A stretch of 64,000 nucleotides of DNA from Cyanidioschyzon merolae (lineage: Eukaryota): the NCBI GenBank assembly GCA_000091205.1, contig AP006483.2, one strand, 5' to 3'. This document shows, piece by piece, positions 1 through 64,000 of this stretch. A program made the position numbers and the translations under genes. Within the stretch, counting starts at the first letter, position 1. Each line of letters begins with the position of its first letter. The notes under the pieces were generated by a model, which was given only the letters and a program-made list of their open reading frames with translations, did no database searches and was not told the origin of the DNA.

Positions 1-122
1 GCGGTATGCATATCTCGTCGAAAAAAAGCGCCCGATATGAATGTACCAATCCGCTCATCAGGCCTGAATAACCATGAACTTTACACGGGGATACGGCTGC
101 ACCGATTCATCGTCCTAAACCG

Positions 123-231
123 CTACTCCCGTTTCGTCGAGAACGCACCCAGTGCTGGTCGGCTCGCTGGTGTCGCCAGTGTCACCGGTGACGTCCGCTG
201 ATGTCCATCCGCAGTATGATCATAGTCAGCA

Positions 232-268
<37 letters not shown>

Positions 269-2093
269 CAGTAGTAGTAGTCGAATGTTGCAGCGACGCG
301 TAAAACACGCGCAGTTCCTCAAAACGAGCAGCGCATGCGGCTGCGCTTCGTGTCGGAACGAGGGAGGCGATAAGCTGCCACCGGGCTGCACCTTTGGAAG
401 CACCAAAACGTCGCAGCGCCTCCTCCAGTTGCCGCTGCTCACTGACCGTCCAGGAAGCAACATTCGGTGGCGTCAGGCTGGCAATGCGTTGACCAACGCT
501 CTGTGGCGCCCGCATGAGCGCCTGCGCTTGAGCCCGTATCTCAGCCGGCGTATACCGGTGCTGCAACGCTTCCGCGATGCGCGTCCAGCGGTCTCGCGTA
601 CCAGCGGGATACTTTTTCAGTGCACGCGAGAGAAGCGCCAGCTCCTGCGCACTCCATGCATCCGCATTTGCAGCGCGCTGCGTAGACGCGGCATCAGGAG
701 CAATCGTCGCTGCCCCATTTCGGCAACCGCCCACACCGCATGACGTTTCGTGCGATCCCTCTGCGTCTCCGCTGAGCGATGACAACCGCGACGACGAGTT
801 AGAGCCGGCAGTCGTCGCGAGTGCAGCTGCATCGCCACCCGCATCCATGGTGGTGCTTCCAGCGTCTGCGAACTCGCCGCGATGCCTCTGATGCCTTTCG
901 AGCGCATCAGCGCGCCCGGCACGTCCGGTACCCTCATGAACACCAGGCGGTTGTACCAGTGTCTGGCACTGTGCCCCAGGCGTCACTCGATGATCCGTGG
1001 ACGCATGCGACGCCACTGCGTCTACTTCCACAGACGCAGTGCGCAACGCAGGGCGCACAGCTTCTCCATAGACGGCTGCATTCTGAGATAATGACGTTTC
1101 CGCGGGATGCTGCGCCTGCGCAGGCGCTCCATCCGCTGCCTCCAGCCACTGCTCCCGAAAGCGTCGCCGTGCTGCCCGCTCAGCCGCTTTGCGCTGGCGC
1201 TCAGCTTCGCGTATCCTGCGCATACGCGGATCCAACCGATAACTCCGCTCGACAAGCTGCCGAATACGTGCGCGCTCCAGCTGCTTCCGTCGCAGGCGCG
1301 CTTTGCGCTCCTGGCGTTCATGAAAGCGACGTTCCTCGCGAGTCATACTCTGATCCTCCCACAGCTGATCCGCATCTTCCGAAGGGAACTCGCGCCACGA
1401 CTCAAACGCTTGCCAGAACGCGTAAAACGCTAGCACTTCATCGTCTGGTGTCGAGGCATCGCCGAGAAGCGGCACCGGCTGCCGGCAACTCCAGCGTGCA
1501 TTGCGGCGAAACGTTGCCCCGAAGACTGCGTAGAACGCAGCTTCATCGTGCGCATCCTCTTCATCCGGGACACTATCGTCAAAGTTTCCGTCCTTCGAGT
1601 CATAAATCAGGCGACGTTGCGGGTGTAGGAGCACCCGCAGCGCCTGCTGGAGTCCCTGGAATACCTCATGCGCCTGCTGACGTGCGTTCGGAGACAGACG
1701 CACCACTCGATCCGGGTGCACAGCAAGGGATACCCGCTTATACGCTTGTCGAATATCGTCTGTGCTGGCCAGGTATCGAATGTTTTCCAGTCCCAAAAGC
1801 CGGTACCAGTCGCCTTGGCGAACAGCGATCAACAATGCGTCCAGCTTTGCCGGTTGTGGTGCGTTATCCGACACGCTCGGGTCGTCGTGCGTGCCGGTGG
1901 AGTCGGCTTCAGGCAACGCATCGCGAAGGCTGGACTCAAAGCACTCGAAGAAGGTACGCCCAGCGCACTCGAGGCGCCTCGGGCGACAGCGCGCTGCGGA
2001 CGCGAACACCGCACTAGCCGCTGATGTCGTGCTAGCGTACGGAAGCGCCCGCCTGGGTCCCGTCTGTGACCGGGATCGGCTCTCGTGCTCCAT
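123..2093 (-). CDS. DNAJC2: Zuotin / DnaJ subfamily C member 2-like chaperone (J domain followed by two SANT/Myb domains)
   Basis: 656-aa ORF starting at ATG 2093. J-domain signature ...DWYRLLGLENIRYL...IRQAYKRVSLAVHPDRV... lies about 95 aa from the N-terminus, as in zuotin. A charged R/K/E-rich middle region follows. Two C-terminal SANT repeats are present (WSAQELALLSRALKKYPAGTRDRWTRIAEAL; WTVSEQRQLEEALRRFG...RWQLIASLV). The C-terminal poly-Ala comes from the (GCT)n repeat at 229-291. Confidence 0.8.
229..291. repeat. (CAG/GCT)n trinucleotide repeat, encoding poly-Ala at the DNAJC2 C-terminus
   Basis: agcagcagcagc... run. Similar coding GCN/CAG runs occur at about 2250-2280, 3005-3030 and 15090-15125 (poly-Ala in WDR44 and GANP). 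Confidence 0.9.
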
Positions 2094-2111
2094 GCATGGA
2101 AGAGGAGTCTT

Positions 2112-5100
2112 TTACCAAGGCACAAAGTCTGCAGGGATGTTCTCGAAAACCCCAATGGTGCCGTCGTGTGCTGCAACGACGACCACCAGGCCGTCAGAAG
2201 TGGACGTTGCGCGCAGCAGTGCCGCCGTACCAGTTGCAGACGACGACAAGGGCGTTGCTGCTGCTGCTGCTGCTGCTGTTACTGGTGCTGGTGCTATTTT
2301 CGCACGTGTTGGGTAGATGGAAGTGGACGGGCTTCGCTCGATGACGTCCAGTCGATTGGTGCTGCGCTGGGGTGCAAACACCGCAGCTGTAACGTGCGCT
2401 TCACCGAACGGCATGAAGGCCTCGAAACGGTCGTTACGGTAACGACGAATACGAGGCAGTTGACTCGAACTGGTACCGTCGCGGCTTGTGCCTGCTGCTG
2501 CGCTGCTGGACGGATTCGAGGTCAATGCGGATGCGGATGCCCGTTCCGACAGCATACGGTCTGGATAGTACTGCTGCTCGGTACGGGCCGCATTCGTCGT
2601 GCTACTCGGGTTGTTGGTGTTGGTAATGGGCCCTGAGTGCCGCGTCTGCGGGTTACTCGCAAGTGCCGCTGACGCTTCGGGTGCCATTTCATGAGCTGCA
2701 GCAGCGGTGCCGCCACCTGCGTCACGCAACCGGGGCGTGCCTTTCGACCACTGGCTTAGGTGCAAGGCACAACCGGGTGCGCTGTGGTGTCCGGCTTGCT
2801 CGTACAGCACCGTATTCCAGATGTAGACGAGCCGATCCTCACTAGCCGTGATCACGTACCGAAAATCGTCACTGAAACTTGCCCGGATATGGTTCCAAGT
2901 ACAGGAGTGTCCGACGAACTTGCTTACAATGCGCAAGTCCTGAACCCGATACAACCGTATACGACTGTCGTTGGTGCTGATCAATACTTCGTAGTGCTGA
3001 GAGCTGTTGCTGCTGCTGCTGCTGCTGCCGGTGTTGCTGCTGCTGTGTGCACTCGGTGCCATGGTCGCTGCAAACTCGTTGCCGGCGTTCTGTCCAGGTA
3101 CGAAAACGTTGGAGGTCGTCGACACCGCTGGAGCGGTACTGCCGCTGCCGCTGTTGGTGCCTCGACCAGGGCCTCGATCCGGTGTTGGCATCATGGCGAA
3201 ACTGGTGATTTTGCTGCCCTTGCTATTGCGTCCGCGACGACTGTGCACCTCCAGGGTCGTGATGTACTGGAGAGCCCGTTCGCCCTCCTCGAAACGGACA
3301 ACGTTGTAGACTTTGCACTCACCGCGATACGTGCCAACGAGCGCCTGCTCGCCGTTGGGTGTAAACCCACAAGCGGTTACGAGGCCCCGCACTTCTGCAT
3401 AGTCTGAAACGTGCCGCGAGCTAATGTTCCAGAGACGAATACGCTCGTCCAAAGAGCCACTGAGGAAGAAATTCTCGTTCCGCGGATGAAAGGCGACACA
3501 GGTTACAAAATCGGCATGCAGGAACTTGCGCAACACCTGGTTGTAGTCTACGTGCCAAAGACGCACAGTTTTGTCCATAGAGCTGGATAAAAGGAAATTA
3601 TTGGCAGACCACGCGACACAGAGAACGTCACCCCCGTGTCCGCGAAACACTCGATGAGGCTCTCGGACCTCGAATAGACAGCGTGCGTACAGACGCTCGG
3701 GTCCGTCGTCCACGGTGACCGCTGCTCCGTCGCTGCTTTCCGGAGGCGGGGTCAGCAGCCTTTGAAACGCTCGCGCGCCTGCCGTAGCCGGTGAGCGCAA
3801 CCAGCTGGCAATCTCCAACAAGTCCGCATTCGAATAATTCAGCGTGTGCGGCTCGTTCTGCACTTTCCAAACCATGATCACGGCGTCTTGACCGCCAGTC
3901 GCCAGATATCGACCATCGGCAGAGAATTCCATACTCCAGACAGGTCCTGTGTGCGGCCTGAAGCACTGTACCAGACACATGTTGGCGGTGGTGTTAGCTC
4001 CTCGCGACTTGTTCGGAGCATGGACGCGCACAAAGCGCTGTGCAACACGGAATTCCCGAAGCAGCCGTTGGTACTCGCGCTTGTTCAAAGCGCTACCCTT
4101 TTCAGGGAACTTGAATAGAAAGCGCGGCCTACCGAGTACGGTCGTGTCCTCAGTGATAGCGCGTTGCGTCGCTGTACTGGCAGTAGCTGGTGCGGCGGCT
4201 TTTGTAAGCAGGCCCCGGTCGAGGCTGCCCGCGGGTGACCGAAAATCCTCGACTGTGTCGTCGACTACGGAGCCGAACGCTTTTCCATCGCCAGCGAGCG
4301 GCGTCTCTGCGGCCGCACCGGCGGTTGATGTCAGCGATGTGAGCGAGTCTGCACCGGCTTGCACTCGCTGTGTATTGAGCATTGCACCGTCTTGCCTGGT
4401 GCGGGTCGCTGCCGACTTGCTGTGCTGCAAAGCCGCGGCTTGTGTCGAGGATATCGAGGGCGACGCATGCGTCGGTGCTGTTTTCGCGCGCGGTAATAAT
4501 GAAAATGCTCGAATTCGCCCCAGTGGCGTCGAGGAAAAGGTACGTGAACGGCGACTTTTCGTACCGGAGCTTGCGCCCGTCGGATCGTCCTGGTGGGGGT
4601 CACGACGCTGCATGACGGAACGTTGTCGCCGCATCAGTTGCTGCACTGTATCCGCGGAAGTCATCTGGGCAACTTCCTGCTCAGTGAGATACCGTTCTTC
4701 ACCGGTATCCAAGTTCTTAATAAGAAATTCTACACCCTGCTGCGGCTTCCTCGAATCACCCGCGGATCGCTCTCTCATCCGAGTGATCACTTGAAACCCA
4801 GCTTGATCCACTTCAGCAGTACCGAACTCTAGAAGCAGATCTCGTCGACTCGAATCCGGAGACGGTTTGCGCAGTGGCTGGGTTAGCCTGTGCAGCAAAC
4901 TGCGTCCCGACTCTGGGGCAGTGCTGAGGCGGCCCCTCAGGTCCGTGTCACCACCTGCACTGGTGCCGATTGGTGCAGCTAAACTGCCGCTTCCGCTCCT
5001 TTCGAAAGCCGGCGGGTACGTGGCGTCATCGACACTGCGGCTGCGATGCCGCTGACCGGTGCTGGAACCCGAGCGCTGATGCTCCGGGTGCCTTGCACGC

Positions 5101-5552
5101 GTCTCCGAAACTATACTGGTCCGTTTGGGAAGGTTTTTCCCGACGAAGCCTCGAACGGAAGAGAGGAAGCCGCGGAAGCTCAACCACGAGGAGTCCGAAG
5201 CAGGTACATCGGAGCTGGAGCCCACCTCACCGAGTGAATGTCGGGCAGCAGCTGGTCCAGCGATGTCACTAGTTGATACAACGGCACCGCCAGTGCCTCT
5301 TTCGATTTCCGATACCAACGACTTGCAGTCAAGGGGTGCGGGATCCACTTCTGTGGTCTCTTGCGGAGTGGCAGCCAGGTCGAGTGCGCTACCGTAGGAG
5401 CGCAGTGACGAATAACTCATTTCAGGAAGCGCAGAGCCCCGGGAGATACGCTCAGGGCTCGAGTCAAAGCTCTCTGTTCCCGTACGCGATCTTGAATCAC
5501 TCGCGTCACTGCCGATACGTACATAACGCCCAGAGAGCGTCTTTTGATTCAT
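2112..5552 (-). CDS. WDR44: WD40-repeat protein, WDR44 (rabphilin-11)-like
   Basis: 1146-aa ORF starting at ATG 5552. The C-terminal half (HTGPVWSMEFSADGRYLATGGQD ... LLSSSMDKTVRLWHV ... FHPRNENFFLSGSLDERIRLWNI ... SRRGRNSKGSKITS ... DSRIRLY ... ASEDRLVYIWN) aligns closely with the conserved WD propeller of metazoan WDR44. The long N-terminal region is Ser/Ala-rich and disordered. Confidence 0.8.
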   Translation of the reverse strand: MNQKTLSGRYVRIGSDASDSRSRTGTESFDSSPERISRGSALPEMSYSSLRSYGSALDLAATPQETTEVDPAPLDCKSLVSEIERGTGGAVVSTSDIAGPAAARHSLGEVGSSSDVPASDSSWLSFRGFLSSVRGFVGKNLPKRTSIVSETRARHPEHQRSGSSTGQRHRSRSVDDATYPPAFERSGSGSLAAPIGTSAGGDTDLRGRLSTAPESGRSLLHRLTQPLRKPSPDSSRRDLLLEFGTAEVDQAGFQVITRMRERSAGDSRKPQQGVEFLIKNLDTGEERYLTEQEVAQMTSADTVQQLMRRQRSVMQRRDPHQDDPTGASSGTKSRRSRTFSSTPLGRIRAFSLLPRAKTAPTHASPSISSTQAAALQHSKSAATRTRQDGAMLNTQRVQAGADSLTSLTSTAGAAAETPLAGDGKAFGSVVDDTVEDFRSPAGSLDRGLLTKAAAPATASTATQRAITEDTTVLGRPRFLFKFPEKGSALNKREYQRLLREFRVAQRFVRVHAPNKSRGANTTANMCLVQCFRPHTGPVWSMEFSADGRYLATGGQDAVIMVWKVQNEPHTLNYSNADLLEIASWLRSPATAGARAFQRLLTPPPESSDGAAVTVDDGPERLYARCLFEVREPHRVFRGHGGDVLCVAWSANNFLLSSSMDKTVRLWHVDYNQVLRKFLHADFVTCVAFHPRNENFFLSGSLDERIRLWNISSRHVSDYAEVRGLVTACGFTPNGEQALVGTYRGECKVYNVVRFEEGERALQYITTLEVHSRRGRNSKGSKITSFAMMPTPDRGPGRGTNSGSGSTAPAVSTTSNVFVPGQNAGNEFAATMAPSAHSSSNTGSSSSSSNSSQHYEVLISTNDSRIRLYRVQDLRIVSKFVGHSCTWNHIRASFSDDFRYVITASEDRLVYIWNTVLYEQAGHHSAPGCALHLSQWSKGTPRLRDAGGGTAAAAHEMAPEASAALASNPQTRHSGPITNTNNPSSTTNAARTEQQYYPDRMLSERASASALTSNPSSSAAAGTSRDGTSSSQLPRIRRYRNDRFEAFMPFGEAHVTAAVFAPQRSTNRLDVIERSPSTSIYPTRAKIAPAPVTAAAAAAATPLSSSATGTAALLRATSTSDGLVVVVAAHDGTIGVFENIPADFVPW

Positions 5553-6099
5553 AACCTGCTCGGCAGCGTTGCCGCTCAGCGTGTTCCGCTCTGTTCCGCG
5601 TTATTTCCGGAACCTTACGCAAGGTCTTGAGTGCTGGGTTCCACGGAGACACACACACACACACACCGGTTCGCAAGCCTTGCACGCTCCACTGAAAGCA
5701 ACCTTGTCCGCGCCACGACAAGCTCACCCGCTTTTCCACCTGCAATAAGTGCACTGGAGCTCCTCAGGAAGCTCAGGTTCCTGGAATTTTACTCGTACAA
5801 ACGAGTTTCTTACGATCCGCGTTGACTCGTTCCGTTGGCGTCGCACGAGCACTAGTGCCAGCTCGCAAAGCAAAACACCCCTGACCGGAATGACGACACT
5901 CGGGCGCCACTGGCCTGTCTCCAGCAAGCTTCGCAAGAAGCCACTGACCACAGACTGATAAAGTGCGTTAACGAAAACTTACCTCGACGGAAGCAGGCAC
6001 CGCTAAGGGAGTAAAGAGCGCGTTCCTCCGAGCTACAAAGGCAGCTCACTGGTGTCGACGTCGAAACCCGTACAAAAACTCCAGTATCTAACCAGTAGG

Positions 6100-8600
6100 T
6101 TCTGCAACTGCTTCCCTGCGCACAAGTCGGCGCGATAGAGCACGCCACACCGATCGCCTGCTTATCGATGCACCGACGTGCACAAGTCTCCCAGTCTTTT
6201 TGACCGGCTCCCTGTTACCGGTTTCAACTTGTTCTTCTACGTTTCTACCTTGAGAGGCTGACCGACAAAGTTGTCTCTCGTCAGTTCCAGGAGTCTCTTC
6301 TCCAGCACGGCATAGCTCTTTATATTGATAGAAGCACTAAAGTCTCGGTTCACGCACTCCAGGCGTTTCTCGTCGCCGCTTGTACTCACCAGTGCAGGGA
6401 GTCCTCGAACCTGTGCCCTGCTTTCCATTTCCTGCCCTTCCGTCACCGCTCCGTACTTTTGGATATCCCCAGGGCTCCTTTGGCACTTTTCCATCTCAAC
6501 CCTCTGAAGTGTACACCCTAGCTCGTGATGAATGGATGACGTTCCGAACGCATTTATCAGTATCGAAACGAAAAGGTGTGCGCAGTCCTTGTACGCTCGT
6601 GTCGACGGAGCTGGTATACAACCTTTTGTGGACGCCCAGCGTCCTGATCCGTATGCTAATACGAGCATTTTACGCTTGTCCTCCTTGAGGGCCCTCAACT
6701 CATTGAAGAACTTGTCAAATGCACGCTGCTTTCCTCTGTGCAGACGCATATGCAGACGAGCCCATCTGGTCTTGGTGTACTGTTGCCACAGCGCCTCCCA
6801 ATGAGCAGTACAAACTTTCATGAATTCCAGAAAAGCCTCAAAGTCCGCTCCTCGGCTAGTCACCTCGCTCAAAGCTTCCAGGTGCTCTTTCACTCCTCGA
6901 TTCTATTCCTTAATTTTTTCCTCGCGTTCATTTTTCCGGATTCTCGATCGTATCTTGCTCTCGAGAAATTTAAAAGACACATGTCTTCTGACGTAAGCTG
7001 CCGTCAGTGCCATCTTCCGCACGCTTGGGTGCTGCGATGGTCATGATATTCGTGTCCCCAGGGTCCGCGCCAACGACATTGTCGTTCTCCTGGACCTCCT
7101 GCATCACAGGATCCGCCTCGTATATATGTTCATGTTTCGTCGCGGGCGAAGCCGGGGACGGAACTGGACGATCTACCTTCAAGCACTTATAATCTACAAA
7201 TATGGCTACTCCATCACTTTTGATCATCCCAGGGAATAACTTTTGCTTGCTCACTTTGAGGCGTTCGAAATCGAACATATTCTTCCAGTACGTCTCCCGG
7301 TTTTCACCGGAGAACTCGAAATTCCTTACATCGAACTCTGGACTGATCTCCTTCATGATGCCATGAAGGACGCTCGAGTCGATTGCCACAATATCTGACT
7401 TGACGGTGCACAACGGAGCGACATGGAAGCGCTTACCCATTAGGGCAGCCTCCCGTCTCTCCGACTCTTCATTTTTTCCCCACTCAGCTTCATCTCTGCC
7501 TTGCGTTCGAGTTCTCGGTCCAAAAACACAAAATACCGTAGAATGAGGCGATAGTATCTTTCCGTATCCTTTTTCAACTCTGATATCTTTTCTACTGGAT
7601 TCGCTAGCCCCAGTACCGCACGACGCTCTTGAATAGACGCACGGATTCCAGAAGCTTCATTCCTTCTCATGTGTGATGTCTTCTTGTCTACGGATTCGAT
7701 CCTCTGTTCATTCTCCCTATCGTTCGTGATGCCATCGATGGTGACCCATCTCGCCCTGTGAGGCAGGGCCGCCTATAATGCAAACGCGGTGCGTATCATG
7801 AAACGTTCGAGGTTCATAGTCATATCGCTCATCAGGTACGTGGGGTACTTCATCGCTCCGTAGGTGCGAATTCGCCAGTCTCCCCTCTATCGAGTACCGT
7901 TGAGGCGGTATTCGGCGTACTTTTTGTGCAGTATACACACTCGCGCATTTTTCGTCGACATATCCCAGGTGCTTACCATCCGGTAGCGTATAACGGTCTC
8001 GTTGAAAAATTCCTCCGGAACCTCGACTTTTTTGGTGTCCGTCACGTTGTTGTATATCTCTTTTACCAAATGCACTAGTACTGGAAAAGCCTTTACAATA
8101 CTCAAGGAGTACGACTCGACACGGTTTCCGATGGCCTCTCGCAACTTCTGCTTGTACGGATCCTTGATACATCCAAGAAAACGAGCTTTCACTACCATCT
8201 CGTCGTACTGTCGTCTTTGATGCAGGCATAGACGTCTGGGATCCTGTCTCAGCTTCTTGGACGTGTCTTGTTCCTCTTTGCTCGGCACTGTTCTCCGTTT
8301 TCTTCCGGCAGCCGGTGACACCAGGCCTCCAGGATCCTCTACTTCCTTCTCCACAACTTGCCTTTTTTCTATAATTTTAGATTGAATGCTCTTTGAACGC
8401 CTCTGCTGTAAACAGTGTAAAATCACTTGAATTCACTAACTTGAGGGTCGAAGCATAAGTGAACTGAAAACTATACTTTGTTATGACTTGAATGTAAATA
8501 CAAGTTGTGCGTTAGACACCAAGTCAACGAATGATCAGGATCGCATATCCCTTCAATGCCGAGATGCTCGTCGCGTCTGATGCCTCCAAGATGCGGAAAT
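6100..8600 (-). mobile_element. Fanzor/TnpB-like element, copy A (degenerate; interior of window)
   Basis: Homologous at DNA and protein level to the elements at 54.5-57.4 kb and 60.6-63.1 kb. It shares the conserved 5'-flank block (8460-8520, ...gaactgaaaactatactttgttatgacttgaatgtaaatacaag...) and the conserved block just 3' of the stop (6150-6236, ...gacgtgcacaagtctcccagtctttttgaccggctcc...). Boundaries are approximate, taken from where inter-copy similarity fades. Confidence 0.6.
6237..8426 (-). pseudogene. TnpB/Fanzor-like RuvC nuclease ORF broken into at least 5 frame fragments (7887-8426, 7717-8229, 7440-7670, 6970-7440, 6237-6893)
   Basis: Fragment 6970-7440 ends in the RuvC-I-like motif VVGADPGDTNIMTIAAP. 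Fragment 6237-6893 carries ...HELGC..EKC...C followed by the RuvC-III-like VNRDFSASINI. The expected RuvC-II YEFRTS motif reads INAFGTS here (acidic residue lost). Frameshifts occur at about 7440 and about 7890, with a gap at 6894-6969. Confidence 0.6.
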
Positions 8601-9404
8601 GCGCTAACCGACCGGACTATATAGAGCAAAGAACAGAAACGAACCATTAAATAGCAACGAGATGGCAATTTCTTTCCCCTCTACGGTAAACGTTAGAAAA
8701 TGGCAAACGCTTTCCGTATAATCGAATGTCTACAGGTGGCATGTCCCGCGTGCCGGACGAGTCTGCAGGGCTAATGCTTCGTGCTCGCCCCAGTGGCAGA
8801 TGCTTTATTGAGACCTGCGCAACTCGTCCGAAACGCTGCTTATTCTGGGACTAGGAGCGGCTAGCTTGCATCTGGGCATCGCGCTTGTCTCAGCGGACTC
8901 CTCGTGTATTCCTTCGCGCTGCCGCATGCAGTAGATCTGTCTGAACAGATTCCAAGCCCCCAGAATAATAATGAATCGCGACCCGGTATCGCGCTAGCCA
9001 CGCCTCGAGCCAACGTCATCACTCGCATGGTAAAAACGATCTATCTCCGTGATGCTTGTGCTCCAGCGGCATAGGCGCTCCTGCAGGTACAGCACGACAG
9101 GCACTCGGCGCTCGATCGAACGCACAAAACGAATTGTATATCCGAAAAGAAGTATAGGTCATGCAACTTGGAGAAAGGATGCAGCAGCACGATGTACGCC
9201 TCCTCGAAAGCCAATATCCATCCAATCCGCAACCTGAAATCCAAGGTCAACGGACACTTTTCAGCCATCGACAGAATTCCCGCTGCGCTACGCCGCGCGT
9301 ACCCGCAGGCTGCGCGCAGGCGCCCCGTTTCCAATCGATTCGAGCGTTTTCAAACGCAGTGCTCCGTATAGGCACGAGTTCCAGCGCCAAAAGTGCGTGA
9401 TAGA

Positions 9405-9704
9405 ATGCCGGCTCAGCAGATACAGTACTCGGAAAAATATTATGATGATACATACGAGTACCGTCACGTTATTCTGCCCCCAGATATTGCGCGTCTTTTG
9501 CCGAAGAACAAACTTCTCAGCGAGGCAGAGTGGCGGAGCCTTGGCGTGCAGCAGTCACGGGGCTGGGTTCACTACGCTATCCATCGACCAGAGCCCCATA
9601 TTCTCCTATTTAGACGCCCGTTGAACTACTCGCAGGGTGCTACTACTGCGACGACGGGGCTATCGCAGAACCCTTCTGAATCTGCCTCACACGCCGTTCC
9701 GTGA
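9405..9704 (+). CDS. CKS1: Cyclin-dependent kinase regulatory subunit CKS1
   Basis: 99 aa from ATG 9405; the track ORF begins at GTG 9393. [68 protein letters not shown] is near-identical in pattern to eukaryotic Cks1/Suc1. Confidence 0.9.
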
Positions 9705-10614
9705 ACAGCAGAGGATGCGGGGAATCGCTCACCGGCCGCGTCGTTCGGGTGACAGCGGTAGCATTCCCCAGCAAAAAACGTCTTGATGCAAGCGGTACTA
9801 GATGCTTGTATTCGGTTGCGTTGAAGTTACTGCATTCGTTCTTCTGAAACTGTCGCGGAATGAGACCGGGTGTGGTACGACTGGTCAGGGGTGCTTTGCA
9901 GCAAGCCCAGGCCTCGTTTGACGGGAGTATGCGAGCTAGCGCCCCAGCGCGCTCGCCACCTCAGGTACACGCTTTCAGTTCAATGCCTCTGGTTGTCTGA
10001 TTGGCATGGTCCGCTTCGGATTCGGTCTCAAGAGTTGTGACGCTGCGTGCGCCGCCTTGCCCTACTTTCCGCAGCAGCAATGCTGCGGGCCTGCTCGGCA
10101 ACCGTGAGAGTTGACGTTGTCTGGGGTTCGCTGAAGACGCACAGGCAACTGATTCCCCTGAAAAGGTTCGAAGTAGCGGTGATTGCGCTCCAATGTCCAG
10201 AGATGCTACGCAAATAGCGTTATAGCGGATCTTTTGGACCAACAGGGACGAAAGCATGGATTGCGCTTACCCGACAGCACCTGGACGATGCTTACAACCT
10301 GACGAGTGAGGGCCCCGTGTGCTCGTAATGAAAATTTGCACAGTTTAATGTGAACGCAATTTCGTAAAATCGAATGCTCACATCTAGCATCTGCACCTGA
10401 AGCGGTCGAGGAGGCAGCGTCTCTGTCGCGGCGCATCAGACATGGACGCCAATGCAGCAGCCCTGTTACAGGAACGGATTGCACACAGCGGGTGTACGTA
10501 AGCTGTTCAAGCAAGTGCCCGTCCCCCGCCTGCAACGCACAGGGCGGGATCGCCTGCTCAATAGTGCGGTATCCGTGCGCCCCAGCACGATGCTAGCCGC
10601 TCTAGAGATGGGTG

Positions 10615-11226
10615 TTACCTGGCGCTTTCCGCCGCTTCATCCGCCTGCTCCGCGAGCTCAACACAGTGTCGAACTCCAGGCTGCGGCGGGTTCAACGCAG
10701 GCTCTGACGACTTCGAGAACGACCAGTCCAGGAACGCCCCAAAAGCACCGAGCACCGCGCAGATACCGACCCCAGTGCCGAGCGAGCCAGCGCGAACCCC
10801 AAACGCGCTGCCCGCGAGACAGCCGCCTATCGCGCTATTCCAGGGGTCTTGTTTGTCACCACGAAGCGCTCGTGCTGAGTATTCGCCCACGACGAACAGA
10901 CCGCCAATGCTGGACAGGAAACCAGCGTGCGCAGCTACGGTGCGCCACGGTGACTGCAGAGCCGGGTGCACAGGCGCACCGCCTTGTGCGCTCGTCGCGG
11001 ATGTGAAGTCTACAGGCCTGACGCTCCTCGAGAGACCCTGGAAGCTAAACGGGGCACGACGTGGACGCTCGCCCGGTTTCGTGGCTTGGAACTGCGCGAG
11101 CGGGTTCTGCTCGTAGCTGTGCCAGTAGACGATGGAAGCACCCATTGCAGTTCCTAGCAGAGCACCTGTTACCATGCTCTGTACCAGCGTAGGCAAGAAG
11201 CCTGCATCATCCTGATCCGAGGCCAT
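10615..11226 (-). CDS. Tim17/Tim22/Tim23 (PRAT) family mitochondrial inner-membrane translocase subunit
   Basis: 203 aa from the first ATG (11226); the track start at 11574 is a TTG. The Gly-zipper membrane segments NSAIGGCLAGSAFGVRAGSLGTGVGICAVLGAFGAFLD are typical of the Tim17 family. I cannot assign a subfamily. Confidence 0.55.
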   Translation of the reverse strand: MASDQDDAGFLPTLVQSMVTGALLGTAMGASIVYWHSYEQNPLAQFQATKPGERPRRAPFSFQGLSRSVRPVDFTSATSAQGGAPVHPALQSPWRTVAAHAGFLSSIGGLFVVGEYSARALRGDKQDPWNSAIGGCLAGSAFGVRAGSLGTGVGICAVLGAFGAFLDWSFSKSSEPALNPPQPGVRHCVELAEQADEAAESAR

Positions 11227-12246
11227 GAACCGATCCCTCGTCTCGGTGGTAAGCGCCGCGGTGCTGCTGCCGCACAACTGCAGCTGTGCGCGATCTGCTG
11301 CCGTCGAATGCCGTCGACGACGCGCTGTGCCTGCGGGAACGCGCAATGCCCTGCAGACGTCATTCGTTTGGGCGTCGTTGCTCCGGAAATGGGCGTCAAA
11401 GGGTACGCTCCTTGCGACGAGCTTGCTTGTTTTGGTCCCTGATACTGTGCTTAGCGTTTCGCGGAACCCGCTTCCGCATACATTCCCAGAATGGCGACGA
11501 CGGCGCAGGAACACGGACGAGGTCCGAGCGTCCGAGAATGCCAACAAGCGGTAAGCGTTTCTCCAGCGCTTCAAGTCTCATTGTTGTACCGCGACGCGAC
11601 CAAACATACCACGTACTAGAAAAGAGTACGAACGCGCCCTGAGCTGCATATCGTGACCGGAACACCCATGGCGCTGCAGCACCACGTTCGCTAGGGGCTT
11701 CAGTTTTCCGATCGTATATAGAGATGTTCTCGGGGATGCGTCCAGTTGTCATATCTACGGAGGATCGTGCCAGGCACATATTCATCGCTCCGAGCACGCA
11801 TAATCTGCCTATGCTTCGCTTTATCCGTATGTGACAGCATGCCGATCAAGTGCCCCGTACCCATAAAGCCAATCCCCATCGAAGCCGTATTTTCATAGCA
11901 CTCGCATTCGGAACGCTCCCAGGATAGACGCACACTCCAGGTAGGACGTGTACGCTGTACACACGAGTCTATGCATGCACGATTCACTGATTTCTTCGAG
12001 CAAATGTTCATGCATGCATGCATGCACTGCGATGGACACGTCACCCGCAGCCTCGACGAGTGCACGCATCGTGCGCACGCATCGTCGGGCAACGGCTGTG
12101 CGTACAGCGCTCGCTGCGCGCACACGCTCCCTCCGCACTCATTGATTCATTCTCTTTCGTGTTTTTCACGCGACAACGTGCGTGCGCTACTGTACAGGAA
12201 CGTGCGCAAGAGCGTTCCGGTACACCCCGGAGCACTTGGTGCACCC

Positions 12247-13086
12247 ATGGGTAACCGACCCTCCACGGAGCGACGGCTGGCGGGTGATGCAACTCGGCAA
12301 CCGCCACCGCCGCCACCGCCTGGCAGGTCTGTGAATGCACGCAACGGGCCGACTTCATCGACGTCGACCACGTCAGTACCGTGGATGCCGCAACAAGCTC
12401 CAGGCCCTGCATCTGAGTCTCCGCCAACCTTTACAATGGCGGCAGGCACGCGACACATATACGCACCGAGTCTGCCGATACGGCCGCTGACCGAAGTACC
12501 CTACTATCCGTACCTGCGGTATCGGGTTGTTGTCGAAGACGAGTACGGTTCGTTGCTCGTAGTGACACGGGAGGGTCTTCGTCGTCAACGGGATGCCATT
12601 CGAGTTGCTTGTGAAACGGAAGCAGATCCTTACGCACTCATCGCGCTGGCCACGTGGCAGCAACGCAAAGCACGCGTGAGTCCAGTGGAGCTCGACCAGG
12701 TTTGTCCGCCGCAGCGCTTCGCATCGCTGGAGGCCAACGACGCCCACACTGTCGAGACTACAGCTGCGCAGACTTGATCTATCTGTCTGGAGAACTTCGC
12801 ACCGGAGTCTGCTGTTCGAAAACTGCCCCGATGTGGTCATGTTTTCCATGACGATTGCATTCGCGGTTGGGCATGCCACAAGCGTGCACAGTGCCCGGTG
12901 TGCCGAACCTGGGTTCTTGACGACGCTGACATGTTGCGACGTTCCATGGCCGAGGCAGCGATCAGGGCTGAGCTGCAACATGCAGCCCTTGTCGAAGAAC
13001 GAATACGGGAGTACTTGCGTCGTCAGGTTGCTTTATCCAGAGCATGCGGTTGCCGAACCGATACACAGGTTCCGAACGGAACCTGA
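12247..13086 (+). CDS. RING-H2 zinc-finger protein (N-myristoylation-type MGN start), interrupted by an in-frame TGA at 12775-12777
   Basis: The same frame continues on both sides of the TGA: ...DAHTVETTAAQT[TGA]SICLENFAPESAVRKLPRCGHVFHDDCIRGWACHKRAQCPVCRTWVLDD.... The stop sits exactly where the first Cys of the C-x2-C RING pair is expected. A poly-Pro and Ser/Thr-rich region lies upstream. Confidence 0.55.
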
Positions 13087-13097
13087 ACAGTCTCGGG

Positions 13098-15087
13098 TCA
13101 GAATTTGTTTTCTGAACTGAACACACACTCTCGAAGACGCGCTTTCAGATGCTCGAAGGATTCCCTTTCATCGCGAACCTGTCTTACGAGTCGGTACCAG
13201 CGACTCGGAGCGGAGTCGGGTGATTCCATGGACGCTTGTGATTGCGGATCATTCGGGGACTGGCGATTTTCCGCTGGTAACGCCCCAGCAAAGCCCCACG
13301 AGGCAGCACAGCGCGTTTGCTGCGGCCAAAGCGTTGCAGGAACGAGCATATCCGCTGCCCCAAGCTCCGTTAAATGACGCACAACCCAGCCCGCCAGCTG
13401 CGTTTGCAAATAGAACGATTCATGCTGCTGGTTTGCGTCTGTCATGGTAGCTTGCAGGGTCGTTACGCACTGCTCTGTGATCGTTGCGATTTGATAACAT
13501 GTCTCCGCGTGGCGCGAGTTCGTTCGGACATCGGCCCAGCGTCGAAGCGCACTGGCCCAGCTCGCCCAGCGTGAGGCAATACCCGCAACGCCACTTGCGG
13601 TGAAGCTGGTGTCTGTGGGCGCGTCACGAGTCGATTCCGCAGCCACCGTTGGCACATCCGTCTCACTCAGCTTGAGAAGCACAATCGAGAGCGGTAGCAT
13701 CGGCATTGGCTCAGAAATACAGGGGAATGAGATGCACTGGGTTTGGAACCAGTCCCACAGAATGTCGAAAGAAACGTTTTGTGTATGGCGGACAGCAAAA
13801 CATGCAAAGGCAGATTTGCGGTTCTCGTACACGAGCACTGTATCGTGCAAATGTTTTGTGCACGAAATACCCTCAGGCGTTGCTCTCTTTGTCGTCATTG
13901 CTGACGTTGGTGTTGGTGTTGTCGTCGCCAGTGGCGATAGCATCATGAGCACCACCAGCGGGAATCGTCGTTGGCGCGCAAAATCCGTGGACATCTCGGT
14001 CGCTTTCGATCGAATCACTTGTTTGAGCGGAGACGCGCACACTGATGGTGCGTCACCGCGCACCACGGCCAGCAGACCAGCCAGGTTATCGGGACACATG
14101 TTCCCTGGCAAAACAAGCTGCAGCTGTTGCCGCTGATGCTGCGCATACGACTCGGAATCATCTTGCTCGTTGCATCGGATACAGAGGTCCTGACAGAGTC
14201 CTTGGACGAGGTCTTTGCACACAATGTCGTGCGGGGGCCACCAGACACCAATCCGCAGGTCTCCTGCTAGGGATGATGCCAGACGCAGTACCGCGAAGGT
14301 CTCAGGTGGCGGCGCAGTTTGCTGCACGCGCGGGCTTGTTGATGGATGCTCGGGCGCTGCAGCGGCCGCGACCGGCGGTAACGGCAGCGACACTAAACGA
14401 GTCAGCGGACTGGGGCGAAGTACCAGCTCTTGTACGAGGCGATCACGAAGCAGGCGTTGTGTCTGTGCGATGGTGGCTTCTTCACGGAGCTTGGAAGCCG
14501 CCTGGACCGCACGCTCAACAGCGCTTTGATACGCAGCGATTTGGCGGAGTAGGCGGTTGATTCGTGGGCCAACCTCTGAAGCCGGTCGACTAGCTGCGCT
14601 CAGTTGCGCAGCAGTCTGTTTGAGCTGACCCAAAACATGATGTGTTTGCTCTAGACGTGATTCGAGCTCGGTCAATTGCTCCCAGAAAGATGATGGTAGT
14701 GCGCCACCACGCTCACGCAGATTTTGCGCAAGATATCGTTCTAGCATGAGACCAGCGAGCACCAAGTACTCGATGGCATAGGCGGGCTCGTGGCGCGCCA
14801 GGAGCCACTGCGCATCCAATTGTTCCAGGGCTGCTTCGACTTGCTCATCGTGTGCTGCTTCCATTCGCACCAGAGCAGCGCCCGTGGGCGGTATGGGCGG
14901 CGGCATTGCCGTCACCGGGCGCTCGCGTGGCACGTCACTTGGTGCGAGGGTTTTGTCATCGACAGCCACCGAGGAGTGCTCCAGCCCAGACTCGCGCCCT
15001 GTTGGCGTTGCTCGCGTCTGGTGTGGTGTCATCAGTGCTGGGATCGCTTCAATAGGCGCTCTCTGGACGGCATCCGAGGCCATTTCT

Positions 15088-15126
<39 letters not shown>

Positions 15127-17900
15127 TCTGTAGCCTGCCTTTGAGCCTTGTTGTCGAACTGAAAAGACGCGGGCGCTGGCTTCGTAGGCGGCACGATTCC
15201 TGTCTGCCCTGTTGACGACCATGGCGAGCGTGCAACCGCACGCTCCGATACCTCCTCCGGCCGTATGGTGCGTTGCGAGGTCGGTCCCATCACCGCTGCG
15301 GCAGCTTGTACTGGAGCGTTCACAGCTGCCGTAGCAACTGCGTTCCATTCGCGCCGCCGGCTGCCTTCAGCTGCAGCTGGCTGTTGCGCATCCGCGGCAT
15401 AGGCGTCTGCGGCAGAAACTTTGCCTCCTCCACTGATAGACGCCGTCGGGGTGTTGGTCCCAGTTTGGAGCAGCAGCGGCCGCGCATCCTGCAACCTCTG
15501 CGCTCGTTCCGAGTCGTGCACGTCTCGGTCAACACCAGCAGTACATTCATGCATCTGGGGCGTTCCGACTTGTGAGCCAAATGCTACCGGCTCTTTTGTT
15601 GCTGCTTCCGGAGATGGACGCGGTTCGAGAAGCGATTGCGCGTTGCGGACACATGCAGTTGGCAAGTCCACCGAGATGCCGTTGCCACTGCCGCTGCCGC
15701 TGCTGCTGCTCGCCATCTCGTTACGAGGGCATGCGTCCGACCACTTTTCGCCACCAGCAGCGCCAGGCACGCCGCTTCTCAACTCCACGCTCATCTGATG
15801 CGAATCGCTTCTATCCTGAGAAAACGGCGCCGAGTTCGCCGTTGCAGGCACGGCCACGTGCGGGTCTTTGGAAGCCACTTGTCGTTCGGAACGCTGTCTG
15901 GCGAGCTCAGCAGCTATACGCTCCCGCAAACACTGCTCCCGGGATGCGGGCGGCACCTTGCCTTGGATAATTTCACTGGGTTTGAGGCCCAGCGCCTTGC
16001 GTTCGACACAACGCTGGCCTACGAACCAGTAGAGCGGTCGCAAGGTCGCCTGTGTGGCGTCGGCTGTCTTTGCACGCAGTCTGGACACGTGTGGCTCCAG
16101 TGTCGCAAGCGCGACGCTGTCACCGTCGACGGTAACGTGCAAGTCGCAGCTCCGCAGGAATGCTGCTGCATCGTCATCATCATCAAAGGCAAGCAACGAC
16201 ACCAGCGCGCTGAGAGGCCATACTTCCTGACGTGCTGCGGCACGAGCCAACTGCTCCAGCGCCCACAGCCGCATCATACCAAAGTGCCGATGCATCATAC
16301 ACGCTTGGAGGAAGGAGACTTGCGCGAGCAATCGACCGAAAAACGCCTGAAAATCGCCAGCTTGACGAGCCCGAATCACTTGCAGTGCAAGCTGAACTTG
16401 CTCACTGTGCAGTGTCTCCGGATCGAGTTCGCGCAGGATCTGGATGACGGCGTCGTTGCGGTTCTGGAGTAATAGATAGTACGCCTCAAACTCGCTTCGA
16501 TGGGCACTTACAGAACGACCCTGTCGAGCGGCTTCTCGATAGAGGTGACAAAGCGCTAATAAACATTTGTCAAGCTGCTCCATATTCTGTTTTGAGGAGA
16601 AGACCTCTGGTCCAGTGACGGCCAATCGATACTCGGCGAGGATGTGAAAGCGTACGCACTGCTCATGCACCCAGGCACAGTTGGTGTCATAGATACCCTG
16701 GTACGTGAAATCCTGTCGAATACTGCGTGTTCGATCCCGTAAGAACGCGTAGACTTCGTGAAATGGAACATCTTCACGATCCACAATATGCTGCAACAGG
16801 TATTCCATTGTCTGACGCAACACGTGCGGTGGGCGCACTTGTTCCGGACGCACGGCTTCTGCACCGGCAGCCGGTCGCGCAAACTTTTTCACCATGAGTT
16901 GTGGGTTCGGCTCGAGGGTGCGCTCCGGGTTCAAACTCATTTCGAGAACATGCACGTCACGTTGCATCCGACGTTGGTGTTGCTCCTCCAGGGGACACAT
17001 CATCAGGCAGGTACCCAGGAGCGCAGGTTGCGCATCCAGCGGCAACGGCAGCGCAGTGGATGCGCTGCTCCCAGCCTGTTGCTGAGAGTCTCCGTGCTCC
17101 CCAGAAGCGAACACGGGCTCCCGATGCTTCGTCCAGGGATCGGTTGTGGAACGAGCGTTTGGTGGCAGGGCGTCGCTTCGGAGGGTCTCGTCGTGCTGAG
17201 CATTCAGGTCTTCATGATGGGCGTCACTGTGTGCAGTGGTTGTTGCGGGCATCGATGCTTGAAAAACACTGATACGCTGCTCTGGAAACGTACCGACAGT
17301 GGAAGCTGTTCGTGATGCGGTTTCCCAAGTCTCGTTCAACGTCCCGGGTAGTGCTTGATATCCACTGGTCTGGGTCGGCGGCGGGAAAGCGGCAGCTTCT
17401 GTGGTCGAACGAGTTATCGACTGCAGGGATGATTTGGCGGCGTTGACAGATGCTCCTGCTGACGTTCCCGTACGCTCTTCGGGAATCATCGCTGGTCCGA
17501 ATGCGTTCTGAGGAGGATACGCAGCTTGCCAGCGCTGCAGGGACGCTCGTGCTGCAGGCGGGATATAGTAACGAAGGCGAAAGTTCGGTCGGTTTCCCAG
17601 CGCAGAGGTGGTCGTGTTGGGAGCCTTACGAAGCGCTGCAGCTGCAGCTCTTTGCGTCTGAAACTCTATGAGCGCGCTCCGTTTCTGCGGACGCACCTGC
17701 ACGCGGGTCACTTGTTTGGGTACCACCTGTTCGAAGTATGTGCGAAGGCGCTCTTCATCGCAGTACGCTTCAGGGCACTGGAGCAGCAGCAGTGTCCGGC
17801 CACGGTACCGCACCTGTCCGGTTGGCGAGAGGTAGATCTGACCTTCATCGGGTAGCGCTTCGAGTACTTTGCTTCTTTCGTGGAACTCAGCGGTGTCCAT
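13098..17900 (-). CDS. SAC3/GANP-family nuclear mRNA export protein (N-terminal RRM-like region plus SAC3 homology domain)
   Basis: 1600 aa from ATG 17900. The SAC3/GANP signature LLGTCLMMCPLEEQHQRRMQRDVHVLE...PHVLRQTMEYLLQHIV...FHEVYAFLRDRTRSIRQDFTYQG is present. An N-terminal RRM-like fold (RTLLLLQCPEAY...RSALIEFQT) precedes it. The C-terminal half is long, Ala/Ser/Pro-rich and low in complexity. Confidence 0.8.
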
Positions 17901-20797
17901 AGGCTTGCTGCCGGCAAGTCCTCTCCCGGTACGAACAGCCGCGCTTCAAGCGCAGTGCTCGCTCGTGAGTTGAGAAGCTTCCTCCTGGATTCAGCTGTAA
18001 ACCTCAGCGTCGCAGACACGGAAGCAGCAGTATGCTGCAAGTGCGCAAGGCAGTCCAGAGAAGTTGGATGTTCCTCGGTGTCCTACGCGGGGCCGTGTGG
18101 AGCTGCCCTGGCACTCGACCATTCGCCTCGGGGACCCGGAGCGTCCGACCTACAACTTCCCGTCTTCTAAACTAAACCAGTACGGTGCGGTACGAAGTGA
18201 ACGCGTAGCACCAGACGCTCAAAGCACGAACCAGTGGTGGCACGTGGAAGAACGCTTCTTCATGACCGTAACAACGGCAAACGCAAGTCTGCGTTGCTGG
18301 ATGCGCTAGCGGTGTTGGTTTCTGGACTTGTCGCCGGTAACGCGCGGTTGCACTAGTGACAACGTCTCTTGAGCGAAATGGCCTGCTCTGGGACAAGCCA
18401 GCTTTGATGCCTGATAGCTAGAAGCTTGCTTCAGCTGTGAGCGTTCCGGGAACGGGCGTCCCAGCTCCGGCTTCTGACCAGCTGGCCGAGAACTTGCTTC
18501 GAAGCGAGCAGGACTCGTCGTCGGCGTTGCATTCGTTATGATCGAAATCAGTCGAGCGAAACAGAATCTACACGAAGGAACCGCCTTGTATGATACTATC
18601 ACTCGCGACGTGTTGCTATGGAGCAGACGCTGGTGCACGCTCTAACGAGGCGCTCGTTCGTTTGTTGCGTCTCGAACCAGGGGAAACGAGAACATTGACT
18701 CGTAGACTCGCTAGTCTCCGATAGGGACACCTCACTTCCTGCCAAGTTGCAACATATCGCGCAGCGTATTCTAGCGGCTGCTCGTGAGCGAGCTCCTTGG
18801 CTACTTGTTGCGAACGCACTGAGTGGAAGCGCGTCGAGCCTCGGCGTGTACCTCGTCAAGAACGTTGTTTTGTGATGTTGCTGACAAGCTTCACCGGTTT
18901 ATGAACCGAATTCGCTGCGTGGCACCTGCCCATTGTTGCAACGCCAAAGAGGGAGCACGGGCTGGGGACAACCTTCGAGGAGCACGTCCCGCTGCGGGAG
19001 TGTTCAGCGTATCTGCTCACCGCCAGGTGCAGATACAGCTGCAGTCGCTTCCTGTTGTCGGTCGCAAGTGACAGAATTTACACCTGAATGATATCGCGCA
19101 GATGATCGCATGATCCTTTTTCTGCCAATACGGTGACATGGGTACTCCACTAGCGTTCTGTAGCATTCCTAGACCCGAGCGTATTCCATTCGCGTTCACT
19201 GCTTCGATGGTATGGAGCGACTCGTATACGACACATATACGTCACCTATACACATGCTGTGTCGCTACATGTCATCCACACAGTACCGCAGAGCGCCCAC
19301 TGCAGCCGCATTCGGATACGTGTAGGCTGTGGGTGTCGGGCGTTGCCTGGAGGGCGTGAGTTCGCCAGATCGCTCTTGAGCTAGTCGACTTTGGTATTGG
19401 GCATCATCGGATGCTGGAATGGAGCCTTCTGTGGTGACCAGTTCGTTTCTCCTACGTGACCCAAGAAGGCGCTCATCGTTTCGAACGGTAAGCGGTCAGA
19501 GGAGAAGGCAAAAACTGATACCGATGCACACTCGGGCACCTTGCTCTACGAACTGCGTGGCGGCCTCGATCCATCGAGCAGCTCAGCGGTGCATCGATCT
19601 GCAGCAAGTGCAGCGGATGATACCGGTGCTGCGTATCGAGACCAACGCCTCTAGAGCAGTTCGATAACGGAATCGGGTCGAAAGCAATCTTTCCAGGAGG
19701 CCAGCGCTCAGCTAGTGTGCACGCTCATACTGGAAGCTGTTGGAGTGCTTTTTGGATTCGTCGCGGGCGATAAGCGTTTGCGAAGCGTGTGCGTCAGAGC
19801 AGCAAACAGACCCAGCCGGATAGCGGCAAATACAAGCGATATCTAATGAATGGAGTGCCTTAGGTGCCGGTGCGGTGCGAGAGCATTCGCGAGTCTCGTG
19901 GAAACAACAGAGGAAGAGCGCAGCTGCAACTTTCGTGGCAACTGCTGCACAGACGGCTGCTTCCGATTCCATGACCCATAACCACTGCGATAGGTGATGC
20001 ATATGAGTTGCTGCAGCCGCCTCAGCGTAAAAGAGTGCCACCTGGTTGCAGCGCGCTTGCGGTGCATGCATCAGTCGTGCTCAACGCTGCGCTTCTAGTC
20101 CGAGCATCGCGCGTCATCTACAGGCCTGTTCGTTGGACTAGCATCCGCCCCTACCCGCGGGGTATCGATACAGATGGTGCATTGAACTTTCGTCGTGATC
20201 ATTCGAACGACGGATCTGATTTCCCTCAATTTCTTCGTGGATGACAAGGCTGCTTTCTATCCGCCGCATTCGCAAGCGCGTCTTCCTCCCAAACTCTTGA
20301 CGCAGCGAGTTCGCATTAGCCTTGATCCGCCATTGCAACGCTCGAATATCCGATCCAGAAAGCGGTGTTTTGAATACTCGAGCCGTGTGTGCTTCCCGAA
20401 CATTCGAGCTGTTTTCGTCAAGAGCAGCGATCCGGAGAGGTAGCATGGCCCTGGTCAGGACTCCACGGCCCACATCGCGCACGTGACGTACAACTTTGGT
20501 GCACTGACCAGCGCTGTCGTCTTGCGCAAAGCATTCGACGCACCATGCACATCGTCTGCAACTCGCCGCGGCTTGCAGCGAATAAGAAAGGCACGGTTGC
20601 GTCAACCTTACCGACGATGCAGGCATCTACCCAGCGAAGATCGTGCAGCGCATGGTCGCTGCGTGATTGGCTCCCAGGAATGCTATGATGGAAGCGTACC
20701 AAACTTTTGCGATGCCAGGAGCGCACTGATACCAACGTTGTGACGGATCTCGCCAAATGCAAACTCAACGTTTGCAGCTCCGACGTTCGCCTCTGCT

Positions 20798-21436
20798 CTA
20801 GGGAATGGTCTCGAACGGAGCAGTGTCGCGATAACATGGTTCAAATGCACGTTCTACGGCGTCTCGAGCTTCTGCTTCACTACAGTTGCGGTTCATTTTG
20901 ACGCTCATTTCGGCTCTGCGCTTGATGCAACGACGGAACTGCCCGCCGATGCGAAAATGGCTACGAGCGACTTCACGGAGCCAGTCGCAATCACCGCTGA
21001 GTGCAGCGGCTCGAATCTCACTGCAGGCATGGTGGACGCAGTTGCTCCAGTCCAAATATGCCCTACACTGATCGTAGGCGTGAATAAGTTCGTGGACTAG
21101 CGTCGTCGATGTCATTGACTGCGACTGCAAATGATTGGCACACAGGATGACGGTGCCATCGTCCTGGAAGCCACCGCCAACAGCGGCCTCACAGTGGCGA
21201 CAGCAGATCCGAGAAGACAACTTCTCCGCGGCACCGGGCTCCAAGGACTGCACCCCGGGCGAAGGCGGCGTTCCCGTCTGTTCAACGAACACTGGGCACC
21301 CGGCCTCGCGGAGCGCTCTCACCATGAACTGCACAGTCGGGTTCGAATGAACTGCTCGTTGCACGAACTTTTCGCATCGCTCGAGATCGGCCGTATTTCC
21401 AACTCCTTGGTCCTCGATTTGCGCTTCAACAACCAT
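20798..21436 (-). CDS. ATP23: Mitochondrial inner-membrane metalloprotease ATP23
   Basis: 212 aa from the first ATG (21436); the track start at 21616 is a GTG. The HExxH motif lies in LVHELIHAYDQCR, with the conserved Cys pattern (ERCEKFVQRAV...REAGCP..., ...CSEIRAAALSGDC) typical of Atp23/XRCC6BP1. Confidence 0.75.
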   Translation of the reverse strand: MVVEAQIEDQGVGNTADLERCEKFVQRAVHSNPTVQFMVRALREAGCPVFVEQTGTPPSPGVQSLEPGAAEKLSSRICCRHCEAAVGGGFQDDGTVILCANHLQSQSMTSTTLVHELIHAYDQCRAYLDWSNCVHHACSEIRAAALSGDCDWLREVARSHFRIGGQFRRCIKRRAEMSVKMNRNCSEAEARDAVERAFEPCYRDTAPFETIP

Positions 21437-22261
21437 GATCAGGGAGACAAAAAGCTTGTGACAGATTGCTCTGCCAGTGCGCTTCCTGTTTGGGTCTATG
21501 GCACTGCGATTCGCTGCCTGGTCGCAAAAAAGTAAGCAGCGACAACGTCCTTGTTTGAACGTTCTAAGCGGCACTGCACAGTCTTCCAAGCACCTTGAAT
21601 AGTCGGCACCGAACACAGCGTCCTGGTAAAGACCTGTTCTGTTTTACGTGCCCTTCTACCGCTAGTCAGAGCCCGTCGACGTGTCTTCGCAGTGAGCCGG
21701 AGTTCAGTTAAAGCTGTTTTCTAGAGCGTATTCCTTGACCTGGGACTCAGACTTGTCCAATATAGTGTAGCAAGCCCTCTTCGCCGTGCACTTTTTCCGA
21801 CGACTCGAAAAGCGAATGCCACCGCAACAGCTGCTGCAGTTCGGCGTCGACGACGCTCCCGAGGCGCCCGGCTCGAGTTTCACAGTGCAGCGTACGCCCT
21901 TTGAATAACGACACACTTTCGTGCACCCAGTCTCCACTTGATCGAGCGGGAAGTCGCCCACTCGGCGAAGACTAGACGACAAGCGCTGCCCGTACAAGTC
22001 GCTTCGTGCGCCCAGGTCAATGGAGCGATGCGGTGCGGAGACAGGTTGCAAGAAACTACAACAAATAGGACATAAATGTATTAAAATGCCCTGTCGTTTG
22101 GAAAGACTCGCTGTCCATCGTCGAGGCTCGTTGAAGCGATTTGCGGACGTACTACAGCACTGTAGACAAGTTGCTTTCAGGAGACACTCGGTTCGAGAGT
22201 TGAAAGCAATCGCCGCGTGCGAGATATGGTGTGAGTCTAGACGAGGCTGCGGACTCTGCTG

Positions 22262-23056
22262 ATGCTGTCCACAAACAATGATCCGTTTTATCGTTTCAAA
22301 GCTAGCGTGGAGCAGCAGTTGACTGCGCTCGAGACAAGCTTACGACAGACGAGTCCCAACGGCTTTGGGCTTGAACTCGCTTCTCATGATGGCTCGCTAT
22401 CAGTCGACGGATCTTCCAACTTTGAGGCTAGCAAGGCGAAACTGAAAGAGAATCTGCGAGAGCTTTCCGAAACCGTTCGTGTTGTTCGAGGCAACCGCGA
22501 ACGTTTCCCTATAACGGACGCGGAGCTTGCCGAACGAGAGCACGCCATTCATGAACTCTGGCAGCGACTCGACGCTTTGGAGTTGTCAGGAAAACAACCT
22601 GCTGTAGTGGACTCTCTTTTCTCCGCGCGACCTGGGTCGCGCTCGCGTCAGCGAGACACGGAGCCGTTTGCGAGCACCGCGTCGACCGGACGACCCCTGG
22701 ACTACGCAGCACAAAAGGCAGCGCACCGAATTGAGCGCGAAAATGAGGTATTTTTGGATCAAGAGCAAAAAGAGCAGCGAGTTTTGATCGAACAACAGGA
22801 TCAGGACTTGGAAGATATGTTGTCTGTCGTGAAGAGGCTCGGCGATATGGGTCTGGCGATCCGAAGTGAGGCTTTGCGGCACGTTGAACGCATCGATGCA
22901 GTCGATTCGAGCATGAGCGCAGTCCAGTCTCGCTTCAGGCAAGTACAGTCCCGCTTGGAGTCGCTTATTCAGGAGACGGGACGGGAACGTTTATGTTCCT
23001 TGCTGGGACTGTTTGCGGTATTCGTTGTTCTGCTATTGTTGGTACTCTATACCTAG
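22262..23056 (+). CDS. Qc-SNARE, syntaxin-6/Tlg1-like, tail-anchored
   Basis: 264 aa. The N-terminus DPFYRFKASVEQQLTALE resembles the syntaxin-6 N-domain. A C-terminal SNARE heptad motif (DMLSVVKRLGDMGLAIRSEALRHVERIDAVD) is followed by a single TM helix (LCSLLGLFAVFVVLLLLVLYT). Confidence 0.75.
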   Translation: MLSTNNDPFYRFKASVEQQLTALETSLRQTSPNGFGLELASHDGSLSVDGSSNFEASKAKLKENLRELSETVRVVRGNRERFPITDAELAEREHAIHELWQRLDALELSGKQPAVVDSLFSARPGSRSRQRDTEPFASTASTGRPLDYAAQKAAHRIERENEVFLDQEQKEQRVLIEQQDQDLEDMLSVVKRLGDMGLAIRSEALRHVERIDAVDSSMSAVQSRFRQVQSRLESLIQETGRERLCSLLGLFAVFVVLLLLVLYT

Positions 23057-23657
23057 CAATTGGCAACTGACAAGTTAGGACAATGGAAATTGCGTCATGT
23101 CCACGATCTTTGGTTCGAAACTTGTCTGGAAGCCTAAGGTCTCGCATAGCGGAAGCGATCGAGACGGCGGCTGGGTGCTCTCAGGGTATTCGGCACGTCG
23201 TAGCATAGGACATGAGCACCATGTTATGCGAGGCGTGAACCACGAGTGCATCAACTGCTGACGTCGGGTTACCGTTGGCCTCGCAGGACCCCAGCGTTAG
23301 CTGCTTTGAGCGATCGCATACGAACCATTCCCAATGGATATCAGGATACATGACTGGAGAGAAGCCATCTGGACACCGAGGAACGCTCGTTACCCTCGGT
23401 GTCATTAGTAGTTGCCGGCTTGGTGAATAATGCACATGTGTGGGTCCAAAGTCTCCTGGCGCTCTCAGCGAAGTCAGCAAGACTCCCGCGAACAATAGCA
23501 CTATGCTTACAATCATGACACGAAAACGCTGCACGGTCAGTCCGTCGACAGCATTTCACAGCACCAGCGTCGAGTGCCAGCTCGTGCGCCCATGCGTCCA
23601 ACAGGGCAGCGACAGGGCGAGGCGCTTACTGCGCCAGCCGTCGTCTCCGACGCCACC

Positions 23658-23905
23658 ACTAGTATTCGTAATATTTGCGACACCAAGCTAGCGCCATAGA
23701 GACAACTTCGCAGTGTAATGCGTTGGTCAGGTGCAGCGGTTTCGCACGCCCACTGAAGGCATCGCTGCAGCGGGTTGCAACAACTAGTATTTGTAATATT
23801 AGCGACACCAAGCTAGCGCCATAGAGACAACTTCACAGTGTAATGCGTTGGTCAGGTGCAGCGGTTGCGCATGCCCACTGAAGGCATCGCTGCAGCGGGT
23901 TGCAG
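23658..23905. repeat. Tandem direct duplication, 2 units of about 125 bp
   Basis: The unit starts at actagtattcgtaatattTgcgacaccaagctagcgccatagagacaacttc... at 23658 and again at 23783. The two copies differ by about 5 substitutions. Confidence 0.85.
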
Positions 23906-26224
23906 CACGCGCGCGCTAGGATCATGTAAAGTTACCAGCGCTCGATGCAGGTGCCATGTGTTACTTTTTTGAGAGCCCTGGTGTCCGAGTGCACATACAG
24001 ATTGTAGAGCGCACATCTGGAACCCTGGTTGACGAACCAGGTTTGCTCCCAGACATGGCCACACCAGCGACCCAGGGAAAACGTGCATGCGACGCATGCG
24101 GACGGCCCGGCAAGAGCAGGTGTCAGCGCAGTTGTAGCTGTACGTCGCGGTACCGAACCGACTTGGTATTTCCATGGTGTCCTGGACGAGGCATCGACAC
24201 TTGCGTATCAAACGCTCGAATTCATCATTACAACGATCCTCTGTCATGATTCGATCGTTCTGGGTTCAGGTTGTGAGCAGTGTTCGCACTTACCAGCCCA
24301 CGCATCGAGAGCGTCTTGCGAAGACCTCTGCATATATGGAGTGATTCATGGCACAGGCTGCGCCCGTGTCAGATGAGCATGGCGTACCGAAACGCTCGTT
24401 CCGATCATGCCTTGTAATTTCCTACCCAATGTGTCGTTCACATCGATAAACTCGACATTCATGTTGGAGCAAGAACGGTTCATCGAGTCCAATGGTTTTA
24501 CAGATTTTTTGGACAGAGCTTCTCGACGCCTTGCCACTACAGTTCCTTATGTTACCGTCATCATGATGATCGGCGACGTCCGTGAGACACAGTTCGTAAA
24601 GTAACCAATAGCTTCGTGTGATTCACGCGTACAAGCCTCCACGCTGCTCTCAGTCTCAAACGTAGCATGTTCGAATCAGGTATTCTCCATGTTTTCTATT
24701 TTTATGTTTCAAAACGACTTGGAGGCGCTGCAATGCGCTGCACTCCATGGATGACAATCAGTGACTCGAAGCTGTCCATTGACACCTGCATCATAAGCAT
24801 CATGGCGAAATGCCACAATGCTACTGAAATCAAATAATCGGTTCCGTTCCAGAGACAGATACTCTTTTCTTGGTGTCCGTGGACAAAACGGGAATCGACA
24901 GCAGCATGATACCCCTCACGAGAAATATGCTCCAAAGCTCCGCTCTCTTCGGTTTGGACGGAACGACGTCTTGCACTCGGACACAAGTCACTGCTGCGAT
25001 TGCCTCCAATGGTGCGTGCGTCACGGCCTGGCAAGACCAGAGCGTAGATGGATTGAAATCGCCCGACTTCAACTCCAGCTTGGATATCTCTTCCAGTCCG
25101 CGTGTTTATCATGGACAGCATCGCGTTCCATAAACCTCTACTGAATGGCACAGGGCGTGATTGCACATGCAACCGACAGCGTACGCACCGAGGGAATCGT
25201 CCAAGAAAATTCCGTTTTCGCTAGGGACGGCAGCGGGCGCGATAACGAAGGAACACGTATCCGGGAGCGCCTCCTGTACCCGTCGGTGGCATGTATCGAA
25301 CGAGGAAGCGAGCGTTCACACGCCATTTGGGGCACTCCTCAAAGAACCAGGAGGTGCTGCAGACGTAGCGGAAACACCGCATCACAGTCTAGTGTTACTC
25401 GTGCAAGGAATACACCTGAACGGTCGATATCGAAATGAAAAAATGGAAAGCGACGCGTAGATCGCAACGTCCACCCGAGCCCCAAACCCATCGACCAATG
25501 CTGGATACAGCGATATCGGGACCAGAATCATCCGACCAACATCTTGTGACTGCTGACAACGAACCTCGATCATAAATCAAAGACTGACGTGTCTAAGAAC
25601 GGAGACAAGGAAAAGGCAAATTCGTAGCAGAATCCCTCAAAGCCTTCTGTTGATGACAACTAGGGGAAACCAAAACATTTGTGCAAACATCAGAGCTAGC
25701 GTCTACAATGCCCAGCTGCTGAACGTCAGCATCGGTATAGATCGTATCGAGGCAGCTCTCAGTGTCCATATCCAACACGCTATTCGCCCCAGCAATCCAC
25801 AAAAGAAACGAGTCGTTATCCAACCAAGTCCCGCGGGTGCATCTGCATCATCCGATGCGCGATACGCCCGGGCGCGCTCCATCGCCAGATGCGGCGATGC
25901 CAGATGCGGATTCCGCCAGGCGCGCATCGCCGCCAGCCCCTTGAATCCACACCACAGCAACTCGCAGGTACAGGGATGCTGGACGCTTTCTTATCAGAGA
26001 CGAGCTCTGCTTCCGTGAATGTTGCGTCGTGTCTCTAAGCGACAACAAGAGTTCTGCAACGTTCTGACTCTGAGCTCGTATTATCGCACGGTACTGTGAC
26101 TAGACGACTTGACGGGGTAGCGCAGGCTGCATCCGGTGTGACTGCGTGCTTCTCGTGCTGTGTTCGTGGCTGGTCTGGTCACGATTCTAGAACTGACTGA
26201 CGCTGTGTTTGTGTTGTTACGTGC

Positions 26225-27160
26225 ATGTTGGCACTTGATCGCTGGCTGCAGGAAACACCTATCCTGCTCGAGGGTGCTTCTCCAGACTTGAAACGGCAGC
26301 GGCTACGACGGAGCCTTCTCTGGGCGCTTCTCTCGCTGGTAGCCTCGCACCTCTTATGCTATCTTGATGTACCGGCTTTCCTGGAGATAGCCGAGCACCA
26401 ACTGAAGGCCCCAGTGCTATTTTTGCGGGAGCATCGCGCTCGCAGTGTTTCGTCGACGGCGCTCGTGCGACTGGATCATAGCGATGTACGCGCGGCGCTA
26501 ATCAGCATCATTTTAGCGCCGATTCTATGGAATGGACTCGCTCGCCTCGAGTACCACTATCGCCTGTGGACAAGAATGACACGGGGACGGAGCGTATTCG
26601 CACATCGGCTGTTTTCTCTCTTCATCATCGCATGCTCAACGATTCGAGAGTACTGTATCCATAGAGCTGTTCGAACGAGTTCAGTATGGAGTTTGACGCA
26701 TCTTCACCACGGTGCGGAGATTGCTCGCGTGCTTCGCTTTTGGGGTGCGTTCTTGTACACTACTGGTGCTGTGCTCAGTTTGAGTGGGTTCTGGCGGCTG
26801 CGTCTCTACACGTACATGCCCGAGTATTTCGGGCTTTTCTGCTCGGAGATGGTTTCCAGCTTTCCGTTTAACGTTTTCTCAGATCCCATGTACTTGGGTA
26901 GTGCACTCATGCATTTCGGCTATGCGCTCTGGTGTCGTTCATCGACGGGGCTTGTGCTCGCTGTGGTGCTGTCGTTGGTATACTGGGTCGCTGCGCGGTT
27001 GATTGAAGAGCCATTCATGTACAAACTCTATGCAGAAGAATTCCGGCGACGTGGAATGGAGCAGCAACGAGAACATCTCGAGCACAGTGTCGATATCATA
27101 CGCAGTACGACAGCGTGCGTCAAGATGGCGTCGGTGCATGCGTCCAAGAAATGCACTTGA
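26225..27160 (+). CDS. PEMT: Phosphatidylethanolamine N-methyltransferase (PEMT/PLMT family), multi-pass membrane protein
   Basis: 311 aa. The C-terminal catalytic motif block FPFNVFSDPMYLGSALMHFGYALWCRSSTGLVLAVVLSLVYWVAARLIEEPFMYKLYAEEF lines up with the FPFN..D.PMY.GS...G.A......GL.L..L.A..Y.VA...EEPF signature of PEMT. Confidence 0.8.
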   Translation: MLALDRWLQETPILLEGASPDLKRQRLRRSLLWALLSLVASHLLCYLDVPAFLEIAEHQLKAPVLFLREHRARSVSSTALVRLDHSDVRAALISIILAPILWNGLARLEYHYRLWTRMTRGRSVFAHRLFSLFIIACSTIREYCIHRAVRTSSVWSLTHLHHGAEIARVLRFWGAFLYTTGAVLSLSGFWRLRLYTYMPEYFGLFCSEMVSSFPFNVFSDPMYLGSALMHFGYALWCRSSTGLVLAVVLSLVYWVAARLIEEPFMYKLYAEEFRRRGMEQQREHLEHSVDIIRSTTACVKMASVHASKKCT

Positions 27161-27708
27161 AGGTACCCAAGCAGAAAATGCTGGCATTCTGTATCCGGTA
27201 CAAGTAGCGTCAGCATCCTTGAGCAGAAACCTGCAAGCTTCTCGCGGAATCGTCCCGATTTGAGGTGATGTCCGTCTTTCGCTTGTGCAACTGGAAGAGT
27301 GGTCGTTTGCGCACCATCAATTGGTTCGAAGACGGAGCTTGTTATGAAAATAGAATATTCAGAGGCGCTTGAGAAGAATCAAGTGTACATTTTAAAATTT
27401 CGCTAACGTTCAGGTATCTGAAAGACTCCGTTCTGATTGATCGACTGCATACCCCGAGCATCTGCACAACGGCTAGACCTTGACATGAACTGGGTGCCTA
27501 AGCTCGAAACATACCGAGTCCTTCGCCTCGTTATCGTCTGCGTTCGCGTCATCGATGGAATCCTCCTTGAGCGGTGTATCACTGCGTTGGAAGAAAATTC
27601 TCGTTTGCGTCTGTTGCGTGCGAAATACCTGGACTGCCGCTCCGTTATTCTGCTGAGAGGCCAGGAACGAGCATACCTTGTGAACAACCTACAGGGCTTC
27701 AGGCTATC

Positions 27709-28911
27709 ATGCCACAACGACCGAAGCGACCGAACAGAGCTAGGGGCGAGAAAAGCACACTCTGGCTCGTGTTCCTTTGGAGCGGTTTTTTTGGCGTTCT
27801 CGCGGCTGTTTGGCGAGCGATCATTGCCCCAAGCGGACCTTTTTCTATCCGCACGTGGTTCCATATTTGTGTCGACGTGGCTCGGGCTCGTCTCGCGGCC
27901 CCGTCGTGGAACGTCAGGCCGCTGGAACAGGTTACGGAACGTGCAGTTGCTATAGTAACCGGGGGTAACTCAGGTATCGGCTTCGAAACTGCACGCGGCC
28001 TCTGGCTGGCAGGCTACAACGTCATCCTGGCGTGCAGAAGTGAAAATCGTGGCCAAGAGGCCTGTAAACAAATACTGGAGACGGAAAGGCACCCATCGGC
28101 TTCGGCGAAGCGTGGTACGCTGACGGTGCTCCCGTTGGACCTGAGCGAGCTGTCCTCTGTTGTGGCGTTCGTAGAGCGCTATCATCAGCGCTGGAAGACT
28201 TTGGACCTCTTGGTACTGAATGCAGGCATCATGTCACCTTTTCGCTACGAGGAAACAGCCCAAGGTTACGAGGCACACCTTGGTGTGAATCATTTGGCAC
28301 AGTACTTGCTGGTGCGTCTCTTGATGGATATGCTGGAGCAGCGTCGAGGTCGTGTGGTGCTTGTCAGCAGTATTCTCGCGCTGCTCGCGGATGACCTGAG
28401 CTGGCACGGTCCACAGTGGTCGAGGCAAGGTCAGTGGCCCTTCATGGCCTATGGATGGAGCAAGGCGTACAATTATATGCTCTCGCTGGAACTGCAGCGG
28501 CGAGGTCTGGATGCTCGGTGTGTGCATCCCGGTGAGGTTCGCACCGAGGTCGTCCGGCGACTTCCTTCTTGGGTCCAACGTGCCTATACCTGGATCGGAT
28601 CGTTTGTGCTTCGTACACCTGCTGAGGGTGCTGCGACTGTCCTGTTCGCTTGCTTTGCACCATTAGCGGACGACGCCGATGAAAGGGCTGTATCGACACC
28701 GTCCAAGAGTGCACGGACTCCGTCGGGGAACCAGTCAGAGCAGGAGGTCACTGCCTTGACGGTTGCTCAGCGTGAGGCGCTCATTCTTGATGCTGGCACC
28801 CGGTTTCTCGCGATGCCGCTGTGGATGCGTGCCCCAGCGAATACACAGCAGCTGTGGATGCTCTCGGAACACGCTGTTGAGCCGTACTTGCGTACATCGA
28901 CAGGTTCCTGA
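27709..28911 (+). CDS. Short-chain dehydrogenase/reductase, retinol-dehydrogenase (RDH11-14)-like, with N-terminal TM anchor
   Basis: 400 aa from ATG 27709; the track start is a GTG. An N-terminal TM helix (TLWLVFLWSGFFGVLAAVW) precedes the Rossmann motif AIVTGGNSGIGFETARGL...ILACRS and the NAG motif LVLNAGIM. Confidence 0.75.
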   Translation: MPQRPKRPNRARGEKSTLWLVFLWSGFFGVLAAVWRAIIAPSGPFSIRTWFHICVDVARARLAAPSWNVRPLEQVTERAVAIVTGGNSGIGFETARGLWLAGYNVILACRSENRGQEACKQILETERHPSASAKRGTLTVLPLDLSELSSVVAFVERYHQRWKTLDLLVLNAGIMSPFRYEETAQGYEAHLGVNHLAQYLLVRLLMDMLEQRRGRVVLVSSILALLADDLSWHGPQWSRQGQWPFMAYGWSKAYNYMLSLELQRRGLDARCVHPGEVRTEVVRRLPSWVQRAYTWIGSFVLRTPAEGAATVLFACFAPLADDADERAVSTPSKSARTPSGNQSEQEVTALTVAQREALILDAGTRFLAMPLWMRAPANTQQLWMLSEHAVEPYLRTSTGS

Positions 28912-30588
28912 ACCTGCCTTGTTCGGGGTATTGGTTTTTCTTCGGTAGCTGCGCTGCGCACGACCTCGAATGACCGCATAGCGGGGGCAGTATCCACCAA
29001 AGGCGCGCTGTAAGAGGAACTTTCATCGAGTCGCCGATGCAGGGTGCGTTTGCATCTGTACCTTGTAAGGCTCCGGACTGGCGCCGGCTGCTGCTTCATG
29101 GCGTGAACGTGAAAGCCTCAAGCGCAACAGATGCTTTTGCTCCTGCTGTTGCTGCTGCACTGAACGGGGCAAGTTTCTTGGTACCTGGAAAGCATGCAAG
29201 TTGTGTCCTGATCCGAAGCTGCACTAGCAGTGTAGAGGCTGCTGCCGTTACCGCAGAGGCATGCTGAACAGGCCATGTTTCTGGGTACCTGGATCGCACG
29301 TCCGCAATCGGCAGCGTGCACTCGGTACATTAGAAATCGTTCTTGATAGCATATGTAGGCCAGCAGCACTCTATTGTCAAGCAACCTGGCGTTGCCTGTA
29401 CAAGGGCGCAGCGTATATTAGCGTGAGAAACCTTTGGCAGTACTCTAATACTCACCTGAGGCATCGTCATGGATGTTCTGCTTGCACATAGGCACCCAGC
29501 CTGCTCAGAGGCCTTTTGTCTCTGAATCGATGTAACATGGGCATTCGGGGCAACGCAGTGCCGCAAAACGAGGCCCTTGTAGCGCCAGACGCTGATACTT
29601 CGCACCAGGTGTACCGGCAATAGCCGTGTCCGGCTTCGAATGGACAAGCTCGGTACCCGCTTTGCCGCGCGTGACGAACACGAACAGGGCGGCTATTGCT
29701 GCTCGCTGGTCACTGATGTTGTCCAATGTTGCTTTGTGTTTCGTTTCGCGGCTACAGACCGAGCAATGCCGCAGGACAAAGATGCCCACCGAGAAGTTTC
29801 AAGGATGCCAGCGAAACGCTCTGCTATTCATTGGATTTGTGTTTTCGCCATTGCAGGCAACTTTTCCATGGACCAAGACAGTGGAGTATAATGCTCTTAT
29901 CTTGTCGACCAGAGCCCGAAAGCGGAATCCAACAAATACTCGCAAGCGCGCGCTCGAGGACAAGAACTCGAAAGCAAGTTCCCAGCGCGGGTACCACTGC
30001 GGACAACGAACGCCAACGCTGGTGCCCGTCGACGCTGGTTTTGTGCAAAATGGACCACCTCTGGGATCCCTGCAGCTCGGTAATTGCTGAGTCTCAGAAG
30101 CCTCGAATTCTGTGTGCTGAACACGTTGCTGCGATAGAGCTTCCCAGCATCTGCCGCTGCCGCAGCATCTCTATGCATGCACGCTTTGCCGACAAGTGCT
30201 AGAGCCGCTGTGGATTCTCCCGTCTCTCAGCAGTGGCACTGCCGGTGTCCTTTGCTTCGAATCAGGACGATATCCGCTGACTAGCGCAGTCGTTTCGCAG
30301 CATTCGGTACAGCGCAGAAGCTCGCACTCTTCTGTTGCATGTTTGCTGTTCTCGTGGTGCCGTTTACCCAAGCTCGCACACGAGACGACCTGATAGAAGC
30401 GGATTTGCGTATTCACCTTAACACAGGATGTCCGAGGGCGTCTTACTCGAGACGCACTCAGGAAACAGCCAGAGAGAAGCATCTCTGCGGGACAGCTTCC
30501 ACAAATTACTGTATGTATCCTACGCCCTGTTGACTACTGGATGCATATGTATTACTTTCGATTAGGTTGTGGAGGGACTTCCAATTTC

Positions 30589-30608
30589 GTGTGTGTGTGT
30601 GTGTGTGT
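30589..30608. repeat. (GT)10 dinucleotide microsatellite
   Basis: gtgtgtgtgtgtgtgtgtgt. Other short runs: (AC)n at 5648-5665, (GT)n at 41751-41768, (AC)n at 43015-43030, (CAT)7 at 40871-40892, (CATTC)4 at about 42004-42025. Confidence 0.9.
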
Positions 30609-31308
30609 TTGCCTATGTGTGTATGAGCAGGGAGTGTTGTGAGAAACTGCCCGCATGATTCATAGGTCATCAGTACCTGCTTCTCTTCCTTCTTCATTGA
30701 CTTGAGTGTCCATAGATCCATGGGAGAGACTTTACGGCATCCGGCATGACCAGTGCAATCCACTTGTATTGCTAGACGATCTCGAGAATCGATTGAATCT
30801 ATACGCGATAAATTTTGTGAACGAAGCTGTCACAGCTGACGAAAGCATACCATTCGGGTATCGAGTACGCGCTTCCGATGCTGGAGAACAGCGTCATCGG
30901 CACCAGGTACCACTTCCTCGACACCGTGTTCGCGGGTCCACGACGAGAGGTATCAGTTTGGGACTTGTGTGGTTAGGCGAAGGGAGCACGTTTCCCGTCC
31001 GGAGCAGCTCCAAGCCAAAACCGAAAGTTTCTCGAATAGATATCGATTGTGCCTGGAAAGCCGGCGAGCAGGCGTCAGGCACGTGGCGTCGGACGAGTGT
31101 TTGTTTATTTGTCTGGCTATATGGGTGTGGAGCTTCGTTCGACACCAGTGTCCCGTCCAGGCTTTGAAGCCAAACCTCCAAGTCTGTAGGCAAGGCTCGT
31201 TTCGCACTGCAGACAGGACCTGGACAAGTCAACCAATCGTTCTTTAAGAATAGCTGGTGCGCTCCGGTGCCTCTACGACCGCTGTAAATACTGGGAGTTT
31301 GGGTCCCT

Positions 31309-34254
31309 ATGAGCGAGCAAGCGCAGGAATCACTGCCGCCGCTAACGCCAGGCTACCGTGAACTCCTGGTACGTCTGTTGCTAGCGTCAACAGCGGTTGC
31401 GACGCAGCCGTCAACAGCGCTCGAGTCGACGCAGTACCTGGAGCGCTTGGAAGCTGAGCACCCTGGACTATTTGTCCACGGGCTCTTGGAGCTTGCGCTG
31501 GACACGAGTGGAGCGCTAGACCTCCGCGTCCTGAGTGCGATCTGTGCGAAGAATGCGGTAACAAGGCGCTGGTCCCACTACATTGCTCAGCGTGTCTCCG
31601 ACAGGGAGCGTCACCGGGTTCATCAGTTCCTCTGGCGAGCACTGGACTCTACCGAACAGCCCATATCACGAGTGATACTTGAGGTTACTGCGGTGGTGGC
31701 TCGTTACGACTACCCCAAAGCATGGATCAACTTACCCGAACAACTACTCGCGTGGTGTCCAGCCACTGCCCCACTCGAAAGACAATACCGCTGGCTCGTG
31801 ATTGTGAACCACATCTGGAAGACCTTGAGCCGTCATCGAAGTCGTTCCCAGCTTGAACATGTGAGCGTTATGGCACGTTCATTATGGCATCGCCTGGTCG
31901 ACCTGTGGTTCCGTTTGTGGAACCAGAACCTCGCAGCGTGGTTGCCTGGACTCGTACCGGCACCGGCGAGTTGCTTCTGGCAGCCAAGTGCCGACCAGCT
32001 CGACCTCTGGTTGGACTGCGTCCGGGAAAACCTAAAAGGACTACGACGTCTAGTAGCGCAGGAGGTTTTCCAGGGTCCAGACGCCAGCACGCTGATAGCG
32101 TTGCTGCAGCATTGTACACATGTAGAGCGATGCCTCGCTGGTGTTGTTGGGCATGCGGCTGCTGCGCGTCTGCGGTATCTATTGATCAAGTTCAAGTACA
32201 TTTGCTTTACGAATCACCGCTCTATCGAGGATTTTCCTCTTTCCATGTTGTTACCTTGGAGCGAAGACATTTGTGCGATGCTCTTACAGGTACCAGAGAA
32301 GCGCGAGCGCTCAGATGCGGCGCTCGACGAGTCCAACGAACGTCGCAGCCTCTACGCAATGCGCTTTCTCCGAGACATTCTCGGCGAACTGCGGGATCTG
32401 GAAACCGCTGATGATATCGAAGAAGCCTGTCTAGCTGCCTGTGGCGATATCGGTGCACAGCGCGCACTCGAGGATCGGCATCATCCGGTATGGACGACGC
32501 TGCAGGCACTGGTGAAGGCACAGTACGCAGCGCTGACTTGTGCCCTGCTCGATCGCTTTGTGCGACTCTCGGCGACGGAGCTGGCCACCTGGCTAGAGCG
32601 TCCCGCTGCTGCATGCTACGACGATGAGGAATCGGAATGGAACGACGATCAGATGCGTTCACTGGCGGAACAAGTGTGTGCAGCGCTGGCCGCCATTGAT
32701 GCGGATGCCTTTGTCACCACGTTGTCTGCCCGAATAGGCGCCTTGCGAGCTGTACATGACTGGCTCGGCATTGAGGCTGCTTTTCGTGTCCTGGGACGTG
32801 CAATATCCACGCTGGGCGACGCCCTGGACACCAGGGCGCTCCTAGAGTCGATGCTGTACCCGCTGCTGCAGAGCGAAGGCGCTGATGCGGCGGAGCTGTT
32901 CCTGCAGGCTCGTACTGCAATCCTCACGGGTCAGTGCGGTGAGCGTCTCCCGAAAGTGGATCGTTGTCGGTTGTACGGGGCGTTGGTCTCAAAACTCGGG
33001 GACGTGGCGTCGCCAGCGCACCTGGTACGCGCCTTCGGAGCCGCACGCGGATTGCTGATGTTGCTCTGTGATCTCGGATTCTGTGCGGATGACTTTTGCC
33101 CTTATTTACCGGATGCGATGACTCATGTTTTCACGCTGATGGAAGCATGTACGGAGGAGCCGAAGTCCATGTCGCAGCTGCTGGATCTGGTCGTTGTTCT
33201 AGTAGAATCTTGCCCAGGCGCGTTTTTCGACGTGCACGACACTGAGAGCATGATCTCTTGGATTAGTGTTCGCCTGTGTGACGTTATGGAGCGGCTCTTC
33301 TTCGGTGGACACGACGACGGAACCCTGCACCTGGTGCGTTGCCAGCTGGTAGCGCATCTGACACGCCTTCTTGCCGCTGATCGAGGCGGGGTGCTTGCAC
33401 GTCAACCAGCCGTCATAGCGCTGGCGTTAAGGATGATCACGTTTGGCATCGGCTACGGGAGTGATGCCTCGACATACCTCATAGATGATGCATTCGAGTT
33501 GCTTCATCGCGTGCTGCTGGTGGCTTCCGAATACGACGTAGTACTGGATCGCCTATTTTACTCTGTCATGGATTGGCTCGGAAACGGTGACCTGCTGCGT
33601 CCAGTGCTTCGGGTTGTACGCGCCTACGCCATGCTCGGAGGCTGTGTCTGGTATGCTCGGCACGCTGGAGCGCTCGCTGGACACTTTGGCAACCTCTATG
33701 CTTCGGGATTGTCGGATCGAGTTGTCGCAGAGCTTTCGGAGCTGCTGCTTGCTTTGTTCGCCTGTGCAGATGACGCAGAGCGATTTCACAAAGACTTTGG
33801 GATCCTGCTCGGTGCACTGGAGAAGGATCTCCACGCTGGTCAGTTTGGTTGCGGCCCGCGAGCGAGCATCGCTGTCCTTCTGGCTACTGCTCTGCGTGAC
33901 CATGTGCTGATGGATGATGATCTCGCGAGGATTTTCCTCGAAGCGGCTGCGGTGACGTTCTCGACGACCCAGCGAGCGCGCTTGGCTCTGCTCTTGGCCA
34001 AATACTTGGACGCGCATGAGGGCCAGCATTGTTTGCATAGAGATCGCATCCTGCGGCTGCTACGACAAGTGCATCGTGAACTTGGCGAGGACTCGACCCC
34101 CGACGATGATCTGTCGGCACACAATGGCGATGTGGAGCACGTTTCCGGTGTACCTGGGGACACGGGCCTGCTTCCAGATTGTACAGCGCAGGACATACGT
34201 GGTGAATGGAATCGCCTTGTTGAACGACTGCTCGCTAGACACATGTCAGATTAA
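31309..34254 (+). CDS. Importin-beta family karyopherin, importin-11/Kap120-like
   Basis: 981 aa. The N-terminal importin-beta (IBN_N) pattern LSAICAKNAVTRRWSHY and ...VVARYDYPKAWINLPEQLL parallel importin-11 (LAVLYFKHGIDRYWRR; AKVARLDCPRQWPELIP). The rest is Leu/Ala-rich HEAT-like sequence, and the length matches importin-11. Confidence 0.65.
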   Translation: MSEQAQESLPPLTPGYRELLVRLLLASTAVATQPSTALESTQYLERLEAEHPGLFVHGLLELALDTSGALDLRVLSAICAKNAVTRRWSHYIAQRVSDRERHRVHQFLWRALDSTEQPISRVILEVTAVVARYDYPKAWINLPEQLLAWCPATAPLERQYRWLVIVNHIWKTLSRHRSRSQLEHVSVMARSLWHRLVDLWFRLWNQNLAAWLPGLVPAPASCFWQPSADQLDLWLDCVRENLKGLRRLVAQEVFQGPDASTLIALLQHCTHVERCLAGVVGHAAAARLRYLLIKFKYICFTNHRSIEDFPLSMLLPWSEDICAMLLQVPEKRERSDAALDESNERRSLYAMRFLRDILGELRDLETADDIEEACLAACGDIGAQRALEDRHHPVWTTLQALVKAQYAALTCALLDRFVRLSATELATWLERPAAACYDDEESEWNDDQMRSLAEQVCAALAAIDADAFVTTLSARIGALRAVHDWLGIEAAFRVLGRAISTLGDALDTRALLESMLYPLLQSEGADAAELFLQARTAILTGQCGERLPKVDRCRLYGALVSKLGDVASPAHLVRAFGAARGLLMLLCDLGFCADDFCPYLPDAMTHVFTLMEACTEEPKSMSQLLDLVVVLVESCPGAFFDVHDTESMISWISVRLCDVMERLFFGGHDDGTLHLVRCQLVAHLTRLLAADRGGVLARQPAVIALALRMITFGIGYGSDASTYLIDDAFELLHRVLLVASEYDVVLDRLFYSVMDWLGNGDLLRPVLRVVRAYAMLGGCVWYARHAGALAGHFGNLYASGLSDRVVAELSELLLALFACADDAERFHKDFGILLGALEKDLHAGQFGCGPRASIAVLLATALRDHVLMDDDLARIFLEAAAVTFSTTQRARLALLLAKYLDAHEGQHCLHRDRILRLLRQVHRELGEDSTPDDDLSAHNGDVEHVSGVPGDTGLLPDCTAQDIRGEWNRLVERLLARHMSD

Positions 34255-37035
34255 ACTTAAACGCTGAGTTGCGGGTCGTATTGATGGCTCTTGATTCTTT
34301 GTGGGACTTTGACATGTACAGCCCCGAGTTTGGGAGTCAACAATAAGCGTATAGGGATGCTTACGAGTATTTTGGTGATTCTTGGTTGTGTTTCTCGGAA
34401 CGGCTATATTGCGGCTCTGTGTCACCGGCATTCGTTCCATCACCCCGGGATCAAGAACATTCGCTGTGACCTCAAAACAAGGCATCGCATATGAAATGAT
34501 GCAATGATCTCATGCATAGACAGACAATACCATTCGTTTACTGGCTCCGCATGTAGCGTGGTGAAATCATGTATGGTTCCCGTTTTTTGTTTTTCGTTTT
34601 TCGCTCCGTACTGGGCGACGCTTGCGCAAAGGCGGCGCAGGAATGCTCGGAAGAACACGAAGCGTATCGATGAAGAACACGGTTGTTGACTTGCGACATG
34701 GAGCTCATGAGCGTTATGTGCATCTTTGTTTCGCAGATTCGAAGGAACTCACGGACTGCTTTAGAGCGAAAGAGCGAGGGAAGTGAAATGAAAGCAAGAC
34801 GGATCGATTCGCACTACATGGACAAGATGTAGTGTTTCGCTTGGCGGCCAAAAGCGTTGCAATATCCATCGTTATCAACCGCTAAAGTAGGATCTAATTC
34901 AGTACCCCTTCGGAGCTTAAATGCAATCCTGCACTTCTGAGGGAATACGCGGAGGAGCGACGAGCGATATCGCAGTGTCGTTTCGCGGGCATGCTCGCCG
35001 GTGTGATCTGCATCGGCCCGTAGCCAAGGCGTACGAGACTCAGCACCTGCACTTTCGTGACATCCAAAGCCAAGTCCGACATTTCCTTGGTAACAGGCAA
35101 CGCTCTTGATCAACGAGTTTCGAGCACGTCGACCTGCTTCCGCGAGGAGTTTGTTCCCAGCGCATGCACGTCGTAATTTCTCAGCGTTTGCGAGTGAGTG
35201 AAATTAGGGTACGACCTGCAAGCGCGTGATCGAAACAGACCGGATTCGATGACGCCCTATTCGAATGATCCCAAGCGGACTGAAAATGCATGGGCCATGT
35301 AAACGAGTCGATTAGGTACCATGGTGCTCGCCACGCGCATTGGCATGTGTTATGGAAAGGGAACGCGGAGATCGAAGAGAGAGCCAGGAAGCGGATCGCG
35401 AGGTATCGAATAGGATAGCGTCTGCCTGCGCCTGCAGCGGAAACCGTACACGCTGAGCGGGTTGTCCAGCAGAGGCTTAGGATACGAGGGTAAAAAACCG
35501 GACTCGAAACTGGAGAAGCATATCCTGGCGATCCGTCTACACCAGTCGAGGGCATGCACCGGGCAATGAAACAAGCGGTCATGCGCCTCAGGGCGGCGCT
35601 CGGAGGAGGACGAGGTTTAAGGGATTTCCATGGGCACCTACCTACCGCCAAGCGTCTCTTTGCGGGCCGCAGATCGAGGCTCTGTACATCGAAGATGAAC
35701 ATAGCAGCCGTGACGTAGATCGGAAACACCGGCTGTGCTTTGCATGCGTCGACAGCAGCCGAATTTGGCACGATCAGGGTCTTAAAGCGGCCTTCATGGT
35801 CCCTGGGCAGCAAACATCAGATCTGAAGCGAGCCGAGTGAACGTCGTACTTGAACCGGGAGATCACTGGGAGGAAACCAAGCAGTCGCCTTAAAAGCCAC
35901 CAAATGCACGTGTTGGCGTCCATGAGAGGCAAACAAAACGTTTTGCGTGGACGCCCCAAATCAACGGGCACGTTCGATTTTCGTCTGATCTTTTTGTCGA
36001 GGTTTCTGAAGCGTTTAGGTATAGAACCTCGGGAATTAGTGAAGCCTGCATCCGAAGAATGCGTTGTAATCGGGGTAGCGATCACCCAGAGACGGGCAGC
36101 GCCCCATTCGACTTTGGCAGCTTGTCGAGCCGCTGACGTCTCGGAGACGCCGTCCGTAGCGGACCTATCAAGCGGTATGACGATCGAGAGGCCGTGGGCG
36201 AGCACTCTATATCGCAGCTCAGCAGCATTCATCGACGGGTACCTATCACAAGAGTAGCGGACCGGTTCTCATGTGTTGATCGGTGATCCACAAGGAACTC
36301 AGCCAGCGCGATTGCCAGCCACCGGAGCGCGTTTTTCTCCGTCAAAGCGACCTGGTTATCAAGCTGAAGGCAGGCGCAGCGAGTCACAGCCAGCGTCCAT
36401 GGCCTCAGTGTGCTTCCGGGGACGTGATAGTACGCACGCCGGCACTTGTCTACCGGCAGCGCAAAATACCGCTGCACCCCGCGTTGAATGACAAAAACAG
36501 TGCAGCATGAATATCACACATCGGTAGAACCTCTGCCTGTGGCGTGCGGCTCTATACACGCTCGGACCTGGTGGCGTAGTCTCCAGACGATTGCCGCGTA
36601 CCTGTTTCTATTCACGATTCCGATTATTACATAAGCGCCGTGCTTCAAAGCGAGAACCTCTCCAATCGATGCCGGTGGCTTTCCTGTGACGACGCCAGTG
36701 CTCCGTAGCGTCCCTGGTTGTGCAGAGCCGGCTCCATCACAGAGTATCGACGCCGCCGCAGAGCACCAGCGGTACCGGCGACGGGTCCGTGGAGCGCGCG
36801 CCCTGCCGCCTAGACGTCTGTGGCACGCAGTGCACTGGTAGTGCACCCGATGACCAGAGCCCCCGAACAGAAGCGCTGGTCAAGGAAAATGGAGCTAGGA
36901 CGTAGAGAGACGGATGTTATCGCCAGCGTCCGGCGCACAATCGAGGATCCCGCAGTTCGTAGCAACCTTCGATCGAGCCATGAACAGCGCACCCGATAGC
37001 CGTTACGGATTTGCGGGGTGGCGCGCGCGCCAAAT

Positions 37036-37080
37036 GCGCACGCACGCATGCACGCACGCACGCACGCACGCACGCACGCT
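37036..37080. repeat. (ACGC)n microsatellite immediately upstream of the CDC20/CDH1 start
   Basis: cgcacgcacgcatgcacgcacgcacgcacgcacgcacgc, visible directly in the sequence. Confidence 0.9.
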
Positions 37081-37196
37081 GCCAATATTTTTCGAGTTTC
37101 AGCTGTGTCAAGCACGTGAAGAAAAAGCGCTTCTGCTGCTGTGTTTGTGTTCCCAGGCGGTACCAACGACAGGTCCGTGTTCTTTTTTCCTATCCG

Positions 37197-39677
37197 ATGG
37201 AAAGTCTGGATGTTATAGAGGCGAACATTGGCGAGAATGCTCCGGTTCCACGTTGGAAACGGCGCCAGCAGCGCCAACTCGCCGAGCAGCTCGCCAGAGC
37301 CGACTCCGCGAGGCCCGTGTCCATTCGCTCCCACGACGACAACGAAACACGCTCCGTTCTTGAGCGCAGCAACTCAGCTGCTGCTGTTCTTCGGGAGAGA
37401 AACCAGATAACCAGTCCATCGTTGGTTCATCGGAAGCGCTCCCGGTCCACGTTACCGAGTCCAGCATCGCATGCTGCGTCCCCGCGTTGCGACCGCTTCA
37501 TTCCCGATCGTTCTGCCATGGACCTCGAACTGGGTCGTTTCGTGATGACGGCTGCTCTGGGTCGTTCCATCACACCAGGAACAGGGCCAGCGGAAACGCT
37601 GGAAAGCGTAGAGGGTTCACAGGCCTCGAGAACAGAGGTGACTGTGGAGCGCCCAGCCTGGGGCTCGGGCGCATTCAGTGCTCCAGAGCATGCTGTGCAT
37701 ACGCATGAGCTACTCGATGACCGAGCGAATCGGCCAGGTGCATCTTCATCATCGCCGACCTCGAGTACCTACCAGAGGTCGGGCACCCTCAGTAGCGCAC
37801 AGAGCTGGGCCTCTAGCCTCGACACGTTTTCTTCGATACCGAGCACCGCAGACGAACTCACCGGGGAGTGGCAGACAAGTGACGTGCGCTCGCCAGCGCG
37901 TCTGGCTGCAGCCGCAGAGAAGATTCACGCACCTGGAGCAGTCGACCCTCGACAGCTCGCCCAGAGCCTAGAGTACCGGAGCCAACTCGCTAGTGAGCTT
38001 GGTACCGCTGGCTTGCTCGGCTCCGTGATTGATAGCCCCAGCGATGAACCATGGCAAGCACACGAAGACACCAGCGGACTTGGCAGTCGACAGACGGCAA
38101 AACGAGGTAATACAGCCGAGTCCATGCCCGGCAGCGGTACCAAAATCCTCGCCTTCAAACCGAAACCCCCGGTGCACCTCGGCGATAAGGCTGCTCATGC
38201 GGCTATCGCTGTGGTCTATACGCAGAACCGCCTCGGTGCAGCTTGTAGACGACACCTCCATCGACATATCCCGAGTGCGCCGGAGCGAATCCTCGATGCT
38301 CCCGAGATGGTTGATGACTACTATCTGAACCTGTTGGACTGGAGTGCCAACAACGTGCTGGCGGTGGCGCTCGGTTCGGCGGTTTACCTCTGGAATGCCA
38401 GCACTGGTGGCATTGAGCAGCTCACTGACCTTGCACCTGGGGATCAGCACACCAACCAAGACTATGTGTGTTCGCTTAAATGGGTCCAAGGCTCTGGTTG
38501 CGCTCCGCATGCAAACGCAGAAGCTTCAGCACCGTACCTAGCAGTAGGGACCGCCTTTGGTCACGTTCAAATCTGGGATGTTGAAGCGAACAAGCGGCTG
38601 CGAACGCTGCGAACGCACCAGGGACGCGTCGGCTCCCTGCACTGGAACGGACCGCTGCTGTGCTCGGGCAGTCGGGACAGCACCGTGCAGCTTCATGACG
38701 TGCGGGAAGCACGCCACCTTGCCTCGACACTTGTAGCGCACGAACAAGAGGTCTGCGGCCTGCAATGGAGTCCGAACGGTATGCAACTGGCTACGGGCGG
38801 TAACGATAACCTGCTGATGGTTTGGGATCGTCGCGCACTGCAGCATCCACGACTCCGTTTCGATGAGCACACTGCTGCGGTTAAGGCACTCGGCTGGTGC
38901 CCCTGGCAGAGTCATCTGTTGGCGTCGGGTGGTGGTACCACCGATCGCATGCTGCGCTTCTGGAATACCCATACGGGCGTCTGCTTGCAAGCCGTCGATA
39001 CCGAGAGCCAGGTGTGTGCGCTGCAGTGGAGTATGCATTATCGGGAACTCGTCACGGGCCATGGATTCAGCCGCAATCAACTTGTAGTCTGGAAGTATCC
39101 CGACCTGAACAAAGTCGCTGAGCTAACTGGCCACGGGGCACGCGTCCTGCACCTAACCACCTCACCGGATGGTCAAACCGTGGCAAGTGCTGCCGCCGAT
39201 GAGACGCTGCGCTTTTGGAAGATTTTCCCCAAACCCCAAACGAGTCGTTTCGGAGTGGGCAAAGCCCTGCTCGCTGGAACAGCGCGGGAAACGCTGGTGC
39301 CCGAGGACACCAGGCAACTTGCGCATGCTGGCACAGCCTCGTCGTCTTCCAGCAGCCAAAGATCTCATGCAGGTGACAGGAGCGCTTCAGCAACCGGGCG
39401 CTTACCTTTCACAGCGATGTGGAAGTCGCTCGGTTCGGCGGAAAGCGCCCCAGCTGGGGATACGGATGCATCGCCCGCTGTCGAAGGCACTCGTTTCACA
39501 GAGGCATCAGCGTCGGCCTTCGTTCGTGTATCCGCTGCTCGCACAGCGGATGCTTCGCGCACGGGAGACACAGCCTCGATGACGACACTGGAGCAGCTTT
39601 CGTCGCTGCGGAATGAACTGAACCGACGGATCGGAAGCCGACCCTTGACGACCATGCGCTCAAGTGCGATACGTTAA
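37197..39677 (+). CDS. APC/C co-activator of the CDC20/CDH1 (Fizzy) family
   Basis: 826 aa from ATG 37197; the track ORF began upstream, inside the microsatellite. The C-box DRFIPDR is present. The canonical propeller entry YYLNLLDWSANNVLAVALGSAVYLWNASTGGIEQLTDL is followed by 7 WD blades, and the C-terminal IR tail ends ...SSAIR. Confidence 0.85.
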   Translation: MESLDVIEANIGENAPVPRWKRRQQRQLAEQLARADSARPVSIRSHDDNETRSVLERSNSAAAVLRERNQITSPSLVHRKRSRSTLPSPASHAASPRCDRFIPDRSAMDLELGRFVMTAALGRSITPGTGPAETLESVEGSQASRTEVTVERPAWGSGAFSAPEHAVHTHELLDDRANRPGASSSSPTSSTYQRSGTLSSAQSWASSLDTFSSIPSTADELTGEWQTSDVRSPARLAAAAEKIHAPGAVDPRQLAQSLEYRSQLASELGTAGLLGSVIDSPSDEPWQAHEDTSGLGSRQTAKRGNTAESMPGSGTKILAFKPKPPVHLGDKAAHAAIAVVYTQNRLGAACRRHLHRHIPSAPERILDAPEMVDDYYLNLLDWSANNVLAVALGSAVYLWNASTGGIEQLTDLAPGDQHTNQDYVCSLKWVQGSGCAPHANAEASAPYLAVGTAFGHVQIWDVEANKRLRTLRTHQGRVGSLHWNGPLLCSGSRDSTVQLHDVREARHLASTLVAHEQEVCGLQWSPNGMQLATGGNDNLLMVWDRRALQHPRLRFDEHTAAVKALGWCPWQSHLLASGGGTTDRMLRFWNTHTGVCLQAVDTESQVCALQWSMHYRELVTGHGFSRNQLVVWKYPDLNKVAELTGHGARVLHLTTSPDGQTVASAAADETLRFWKIFPKPQTSRFGVGKALLAGTARETLVPEDTRQLAHAGTASSSSSSQRSHAGDRSASATGRLPFTAMWKSLGSAESAPAGDTDASPAVEGTRFTEASASAFVRVSAARTADASRTGDTASMTTLEQLSSLRNELNRRIGSRPLTTMRSSAIR

Positions 39678-42600
39678 GGTTGCCTGCTACTGTTGCTGCT
39701 GTGCATTGAATGCTGCTCACAGGAGCGGCGTTCGCGTAACTCCTCCTGGGGCACCCGTCAAACGCGGTGCTGCATCTCGGAATGCCAGGGCATGACCCCT
39801 GCTTGCAGCCTCCCTCCGCTTCGTTGTTGCACGGAACGCAGGCGCGCTCTGCGGCATGAATAGCATGCTCATGGTCGTCGCAGAGGCTGCTGTCCTCGAC
39901 ACCGTCACAGCAGAGTGCTTGCGGGCATCACATTCCTGATAGGCATGCTACTGGCCGTTGATATCTACGCGGTTGGCGCTACACTTGTCGCGATGGTGTT
40001 TCATCGATAGTTGGCGCAGTACGCGCACCAGAGTAAAAAGGACCGCGATGCTGCCTGATGAAAAGTTCCCAGTGACTGCTGCTGCTGTGCGTTCGGCGTT
40101 GGCAATGAGCGTTCCTCAGCTGAATGCGTCCGGGCATTCTCTGAAGATGCGGGAAAGAAGCAGCCTGGCACAAATCATGGAAAGGCGGGGCTATTTATAG
40201 TTATGCCCAAACTGCTGAAGGTCAACGGGCTCTTTTTCCAGAAGTCATCAGTGGACGCGCTGATACCCACGGTGTGGAGGCAAGCCGCACACGCCCTGGT
40301 GTAGGGTTCCACGGGTATTCGCGGCGTGAATGCGCTTACCACTCGTGGGAGCGAAAAGAGCAGTCAGAAACAAGAGCCTGCTTCTCTATCGTTGAGCGCG
40401 TCATATGCTTACTGGATTTGCGGGACGTCAGGCACAGCCGCTGGAACCTATCGTGGCAGGCACCTCCTACGCAAGCCCTAGAAAAGAAGGGATTCTGAAT
40501 TCGTCAACTGCATGTGCCTTTTTGTTGTTGTTGCTATTGCTACTGACGTCTGGTCGGTGGGAAACGACGGACTGGAGTGCTATCTGTGGTGCCTGAGTTT
40601 GCTGCTGCTTCGTCTACACCGGCGTCGGTATGAAATGGAACCTAGACCTGCTCGCTCCATTCTTGAATTGAGATTTTGTCCCGAATTTGTTTTCGATAAT
40701 CAGGCACAACGTTCCGAGTACAGCGATAATGGCTCAGGGACTAGTTCGTAGAATGAGGATTGTTGGTGAGCCTTAAAGGGTGCTTCTTCAACGCCCTGCC
40801 GCTCGGTTTCTCTACGTCACTGGAATTACGACGATTTACAACACCGCCGAACACGGGTTCGTACCAAAACCATCATCATCATCATCATCATCTTATGCGA
40901 AGGCATGAGCCTTCACTCTGTTTCGTTCCTCAGGTGTGGCATGCTGCAATGCCGCTTGCCTCAAGTTTTCCATATTTCTGTTTCAAGGCCTTTCAGGGCT
41001 AACGTCATGGGCACCGGCAGGTCGACGCCGAGCAGCCATCAAAGCCGTCCTCGACGTCTTCTCTTGAAAGGCTCACAACGAACAATCCCGACACTTTTCA
41101 TGCCAAATAATCGATACCGTTCGAGACGCCTATCATCATCATGCTAGGGTCATTGAAGGAAAGGCGTCCAACAGCATTCGCTAGATTCCTCTTATCCGAC
41201 ATGCTTTCAGAGGCTCGCTTGCCTTTCGTTTGCATGGGAATGTATATCTCGGACTCGGACATCTGGTATCGCTGCATTGACCTCTGGCGGAGAGTGCGTC
41301 ACTGCATTGTCCCAAGGGAGCGCAGAAGAATCGAACGTTCTTGTGCGGCTCTCGACACTGGGTTTTCATTCCTGTACGCGATCCATCATGGACAGGATTG
41401 CGTTCAACACGTCCTTGTGCTAAATAGGACAGCATACGTTACCGTATGCATCGGATGAGGTACTCGCCAAGGAAAACGCCTCAAAAAAGCATGTGATTTT
41501 AGAGTACGAGTGTAGGGCGCAAGAATGGAAACGGGCCTCCAGCGCAGCCTTCTCTCCCCGTCGATAACATGCACCTTGCGGTGAAGCAGGTGTTCATGCT
41601 CCACAGGGCCGTGTCCGACGGAGCAGCTGCGATGGATATACGATATCATCTGACGACTGGCAAGCGCCACCGCAGCACATGGCGCACCGAGACTGGGCAT
41701 GATCAAGCTGAAAATGGAAAGGGAATCGTAAATCGCAACTTTGGGGAGTCTGTGTGTGTGTGTGTGTGAGGCATGCTGAGAAAAAAGCTGGAAGCGGTGA
41801 AATCGGTACTGTAATGCAGCTATCAACATCCTCCGACTGCTGACAAGACAGCGCGAAGGAAACGAGAGTCCAGCGTATTTCAAGCCGGAAATAGGAGAGA
41901 GGGCAGGATGCAGTTATGGGAAAAACCCGAATAGGCTGGTGTTGATCACAGTGGAGTGAGCGACTCGAGCTTTAGCGTAGACGCCTGAGTCAGCACAGTG
42001 GACCCATTCCATTCCATTCCATTCCAGTCTAGTCTCGTCTACTCCAGGCTAGGCAACACAGAAAGCACACACATGGCTAGCTTTACTGTGAATCCAACGG
42101 ACTCGTGTACCGGTCAGCTGTGACATCTGGACAGTTCCTGGTCTCTCCGCTGCTGCGCTCCTTCTATTCGCGTTTGTTTTCAACTCCGCCTACCTAAAGC
42201 GTCCATTCCAAGCCGAGCGCTCGACGCCAGCATACGCAACAAATACCGTACCACTTTTGAACAGTATCATAGCGTCGAGGCTTGCAAACGAAGACAAGCG
42301 CTGCATCCAGCGGCTGCGCACGCAGTCGACGCGCTCTGAGCCTACGGAACACGTCAACGCTGCACGTGCGGAAGGTCCTGCTCGTTCCTCGTCCGAGCAG
42401 ACGAGTTACCAAAGCGCTCAGGGTTTCGATGACGCTCCAGCTACGCGCGTTTACTCCAGAGTGATACAATTACTAGCGCGCCAAGTCGGCTGAGTAGCCT
42501 CGTTACAACGATTCTACTCTGCTCTGACCGCGAAAAGCTTATGCTGGATGTGCATACTCCGCCAAGTCATACGCTAAGCGTAACGAAGAAGTTGCTTCTT

Positions 42601-43135
42601 CCCTCGGGGCAAACGTATGCGCCCAGACTGAGAGCTCTCGCGACGTCCGCACCTCACGTCAGGATTCGGAGCCGGTTCAGCTCGGATCGACGCGCCAGCA
42701 CAATGCCAAAAAGTTCTGTCTGCACAGGTTTAGGCCACAACATTGAAAGTACAACGCATTTCAGTTCGTTGCAGTGCAGTTTCGAAGACAACAAGGCGTG
42801 CCTGCGGTAGTCCCAGTGGAGTCATACGCTGCGAACTTGCCACTGCGGGGAAACCGCACCATATGACCATTGCGCAGCAGTGGTGCTCTCGGCGAAGCGT
42901 TCACGGGAAACTTGCTGGAGTCGGGGTCTCGGAACACTTCCAGGAAGCCTGCTGAACAAGCGACTCACCCTCGATCTATACCAGGGAAGCAGCCTAGGCG
43001 AACCGCTGTGTCCGACACACACACACACGTAAAGACTGGCAAAGGTTGTTCCGGAGCTCGTGTCTTCGCAGTCGTACAAACGGCTCGCGCCGTCGAACGA
43101 GGCTTCCAAGAAAGCGCGTACGCAGCTGTTCCGCA

Positions 43136-46100
43136 ATGCCGCTTCCGTCAGCACAGACGCGTCGCTTTATTAAAAGAGCAAGAGGTGCTGGTGCCACTGG
43201 GCAGGCCTCGGTGCTCCGCGTCTCCCGGGAGCACTACTTGCGGAGTGATCTACCGCTGCCTCCGGAGCCAGCCCTGCGGCCGTTTCTCTTGGTACCCGAC
43301 ACGAACGTAGTGCTGCGTGCAGCGAGCCTTTTCGAACTCGATGCCGTCCAGGAGGTTGTCTTTTTGCAGACCGTGCTGCAGGAGACCCGCAAACAAAGTC
43401 CAGAGACCTACGATCGCATACGGCGACTGTTAGCTTCCCCGGAAGCGAAGCGCCGACACCTCTACCTCTTCAGCAATGAACACTGTGCAGCAACGTTCTC
43501 GGAGCCACTAAAGGGTGAGTCACCAAACGACTACTACGACCGGCTGATTCGCAAGTCTGTGGCGTGGTTGAATACTCAGTACAACGCACTGCAGGGGCCG
43601 CGAGTGGTGCTCCTCACCGAGGATCGCGAGAACGCTCGTCGAGCCAGAGACGATGATCATCTGGTTACCTTCAGCCTCGCGCAAGTGGATGCATGGTGTG
43701 CGGGCGCTGCAGACACGCGAGTTAGGGACCTAGTGGCAGACTCTGGCGGTCACCATGATGCAGCACTGAACGAAAGCGCTTCGGAAAAAGCGCATGCAGC
43801 ACCTGCGTCCAGGACGGAGTCTGCGCCCTACCCGGAGTACTGGCCAGTCGACAAGGTTGAACGCGCGCTCGCCAGTGGTAAACTGTTCCGTGGCGTATTT
43901 CGTGCAACCATGTATGAGCCGTTGGAGAGCGGTGTAGTGGTCATTCGGTCGCCAGCGGGAAATGCGGAGCCCCAGAAGACACAGGTCGCCACACAAGTGC
44001 AGCCAGCGCTGCGCATTCGGGTCCAGGGCGCTGCCGCCGTGAATCGTAGCGTTGACGGAGACCTCGTCGCTGTGCTACCACTGGACGGCGTTGTCGACGG
44101 AGCAGCCAGTGCTGGTCGAAATGCGATACCGACCATCGACGCAGACGCCTTCAGTAGCGTGACAGAGCAGGTGGTGACAGCTGCCTCTGCACTGGGATCC
44201 GAGTCCTCGGATCCGCTGGCTTCGACGCCTTCCCAGGGGCCTCGTCTTGGGAAGATTGTTGCAGTGCTTGAGCGCCGTTGGCGTGCGCAGTACTGTGGAT
44301 CGCTGCAGGCCAAATACACCGCAGATACATTGAGTTTCCAAGGTCGCAGACGACACCTCTTTTTGCCGGTGGATCGGCGGATACCCCCGATCCTACTGGA
44401 GACACTGCAGGCAGCGTCTCTCTACGGCAAGCGGGTGGCTGTTGCTCTTGATCGCTGGGATACCCAATCGCGTTTCCCGGTTGGTCATGTGGTCAGCGTG
44501 CTGGGGCGCATTGGCGATGAGCAAGTCGAAACGCAGGTTTTGCTTCTGGAGAACGGCATTGTGACCCGACCGTTTTCGGAGGCGGCGCTAGCGTGTCTGC
44601 CTCCACCAGACTTTTCCGTTGCGCCTGCCCCGATGGATACCACGCTGGTTGGTCGCCTCGATTTGCGGTCTATGTTTGTTTTCAGTATCGACCCACCGGG
44701 GTGCACCGACATCGACGATGCGTTGCACTGCCGCCTCGTGGATCGGAGCAATGGACAGGGAGCAAATGCGAGAGCGTCGACTCGCCTTCAAGTTGGCGTG
44801 CATATCGCTGATGTGGCGAGCTTCGTTCGAGCAGGGACAGCACTCGATGAAGAGGCACGGGAGCGTGGCTGCACTGTCTACCTGGTGGACCAGCGCATCG
44901 AGATGCTGCCGGCGCTGCTAACGAGCAACCTGTGCTCGCTGGTTGCGGGCAAGGATCGGTATGCGTTCTCGGTTCTCTTCGAGTTGGACGTTGAATCTGC
45001 CCAGATTAACGATGTCCAGTTTACACGCAGCATGATTAGGTCACGAGCATCGTTGACCTACGAACAGGCTCAGTTGATGCTGGATGCATTGGTTGTCGAC
45101 AAACAGAGCGCGAAGCAACTGGGGATACCGCCCGAGCTAGGCGAAGCGCTGCCGCTTCTAGCCCGCGTTGCAGGAAGACTGCGGGCTGAACGACTCGCCA
45201 ATGGTGCGCTCATTCTCGCGTCACCGGAGATCCGTTTCGAGCGAGCGGATGGTGAGAGCCCGAGTCCCAGCGTTGGTTCAGGCTCCAGTTGTCGCAGTTT
45301 TGACACGCACCACCTCGTCGAGGAGTTTATGCTGCTCGCAAATGTGACGGTAGCTAAGCGCATTGTGCACCAGTTTCCGCACTCGGCGTGCTTGCGCCGA
45401 CATCCTCCGCCGAGTGTCGAGCAGTTTGAGCCACTGGTACGGGCGGCAGCAGCATACGGAATCGAGATGCACGTGGATTCGTCCAAGGCGCTTGCGGCAA
45501 GTCTCGACGCCGTCTCAACGACCTCAGCTGGCCAAGAGGACCCACTGCTGGAAGAGCTGTTTCGGATGCTTGCAACTCGTTGCATGATGCAGGCTGCATA
45601 CTGCTCCGCTGGCTCGGCTCCTGCGTCATCCTACTACCACTACGGACTCGCAGTGCCGCTGTATACCCATTTCACGTCACCGATACGGCGCTATGCCGAC
45701 ATTATTGTACATCGCCAATTGGCAGCAAGCTTGGGGTATGAGGATGCTCCTGGTGAGTTGCTCATGAATGAGCAAGTCGAACGTATCTGTGAACACGTGA
45801 ACGAACGCTATCGCAATGCACAGGCCGCAGGACGAGCGAGTTCTGCGCTCCATGTGTTGCTCTGGTTCCATCGGCAATGCCAACGCCCAGCTCATGAAGC
45901 ACGCGATACGGCCTCGATGCTAGAGACAGACGGCCGAATTCTGCGATTCTTGTCGACTGGATTTGTGGCGTACCTGCCCAAGTTTGGTATTGAGGGCGTC
46001 GTTCGCGTAGACGGTGCAGAGACCTCCTGGGTATTGAGCCCTGATTCGCAAACGATCCTCCATAAGGACTCGGGAGTGACGTACCGTATTTTGGGCGCTT

Positions 46101-46282
46101 GTCGTATTCGAATTGTTATTGATGAAAATGCTGTCGGTGCCGATCGTATTCGATTCGAGCTGCTTCCTAGGAACGCCAACAACGCCGTTCAAAGTCGAAC
46201 GACGTCGGGCGTGTGCAGTAGTGGCGGCAACCGCGCCCAAGACGAAACGTCTCCTACTGACGTACAGATGCCACCAAAATAA
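43136..46282 (+). CDS. DIS3: Exosome catalytic subunit DIS3/RRP44 (PIN plus RNB exoribonuclease)
   Basis: 1049 aa from ATG 43136; the track start is a TTG. The N-terminus (VLRVSREHYLRSDLP ... LLVPDTNVVL) matches the Rrp44 PIN region. The RNB catalytic motif FSIDPPGCTDIDDALHC is present, plus RNase II-family C-terminal S1-like sequence. Confidence 0.85.
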   Translation: MPLPSAQTRRFIKRARGAGATGQASVLRVSREHYLRSDLPLPPEPALRPFLLVPDTNVVLRAASLFELDAVQEVVFLQTVLQETRKQSPETYDRIRRLLASPEAKRRHLYLFSNEHCAATFSEPLKGESPNDYYDRLIRKSVAWLNTQYNALQGPRVVLLTEDRENARRARDDDHLVTFSLAQVDAWCAGAADTRVRDLVADSGGHHDAALNESASEKAHAAPASRTESAPYPEYWPVDKVERALASGKLFRGVFRATMYEPLESGVVVIRSPAGNAEPQKTQVATQVQPALRIRVQGAAAVNRSVDGDLVAVLPLDGVVDGAASAGRNAIPTIDADAFSSVTEQVVTAASALGSESSDPLASTPSQGPRLGKIVAVLERRWRAQYCGSLQAKYTADTLSFQGRRRHLFLPVDRRIPPILLETLQAASLYGKRVAVALDRWDTQSRFPVGHVVSVLGRIGDEQVETQVLLLENGIVTRPFSEAALACLPPPDFSVAPAPMDTTLVGRLDLRSMFVFSIDPPGCTDIDDALHCRLVDRSNGQGANARASTRLQVGVHIADVASFVRAGTALDEEARERGCTVYLVDQRIEMLPALLTSNLCSLVAGKDRYAFSVLFELDVESAQINDVQFTRSMIRSRASLTYEQAQLMLDALVVDKQSAKQLGIPPELGEALPLLARVAGRLRAERLANGALILASPEIRFERADGESPSPSVGSGSSCRSFDTHHLVEEFMLLANVTVAKRIVHQFPHSACLRRHPPPSVEQFEPLVRAAAAYGIEMHVDSSKALAASLDAVSTTSAGQEDPLLEELFRMLATRCMMQAAYCSAGSAPASSYYHYGLAVPLYTHFTSPIRRYADIIVHRQLAASLGYEDAPGELLMNEQVERICEHVNERYRNAQAAGRASSALHVLLWFHRQCQRPAHEARDTASMLETDGRILRFLSTGFVAYLPKFGIEGVVRVDGAETSWVLSPDSQTILHKDSGVTYRILGACRIRIVIDENAVGADRIRFELLPRNANNAVQSRTTSGVCSSGGNRAQDETSPTDVQMPPK

Positions 46283-46760
46283 CATACCATCGGAGGAAAT
46301 TCCCTTATACCTCCCCTGCGGTATTCCTCGGCGAGCTACGTCGAAGCTCATCTACGATCGTTGTGATCTCTAAGCGCAGCGCTGCGGAACCCTTGGCACT
46401 ATGTACCGGCGAAGTTGTTGTTCGAAATGGTCAGAGATCTGCCTAGTTTCTGAAAAGGCATTGAGCGCTTGTGCTAGTTGCGCTGAACGCTAGACAATCT
46501 ACGGGAGATTTAGCTCGGACTCTGGACAATTGACGGGCGGTCACTCGTGCCGCTACGCAAAAGAGGTTTTTGACTGGATACGCACACTTACGCGATCGAT
46601 TCTAGCCGATGACGTGATCGGCAGCTTTCGCACCGGAGACGTCCTAACCCAAGAAAGTACAAGGCATGTTTGTCTCTGATCCGCTGTACCAGGGCTAAAG
46701 AGTAGTTCGCTCACCTGCTGTAAGTAGAGCACCGTTTCCGCTGGGTACCGCACGTGACGG

Positions 46761-47867
46761 GTGCTTCGCAGCTCGATACCGTCACCACTGCCAGCGTCCG
46801 CTTCCTTTGGTAATGCAGCGTTCGCCTGTAGCGCGCCGGCAGCACGCGCTGCATCTTCGAAAGGGCCCGAAGCAGTCGCAGATCGCCGTGATCACTGGCG
46901 CGTCCTCTGGGGTCGGTCTGTATGCAGCTCGCGCTCTGATCAGCAAGGGCAACTGGCACATCGTCATGGCATGTCGTGACATTGATCGGGCGGAACGCGC
47001 AGCAAACAGCGTGAACCTTCCAAAGGACGCCTATACAGTGCTGCATTGTGATCTGGATGATTTCGCCTCTGTACTAAAGTTTGTGAGAGAGCTGTCAAGT
47101 GTGGCGCGCATCGATCACCTAGATACCCTGATCTGCAATGCCGCTATCTGGCATCCGCGGGACAAGAAACCGCGTTTCACGGTGGACGGCATCGAGAAGA
47201 CCATACAGGTTTGCCATCTGAGCCATTTGCTTCTATGTCGGGAGCTGTTGCCGAAGCTGAAAATATCGCGCGGGCGCATTGTGTTTCTGACGACTCAGAC
47301 ACACTCGCCGAATTCGCTGCCGGGAAAGATCCCCCCGCAGGCTCGTCTCGGTGATTTGTCTGGTCTAGCCGCGGGGCTTGGTCCGCAGACGACGGGCATG
47401 GTGGACAGTGGCCCGTTTGAGCCCACAAAAGCTTACAAAGACGCCAAAGCCGCGAACGTGTTGACAATGAAGGCGCTCAGTGATCGATACGGCCGCGACG
47501 GGGTGACCTCTGTGGCGATTTTTCCGGGATGTGTCGCCGACAGCAACCTCTTCCGCGAAAAGCGTGGCTGGTTCCGCTGCGTATTCTTTCCGATTCTTCA
47601 AAATACATCACTCGGCAATACGTTCCGAATGATGAGGCCGGACGCCGCGTAGCCGAAGTGGCGCCCCAGGGACAGTTCCCGGACTCGGACTGGTATTATC
47701 AGTGGCGTGGCAAATATACGGAAGGTCGACAGAAGACGAAACCGCAGGTTATTGAACCAACATACGAAATCCACAAGGCAGATCAGTTTTTCGAACTGAG
47801 TCTTGATCTGATCGACCAGGCGTTGCGGCGGCGAGGCCTCAAGTCGACTATCTTGGCCCCTGTCTAA
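46761..47867 (+). CDS. POR: Light-dependent NADPH:protochlorophyllide oxidoreductase (LPOR), with two apparent +/-1 frameshifts
   Basis: Frame 46813-47652 gives VITGASSGVGLYAARAL...WHIVMACRD...YTVLHCDL...NAAIW...GDLSGLAAGL...AYKDAKAANVLTM...FPGCVADSNLFRE, matching LPOR throughout. The C-terminal continuation (KYITRQYVPNDEAGRRVAEV...WYYQWRG) is in another frame (47529-47867), shifted at a caaaa run near 47600. A Ser/Ala-rich transit-peptide-like N-terminus (MLRSSIPSPLPASASFGNAAFACSAPAARAASSKGP) is in a third frame (46761-), shifted at ggg/ccc near 46865. Confidence 0.8.
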
Positions 47868-50655
47868 GGTTTGTTAGTGATGAAAATGAGATGCGGGCTT
47901 CGGAGCGCAGACCGCTGCTTCAAGAACAGATGTGGGAGCAACAGCGTAACGATGAGACGGCACCCCACAGTCACGATCGGATCGTGATCGGGTGAAAGGG
48001 CACTCATCCTGACGTGGTGAACCAAAATCGCTCCGCGAGTCATGAAGCGTACTGCAATAGTGATTAATATAGCTATAGCTATGACCTACTTCGGATCGAA
48101 TGCGCCAGAGTATGCTAAAATCGGTCGTCCGTGAGTGTAGAGCATATGTGCGGCCACTGCATATAGCGTATCCGCTCTGGAGTGTACGCGAAAGCGTTCA
48201 GAATTAGGGACATTTATTGTTGAATCTCATCGTGGGACCTGGTACTGAATATGAAATGCATCCGATTCTTTTGCTCCGGCCGTGAGACAGATGCATGGAA
48301 TCAGGATTTCCCTGGTCCCTAGGAGCTGCCTGGGTACAGGGGATGCTACGAGTGCCCTCTTCCGAATTTGAATGGATTCTACGAGTTGCAGAGCGGTCTC
48401 TCATGTTATATTAGTGGGTCGTACCTTCCGGGCAGTGCGCTAGGACATGTCATTAGTCTGCGACAGCCGAGCGACAGCCATCGAGTGGCGAGCTAGAAGA
48501 AGCTAGACTACTACGGCACGGTGCTGACCAACACAGCCTTCCCCGTGTGTACTGGGAAAGCGGTGCCGAAGAGGAGCAACGTAGGTCGTGTTTGAACACC
48601 GCCACTACGGCGAGGAAACGGGATTTACCATCTCCACAGATTTTACCCTTTCGAGGCAGATTCTGCCAAGAAGGCGAATCGTCAAATTGAAGGATGATTT
48701 CAGCTTTCAACTTCTACTCTGGGGGATTAATTGCGAATATCTAGTTGCGAGCATGTATTTAGCTTCTGTTTCCTTTTTTCTTTGGATACAGTAGGGCAAG
48801 CAGCTGAACCACGCAAGCAGCCCGCATGTTAGATTGCGAAAAATATTGCAGAAGCTGGATCGTAGCATGAAGAAGCTCTAAACTCCAGAACGCGCCTTCA
48901 CATGCGAGGAAATCCAAATAAACCCCGATGAATCCGTAGCAGCGAGCCATCGAACACAGAACAATGCGAGAGGCCCAAGGAATGGATCATGGCTCCGCTC
49001 ACTGACAGAGCCGGTGATCGTGCCTCCCGCGAATCATTGGACAAAAGAGAACAAGGAATCCAGGGCAATATGTCTGGGGAGAGCGTTCAAGAAGAAAGGA
49101 TATGTACTGGGCAATGTGCTGTATGAAAAGCACATTGCGAAACAGGTGCTGGCATCATTGCCTGAGCACGGTTGAAGTTCGAGATAGAATTTGTCCGTAG
49201 ACTTGGTCGCCAAGTCTCGCTGTTTGCTCGATAACTATGCGGAGATTTTCGTGGATCCTGCTGGGAAGACTGTCGGATCGCCAAAGGTATATATGGTACT
49301 TATAAAGTGCCCGCTACTCAACTAAACAGTTACGGAACGACGCCTCTGGGAATACAATTGTTTATGATGCTAGGCACCGTCTTGAAAAAGCAGCTACACA
49401 TTCAGCGACTCTGATCAAGCAGGCAAACATGATCTGATTTCAGTTTTCGAGCCCCAGACGTTGGATCATTGTCTTGGCTGCTGCCAAAAGACCAATTCAG
49501 ACTAGAGCATTTTCAAAGTTCAACAAGTTCCCACTCCGAAATGCGAGCATGGATATTCATTGGTGTCATGACGCCCTTGGCGGGTTACGGATCGAGGCCG
49601 ACATTCATGTAGACAGTGTCATCTGCAGCAGCAGAGCTCTCTTTCCGGGGAGGGGATGTAAAAATACACTCCACGGAGGATTTTTCGGTAAATTGGATGA
49701 AACGTGAGGAAGTCTCCGATTGTGAAAGTATTCTACGCGGATCATTGGTCTGCGCCAGCCCTGCAAATGCATGGTGATGCAAGGCTTGCCAGCGGCAGTT
49801 GAAATACATGCTCAAAGCTTACGCCGAATAAGGTTAGATGAAGAAGTGACTTACGAGTTCCCACTTCGTGGGTTGATAGCTGAAGCATGGGTACGGACAT
49901 GTGCGGGTGTTTTCGAGCAACGAGGGAGGGTCCCGAATCAGAGACCACATTCCTCGCGAGCAATATTGTTTAGTATTCCTCGCAATAGAAACATTGGAGC
50001 TCACTAGTTAATGTTTCTTATCTAAGACAAATACCAATGGTACAGACCTACATAAACCTCCCAACTACTCAGCTTGGCTGTCACCACGAGAACAGGACTG
50101 CAACACAATAAATCTAACACGGAATATTTCCACTACAATCGTCTCCCTAAAATATAAAATAGAAAATACGCCTTAGAGATTCATCTGCCTTTCAGGTGGA
50201 AGACGAACCTCAGCAACCGATAGTTCGTTATTCGCTATCCTTCTTACCCCAAGCCATAGTCTGTTGAGCCCTGCTGACTCGCACCTGGAAGGAGCAGTAC
50301 TCGGGAGTTACTCATTCCAATGAAATCCCACTAGCCTATATATAGCTTTCAGTACCTCTCTCAACTTGGATATTTCGGACTATGAACCCCGAAATCCCTA
50401 CGTCCGTTACGCTCCAGTCTCGACATCAACGTGAATTCTTCATCGCATCATGATGACTCCAATTCAAATTCCTCTGCAGTGCGCGCGCGCGTTTCGCGTT
50501 TTTGGCGCTATCACGTTGTGCGTTGTTGTTTTGGCTTTCACAAAACACGGCGGTTACGTTCGTGTTGACCATAACGAAAAAACAATAGTGAAGAAATATT
50601 CACGCAAGAAAGAACAAATATCCGTATTTATTGGACTGAGAGAGCATCGAACGAG

Positions 50656-53391
50656 ATGTTTCGTGCTCGCTCTCTGGTACGTGCCCTGGGAGTAGCTGTT
50701 TGTCTATTGTTGGCGGCGACGTTTTCCGTTTCGCTTGTGGCTGCGTTGTCGCCTGTGAGTACGGTTAGCTGGACCTGGATAGGTGGAGAGACGGGTGTCA
50801 ATAATCCTGGTAATTATGGAACGCTGAACCAGACTTCAGCAGATAGTGTTCCAGGAGGCCGTTCCGATTCAGCAGCCTGGGTCGGAAGTTCGAGCTTGGT
50901 ATACTTGTTTGGCGGGCTTGGGTATGGAAACCCATATCTGAGCTACTTTAATGATCTATGGACCTTCAACTTGACCTCATATGAATGGACGTGGATAGGA
51001 GGTTCCTCAGAAACCGACCAACCAGGAGTGTACGGCACAGTCGGCACAGGCAGCCCAAATAGTATACCCGGCAGCCGTTACGGAAGTGCGTATTGGCAGA
51101 CGGACGAGCACCATTTTTGGTTGTTTGGAGGACTCGGCTTCGATGTGAACGGTAATCAGGGCGAACTGAACGACATGTGGCGGTACGATACTGAAACGGG
51201 AATCTGGACGTGGTTCAGTGGGAATGATACTTTTAACGCCAATCCAGTCTATGGACCGAAGGATATCTACAGTCAAATTTACAACCCCGGAGGCCGAGGT
51301 AGCGCGGCATTCTGGCTAGGCGCGGACGGTTTGTTTTGGATTTTTGGTGGTGCGCGTATTGCGTATGATCTTCTGTCAGATCTCTGGTCATTCAACCCTG
51401 TTACATTCGAATGGGCATACAGAGGCGGATCACAACTTGTTAACCAGCCTGGTAACTATAGCGCACCTGGCGTGGCGAGCAACTCAAATGCCCCAGGTGC
51501 GCGCGGCTTCTCGCATACGTGGACAGATTTTGAAGGAAATCTCTGGTTGTTCGGCGGCTATGGCTACGGAAACAGCACAGCACTAGGGCAAGGCGAATTG
51601 AATGATCTCTGGGTCTACAACATAAGCCAATCCGTATGGATTTTTATCACAGGGAATACCACTATTAACAATCCAGGATCATATGGAAATCTCGGTGCTT
51701 TCTCCCCAACCAGTTACCCAGGTGCAAGATTCTCAGGCGTAAGTTTTGTGGATCCTTTGGGTAATCTACAGCTGTTTGGCGGTGCGGGACTCGCCAATAC
51801 AAGCGAATCCTTTGGCAATTTGAACGATCTTTGGGTATTTGATATCACACTTGGTCAGTGGGCGTGGATCAATGGAAGCCAAAGTGTGGATGCTCTTTCA
51901 GTATATGGAGTTTTGAACGAATCCGACCCGAGTGTTGTACCTGGTGGTCGCTTTGGACCAGCTTTCTGGAACACCAGTGGGACTGATCCGCTCATATTTG
52001 GTGGAAGTGGATTCTCGAACACGAGCAGAGGTGGCTTTCTCAATGATGCCTTCGCTTTGAGAGAAACGTTCTTTACGCCTACCTCTACGCCTACGCCAAC
52101 ATCAACGCCAACTCTGACACCTACAATTACGGCAAATGCTACTGCGACCCCGACACCCACGCTGACACCTACACCAGTCTGCACCATTGAGATCTGCGGC
52201 TCTCCAGGACAGTACACCAACCAGGACGCTTGCGAGCAAGTCGGATGCTGCTTCAACTCCCAGACAAACGCGTGCACCCTGAAGAGCGTCTCAGTGGCGT
52301 GCAGCGCTGTTCCAGTGACGCAGCGCGTCCCCTGCGGCTGGAGCTACATCTACCCCGACGAGTGCACTGCGATACCGGGATGCTGCTGGCAGCCCACAGC
52401 GAACGGCATCCTCGCGCCCTGGTGCTACTACGACATCAACCATGCACCGCAGGCTTCTGTAGCGCTGCAGGAGGTGCAGGCACCAGTACCCGTCTGCCCG
52501 TCACCGGGAGCGCAGCGCCAGCCGTGCGGCAACGCGGGTATCAACCAGTTTACATGCTATGCCCAGGGCTGCTGCTACGACTCGCAGGCGCAGAACCAGT
52601 GGGTGCAGAACGGCAAGCAGCAGAGCGACTTTGAGTCGAACCCGTACTGCTTCCAGCCCGAGAAGACGTGCGCGGTGGGCGAGTTTGAGCGCCAGCCGTG
52701 CACGAATGCGGTGAATCAGAACCAGCAGCTGAACAATAACATCAACAATAACCAGTTTGTGCGTCTGCTGAACACGCTGCTGTACGGAGAGCAGCATCGG
52801 ACGCAGCGCACGAGCTACTCGCCGCAGCAGTGTCTGGAGGCTGGTTGCTGCCTGGGGCTCGGCAACGAGTGCTTCCAGCCGATGACCGAGTACGTGTGCC
52901 AGACCTACGGGTACGTCTCGAACTCGCTGAGCGGCACGACCGGCAACGTGTCGAACTCGAGCTATATTGCTTGCGGCCCCGAGTGCTGCAACGCCGAGAC
53001 GCAGAACTGTACGTACAACCCCTTCAGCAACAACAACAACCAGCAGCAGCAGCAGCAATTGCAACAACAGCAACAACAACAGGTGCTGCTGCCGTCATTC
53101 TGTGTGTGCAAGGACCCAACGAAGCAGTGCGGGACGTACCTGATCCCTTCGGATAACCTTGTGAACAAGGTGCGTTGCTGCCGCGCTGACGAGGAGTGCA
53201 TCAACAACCAGTGTGTGGTGATTAGTCCAACACCGACTCCGAGTCCCGTGGCTGTGACAGCGACACCCTCTGCGACGGTGTCTGCAACAGTCTCTGCGAC
53301 AGCTTCTGCGACGGTGTCTGCGAGTGCATCAACGAGTGCATCAGCGAGTGCTTCAGTTTCAGCTTCTGTGTCGACGTCTGCGAGCGCCTAG
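50656..53391 (+). CDS. Secreted modular protein: signal peptide, about 6-blade kelch-type beta-propeller, Thr/Pro linker, 4 trefoil-like Cys-rich modules, poly-Q/N, and Ser/Ala/Val/Thr repeat tail
   Basis: 911 aa. Signal peptide: MFRARSLVRALGVAVCLLLAATFS. Repeated kelch blades follow (...WTWIGG..., GGR..AAW...LFGGLG, LNDLW.Y/F...). The linker is TPTSTPTPTSTPTLTPT.... The Cys modules CG....C...GCC(F/W/Y)...W(C) read e.g. ICGSPGQYTNQDACEQVGCCFNS and VPCGWSYIYPDECTAIPGCCWQP...WCYY. Poly-Q derives from (CAG/CAA)n at 53035-53090. The terminal ATVSATVSATASATVSASAS... comes from 12-bp repeats. Confidence 0.6.
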   Translation: MFRARSLVRALGVAVCLLLAATFSVSLVAALSPVSTVSWTWIGGETGVNNPGNYGTLNQTSADSVPGGRSDSAAWVGSSSLVYLFGGLGYGNPYLSYFNDLWTFNLTSYEWTWIGGSSETDQPGVYGTVGTGSPNSIPGSRYGSAYWQTDEHHFWLFGGLGFDVNGNQGELNDMWRYDTETGIWTWFSGNDTFNANPVYGPKDIYSQIYNPGGRGSAAFWLGADGLFWIFGGARIAYDLLSDLWSFNPVTFEWAYRGGSQLVNQPGNYSAPGVASNSNAPGARGFSHTWTDFEGNLWLFGGYGYGNSTALGQGELNDLWVYNISQSVWIFITGNTTINNPGSYGNLGAFSPTSYPGARFSGVSFVDPLGNLQLFGGAGLANTSESFGNLNDLWVFDITLGQWAWINGSQSVDALSVYGVLNESDPSVVPGGRFGPAFWNTSGTDPLIFGGSGFSNTSRGGFLNDAFALRETFFTPTSTPTPTSTPTLTPTITANATATPTPTLTPTPVCTIEICGSPGQYTNQDACEQVGCCFNSQTNACTLKSVSVACSAVPVTQRVPCGWSYIYPDECTAIPGCCWQPTANGILAPWCYYDINHAPQASVALQEVQAPVPVCPSPGAQRQPCGNAGINQFTCYAQGCCYDSQAQNQWVQNGKQQSDFESNPYCFQPEKTCAVGEFERQPCTNAVNQNQQLNNNINNNQFVRLLNTLLYGEQHRTQRTSYSPQQCLEAGCCLGLGNECFQPMTEYVCQTYGYVSNSLSGTTGNVSNSSYIACGPECCNAETQNCTYNPFSNNNNQQQQQQLQQQQQQQVLLPSFCVCKDPTKQCGTYLIPSDNLVNKVRCCRADEECINNQCVVISPTPTPSPVAVTATPSATVSATVSATASATVSASASTSASASASVSASVSTSASA

Positions 53392-54614
53392 GAAGCAGCG
53401 ACATCTTGAGCTCCACGGACTGCGTTGGCGGACGTGTCAACTGTTAATTTGCTCACAGTCTAGATCACGTCTATGCTGATACTCTGTTGCGACAATATTC
53501 CACTCATGTTCACAAGACCCGAGAGTACGAATGAACGAATGCGTTAATGCGGATAAATGTGCGCGGAGTGTCATCTGAGGTCCTCTTCGGGGACTGACAT
53601 TCAGAGATCAGATGAACAGAAAGAATGGACCAGAATTTGCTTTTGGAACGTAAAGGAATGATTACCTCTGCCTATGAGCTTGCCCCCGATGATAGCCTTG
53701 GTGGTAATGGCGGTATATTGGTACCCTTTCTTCTCTTTGTAGTCAGAATACGGTTTCCGAGTTGCATGTAGCGAGTGTGTCTGCAGTAGGGCGTCTGGAA
53801 CTGTTTTTTTAGTTTCGTTGTACTTGAGCACATTCTAGTCCTGAGGAGCGGTTCTGGAGCAAGTTTGACTCGATCCGTACAACCGCAAATTTCACCAAAA
53901 TCCGATTCCTCTTGAGGAAAAGCTAATATTCGTGACGCCTGCATACGGGCTCCGGCTCCGCTTGGCACGAATGGAAGCAGGGCCGCCAGCCTCACAGCGC
54001 ACTTATAGCTTGTTCTGTCGGTCGAGGCATCGTCTCGATATATTCACCACTGTTGCCTACCGTTGCTCGTAGGCTACGTCAATAAAACCGTCTGAAGTGT
54101 TGTGCTGATTTCCGGATTATGTTTATGTCTTGTACACTAGAAAAAAAACGAGAACGAAGTGGTGGTAAGCCGTGAAGACGTAGATGCGCAGTTACCGTTA
54201 CTCGGTCCAGAGGCACACCATGCCAGGCAGTCACATCCTGGGACGAGCTGTACGCTATGTAAGCATTAGCACAGCACCTTGAGCACAGCTGGAGGCATTC
54301 TAGAAGCGGCCAGTATCGATTCTAAACAATTGATCTTGTTCTATATCATTGCAAACAAATTGGTAAACGGATCCGTTGCTAATAAATGGACACAGGGCCC
54401 TCGGAAGATAGATAAACGACAAGGCAGCTGATGATGTATCGAATACAGAAGAACTCGAGTTGCCCATTTTCCACATTTTCTGTCACATCAGTCCTGTTAC
54501 AGCCATGGCAGCGATATCTTCACGAAAAGCATCAACTATTACCACATATACTCTAGGTACTCTTCGCAAATACGGTCTGAATAAGCGACGTAACGCGCCC
54601 GCACCGAACGCTTC

Positions 54615-56943
54615 TCAAACGACGAACGTCGCCGCCGGCCGTGTACGGTAGTGGAGGGAAAACCGCGCCTTGGACAAATCGTCTCCAACTGATGTGCAGA
54701 CGCCCCCCGCCTTTCTCGACGAGCCACCCACTACTGCTTCCAACTTCTTCTCATATAGTTCGACTTTGAGAGGTTGTCCAATAAAATCCTCTTGTGTCCA
54801 CTCTGGAGGTCGTTTCTCCAGCACCGCACATCTCCGTATATTGATAGCGGCATGAAAATCTCGGTTCACGAACTCCATACATTTCGTGCCGTTGGGAGCT
54901 GTACTCACCAATACGAGTAACCCTTGAACTTTCGCCTTCCTTTCCATTTGCTCCTCCGCCAGCGGTCCGTACTTTTGCAATTTCCTCAGCGCTCTTCTGG
55001 CACTTTTCCATCTCCACCCTCTGAAGCGTGCAGCCCAGTTCTTGGTATGTATAGGACGTCCGGAACTCATATACAGGTATCGTAACGAGACGCCGGGCGC
55101 ACTCCTTGTACAGCTTCGTCGCTGGAGCTGGCGTAGTTCCTTTTCTGTTCTTCCAGCGCCCTGCTCCATACGCTTCTACGAGCCTCTGACGGTCATCCCC
55201 CTCAAAGGCGCTCAACTGATTGAAAAAATTCGCAAACGCCCGCTGCTTCACACCGTATAGATTCATTCGCAGACGAGCCCACCGGGGCTTTCTATACTCC
55301 TCCCACAGCGCATCCCAATGGGCAACACGAAATTCCATGAATTTCCGAAAAGCTTCATGGACCGCTCCGCGGCTCGTCGCCTCGCTCAAAGCTTCCAGGT
55401 GATGCTTTATTCCTGCATTCCACGTAACGATTATCATCCTTGCATTCACTACAACGGATTCTCGATAGTATCTCGCTCTCGAGAATCTCAGCAGACGCAT
55501 GTCTTTCTGGCGTAAATTACCGTCCATGCCATCTTCCGCACGCTTCGGTGCTGCGATGGTGATGATATTCGTGTTCCCAGGATCCGCGCCAACCACAATG
55601 TCTTTATCCTGCACTTCCTGTGTGGCAGGATCCGCCTCTTTCTTTCCTTGATGCTTCGTCGCGTCAACCATAAAGTCGTTATCCTGCACATTCTGTTCGG
55701 CAGGATCCGCCTCCTTCTGACCTTCATCCTTCACCGCGCCAACGACACGGTCGTTATCCTGCACTTTCTGCATCACAGGTTCCGCCTCTTTCTCTTTTTC
55801 ATCCTTCACCGCGTCAGCGACAAAGTCGTCATCCTGCACCTCCTGTGTCGCAGGATCCGCTTCTTTGATTTTTTAATGCTTCGCAGAGGGCGAAGCGAAA
55901 GGCACAATCGGACGGTCCACTTTCAAGCGCCGATAGTGTACATACAAGGTTACTCCATCGGTCTCGATCAACGCAGTGAATACCTTTTGGCTTCTCACTT
56001 TGAGCCGTTTGAAATTGTAGATGTTCTTCAAGTACGTCGCCCGGTTTTCACCGGTGAAGTCATCCCTGCTAACAGTGAACACTGGACTGATCTCCTTCAT
56101 GATGCCGTAAAACACGTCCGAATCGATATTCACGAAATGTGACTTGATGCTGCACATTGGAACCACGTTGAAGCGCTTACCCATTAGGACAGCCTTCCGT
56201 CTCTCCCAATCTTCTTTTTTTTCTTCACTCAGCTTCATCTCCGCATTTCGCTCGAGTTCTCGGTCCAGAAACACGAAATAGCGCAGAATAAGACGATAGT
56301 ATCTTTCCTTATCTTTTTTCAACTCTGATGTCTTGTATGTTGGATTCGCCGGCCCCAAGATTGCACGGTGCTCTTGTATAACCGAATGGATTACAGAAGT
56401 ATCATTCGTGCTGTCGTTAAACGCCTTCGTGTCGACGAATTCGACATCACCTTCATGCTTGCGATCGTTCTTGATGCCATTGATAATCACCTATACTCCT
56501 TTGCGAGAGACGCCCGGGTAAAGTGCAAACACGGCGCGTATCATGAAACGTTCTAGGTTCATTGTCAAATGGTTCGTCAGGTTCGTGAGGTTCTTCATCT
56601 CCCCATAGTCGTAAATACTCCGGTCCCCCTTGTATCGAGTACCCTCGAAGCCGTAAAAGGGATGTTTTTCGTGGAGGGCATGAACCCGCTCGTTTTCCTC
56701 CCGCGCTTCCACTGTTGCAAGCATCAGGTATCGAATAAAGGTCTCGTCGAATAACTCGTCCAGAATCTCGACCGTTTCCATGTACGTCACGTCGCGATAC
56801 ATATCCCTCGCAAAATGCATCAGCCCTGACCATGCCTTGATAATACTCTTGGAGTACGAGTCGACACGTTTTTCGATAGCGTCTCGCAAATTTTCCCTGT
56901 AAGGATGCTTGATATGATTAAGAAGACAGGCTTTCACCATCAT
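54615..56943 (-). pseudogene. TnpB/Fanzor-like RuvC nuclease, about 770 codons: one in-frame TAG (56491-56493) and at least two frameshifts (fragments 56491-56943, 55873-56490, 54751-55839, 54615-55169)
   Basis: RuvC-I motif VVGADPGNTNIITIAAP (Asp codon 55582-55584). RuvC-II-like VYEFRTSYTYQELGC...EKC. RuvC-III-like CMEFVNRDFHAAINI (Asp codon 54858-54860). The long N-terminal region is homologous to copy A. The protein end GQPLKVELYEK is conserved in all copies. Confidence 0.65.
55579..55875. repeat. 75-bp tandem repeat (about 3.5 units) inside Fanzor-like copy B, encoding 25-aa acidic repeats (QDNDxVVGAVKDEGQKEADPAEQNV)
   Basis: The units atcctgcac(t/a)t(c/t)ctg...caggatccgcctc(t/c)tt... 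begin at 55606, 55681, 55756 and 55831. Copy A has a single unit at the homologous position. Confidence 0.85.
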
Positions 56944-58416
56944 CTCATTCTACAGTCATCTTTCCCGCCGCCTTCGACCTAGGGCCTCCCGCTTTCGGTT
57001 CTTCTTCTTTTCCTGTTCTTCTGGACTCGGCTCTGTTTTTTGTTTTTATTTCTGGCAGCAGGCGACACTGGGCCTCCGGGATCGTCGACTTGCTTTTTCA
57101 TAGCTTTTCTTTTCATTTTTTTGTGTGAAAAAGAACGCTCTTTGAACCCTTCTATTATATACTGCGAGAAATCAATTGAATATGTTTACTTGAGGGTTGA
57201 GACACAATCGAACTGGAAACTATGATTTGTTACGACTTCCACGCAAATACAGCTTGCCCGTTAGAACATCAAGAAAACGTGTCGTCACGGTCGCGTTTCT
57301 CTTCGAAGGCGACAGATGCGTCGTGTCTCGCAAGTGCCATACTTGGAGATGCACGTATCGAGCGCGCCATACAGGAAAAAGGACAGTGACCTACGATTTA
57401 CAAGAAACGATATAAAATTTTTTCCCGCTCTACGATAAGCGTTTAAGGGGAAATAGATCGCCGTTCTATCGGAAGCTTATGTTCGAGGCGGAAGGTCCCG
57501 CGAGCCGGTCGAGTCTACCGGGCTAGAGCTCGGTATCCCTCTTAAGTGGCTGCTGCCGCTGCTGCTGCAAGACCTGCGTAGCTCGTTCGCAACGCATTTT
57601 ATCCTGAGACTATGCACAGGATGCTGCGTTGGGCCTCGCCCTGGTCGCAGTGGAACCCTAGTACAGCACTTCGCGCTGACGCAGGTAGTACGTCTTTCTG
57701 CGCACTTTGCATGTTCCCAGAATGACAAATAGCCCTGATTCCGTTTCAAGTGAATCATTCCTCGAGCGGACGCCCTTAGTGGTATGGCAAAGCCGTTCTG
57801 TCTCTGTACAGCACCTGCTTGAGCGGTATAAGCGCTACAGCGGGTGCTCACAACAGGCTCGGCGCTCGATAGAACATACGAAACGACCAGTATATCAGAG
57901 AGGTAGTATGGATAATGGGACTTGAGGACAGGTGCACTATGATCGAGATATCCCCGGAAGCCATCGTGCGTTCCGAATTCTGGGATGCATGGGCAATGCA
58001 AACGTTCTTTCATCGAAAAGAAAAAAACGCTCCGGAGGCGGACTCGTCATCGAGACGCGCATCGCTCTGGATCGAATCTCCGGAAGGCGCTTCTGGGCGA
58101 TCGCGAAAGCGCTCAAGCGCATCTTTGTGTCCTCAACGGATAGCATGATTTATTCGGGGCGCTCAGTCTCGAGCGTTCCCTCTGACTTAAAGCAATAGCT
58201 TCGTGGATCCTACAGCTGTGTTGTCAAAGAGCACTGTACCTAGTTTTGGCGAGGCCTATAGTGCTGGAGAACAAAACGATCACGGGTTTGTAGCGATCTC
58301 GGCACCAGTGCTGGAAACAACCCTGCACTGGAGCTCGGGCGATCTGAAACCTGTAGTCGGACTTTTTCGAGGATCTGTCTCGCAAGGAAACAAATCGTGG
58401 AACTGTGCTCTTTGGA

Positions 58417-59481
58417 ATGACGTCGGGGATCGACGAGGCAGCGGCTGAGCTTCAGGGAAGTCTCTTTGGGGAGGTCTCGCCTGCGATCGACTCGCCGGGT
58501 GCGGCGCTTGCACGTTCGTACCCGGTCCGCATCACCGTGGTTGGAGCTGGTGACGTTGGCGTTGCTTGCGCCTATAATATTTTGACCCGAGATATTTGTA
58601 GTGAGCTGGTACTGGTGGACGTTCTCAAGGACAAACTCAAGGGTCAAGTTATGGACTTGCAGCATGGAGGTGCGTTCTACAGCACCCGCATCCGGGCTGC
58701 CGAGTCCTACGAGGATACAGCACATTCGGCAGTATGTATTATAACGGCAGGTGTGCGTCAGCGGCCCGGAGAAAGTCGTCTTGAGCTCATGGATCGCAAT
58801 GCCGCATTGTTCAAAGGCATTATTCCGCCCCTGGTGCAGTATTCGCCGAACACAATCCTGTTGGTTGTGAGTAACCCCGTTGATCTATTGACACATCTAG
58901 CGTGGCAGATGAGTGGCTTGCCCCGCGAACGTGTGATTGGCTCAGGGACATATTTGGACTCTTCGCGTTTCCGCACACTTCTGGCGCAGCGGCTGGGCAT
59001 CGATACCGCTTCTGTCCAGGCCATGGTACTGGGCGAGCACGGAGACTCCTCGTTCGTGTACCGGAGTGGTATTACGGTTGGTGGCGTGCCGTTGCGAACA
59101 TGCTTCGAGCGCATGACCGACGCTGCGAGCGCGTCCACAGCATTCTATGATCTGGTGAAAGGTGTCCATCAGCAAGTTGTAGCCGCGGCTTACGAGGTCA
59201 TTAAGCTGAAAGGCTACACCAACTGGGCCATTGGCAGCGCTGTTGGAAGCATCGTTACAACGATTGTGCATGATCGGCGCAAAGTGCTGCCAATAACGAC
59301 GCATGCGGGCTCGTTGCGAGGCCTCGAGTCGGCGGATGTATTCTTGTCGTTGCCTTGTGTGCTAGGTCGGAATGGTGTCGTTGAAGTACTACAAATACTG
59401 CCGTTCATGGAAAGTGACGAGAAAGAAGACCTCCAATCCAGTATAGAGGCACTCCAGAGCACGCCGAAGAAAGCATCTTGA
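58417..59481 (+). CDS. LDH: L-lactate dehydrogenase
   Basis: 354 aa from ATG 58417; the track start is a GTG. RITVVGAGDVGVACAYNIL...LVDV..DKLKGQVMDLQHGGAF...ITAGVRQRPGESRLEL...VVSNPVDLLT...RVIGSGTYLDSSRFR...LGEHGDSS match the LDH nucleotide-binding, substrate and catalytic-His motifs. Confidence 0.85.
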   Translation: MTSGIDEAAAELQGSLFGEVSPAIDSPGAALARSYPVRITVVGAGDVGVACAYNILTRDICSELVLVDVLKDKLKGQVMDLQHGGAFYSTRIRAAESYEDTAHSAVCIITAGVRQRPGESRLELMDRNAALFKGIIPPLVQYSPNTILLVVSNPVDLLTHLAWQMSGLPRERVIGSGTYLDSSRFRTLLAQRLGIDTASVQAMVLGEHGDSSFVYRSGITVGGVPLRTCFERMTDAASASTAFYDLVKGVHQQVVAAAYEVIKLKGYTNWAIGSAVGSIVTTIVHDRRKVLPITTHAGSLRGLESADVFLSLPCVLGRNGVVEVLQILPFMESDEKEDLQSSIEALQSTPKKAS

Positions 59482-60589
59482 GCATGTTGCCTGCGCATCG
59501 TAACGCGTTGGATGCGGATCGTTTACAGGGACGTTAATCAAATGCCTCGTCGAAGTGCGGGCTCTGCACAAGCGTGCTCGGTCTGTACTCAAAATAAGCG
59601 GATGGACAAGGAGGACTGAGATATGCTGGATACCTATGCCAAACTGGTAGGTCTTGGCACCGTACAAAAGGTGTGGAGGGGAGCGTCCGTAACCATCTCG
59701 GCGAGCTTGTTCCAAATGGACAGCATTGCTGAAGGACAAGGTGGCACCAGAATTGCAGCTGCAGAGTAGCGTTCGCCTACTATCATCATTGTAACCTGCT
59801 AGTCGTGTCATGGATACCGGACGTGCTGGAGTTCGCATCCGCAACAGCGAACAAGGATCAAATCAACTGACTCAAAATTCTCCAAAGCGATGCGTGGATG
59901 AAAGCTGGTGAAAGTTGCGGGTCTGGTACGGCATAACGTACGCTTACCCGGATGCCGATATGCATCGCGCCTGGCCCGAGATACCCTGGTTCAGGTCAAC
60001 CATTCTAAACCGCAGGATAAAAGTATGCCATGATTTAACGTTCACTGATGTTGGCTGGACGGCATCGCAACGCTCCACGAACCTGGGCGCGGCGCCGAAG
60101 GCTTAGTTTCCGAGTATGACCGTGACAGACTTTGCTCTATGCGTACGGATCTGGAAAACACGAGCCGGAAGTGTGCATCAGCACGCATGGGCGACGAATA
60201 AAACCCTTAAAGCGACGTACGAACAGTGACCTAACGATGCAAGTGGAACGAACCGAATACCCTGAGGAAGGTATGATGGCACAGCTTCTGCCTTGAGAGC
60301 AGCTGCACAAGCGCTTCAGTGCGGTAAAGCCGAAATCGTGCCGAAACGTCCGAGTCGCGTCAGCGCTTCTAGTGAACAGGAATGTGCCTCCAGCTTCTCT
60401 GACGTTCCTCTCGCGTCCCAGCAATTCTGGTACAAAGTTTCGCTCTATGCAGCACAGGCGCTGATGCAGCGCTCCTTCGGAAGCCCTGCCTTCCGCAAAC
60501 TTACACCGAGACGTTCCGTACGCAGCTATCGTGGTTATGCTTCAAAACCGGAACGGTATTGCAGTGTCTTGGAAGCGTCGGCTAGAGCT

Positions 60590-63060
60590 TCTGAGGCCGA
60601 AACGTCTCGGACGACCTCCGCACCCGACGACGACAACAAACACCTTTCAAAACAAAAACGTTGCTGCTGGCAGTGTACAGTACTGGCGAGAAACTCGCCC
60701 TAGACCAAAAGTCTCCAGCTGACGTGCAGACGCCTCCCCGTCTTTTTCGACCGGCCACCTACTGCGGGTACCCTTGTTTCTCATACAGTTCCAGTTTAAG
60801 AGGTTGTCCAACAATGTTCTTTCGTGTCGACGCTGGGAGTCTTTTGTCTATTCCCGCACATCTCCGTAGATTGATTCCAGCGTTAAAGACTCGGTTCGCG
60901 AACTCCATACGTTTCTTGCCGATGGTAGTCGTAATTAGTAATGCAAATAGTCCACGAGCTTCTCCCCTCCTTTCCATTTCCTCTCCCGTCAGCTGTCCCT
61001 TACTTTTTTATATCATGAGGACTCCGCTGGCACTTTTCCATCTCCACCCTCTGAAGAGTACATCCCAACTCATGGTGTGTATACGATGTTCGGAACTCAC
61101 CTACAGGTATCGTAGAGAAACACAGTGCGCATTCTTTGTACATTCCTGCCGTTGGAGCTGGTGGAGTCCCTTTTTTTCGGAGCCCAGCTCTCTACTCCAT
61201 ATATAACAACGAGCCTCTGACTTGATCCTCTTTCAAGGCGTTCAACCCATTGAAAAAGTTCGCGAATGCGTGATGCTTACCACAGCACGGATTCATACGC
61301 AAACGACCCCAGCGGGGCTTTGTATACTTGCCCTACAGCGCCACGGAATGAGCAACACGAACTTCCATGAAATTCAGAAAAGCTTGAATGTCCGCTCATC
61401 GGCTCGTCACCATGCTCAAAGCCTCCAGGTGATCCTTCATTGCTACATTCCACGTAACGATCTTCTTCCTTGCATTCATTACACCGGATTCTCGATAGTA
61501 TCTCTCTCTCGAAAACCTCAAAAGACGCATATATTTCTGATGCAAGGTGCCTTCGGTGCAATCTTCCCCGAGCTTGTGAACAGCGATGGTTCTGATATTC
61601 GTGCTCCAGGGACTAAGGCCGACGCCAAAGTGGTTTTCATGGGGCTTATACGTTCCATAGCCCGTAAACCTGTGTTCGTTCTTCGGCAACGCCCGTAACG
61701 AAGACGGGATAGGACGAGCTGCCTTCAACCGCTGATGGTGTACACATATGTGCGCCACATCGAGATCGATTGTTCCAGTGAATAACCTTTTTTTGGCCGG
61801 TTCGGGACGCTTGAAATCGAAGATATTCTTCTCGTAGGCGTCCCGATCTTCACCGGAGACCTATTTGTTGATTACATCGAGCTCTGGACAAATCTCTATC
61901 GTGAAGTCGTGAAGTACTACGGAGTGGTTACTCACAAAATGTGACTTGAACGCGCATAACCGACCGACATTGAAGCGCATCTGGAGAAGACTTCAATGTC
62001 GTTTCTCCCACTCGTCATTTTTTCCTCACTCAGCCCCATGTCGGCTCTGCGGTCGAGGTCTCGGACAGAAAACATGAACCAGGGCAGGATGAGAGAGTAA
62101 CAACTCTCTCCGTCGTTTCTCATATCCGAGAGTTTTCTCTTGGGTTGACATGACCCAAGACCGAACGATGTTTTAGAATAGTGGCGCGAATTACAGGAGC
62201 ATCATTCATTATCCTGCGTGATGTCCTCTTGTCGACGAGTCTGATCTCCTGTTCATGCTGGCGATCGTTCTTCATACCATCGATGATTGCAAGCATCGCT
62301 TCGCGAAATATGCCCGGGTACAGCACAAAGGCGACGCGTATCATGAAACAATCGAGGTTTGCCATTCTATGGTTCCTCATATTCGTGAGGCACCTCTTTG
62401 CCCTGTATTCGTAAATGTCTGCGTCACCCTTGTGTGCAGTACCACTGAGGCGGTATTTGGCCTTATTTTTAAGGAAGGCATGCACTCGCTCACTTATCCC
62501 CGATGTTTTCCCATTAAAAACAATCAGGTAGTTGATGAAAGTCTTTTGGAAAATTTCTTCCGGAAACATCACTTTTGCGATGTGCGTTACGTCCCGATGC
62601 AGGTCGCTGTCCAAATGCCAACGTCCTAAAGAAAAGCTCCAAACATACCCGGCCTACGATCCGCCACGGTTTCTGATAGCGTCTCGCAACAATCAGTCGT
62701 ACGGATCATTGATATGTTGGAGAAGATAAGATTCCACCACCATCTTGTCGTACAGAAGTCACAATTTCGGCCTTCGATGTAAGGCCCCCCATGTTGCTTC
62801 TTCTTCTTTTCCTGACCCTCTTCGCTAGGCAATATGTCTCATTTCATTCTGACATCCGGCAGCACCGGCCACCCCAAACCCACTACATCATACTACATAA
62901 GTGTCAGATTTTTTGGGAGAACATCTCATTGGACGCTTCTGCTTTGAACGGCGAGAATCTGGTGAATAGAGTTACTTTAAGATTGGAACGCCACTGAAGC
63001 CAAAACTATACTTTGCTACGATTCGATCGCAAATACAAGTGGCCCCGATAGAGCAGTCGC
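60590..63060 (-). mobile_element. Fanzor/TnpB-like element, copy C (most degraded; 1-3.4 kb from telomere)
   Basis: ORF fragments 62120-62614, 61932-62123, 61396-61758 and 60759-60977 are homologous in order to copy B (...ESCYSLILPWFMFSVRDLDRRADMGLSEEKM..., ...STNIRTIAVHKLGEDCTEGTLHQKYMRLLRFSRERYYRESGVMNARKKIVTWN..., ...MEFANRVFNAGINL...NIVGQPLKLELYEKQ). The conserved 5' block lies at 62990-63050 and the conserved 3' block at 60600-60758. Confidence 0.6.
60759..62614 (-). pseudogene. TnpB/Fanzor-like nuclease remnant (RuvC-I Asp lost: STNIRTIA; RuvC-III reads NRVFNAGINL, Asp lost)
   Basis: See the element feature above. There are multiple frame breaks and gaps between fragments, and the catalytic Asp residues of motifs I and III are substituted. 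Confidence 0.55.
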
Positions 63061-63975
63061 TCCAGTAGAGGTCATTACCGCGTTTTTCTTGATCGGAGAG
63101 GCGCACGTTGGGTGACGTGACGGCCAGATTTCGCGATGCGTTACCAGGACGCACGACAGAGAAAATGCAAAAAAATTAACCAATATGCACAAACAGGATA
63201 GCAAGTACTATTGCAACCTAGTATAAACGTAAAGAAGATGATTTCGCGTATGGTCAAAGTGTTACATTTAATCGGGAGGTCTGCGTGCCGCGAGACTACC
63301 GGCCTGCCCTCCGTGTGACTTTCAGTGGAGAGTGATATGAGACACTTGGGCAACTCATCCAAAACGCAATTAATTTCGGGACTAGGAGCAGGCATGCTGC
63401 GTCTGAGCACTAACACCGTCGCGGTGAACAGATAGTACGCCGTTTTACGCTACCGCATGCAAATCGTCTGCAAGATCCGCTTGGAGGCTCCAAAGAAAAT
63501 AAATCTCCCTGATCCCATGTAGCATGAACCAAGCCCCTTCCAACGCGCCCAGTGGTATGTCAGAGCTGCCCTGCTTCCGGAGTGCACCCACAGCGGCGAT
63601 AGAGAGGCTACAACGGGTGCTCAAGGTAGGTAAACGGCGCACGATAGAAAGTCAGATACAATCAGTACAGCCGAGATTAGGTAAATGCGACAAAAAGTAC
63701 CGAAATTGTTCAGCGTGACGAAGGATTTTCCGAAACAAGTATCAATCCGGCAATCTCGGCGTCTGGTCAGTAGAACAGGCTCTGTCGAAACAAACCAAAG
63801 CAAAGCGCTGGAAGGAGATCCATAAGGGCACTGGTGTGCTGGATGTAGATAAGAAAGATGCGTATTTGCTCAGATCGTACCGCCGGAAAAATACCCGAAC
63901 GAACCTGGATTGGTAGACATCGCTCTGACAGATGCTTTTTCTCTGAGAACACCGCAGTAATGGGGCATTGCGTCG

Positions 63976-64000
63976 AATGGGGGGAATGGGGGGAATGGGG
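63976..64000 (+). repeat. Telomere repeat (AATGGGGGG)n, G-rich strand running 5'->3' toward the window end; truncated by the window edge
   Basis: aatggggggaatggggggaatgggg. AATGGGGGG is the telomere repeat reported for Cyanidioschyzon merolae. Confidence 0.8.

Follow-up and report, generated by a model that had tools for sequence, protein, structure and literature searches.

At two different chromosome ends of Cyanidioschyzon merolae, the edges of a homogenised core around the L-lactate dehydrogenase (LDH) gene coincide with copies of a decayed Fanzor1-type interspersed repeat, and these repeats delimit the core that the ends share. This coincidence is new, if modest; the subtelomere sequence, the five-copy LDH family and the dead repeat family were already known. 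The Fanzor copies may well act as passive homeologous recombination substrates for exchange between LDH-bearing ends, a reading given a probability of roughly 0.55.

Layout of the chromosome end

The window, i.e., the whole stretch of 64,000 nucleotides that was analysed, is the right end (1R) of chromosome 1 of C. merolae 10D. The order of genes towards the end is a POR-like gene, a trefoil/kelch gene, LDH and the telomere. All elements named in the original prediction were found, with coordinates that were exact or within about 100 bp, including the telomere repeats beyond the distal Fanzor copy. These comprise 2.9 units of GAATGGGGG at 63975-64000 and correspond to the AATGGGGGG telomere repeat of the species; about 2.5 telomere repeats were sequenced at chromosome 1R, according to Nozaki et al. 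(2007). The AATGGGGGG repeat is reported to be unique to C. merolae; a repeat of this type was also present in Cyanidiococcus in this analysis. The features of the window are as follows.

6175-9183, minus strand: Fanzor1-type repeat copy A, full-length form of 3.0 kb, pseudogene (blastn)
46185-46282, minus strand: Fanzor 3'-end remnant (~100 nt), lying at the proximal limit of the subtelomeric domain
54607-57936, minus strand: Fanzor1-type interspersed repeat copy B, full-length form of ~3.3 kb, pseudogene (blastn against A and C)
54615-56943, minus strand: disrupted Fanzor1 reading frame of copy B (conceptual translation)
55584-55888, minus strand: 75-bp tandem repeat, four copies, encoding acidic 25-aa repeats in the Fanzor ORF of copy B
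56995-60600, no strand: LDH core block, common to the chromosome-11-type locus and all related contigs at ~97-100% identity (identity profiles and difference counts per 100 bp)
58417-59481, plus strand: L-lactate dehydrogenase CMA145C/CmLDH1, intact (Pfam and protein identity)
60639-62814, minus strand: Fanzor1-type repeat copy C, 5'-truncated, heavily decayed (blastn against A and B)
62815-63974, no strand: distal non-repeat segment from copy C to the telomere (comparison with contig L012)
63975-64000, plus strand: telomere repeat (G)AATGGGGG, 2.9 units, cut by the window end (repeat match, and Nozaki et al., 2007)

The Fanzor remnant at 46185-46282 provides the Dis3/Rrp44 gene with its final codons and abuts a POR-containing block whose start is at 46292. 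The motif GGAGGRAATTCCCT, seen at block junctions, was not enriched in the window (1 match against 0.48 expected).

The Fanzor1-type repeat and its decay

The label "Fanzor-like" was borne out by a profile of 13 family members, which matched solved Fanzor1 proteins in the PDB (9cf0, E 7.6e-11; 8gkh, E 6.7e-10; 9cer, E 9.5e-4). Pfam searches of single Fanzor ORF fragments, of stitched copy B and of P0121 (an uninterrupted metagenomic relative from an environmental strain, with a long open frame of 752 aa) gave no significant match, a TNB domain remaining below threshold (E 0.23), and phmmer found no match for P0121 in the PDB. The translation of copy B contains the split RuvC motifs VVGADPGNTN, EFRTSYTY and FVNRDFHAAINI, which align to the corresponding Fanzor1 positions, with RuvC-I GADPG and RuvC-III NRDFHAAINI both readable. 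The C4 zinc ribbon expected between [TS][TS] and RD is absent: only two Cys (ELGCTLQRVEMEKCQ) are found in copies A, B and P0121, and a single Cys in this stretch of a more distant relative, P0174. The family, uninterrupted members included, has lost the ribbon. The family thus resembles the characterised Fanzor1 endonucleases of S. punctatus (8gkh), P. parasitica (9cf0) and G. theta (9cer) in its profile homology over RuvC-I "DPG" and the C-terminal "NRD", but differs in lacking the C4 zinc ribbon and in being represented in the window by pseudogenes. Six copies share a predicted hairpin, conserved with a few compensatory changes, within their 3'-terminal ~150 nt; Rfam gave no matches over the whole window.

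The window elements are decayed members of the CMe-1A or "WSV486-like" interspersed repeat, as matched by published descriptions. The two names are equated here by inference from size, copy number and the listing of a white spot syndrome virus Fanzor1 by Bao and Jurka. According to Nozaki et al. (2007; BMC Biol 5:28), the "WSV486-like" repeat comprises 253 copies, all with truncated ORFs, scattered at random with about one every 65 kb. CMe-1A, described by Bao and Jurka (2013; Mob DNA 4:12), is a Fanzor1 element lacking target-site duplications and terminal inverted repeats. It shares with the window copies a size of about 3-3.2 kb, the absence of terminal inverted repeats (none were found in the Fanzor element here), ~70-80% identity between copies, truncated ORFs and Fanzor1 homology. 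There is no essential difference, and the window copies are ordinary decayed members. C. merolae-like metagenome contigs contain over 50 ORF fragments related to the family.

None of the three window copies holds an uninterrupted nuclease ORF. The copy B frame (56943 to 54615), 68% identical to P0121, carries two in-frame stops (56491-56493 and 55873-55875) and one frameshift near 54985, with two further stops in its N-terminal extension. Copy C is missing the 25-aa repeat region and ~0.9 kb at its 5' end, and contains at least nine stops and at least three frame changes. Transitions account for only ~52% of its substitutions, so RIP-like hypermutation of this copy is unsupported. Copy A, a third copy in the same orientation 48 kb proximal, was used in defining the element limits and has three stops and at least three frame changes. 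The 75-bp unit is present four times in copy B and in P0121, once in copy A and not at all in copy C.

The stops, the frameshifts and the missing zinc ribbon leave cutting by the window copies unsupported. Current nuclease activity was therefore rejected, and the earlier suggestion that a nuclease-family element promotes subtelomeric breakage and healing finds no support in the window copies, given that these are pseudogenes, that all 253 copies are truncated in the published account, and that the zinc ribbon is lost.

The LDH gene and its bracket

As predicted, LDH is intact: the ORF at 58417-59481 is uninterrupted and matches Ldh_1_N (E 4e-43) and Ldh_1_C (E 2e-26), both over the full domain length (the Pfam pair PF00056 and PF02866). 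Its product is identical at 354/354 residues (100%) to C. merolae 10D BAM78829.1/XP_005535115.1, encoded on a contig of 422,616 bp, which is the chromosome 1 length, and the recombinant enzyme CMA145C has been characterised biochemically and reduces pyruvate (PMC11387445). Five LDH genes of C. merolae, >99% identical and all subtelomeric, are recorded in the literature (CMA145C, CMC188C, CMI306C, CMJ002C and CMK006C), and the expected near-identical paralogs at other chromosome ends had thus already been published. A scan of viral contigs with LDH returned nothing relevant. In the sister genus Cyanidiococcus, an LDH is recorded on a single contig, 1.07 kb away from the telomere, and no Fanzor lies within 10 kb of it; the terminal position of the gene is therefore independent of the elements. 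A single, Fanzor-free LDH in Cyanidiococcus fits repeat-linked amplification, in this one comparison.

Copies B and C, both on the minus strand, do bracket LDH in the same orientation. As for their being direct repeats, the shared orientation holds, but the window Fanzor copies are only 65-76% identical pairwise (blastn), and the longest exact match between B and C is 30 bp. Efficient recombination of B with C is unlikely at this identity. Nor is their co-location alone striking: with 253 copies in 16.5 Mb, the Poisson probability of two copies in one terminal 10 kb is about 0.01 per end, and ~0.4 such ends are expected by chance among 40.

A second LDH locus of the chromosome-11 type

The metagenomic contig Ga0078972_1003857 (L013 = L038 = L054) carries a NUMOD3 gene, UFD1, a Fanzor copy in the same orientation and LDH, in this order. 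On the 852,849-bp chromosome of 10D, the accession of UFD1 (BAM80409.1) directly follows that of the chromosome-11 LDH (BAM80408.1, CMK006C), so L013 represents the chromosome-11-type locus rather than a chimeric assembly. UFD1 and Fanzor also adjoin in four other independent contigs (L044, L045, L055 and L056), which are 99.1-99.5% identical to L013. Furthermore, L011 and L013 overlap at 99.8-99.9% identity, and the chromosome-11-type locus therefore also has a homologue of copy C downstream of LDH. The paralogous comparison consists of one pair, 1R against the chromosome-11 type, the latter sequence coming from related environmental strains and not from 10D.

Comparison of the LDH flanks for the same element recovered Fanzor-LDH-Fanzor at the chromosome-11-type end, so that the refuting outcome named with the original prediction did not occur at this end. 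The DNA proximal to the upstream Fanzor is unrelated, being the trefoil gene on chromosome 1 and UFD1 on the chromosome-11 type. All related contigs that reach upstream of 57936 (7/7) are collinear into Fanzor, as are all that reach beyond 60639 (7/7), and the copy C homologues 3' of LDH in L011, L012, L015 and L039 are 90-96% identical. The unaligned left ends of L032-L037 and L043 were considered as new flanks and rejected, as they are reiterations of 58191-58442, probably assembly loops.

Identity steps at the edges of the LDH core

From Fanzor B, the core block takes in the 5' ~0.94 kb; a 480-bp spacer leads on to LDH, and 1.1 kb of flanking DNA follows on the 3' side of the gene. In the Fanzor body, at 54612-57010, the window and L013 are 72-88% identical per 100 bp, leaving aside the gap from three 75-bp units missing in L013, and from 57011 to 60340 they are 97-100% identical except for one 9-bp indel near 57511. 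The proximal step, from ~80% to ~99%, lies at about 56995-57000, inside Fanzor B and with the elements aligned in register, and places the core edge about 55 bp upstream of the copy B start codon. At the distal edge, ~60600, where Fanzor C has its 3' end, identity falls to ~91%. As far as 60599, five contigs (L011, L012, L015, L009 and L010) differ from the window at 0-7 positions in each 100 bp, mostly at 1-3; from 60600 on, the differences number 8-16 per 100 bp. Pairwise identity is 99.3-99.9% in LDH, 97.9-98.6% in its 3' flank and only 90-96% in the copy C body. A near-identical block is thus present at two ends, 1R and the chromosome-11 type, with unrelated proximal DNA.

It is very improbable that the chromosome-11-type junction or the identity steps are artefacts of chimeric metagenome assembly across repeats. 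Short contigs with loop-like reiterations of 58191-58442 do occur (L032-L034 and L043), and most contigs break within the LDH region. Against this, UFD1 and LDH adjoin in the finished 10D genome, five independent assemblies place UFD1 beside Fanzor, and contigs of four different samples all show the distal step.

The positions of the steps also contradict the composite transposon reading, in which the two elements would have mobilised LDH as a unit, like IS copies around cargo. To our knowledge, no transposase is known for this family, and Fanzor itself is not one. The same-orientation pair brackets a single cargo gene and the bracket recurs at a second locus, as such a unit would; however, the outer ends of the elements do not bound the high-identity unit, which takes in only the 5' part of copy B and stops at the inner end of copy C. 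Moreover, copy C has no 5' end, both elements are dead, and the family is without terminal inverted repeats or target-site duplications (Bao and Jurka for the latter). This reading has next to no likelihood and was rejected.

The proximal step coincides with the end of the alignment of copy C on copy B (B 57015), and a modular build of the element, or a turnover rate peculiar to Fanzor bodies, could thus account for it in place of a crossover. At the other edge, the copy C body is patchy (0-17 differences per 100 bp) and the distal DNA of L012 is again ~99.5% identical to the window (~99-100% over 62700-63499, decaying from ~63500 on). This suggests faster divergence inside Fanzor bodies, e.g., by ectopic conversion from ~250 copies, rather than a block edge.

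Such observations raise the possibility, tentative and rather unlikely overall, that the repeats are bystanders. The whole unit of Fanzor, LDH, Fanzor and distal DNA would then have been copied by ordinary telomere-proximal break-induced replication or conversion, and the steps would have arisen afterwards, either because conversion patches from the ~250 copies let Fanzor bodies diverge faster or because only unique DNA was homogenised. The patchy divergence of copy C with restored distal identity speaks for this, as do the range of 90-96% identity found for all pairs among four copy C versions, an unbiased substitution spectrum, the location of the proximal step at the limit of the element part common to truncated copies such as C, and the random distribution of the repeats described by Nozaki et al. 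(2007). However, the unrelated DNA proximal to the upstream Fanzors requires a duplication edge at or within the element, and the upstream bodies, at ~80%, are as different as unrelated family members, not mildly patched; any donor copies for the patches are also hypothetical.

Quite improbable is an origin in past RNA-guided cutting, whereby omegaRNA-guided cuts by an active family beside element ends would have set off break-induced replication between chromosome ends. Of three block edges, two do coincide with the 3' end of a Fanzor sequence (60600-60639, and the remnant at 46185-46282 abutting the POR block), the family has homologues among proven RNA-guided nucleases, the conserved predicted hairpin lies within the 3'-terminal ~150 nt, and long-frame relatives exist in environmental strains (P0121, 752 aa). 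Yet all three window copies are pseudogenes, all 253 copies in 10D are reported to have truncated ORFs, the C4 zinc ribbon is missing even from uninterrupted members, and the omegaRNA is a candidate only, with no Rfam match. In addition, the LDH blocks are ~99% identical compared with ~70-80% for the Fanzor copies, which indicates that the exchanges post-date the decay of the elements.

Proposed exchange through resident Fanzor copies

The ~3.6-kb LDH core (about 57.0-60.6 kb) is kept nearly identical among LDH-bearing ends. In the preferred explanation, passive homeologous recombination, Fanzor copies resident near different ends would supply the similarity at which tracts of break-induced replication or gene conversion begin or end. 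A transfer would carry LDH and everything distal to it onto another end, and later homogenisation would act on the core. The steps would then result from repeat-internal recombination, which, like the direction and timing of transfer, is read from the sequences compared. As a vehicle of LDH amplification, the elements gain from the same layout and the same edges at the chromosome-11-type end, but exchange between B and C themselves is unlikely. At 65-88% identity, with longest exact matches of 30-44 bp, Fanzor copies are a poor substrate for classical homologous recombination. The random repeat distribution and the Fanzor-free terminal LDH of Cyanidiococcus likewise count against this explanation.

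Relation to known subtelomeres and significance

Gene-bearing blocks are copied between chromosome ends in yeast, with its Y' and X elements, Ty and delta repeats and break-induced replication, and in human subtelomeres, with junctions in dispersed repeats. The C. merolae ends look analogous in their near-identical gene-bearing blocks and dispersed-repeat junctions, but the repeats (65-88%) are far more divergent than typical recombination substrates, and, unlike in yeast, the repeat is a dead RNA-guided-nuclease element and not a retrotransposon LTR or helicase element. Within the species, homologous subtelomeric elements were described by Nozaki et al. (2007, BMC Biol 5:28) as blocks of up to 20 kb common to chromosome ends and marked by characteristic genes, namely LDH (L), trefoil (T), POR (P) and hedgehog (H), and Cho et al. 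(2023, Nat Commun 14:10) described subtelomeric gene duplication for the Cyanidiophyceae; the window is one such end, 1R. In the portions available of both studies, block boundaries are not tied to an interspersed repeat, whereas here both LDH core edges map onto Fanzor.

No new class of mechanism is opened by these results. They yield a concrete model, inexpensive to test, of how the homologous subtelomeric elements of C. merolae are delimited and spread. If past cutting by the family were nonetheless the true cause, a metabolic gene would owe its amplification, and the subtelomere its architecture, to a eukaryotic TnpB relative. Dead Fanzor copies, which make up ~5% of a very compact genome, may still shape its structure as scattered patches of similarity.

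Chromosome-end gene order and the LDH family

The original prediction placed two Fanzor-like elements on either side of an intact L-lactate dehydrogenase (LDH) gene ahead of the telomere, and this arrangement was confirmed by the following features of the window:

6175-9183, minus strand: Fanzor1-type repeat copy A, full length, 3.0 kb
43046-46282: Dis3/Rrp44 gene, upstream of LDH
46807-47867: POR-like short-chain dehydrogenase, two overlapping ORFs, upstream of LDH
50656-53391: kelch/trefoil gene, upstream of LDH
54607-57936, minus strand: copy B, full length, 3.3 kb
58417-59481: LDH ORF, both LDH/MDH Pfam domains, full-length matches
60639-62814, minus strand: copy C, lacking the 5' ~0.9 kb
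window terminus: telomere repeat, GAATGGGGG x2.9

Going toward LDH, the order is therefore Dis3/Rrp44, POR-like dehydrogenase and kelch/trefoil, and the published subtelomeric gene types 'P', 'T' and 'L' (Nozaki et al., 2007) correspond to POR, trefoil and LDH in the window. The POR-like ORF pair encodes 281 aa and 112 aa, and this subtelomeric copy is likely to be a frameshifted pseudogene. Elsewhere in the window, 23652-23901 holds a 125-bp direct tandem duplication (two copies, 94% identical) that bears no relation to the Fanzor and LDH results.

The LDH ORF is identical at 354/354 positions to the strain 10D protein BAM78829.1/XP_005535115.1, whose source contig has the length of chromosome 1 (422,616 bp), and is thus CMA145C (CmLDH1), whose enzyme has been expressed and characterised in published work. 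Five LDH genes are described in C. merolae (CMA145C, CMK006C, CMC188C, CMI306C and CMJ002C, the last with a shortened N-terminus); the published account gives them as 99% identical and each subtelomeric, and attributes them to subtelomeric gene duplication. The expectation of near-identical paralogs at other chromosome ends was thus correct, but not new. In several metagenome contigs, the LDH 5' region (window 58191-58442, ~250 bp) is reiterated 2-4 times (L032 1-1112, L033 1-645, L034 1-369, L043 1-458). Looping of the assembly through paralogues is the probable cause; a real tandem partial duplication (compare the truncated CmLDH4) is the less likely alternative.

The Fanzor1 repeat copies

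Self-comparison of the window showed three copies of a single repeat in the same orientation, with pairwise identities of 65-76% and, between B and C, no exact match longer than 30 bp. The reading frame of copy B (56943 to 54615) retains the RuvC-I motif GADPG, the EFRTS motif and NRDFHAAINI, and is interrupted by two in-frame stops and one frameshift. Compared with P0121, an uninterrupted metagenomic protein of 752 aa and the most complete relative found, copies A and C are broken up by several stops, shifts of frame and deletions. Searches of Pfam and single-sequence searches of the PDB with the Fanzor-like sequences gave no match; a profile built from 13 family members matched solved Fanzor1 structures (9cf0, 7.6e-11; 8gkh, 6.7e-10; 9cer, 9.5e-4). 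A C4 zinc ribbon is a defining feature of TnpB and Fanzor. It is absent from the C. merolae Fanzor1 family, uninterrupted members included, with only two cysteines left in P0121 and a single one in the same stretch of P0174, a more distant relative.

The window's repeats have no terminal inverted repeats. Their best-conserved non-coding part is the 3'-terminal ~150 nt (54595-54740, 60627-60772 and 6165-6308; 6415-6560 in the LDH-related contig L013), which has a common hairpin of the GGCGAG-TTTC-CTCGCC type with a few compensatory changes; this stretch may be an omegaRNA remnant. Within the ORF, a 75-bp tandem repeat (55584-55888) encodes acidic 25-aa units, numbering four in copy B and P0121, one in copy A and L013, and none in copy C. 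The properties of the copies match two published repeat descriptions, one of them that of the CMe-1A Fanzor1 element, which is ~3 kb long, has ~150 copies roughly 80% identical to consensus, and lacks both terminal inverted repeats and target-site duplications (Bao and Jurka, 2013). Calculated from the published repeat density, the probability that the terminal 10 kb of a given end holds two copies is ~0.01.

Identity steps at the edges of the LDH core

The flanks of other LDH genes were compared in environmental contigs with 99%-identical LDH genes. The 43-kb contig L013 (= L038 = L054) carries a NUMOD3 gene, UFD1, a same-orientation Fanzor copy and LDH, and its proximal context differs from the chromosome 1 window. 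UFD1 (BAM80409.1) and the chromosome-11 LDH gene CMK006C (BAM80408.1) are consecutive 10D records on an 852,849-bp chromosome, so L013 is a close relative's version of the LDH locus of chromosome-11 type. The UFD1-Fanzor adjacency was confirmed by four contigs from other samples (L044, L045, L055 and L056), which are 99.1-99.5% identical to L013 and each end inside the Fanzor copy. L013 overlaps contig L011 at 99.8-99.9% identity, so at this locus, the one other end examined, LDH is also bracketed by Fanzor on both sides. Related contigs that reach a repeat enter it collinearly (7/7 upstream, 7/7 downstream).

Between L013 and the window, counted in 100-bp steps, identity is 72-88% throughout the Fanzor body (54612-57010), three 75-bp units missing from L013 aside, and 97-100% from 57011 to 60340, the end of L013, one 9-bp indel near 57511 aside. 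The two elements align in register, and the switch falls at ~56995-57000, which is ~0.94 kb into the element and ~55 bp ahead of the Fanzor start codon. On the distal side, L011, L012, L015 and L039, from four other samples, carry a copy-C homologue beyond LDH, and differences per 100 bp step from 0-7 (mostly 1-3) to 8-16 at 60600, the 3' end of copy C. In pairwise comparison, LDH is 99.3-99.9% identical, whereas the figures are 97.9-98.6% for the flank 3' of the gene and 90-96% for the body of copy C. A composite transposon carrying LDH is contradicted by where these identity steps fall.

The main rival reading casts the repeats as bystanders, with bodies that merely diverge faster, for example by ectopic conversion from ~250 dispersed copies. 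The copy-C body (60640-62700) differs by 4-10% from L011, L012 and L015, at loci otherwise 98-100% identical, in patches alternating between 0-1% and 10-17% divergence and with no transition bias among the differences. This patchiness, for which ectopic conversion by other copies is a possible source, favours the bystander reading, as do the return of L012 to ~99.5% identity distal to copy C, and the coincidence of the proximal step with the end of the C-to-B alignment. Against it, the two upstream Fanzor copies have unrelated DNA on their proximal sides, which places a duplication edge at or inside the element.

A third block edge on Fanzor sequence

At 46185-46305, a ~100-nt remnant of a Fanzor 3' end forms the final ~33 codons of Dis3/Rrp44 and lies immediately next to position 46292, where the POR-containing subtelomeric block starts (GGAGGAAATTCCCT). 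This start is a third block edge on Fanzor sequence. Beyond the copy-C homologue and ~1 kb of distal DNA common with the window, L012 continues not into telomere but into a homologue of the POR-block start (46292 onward; 79% identical), and GGAGGAAATTCCCT occurs twice (5963, 6038) at the joint between this homologue and the LDH module. The arrangement fits an end with POR-type genes distal to LDH. One candidate is chromosome 11L, where LDH is sixth in the gene order and a 'PH' element has been reported (Nozaki et al., 2007).

LDH in the sister genus

In Cyanidiococcus yangmingshanensis, LDH (73% identical) is recorded on a single contig of 530 kb, where 1.07 kb separates it from the canonical AATGGGGGG repeats of the contig end, with no Fanzor-like sequence within 10 kb. 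In a second relative, LDH (72% identical) has a single context, without Fanzor. Terminal LDH therefore probably predates the arrival of the C. merolae repeats, and its presence at multiple ends only where flanked by repeats is suggestive, as a single comparison. At 11730-12126 of L002, a stretch of C. yangmingshanensis VWRR01000014.1, variant repeats (GAATGTGGT)n are followed by the canonical telomere, (AATGGGGGG)n. The telomere unit of C. merolae, called unique in a 2007 report, thus occurs in the sister genus too.

A proposed repeat-guided exchange between chromosome ends

The original prediction also raised breakage promoted by a nuclease-family element. Nuclease action in the present day has no support: all copies in the window are dead, and the LDH blocks, at ~99% identity, are of much more recent origin than Fanzor copies, at ~70-80%. 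The favoured reading is a passive one, repeat-guided exchange between chromosome ends. Homeologous (imperfectly matched) Fanzor copies at different ends would supply the similarity where tracts of break-induced replication or of conversion could start or stop, and the LDH core (~57.0-60.6 kb) would have been copied by such exchange and now be held homogeneous. The original interpretation is partly supported and mostly in the literature already. The new part, the coincidence of block edges with Fanzor copies at two ends, is a case of subtelomeric exchange associated with repeats.
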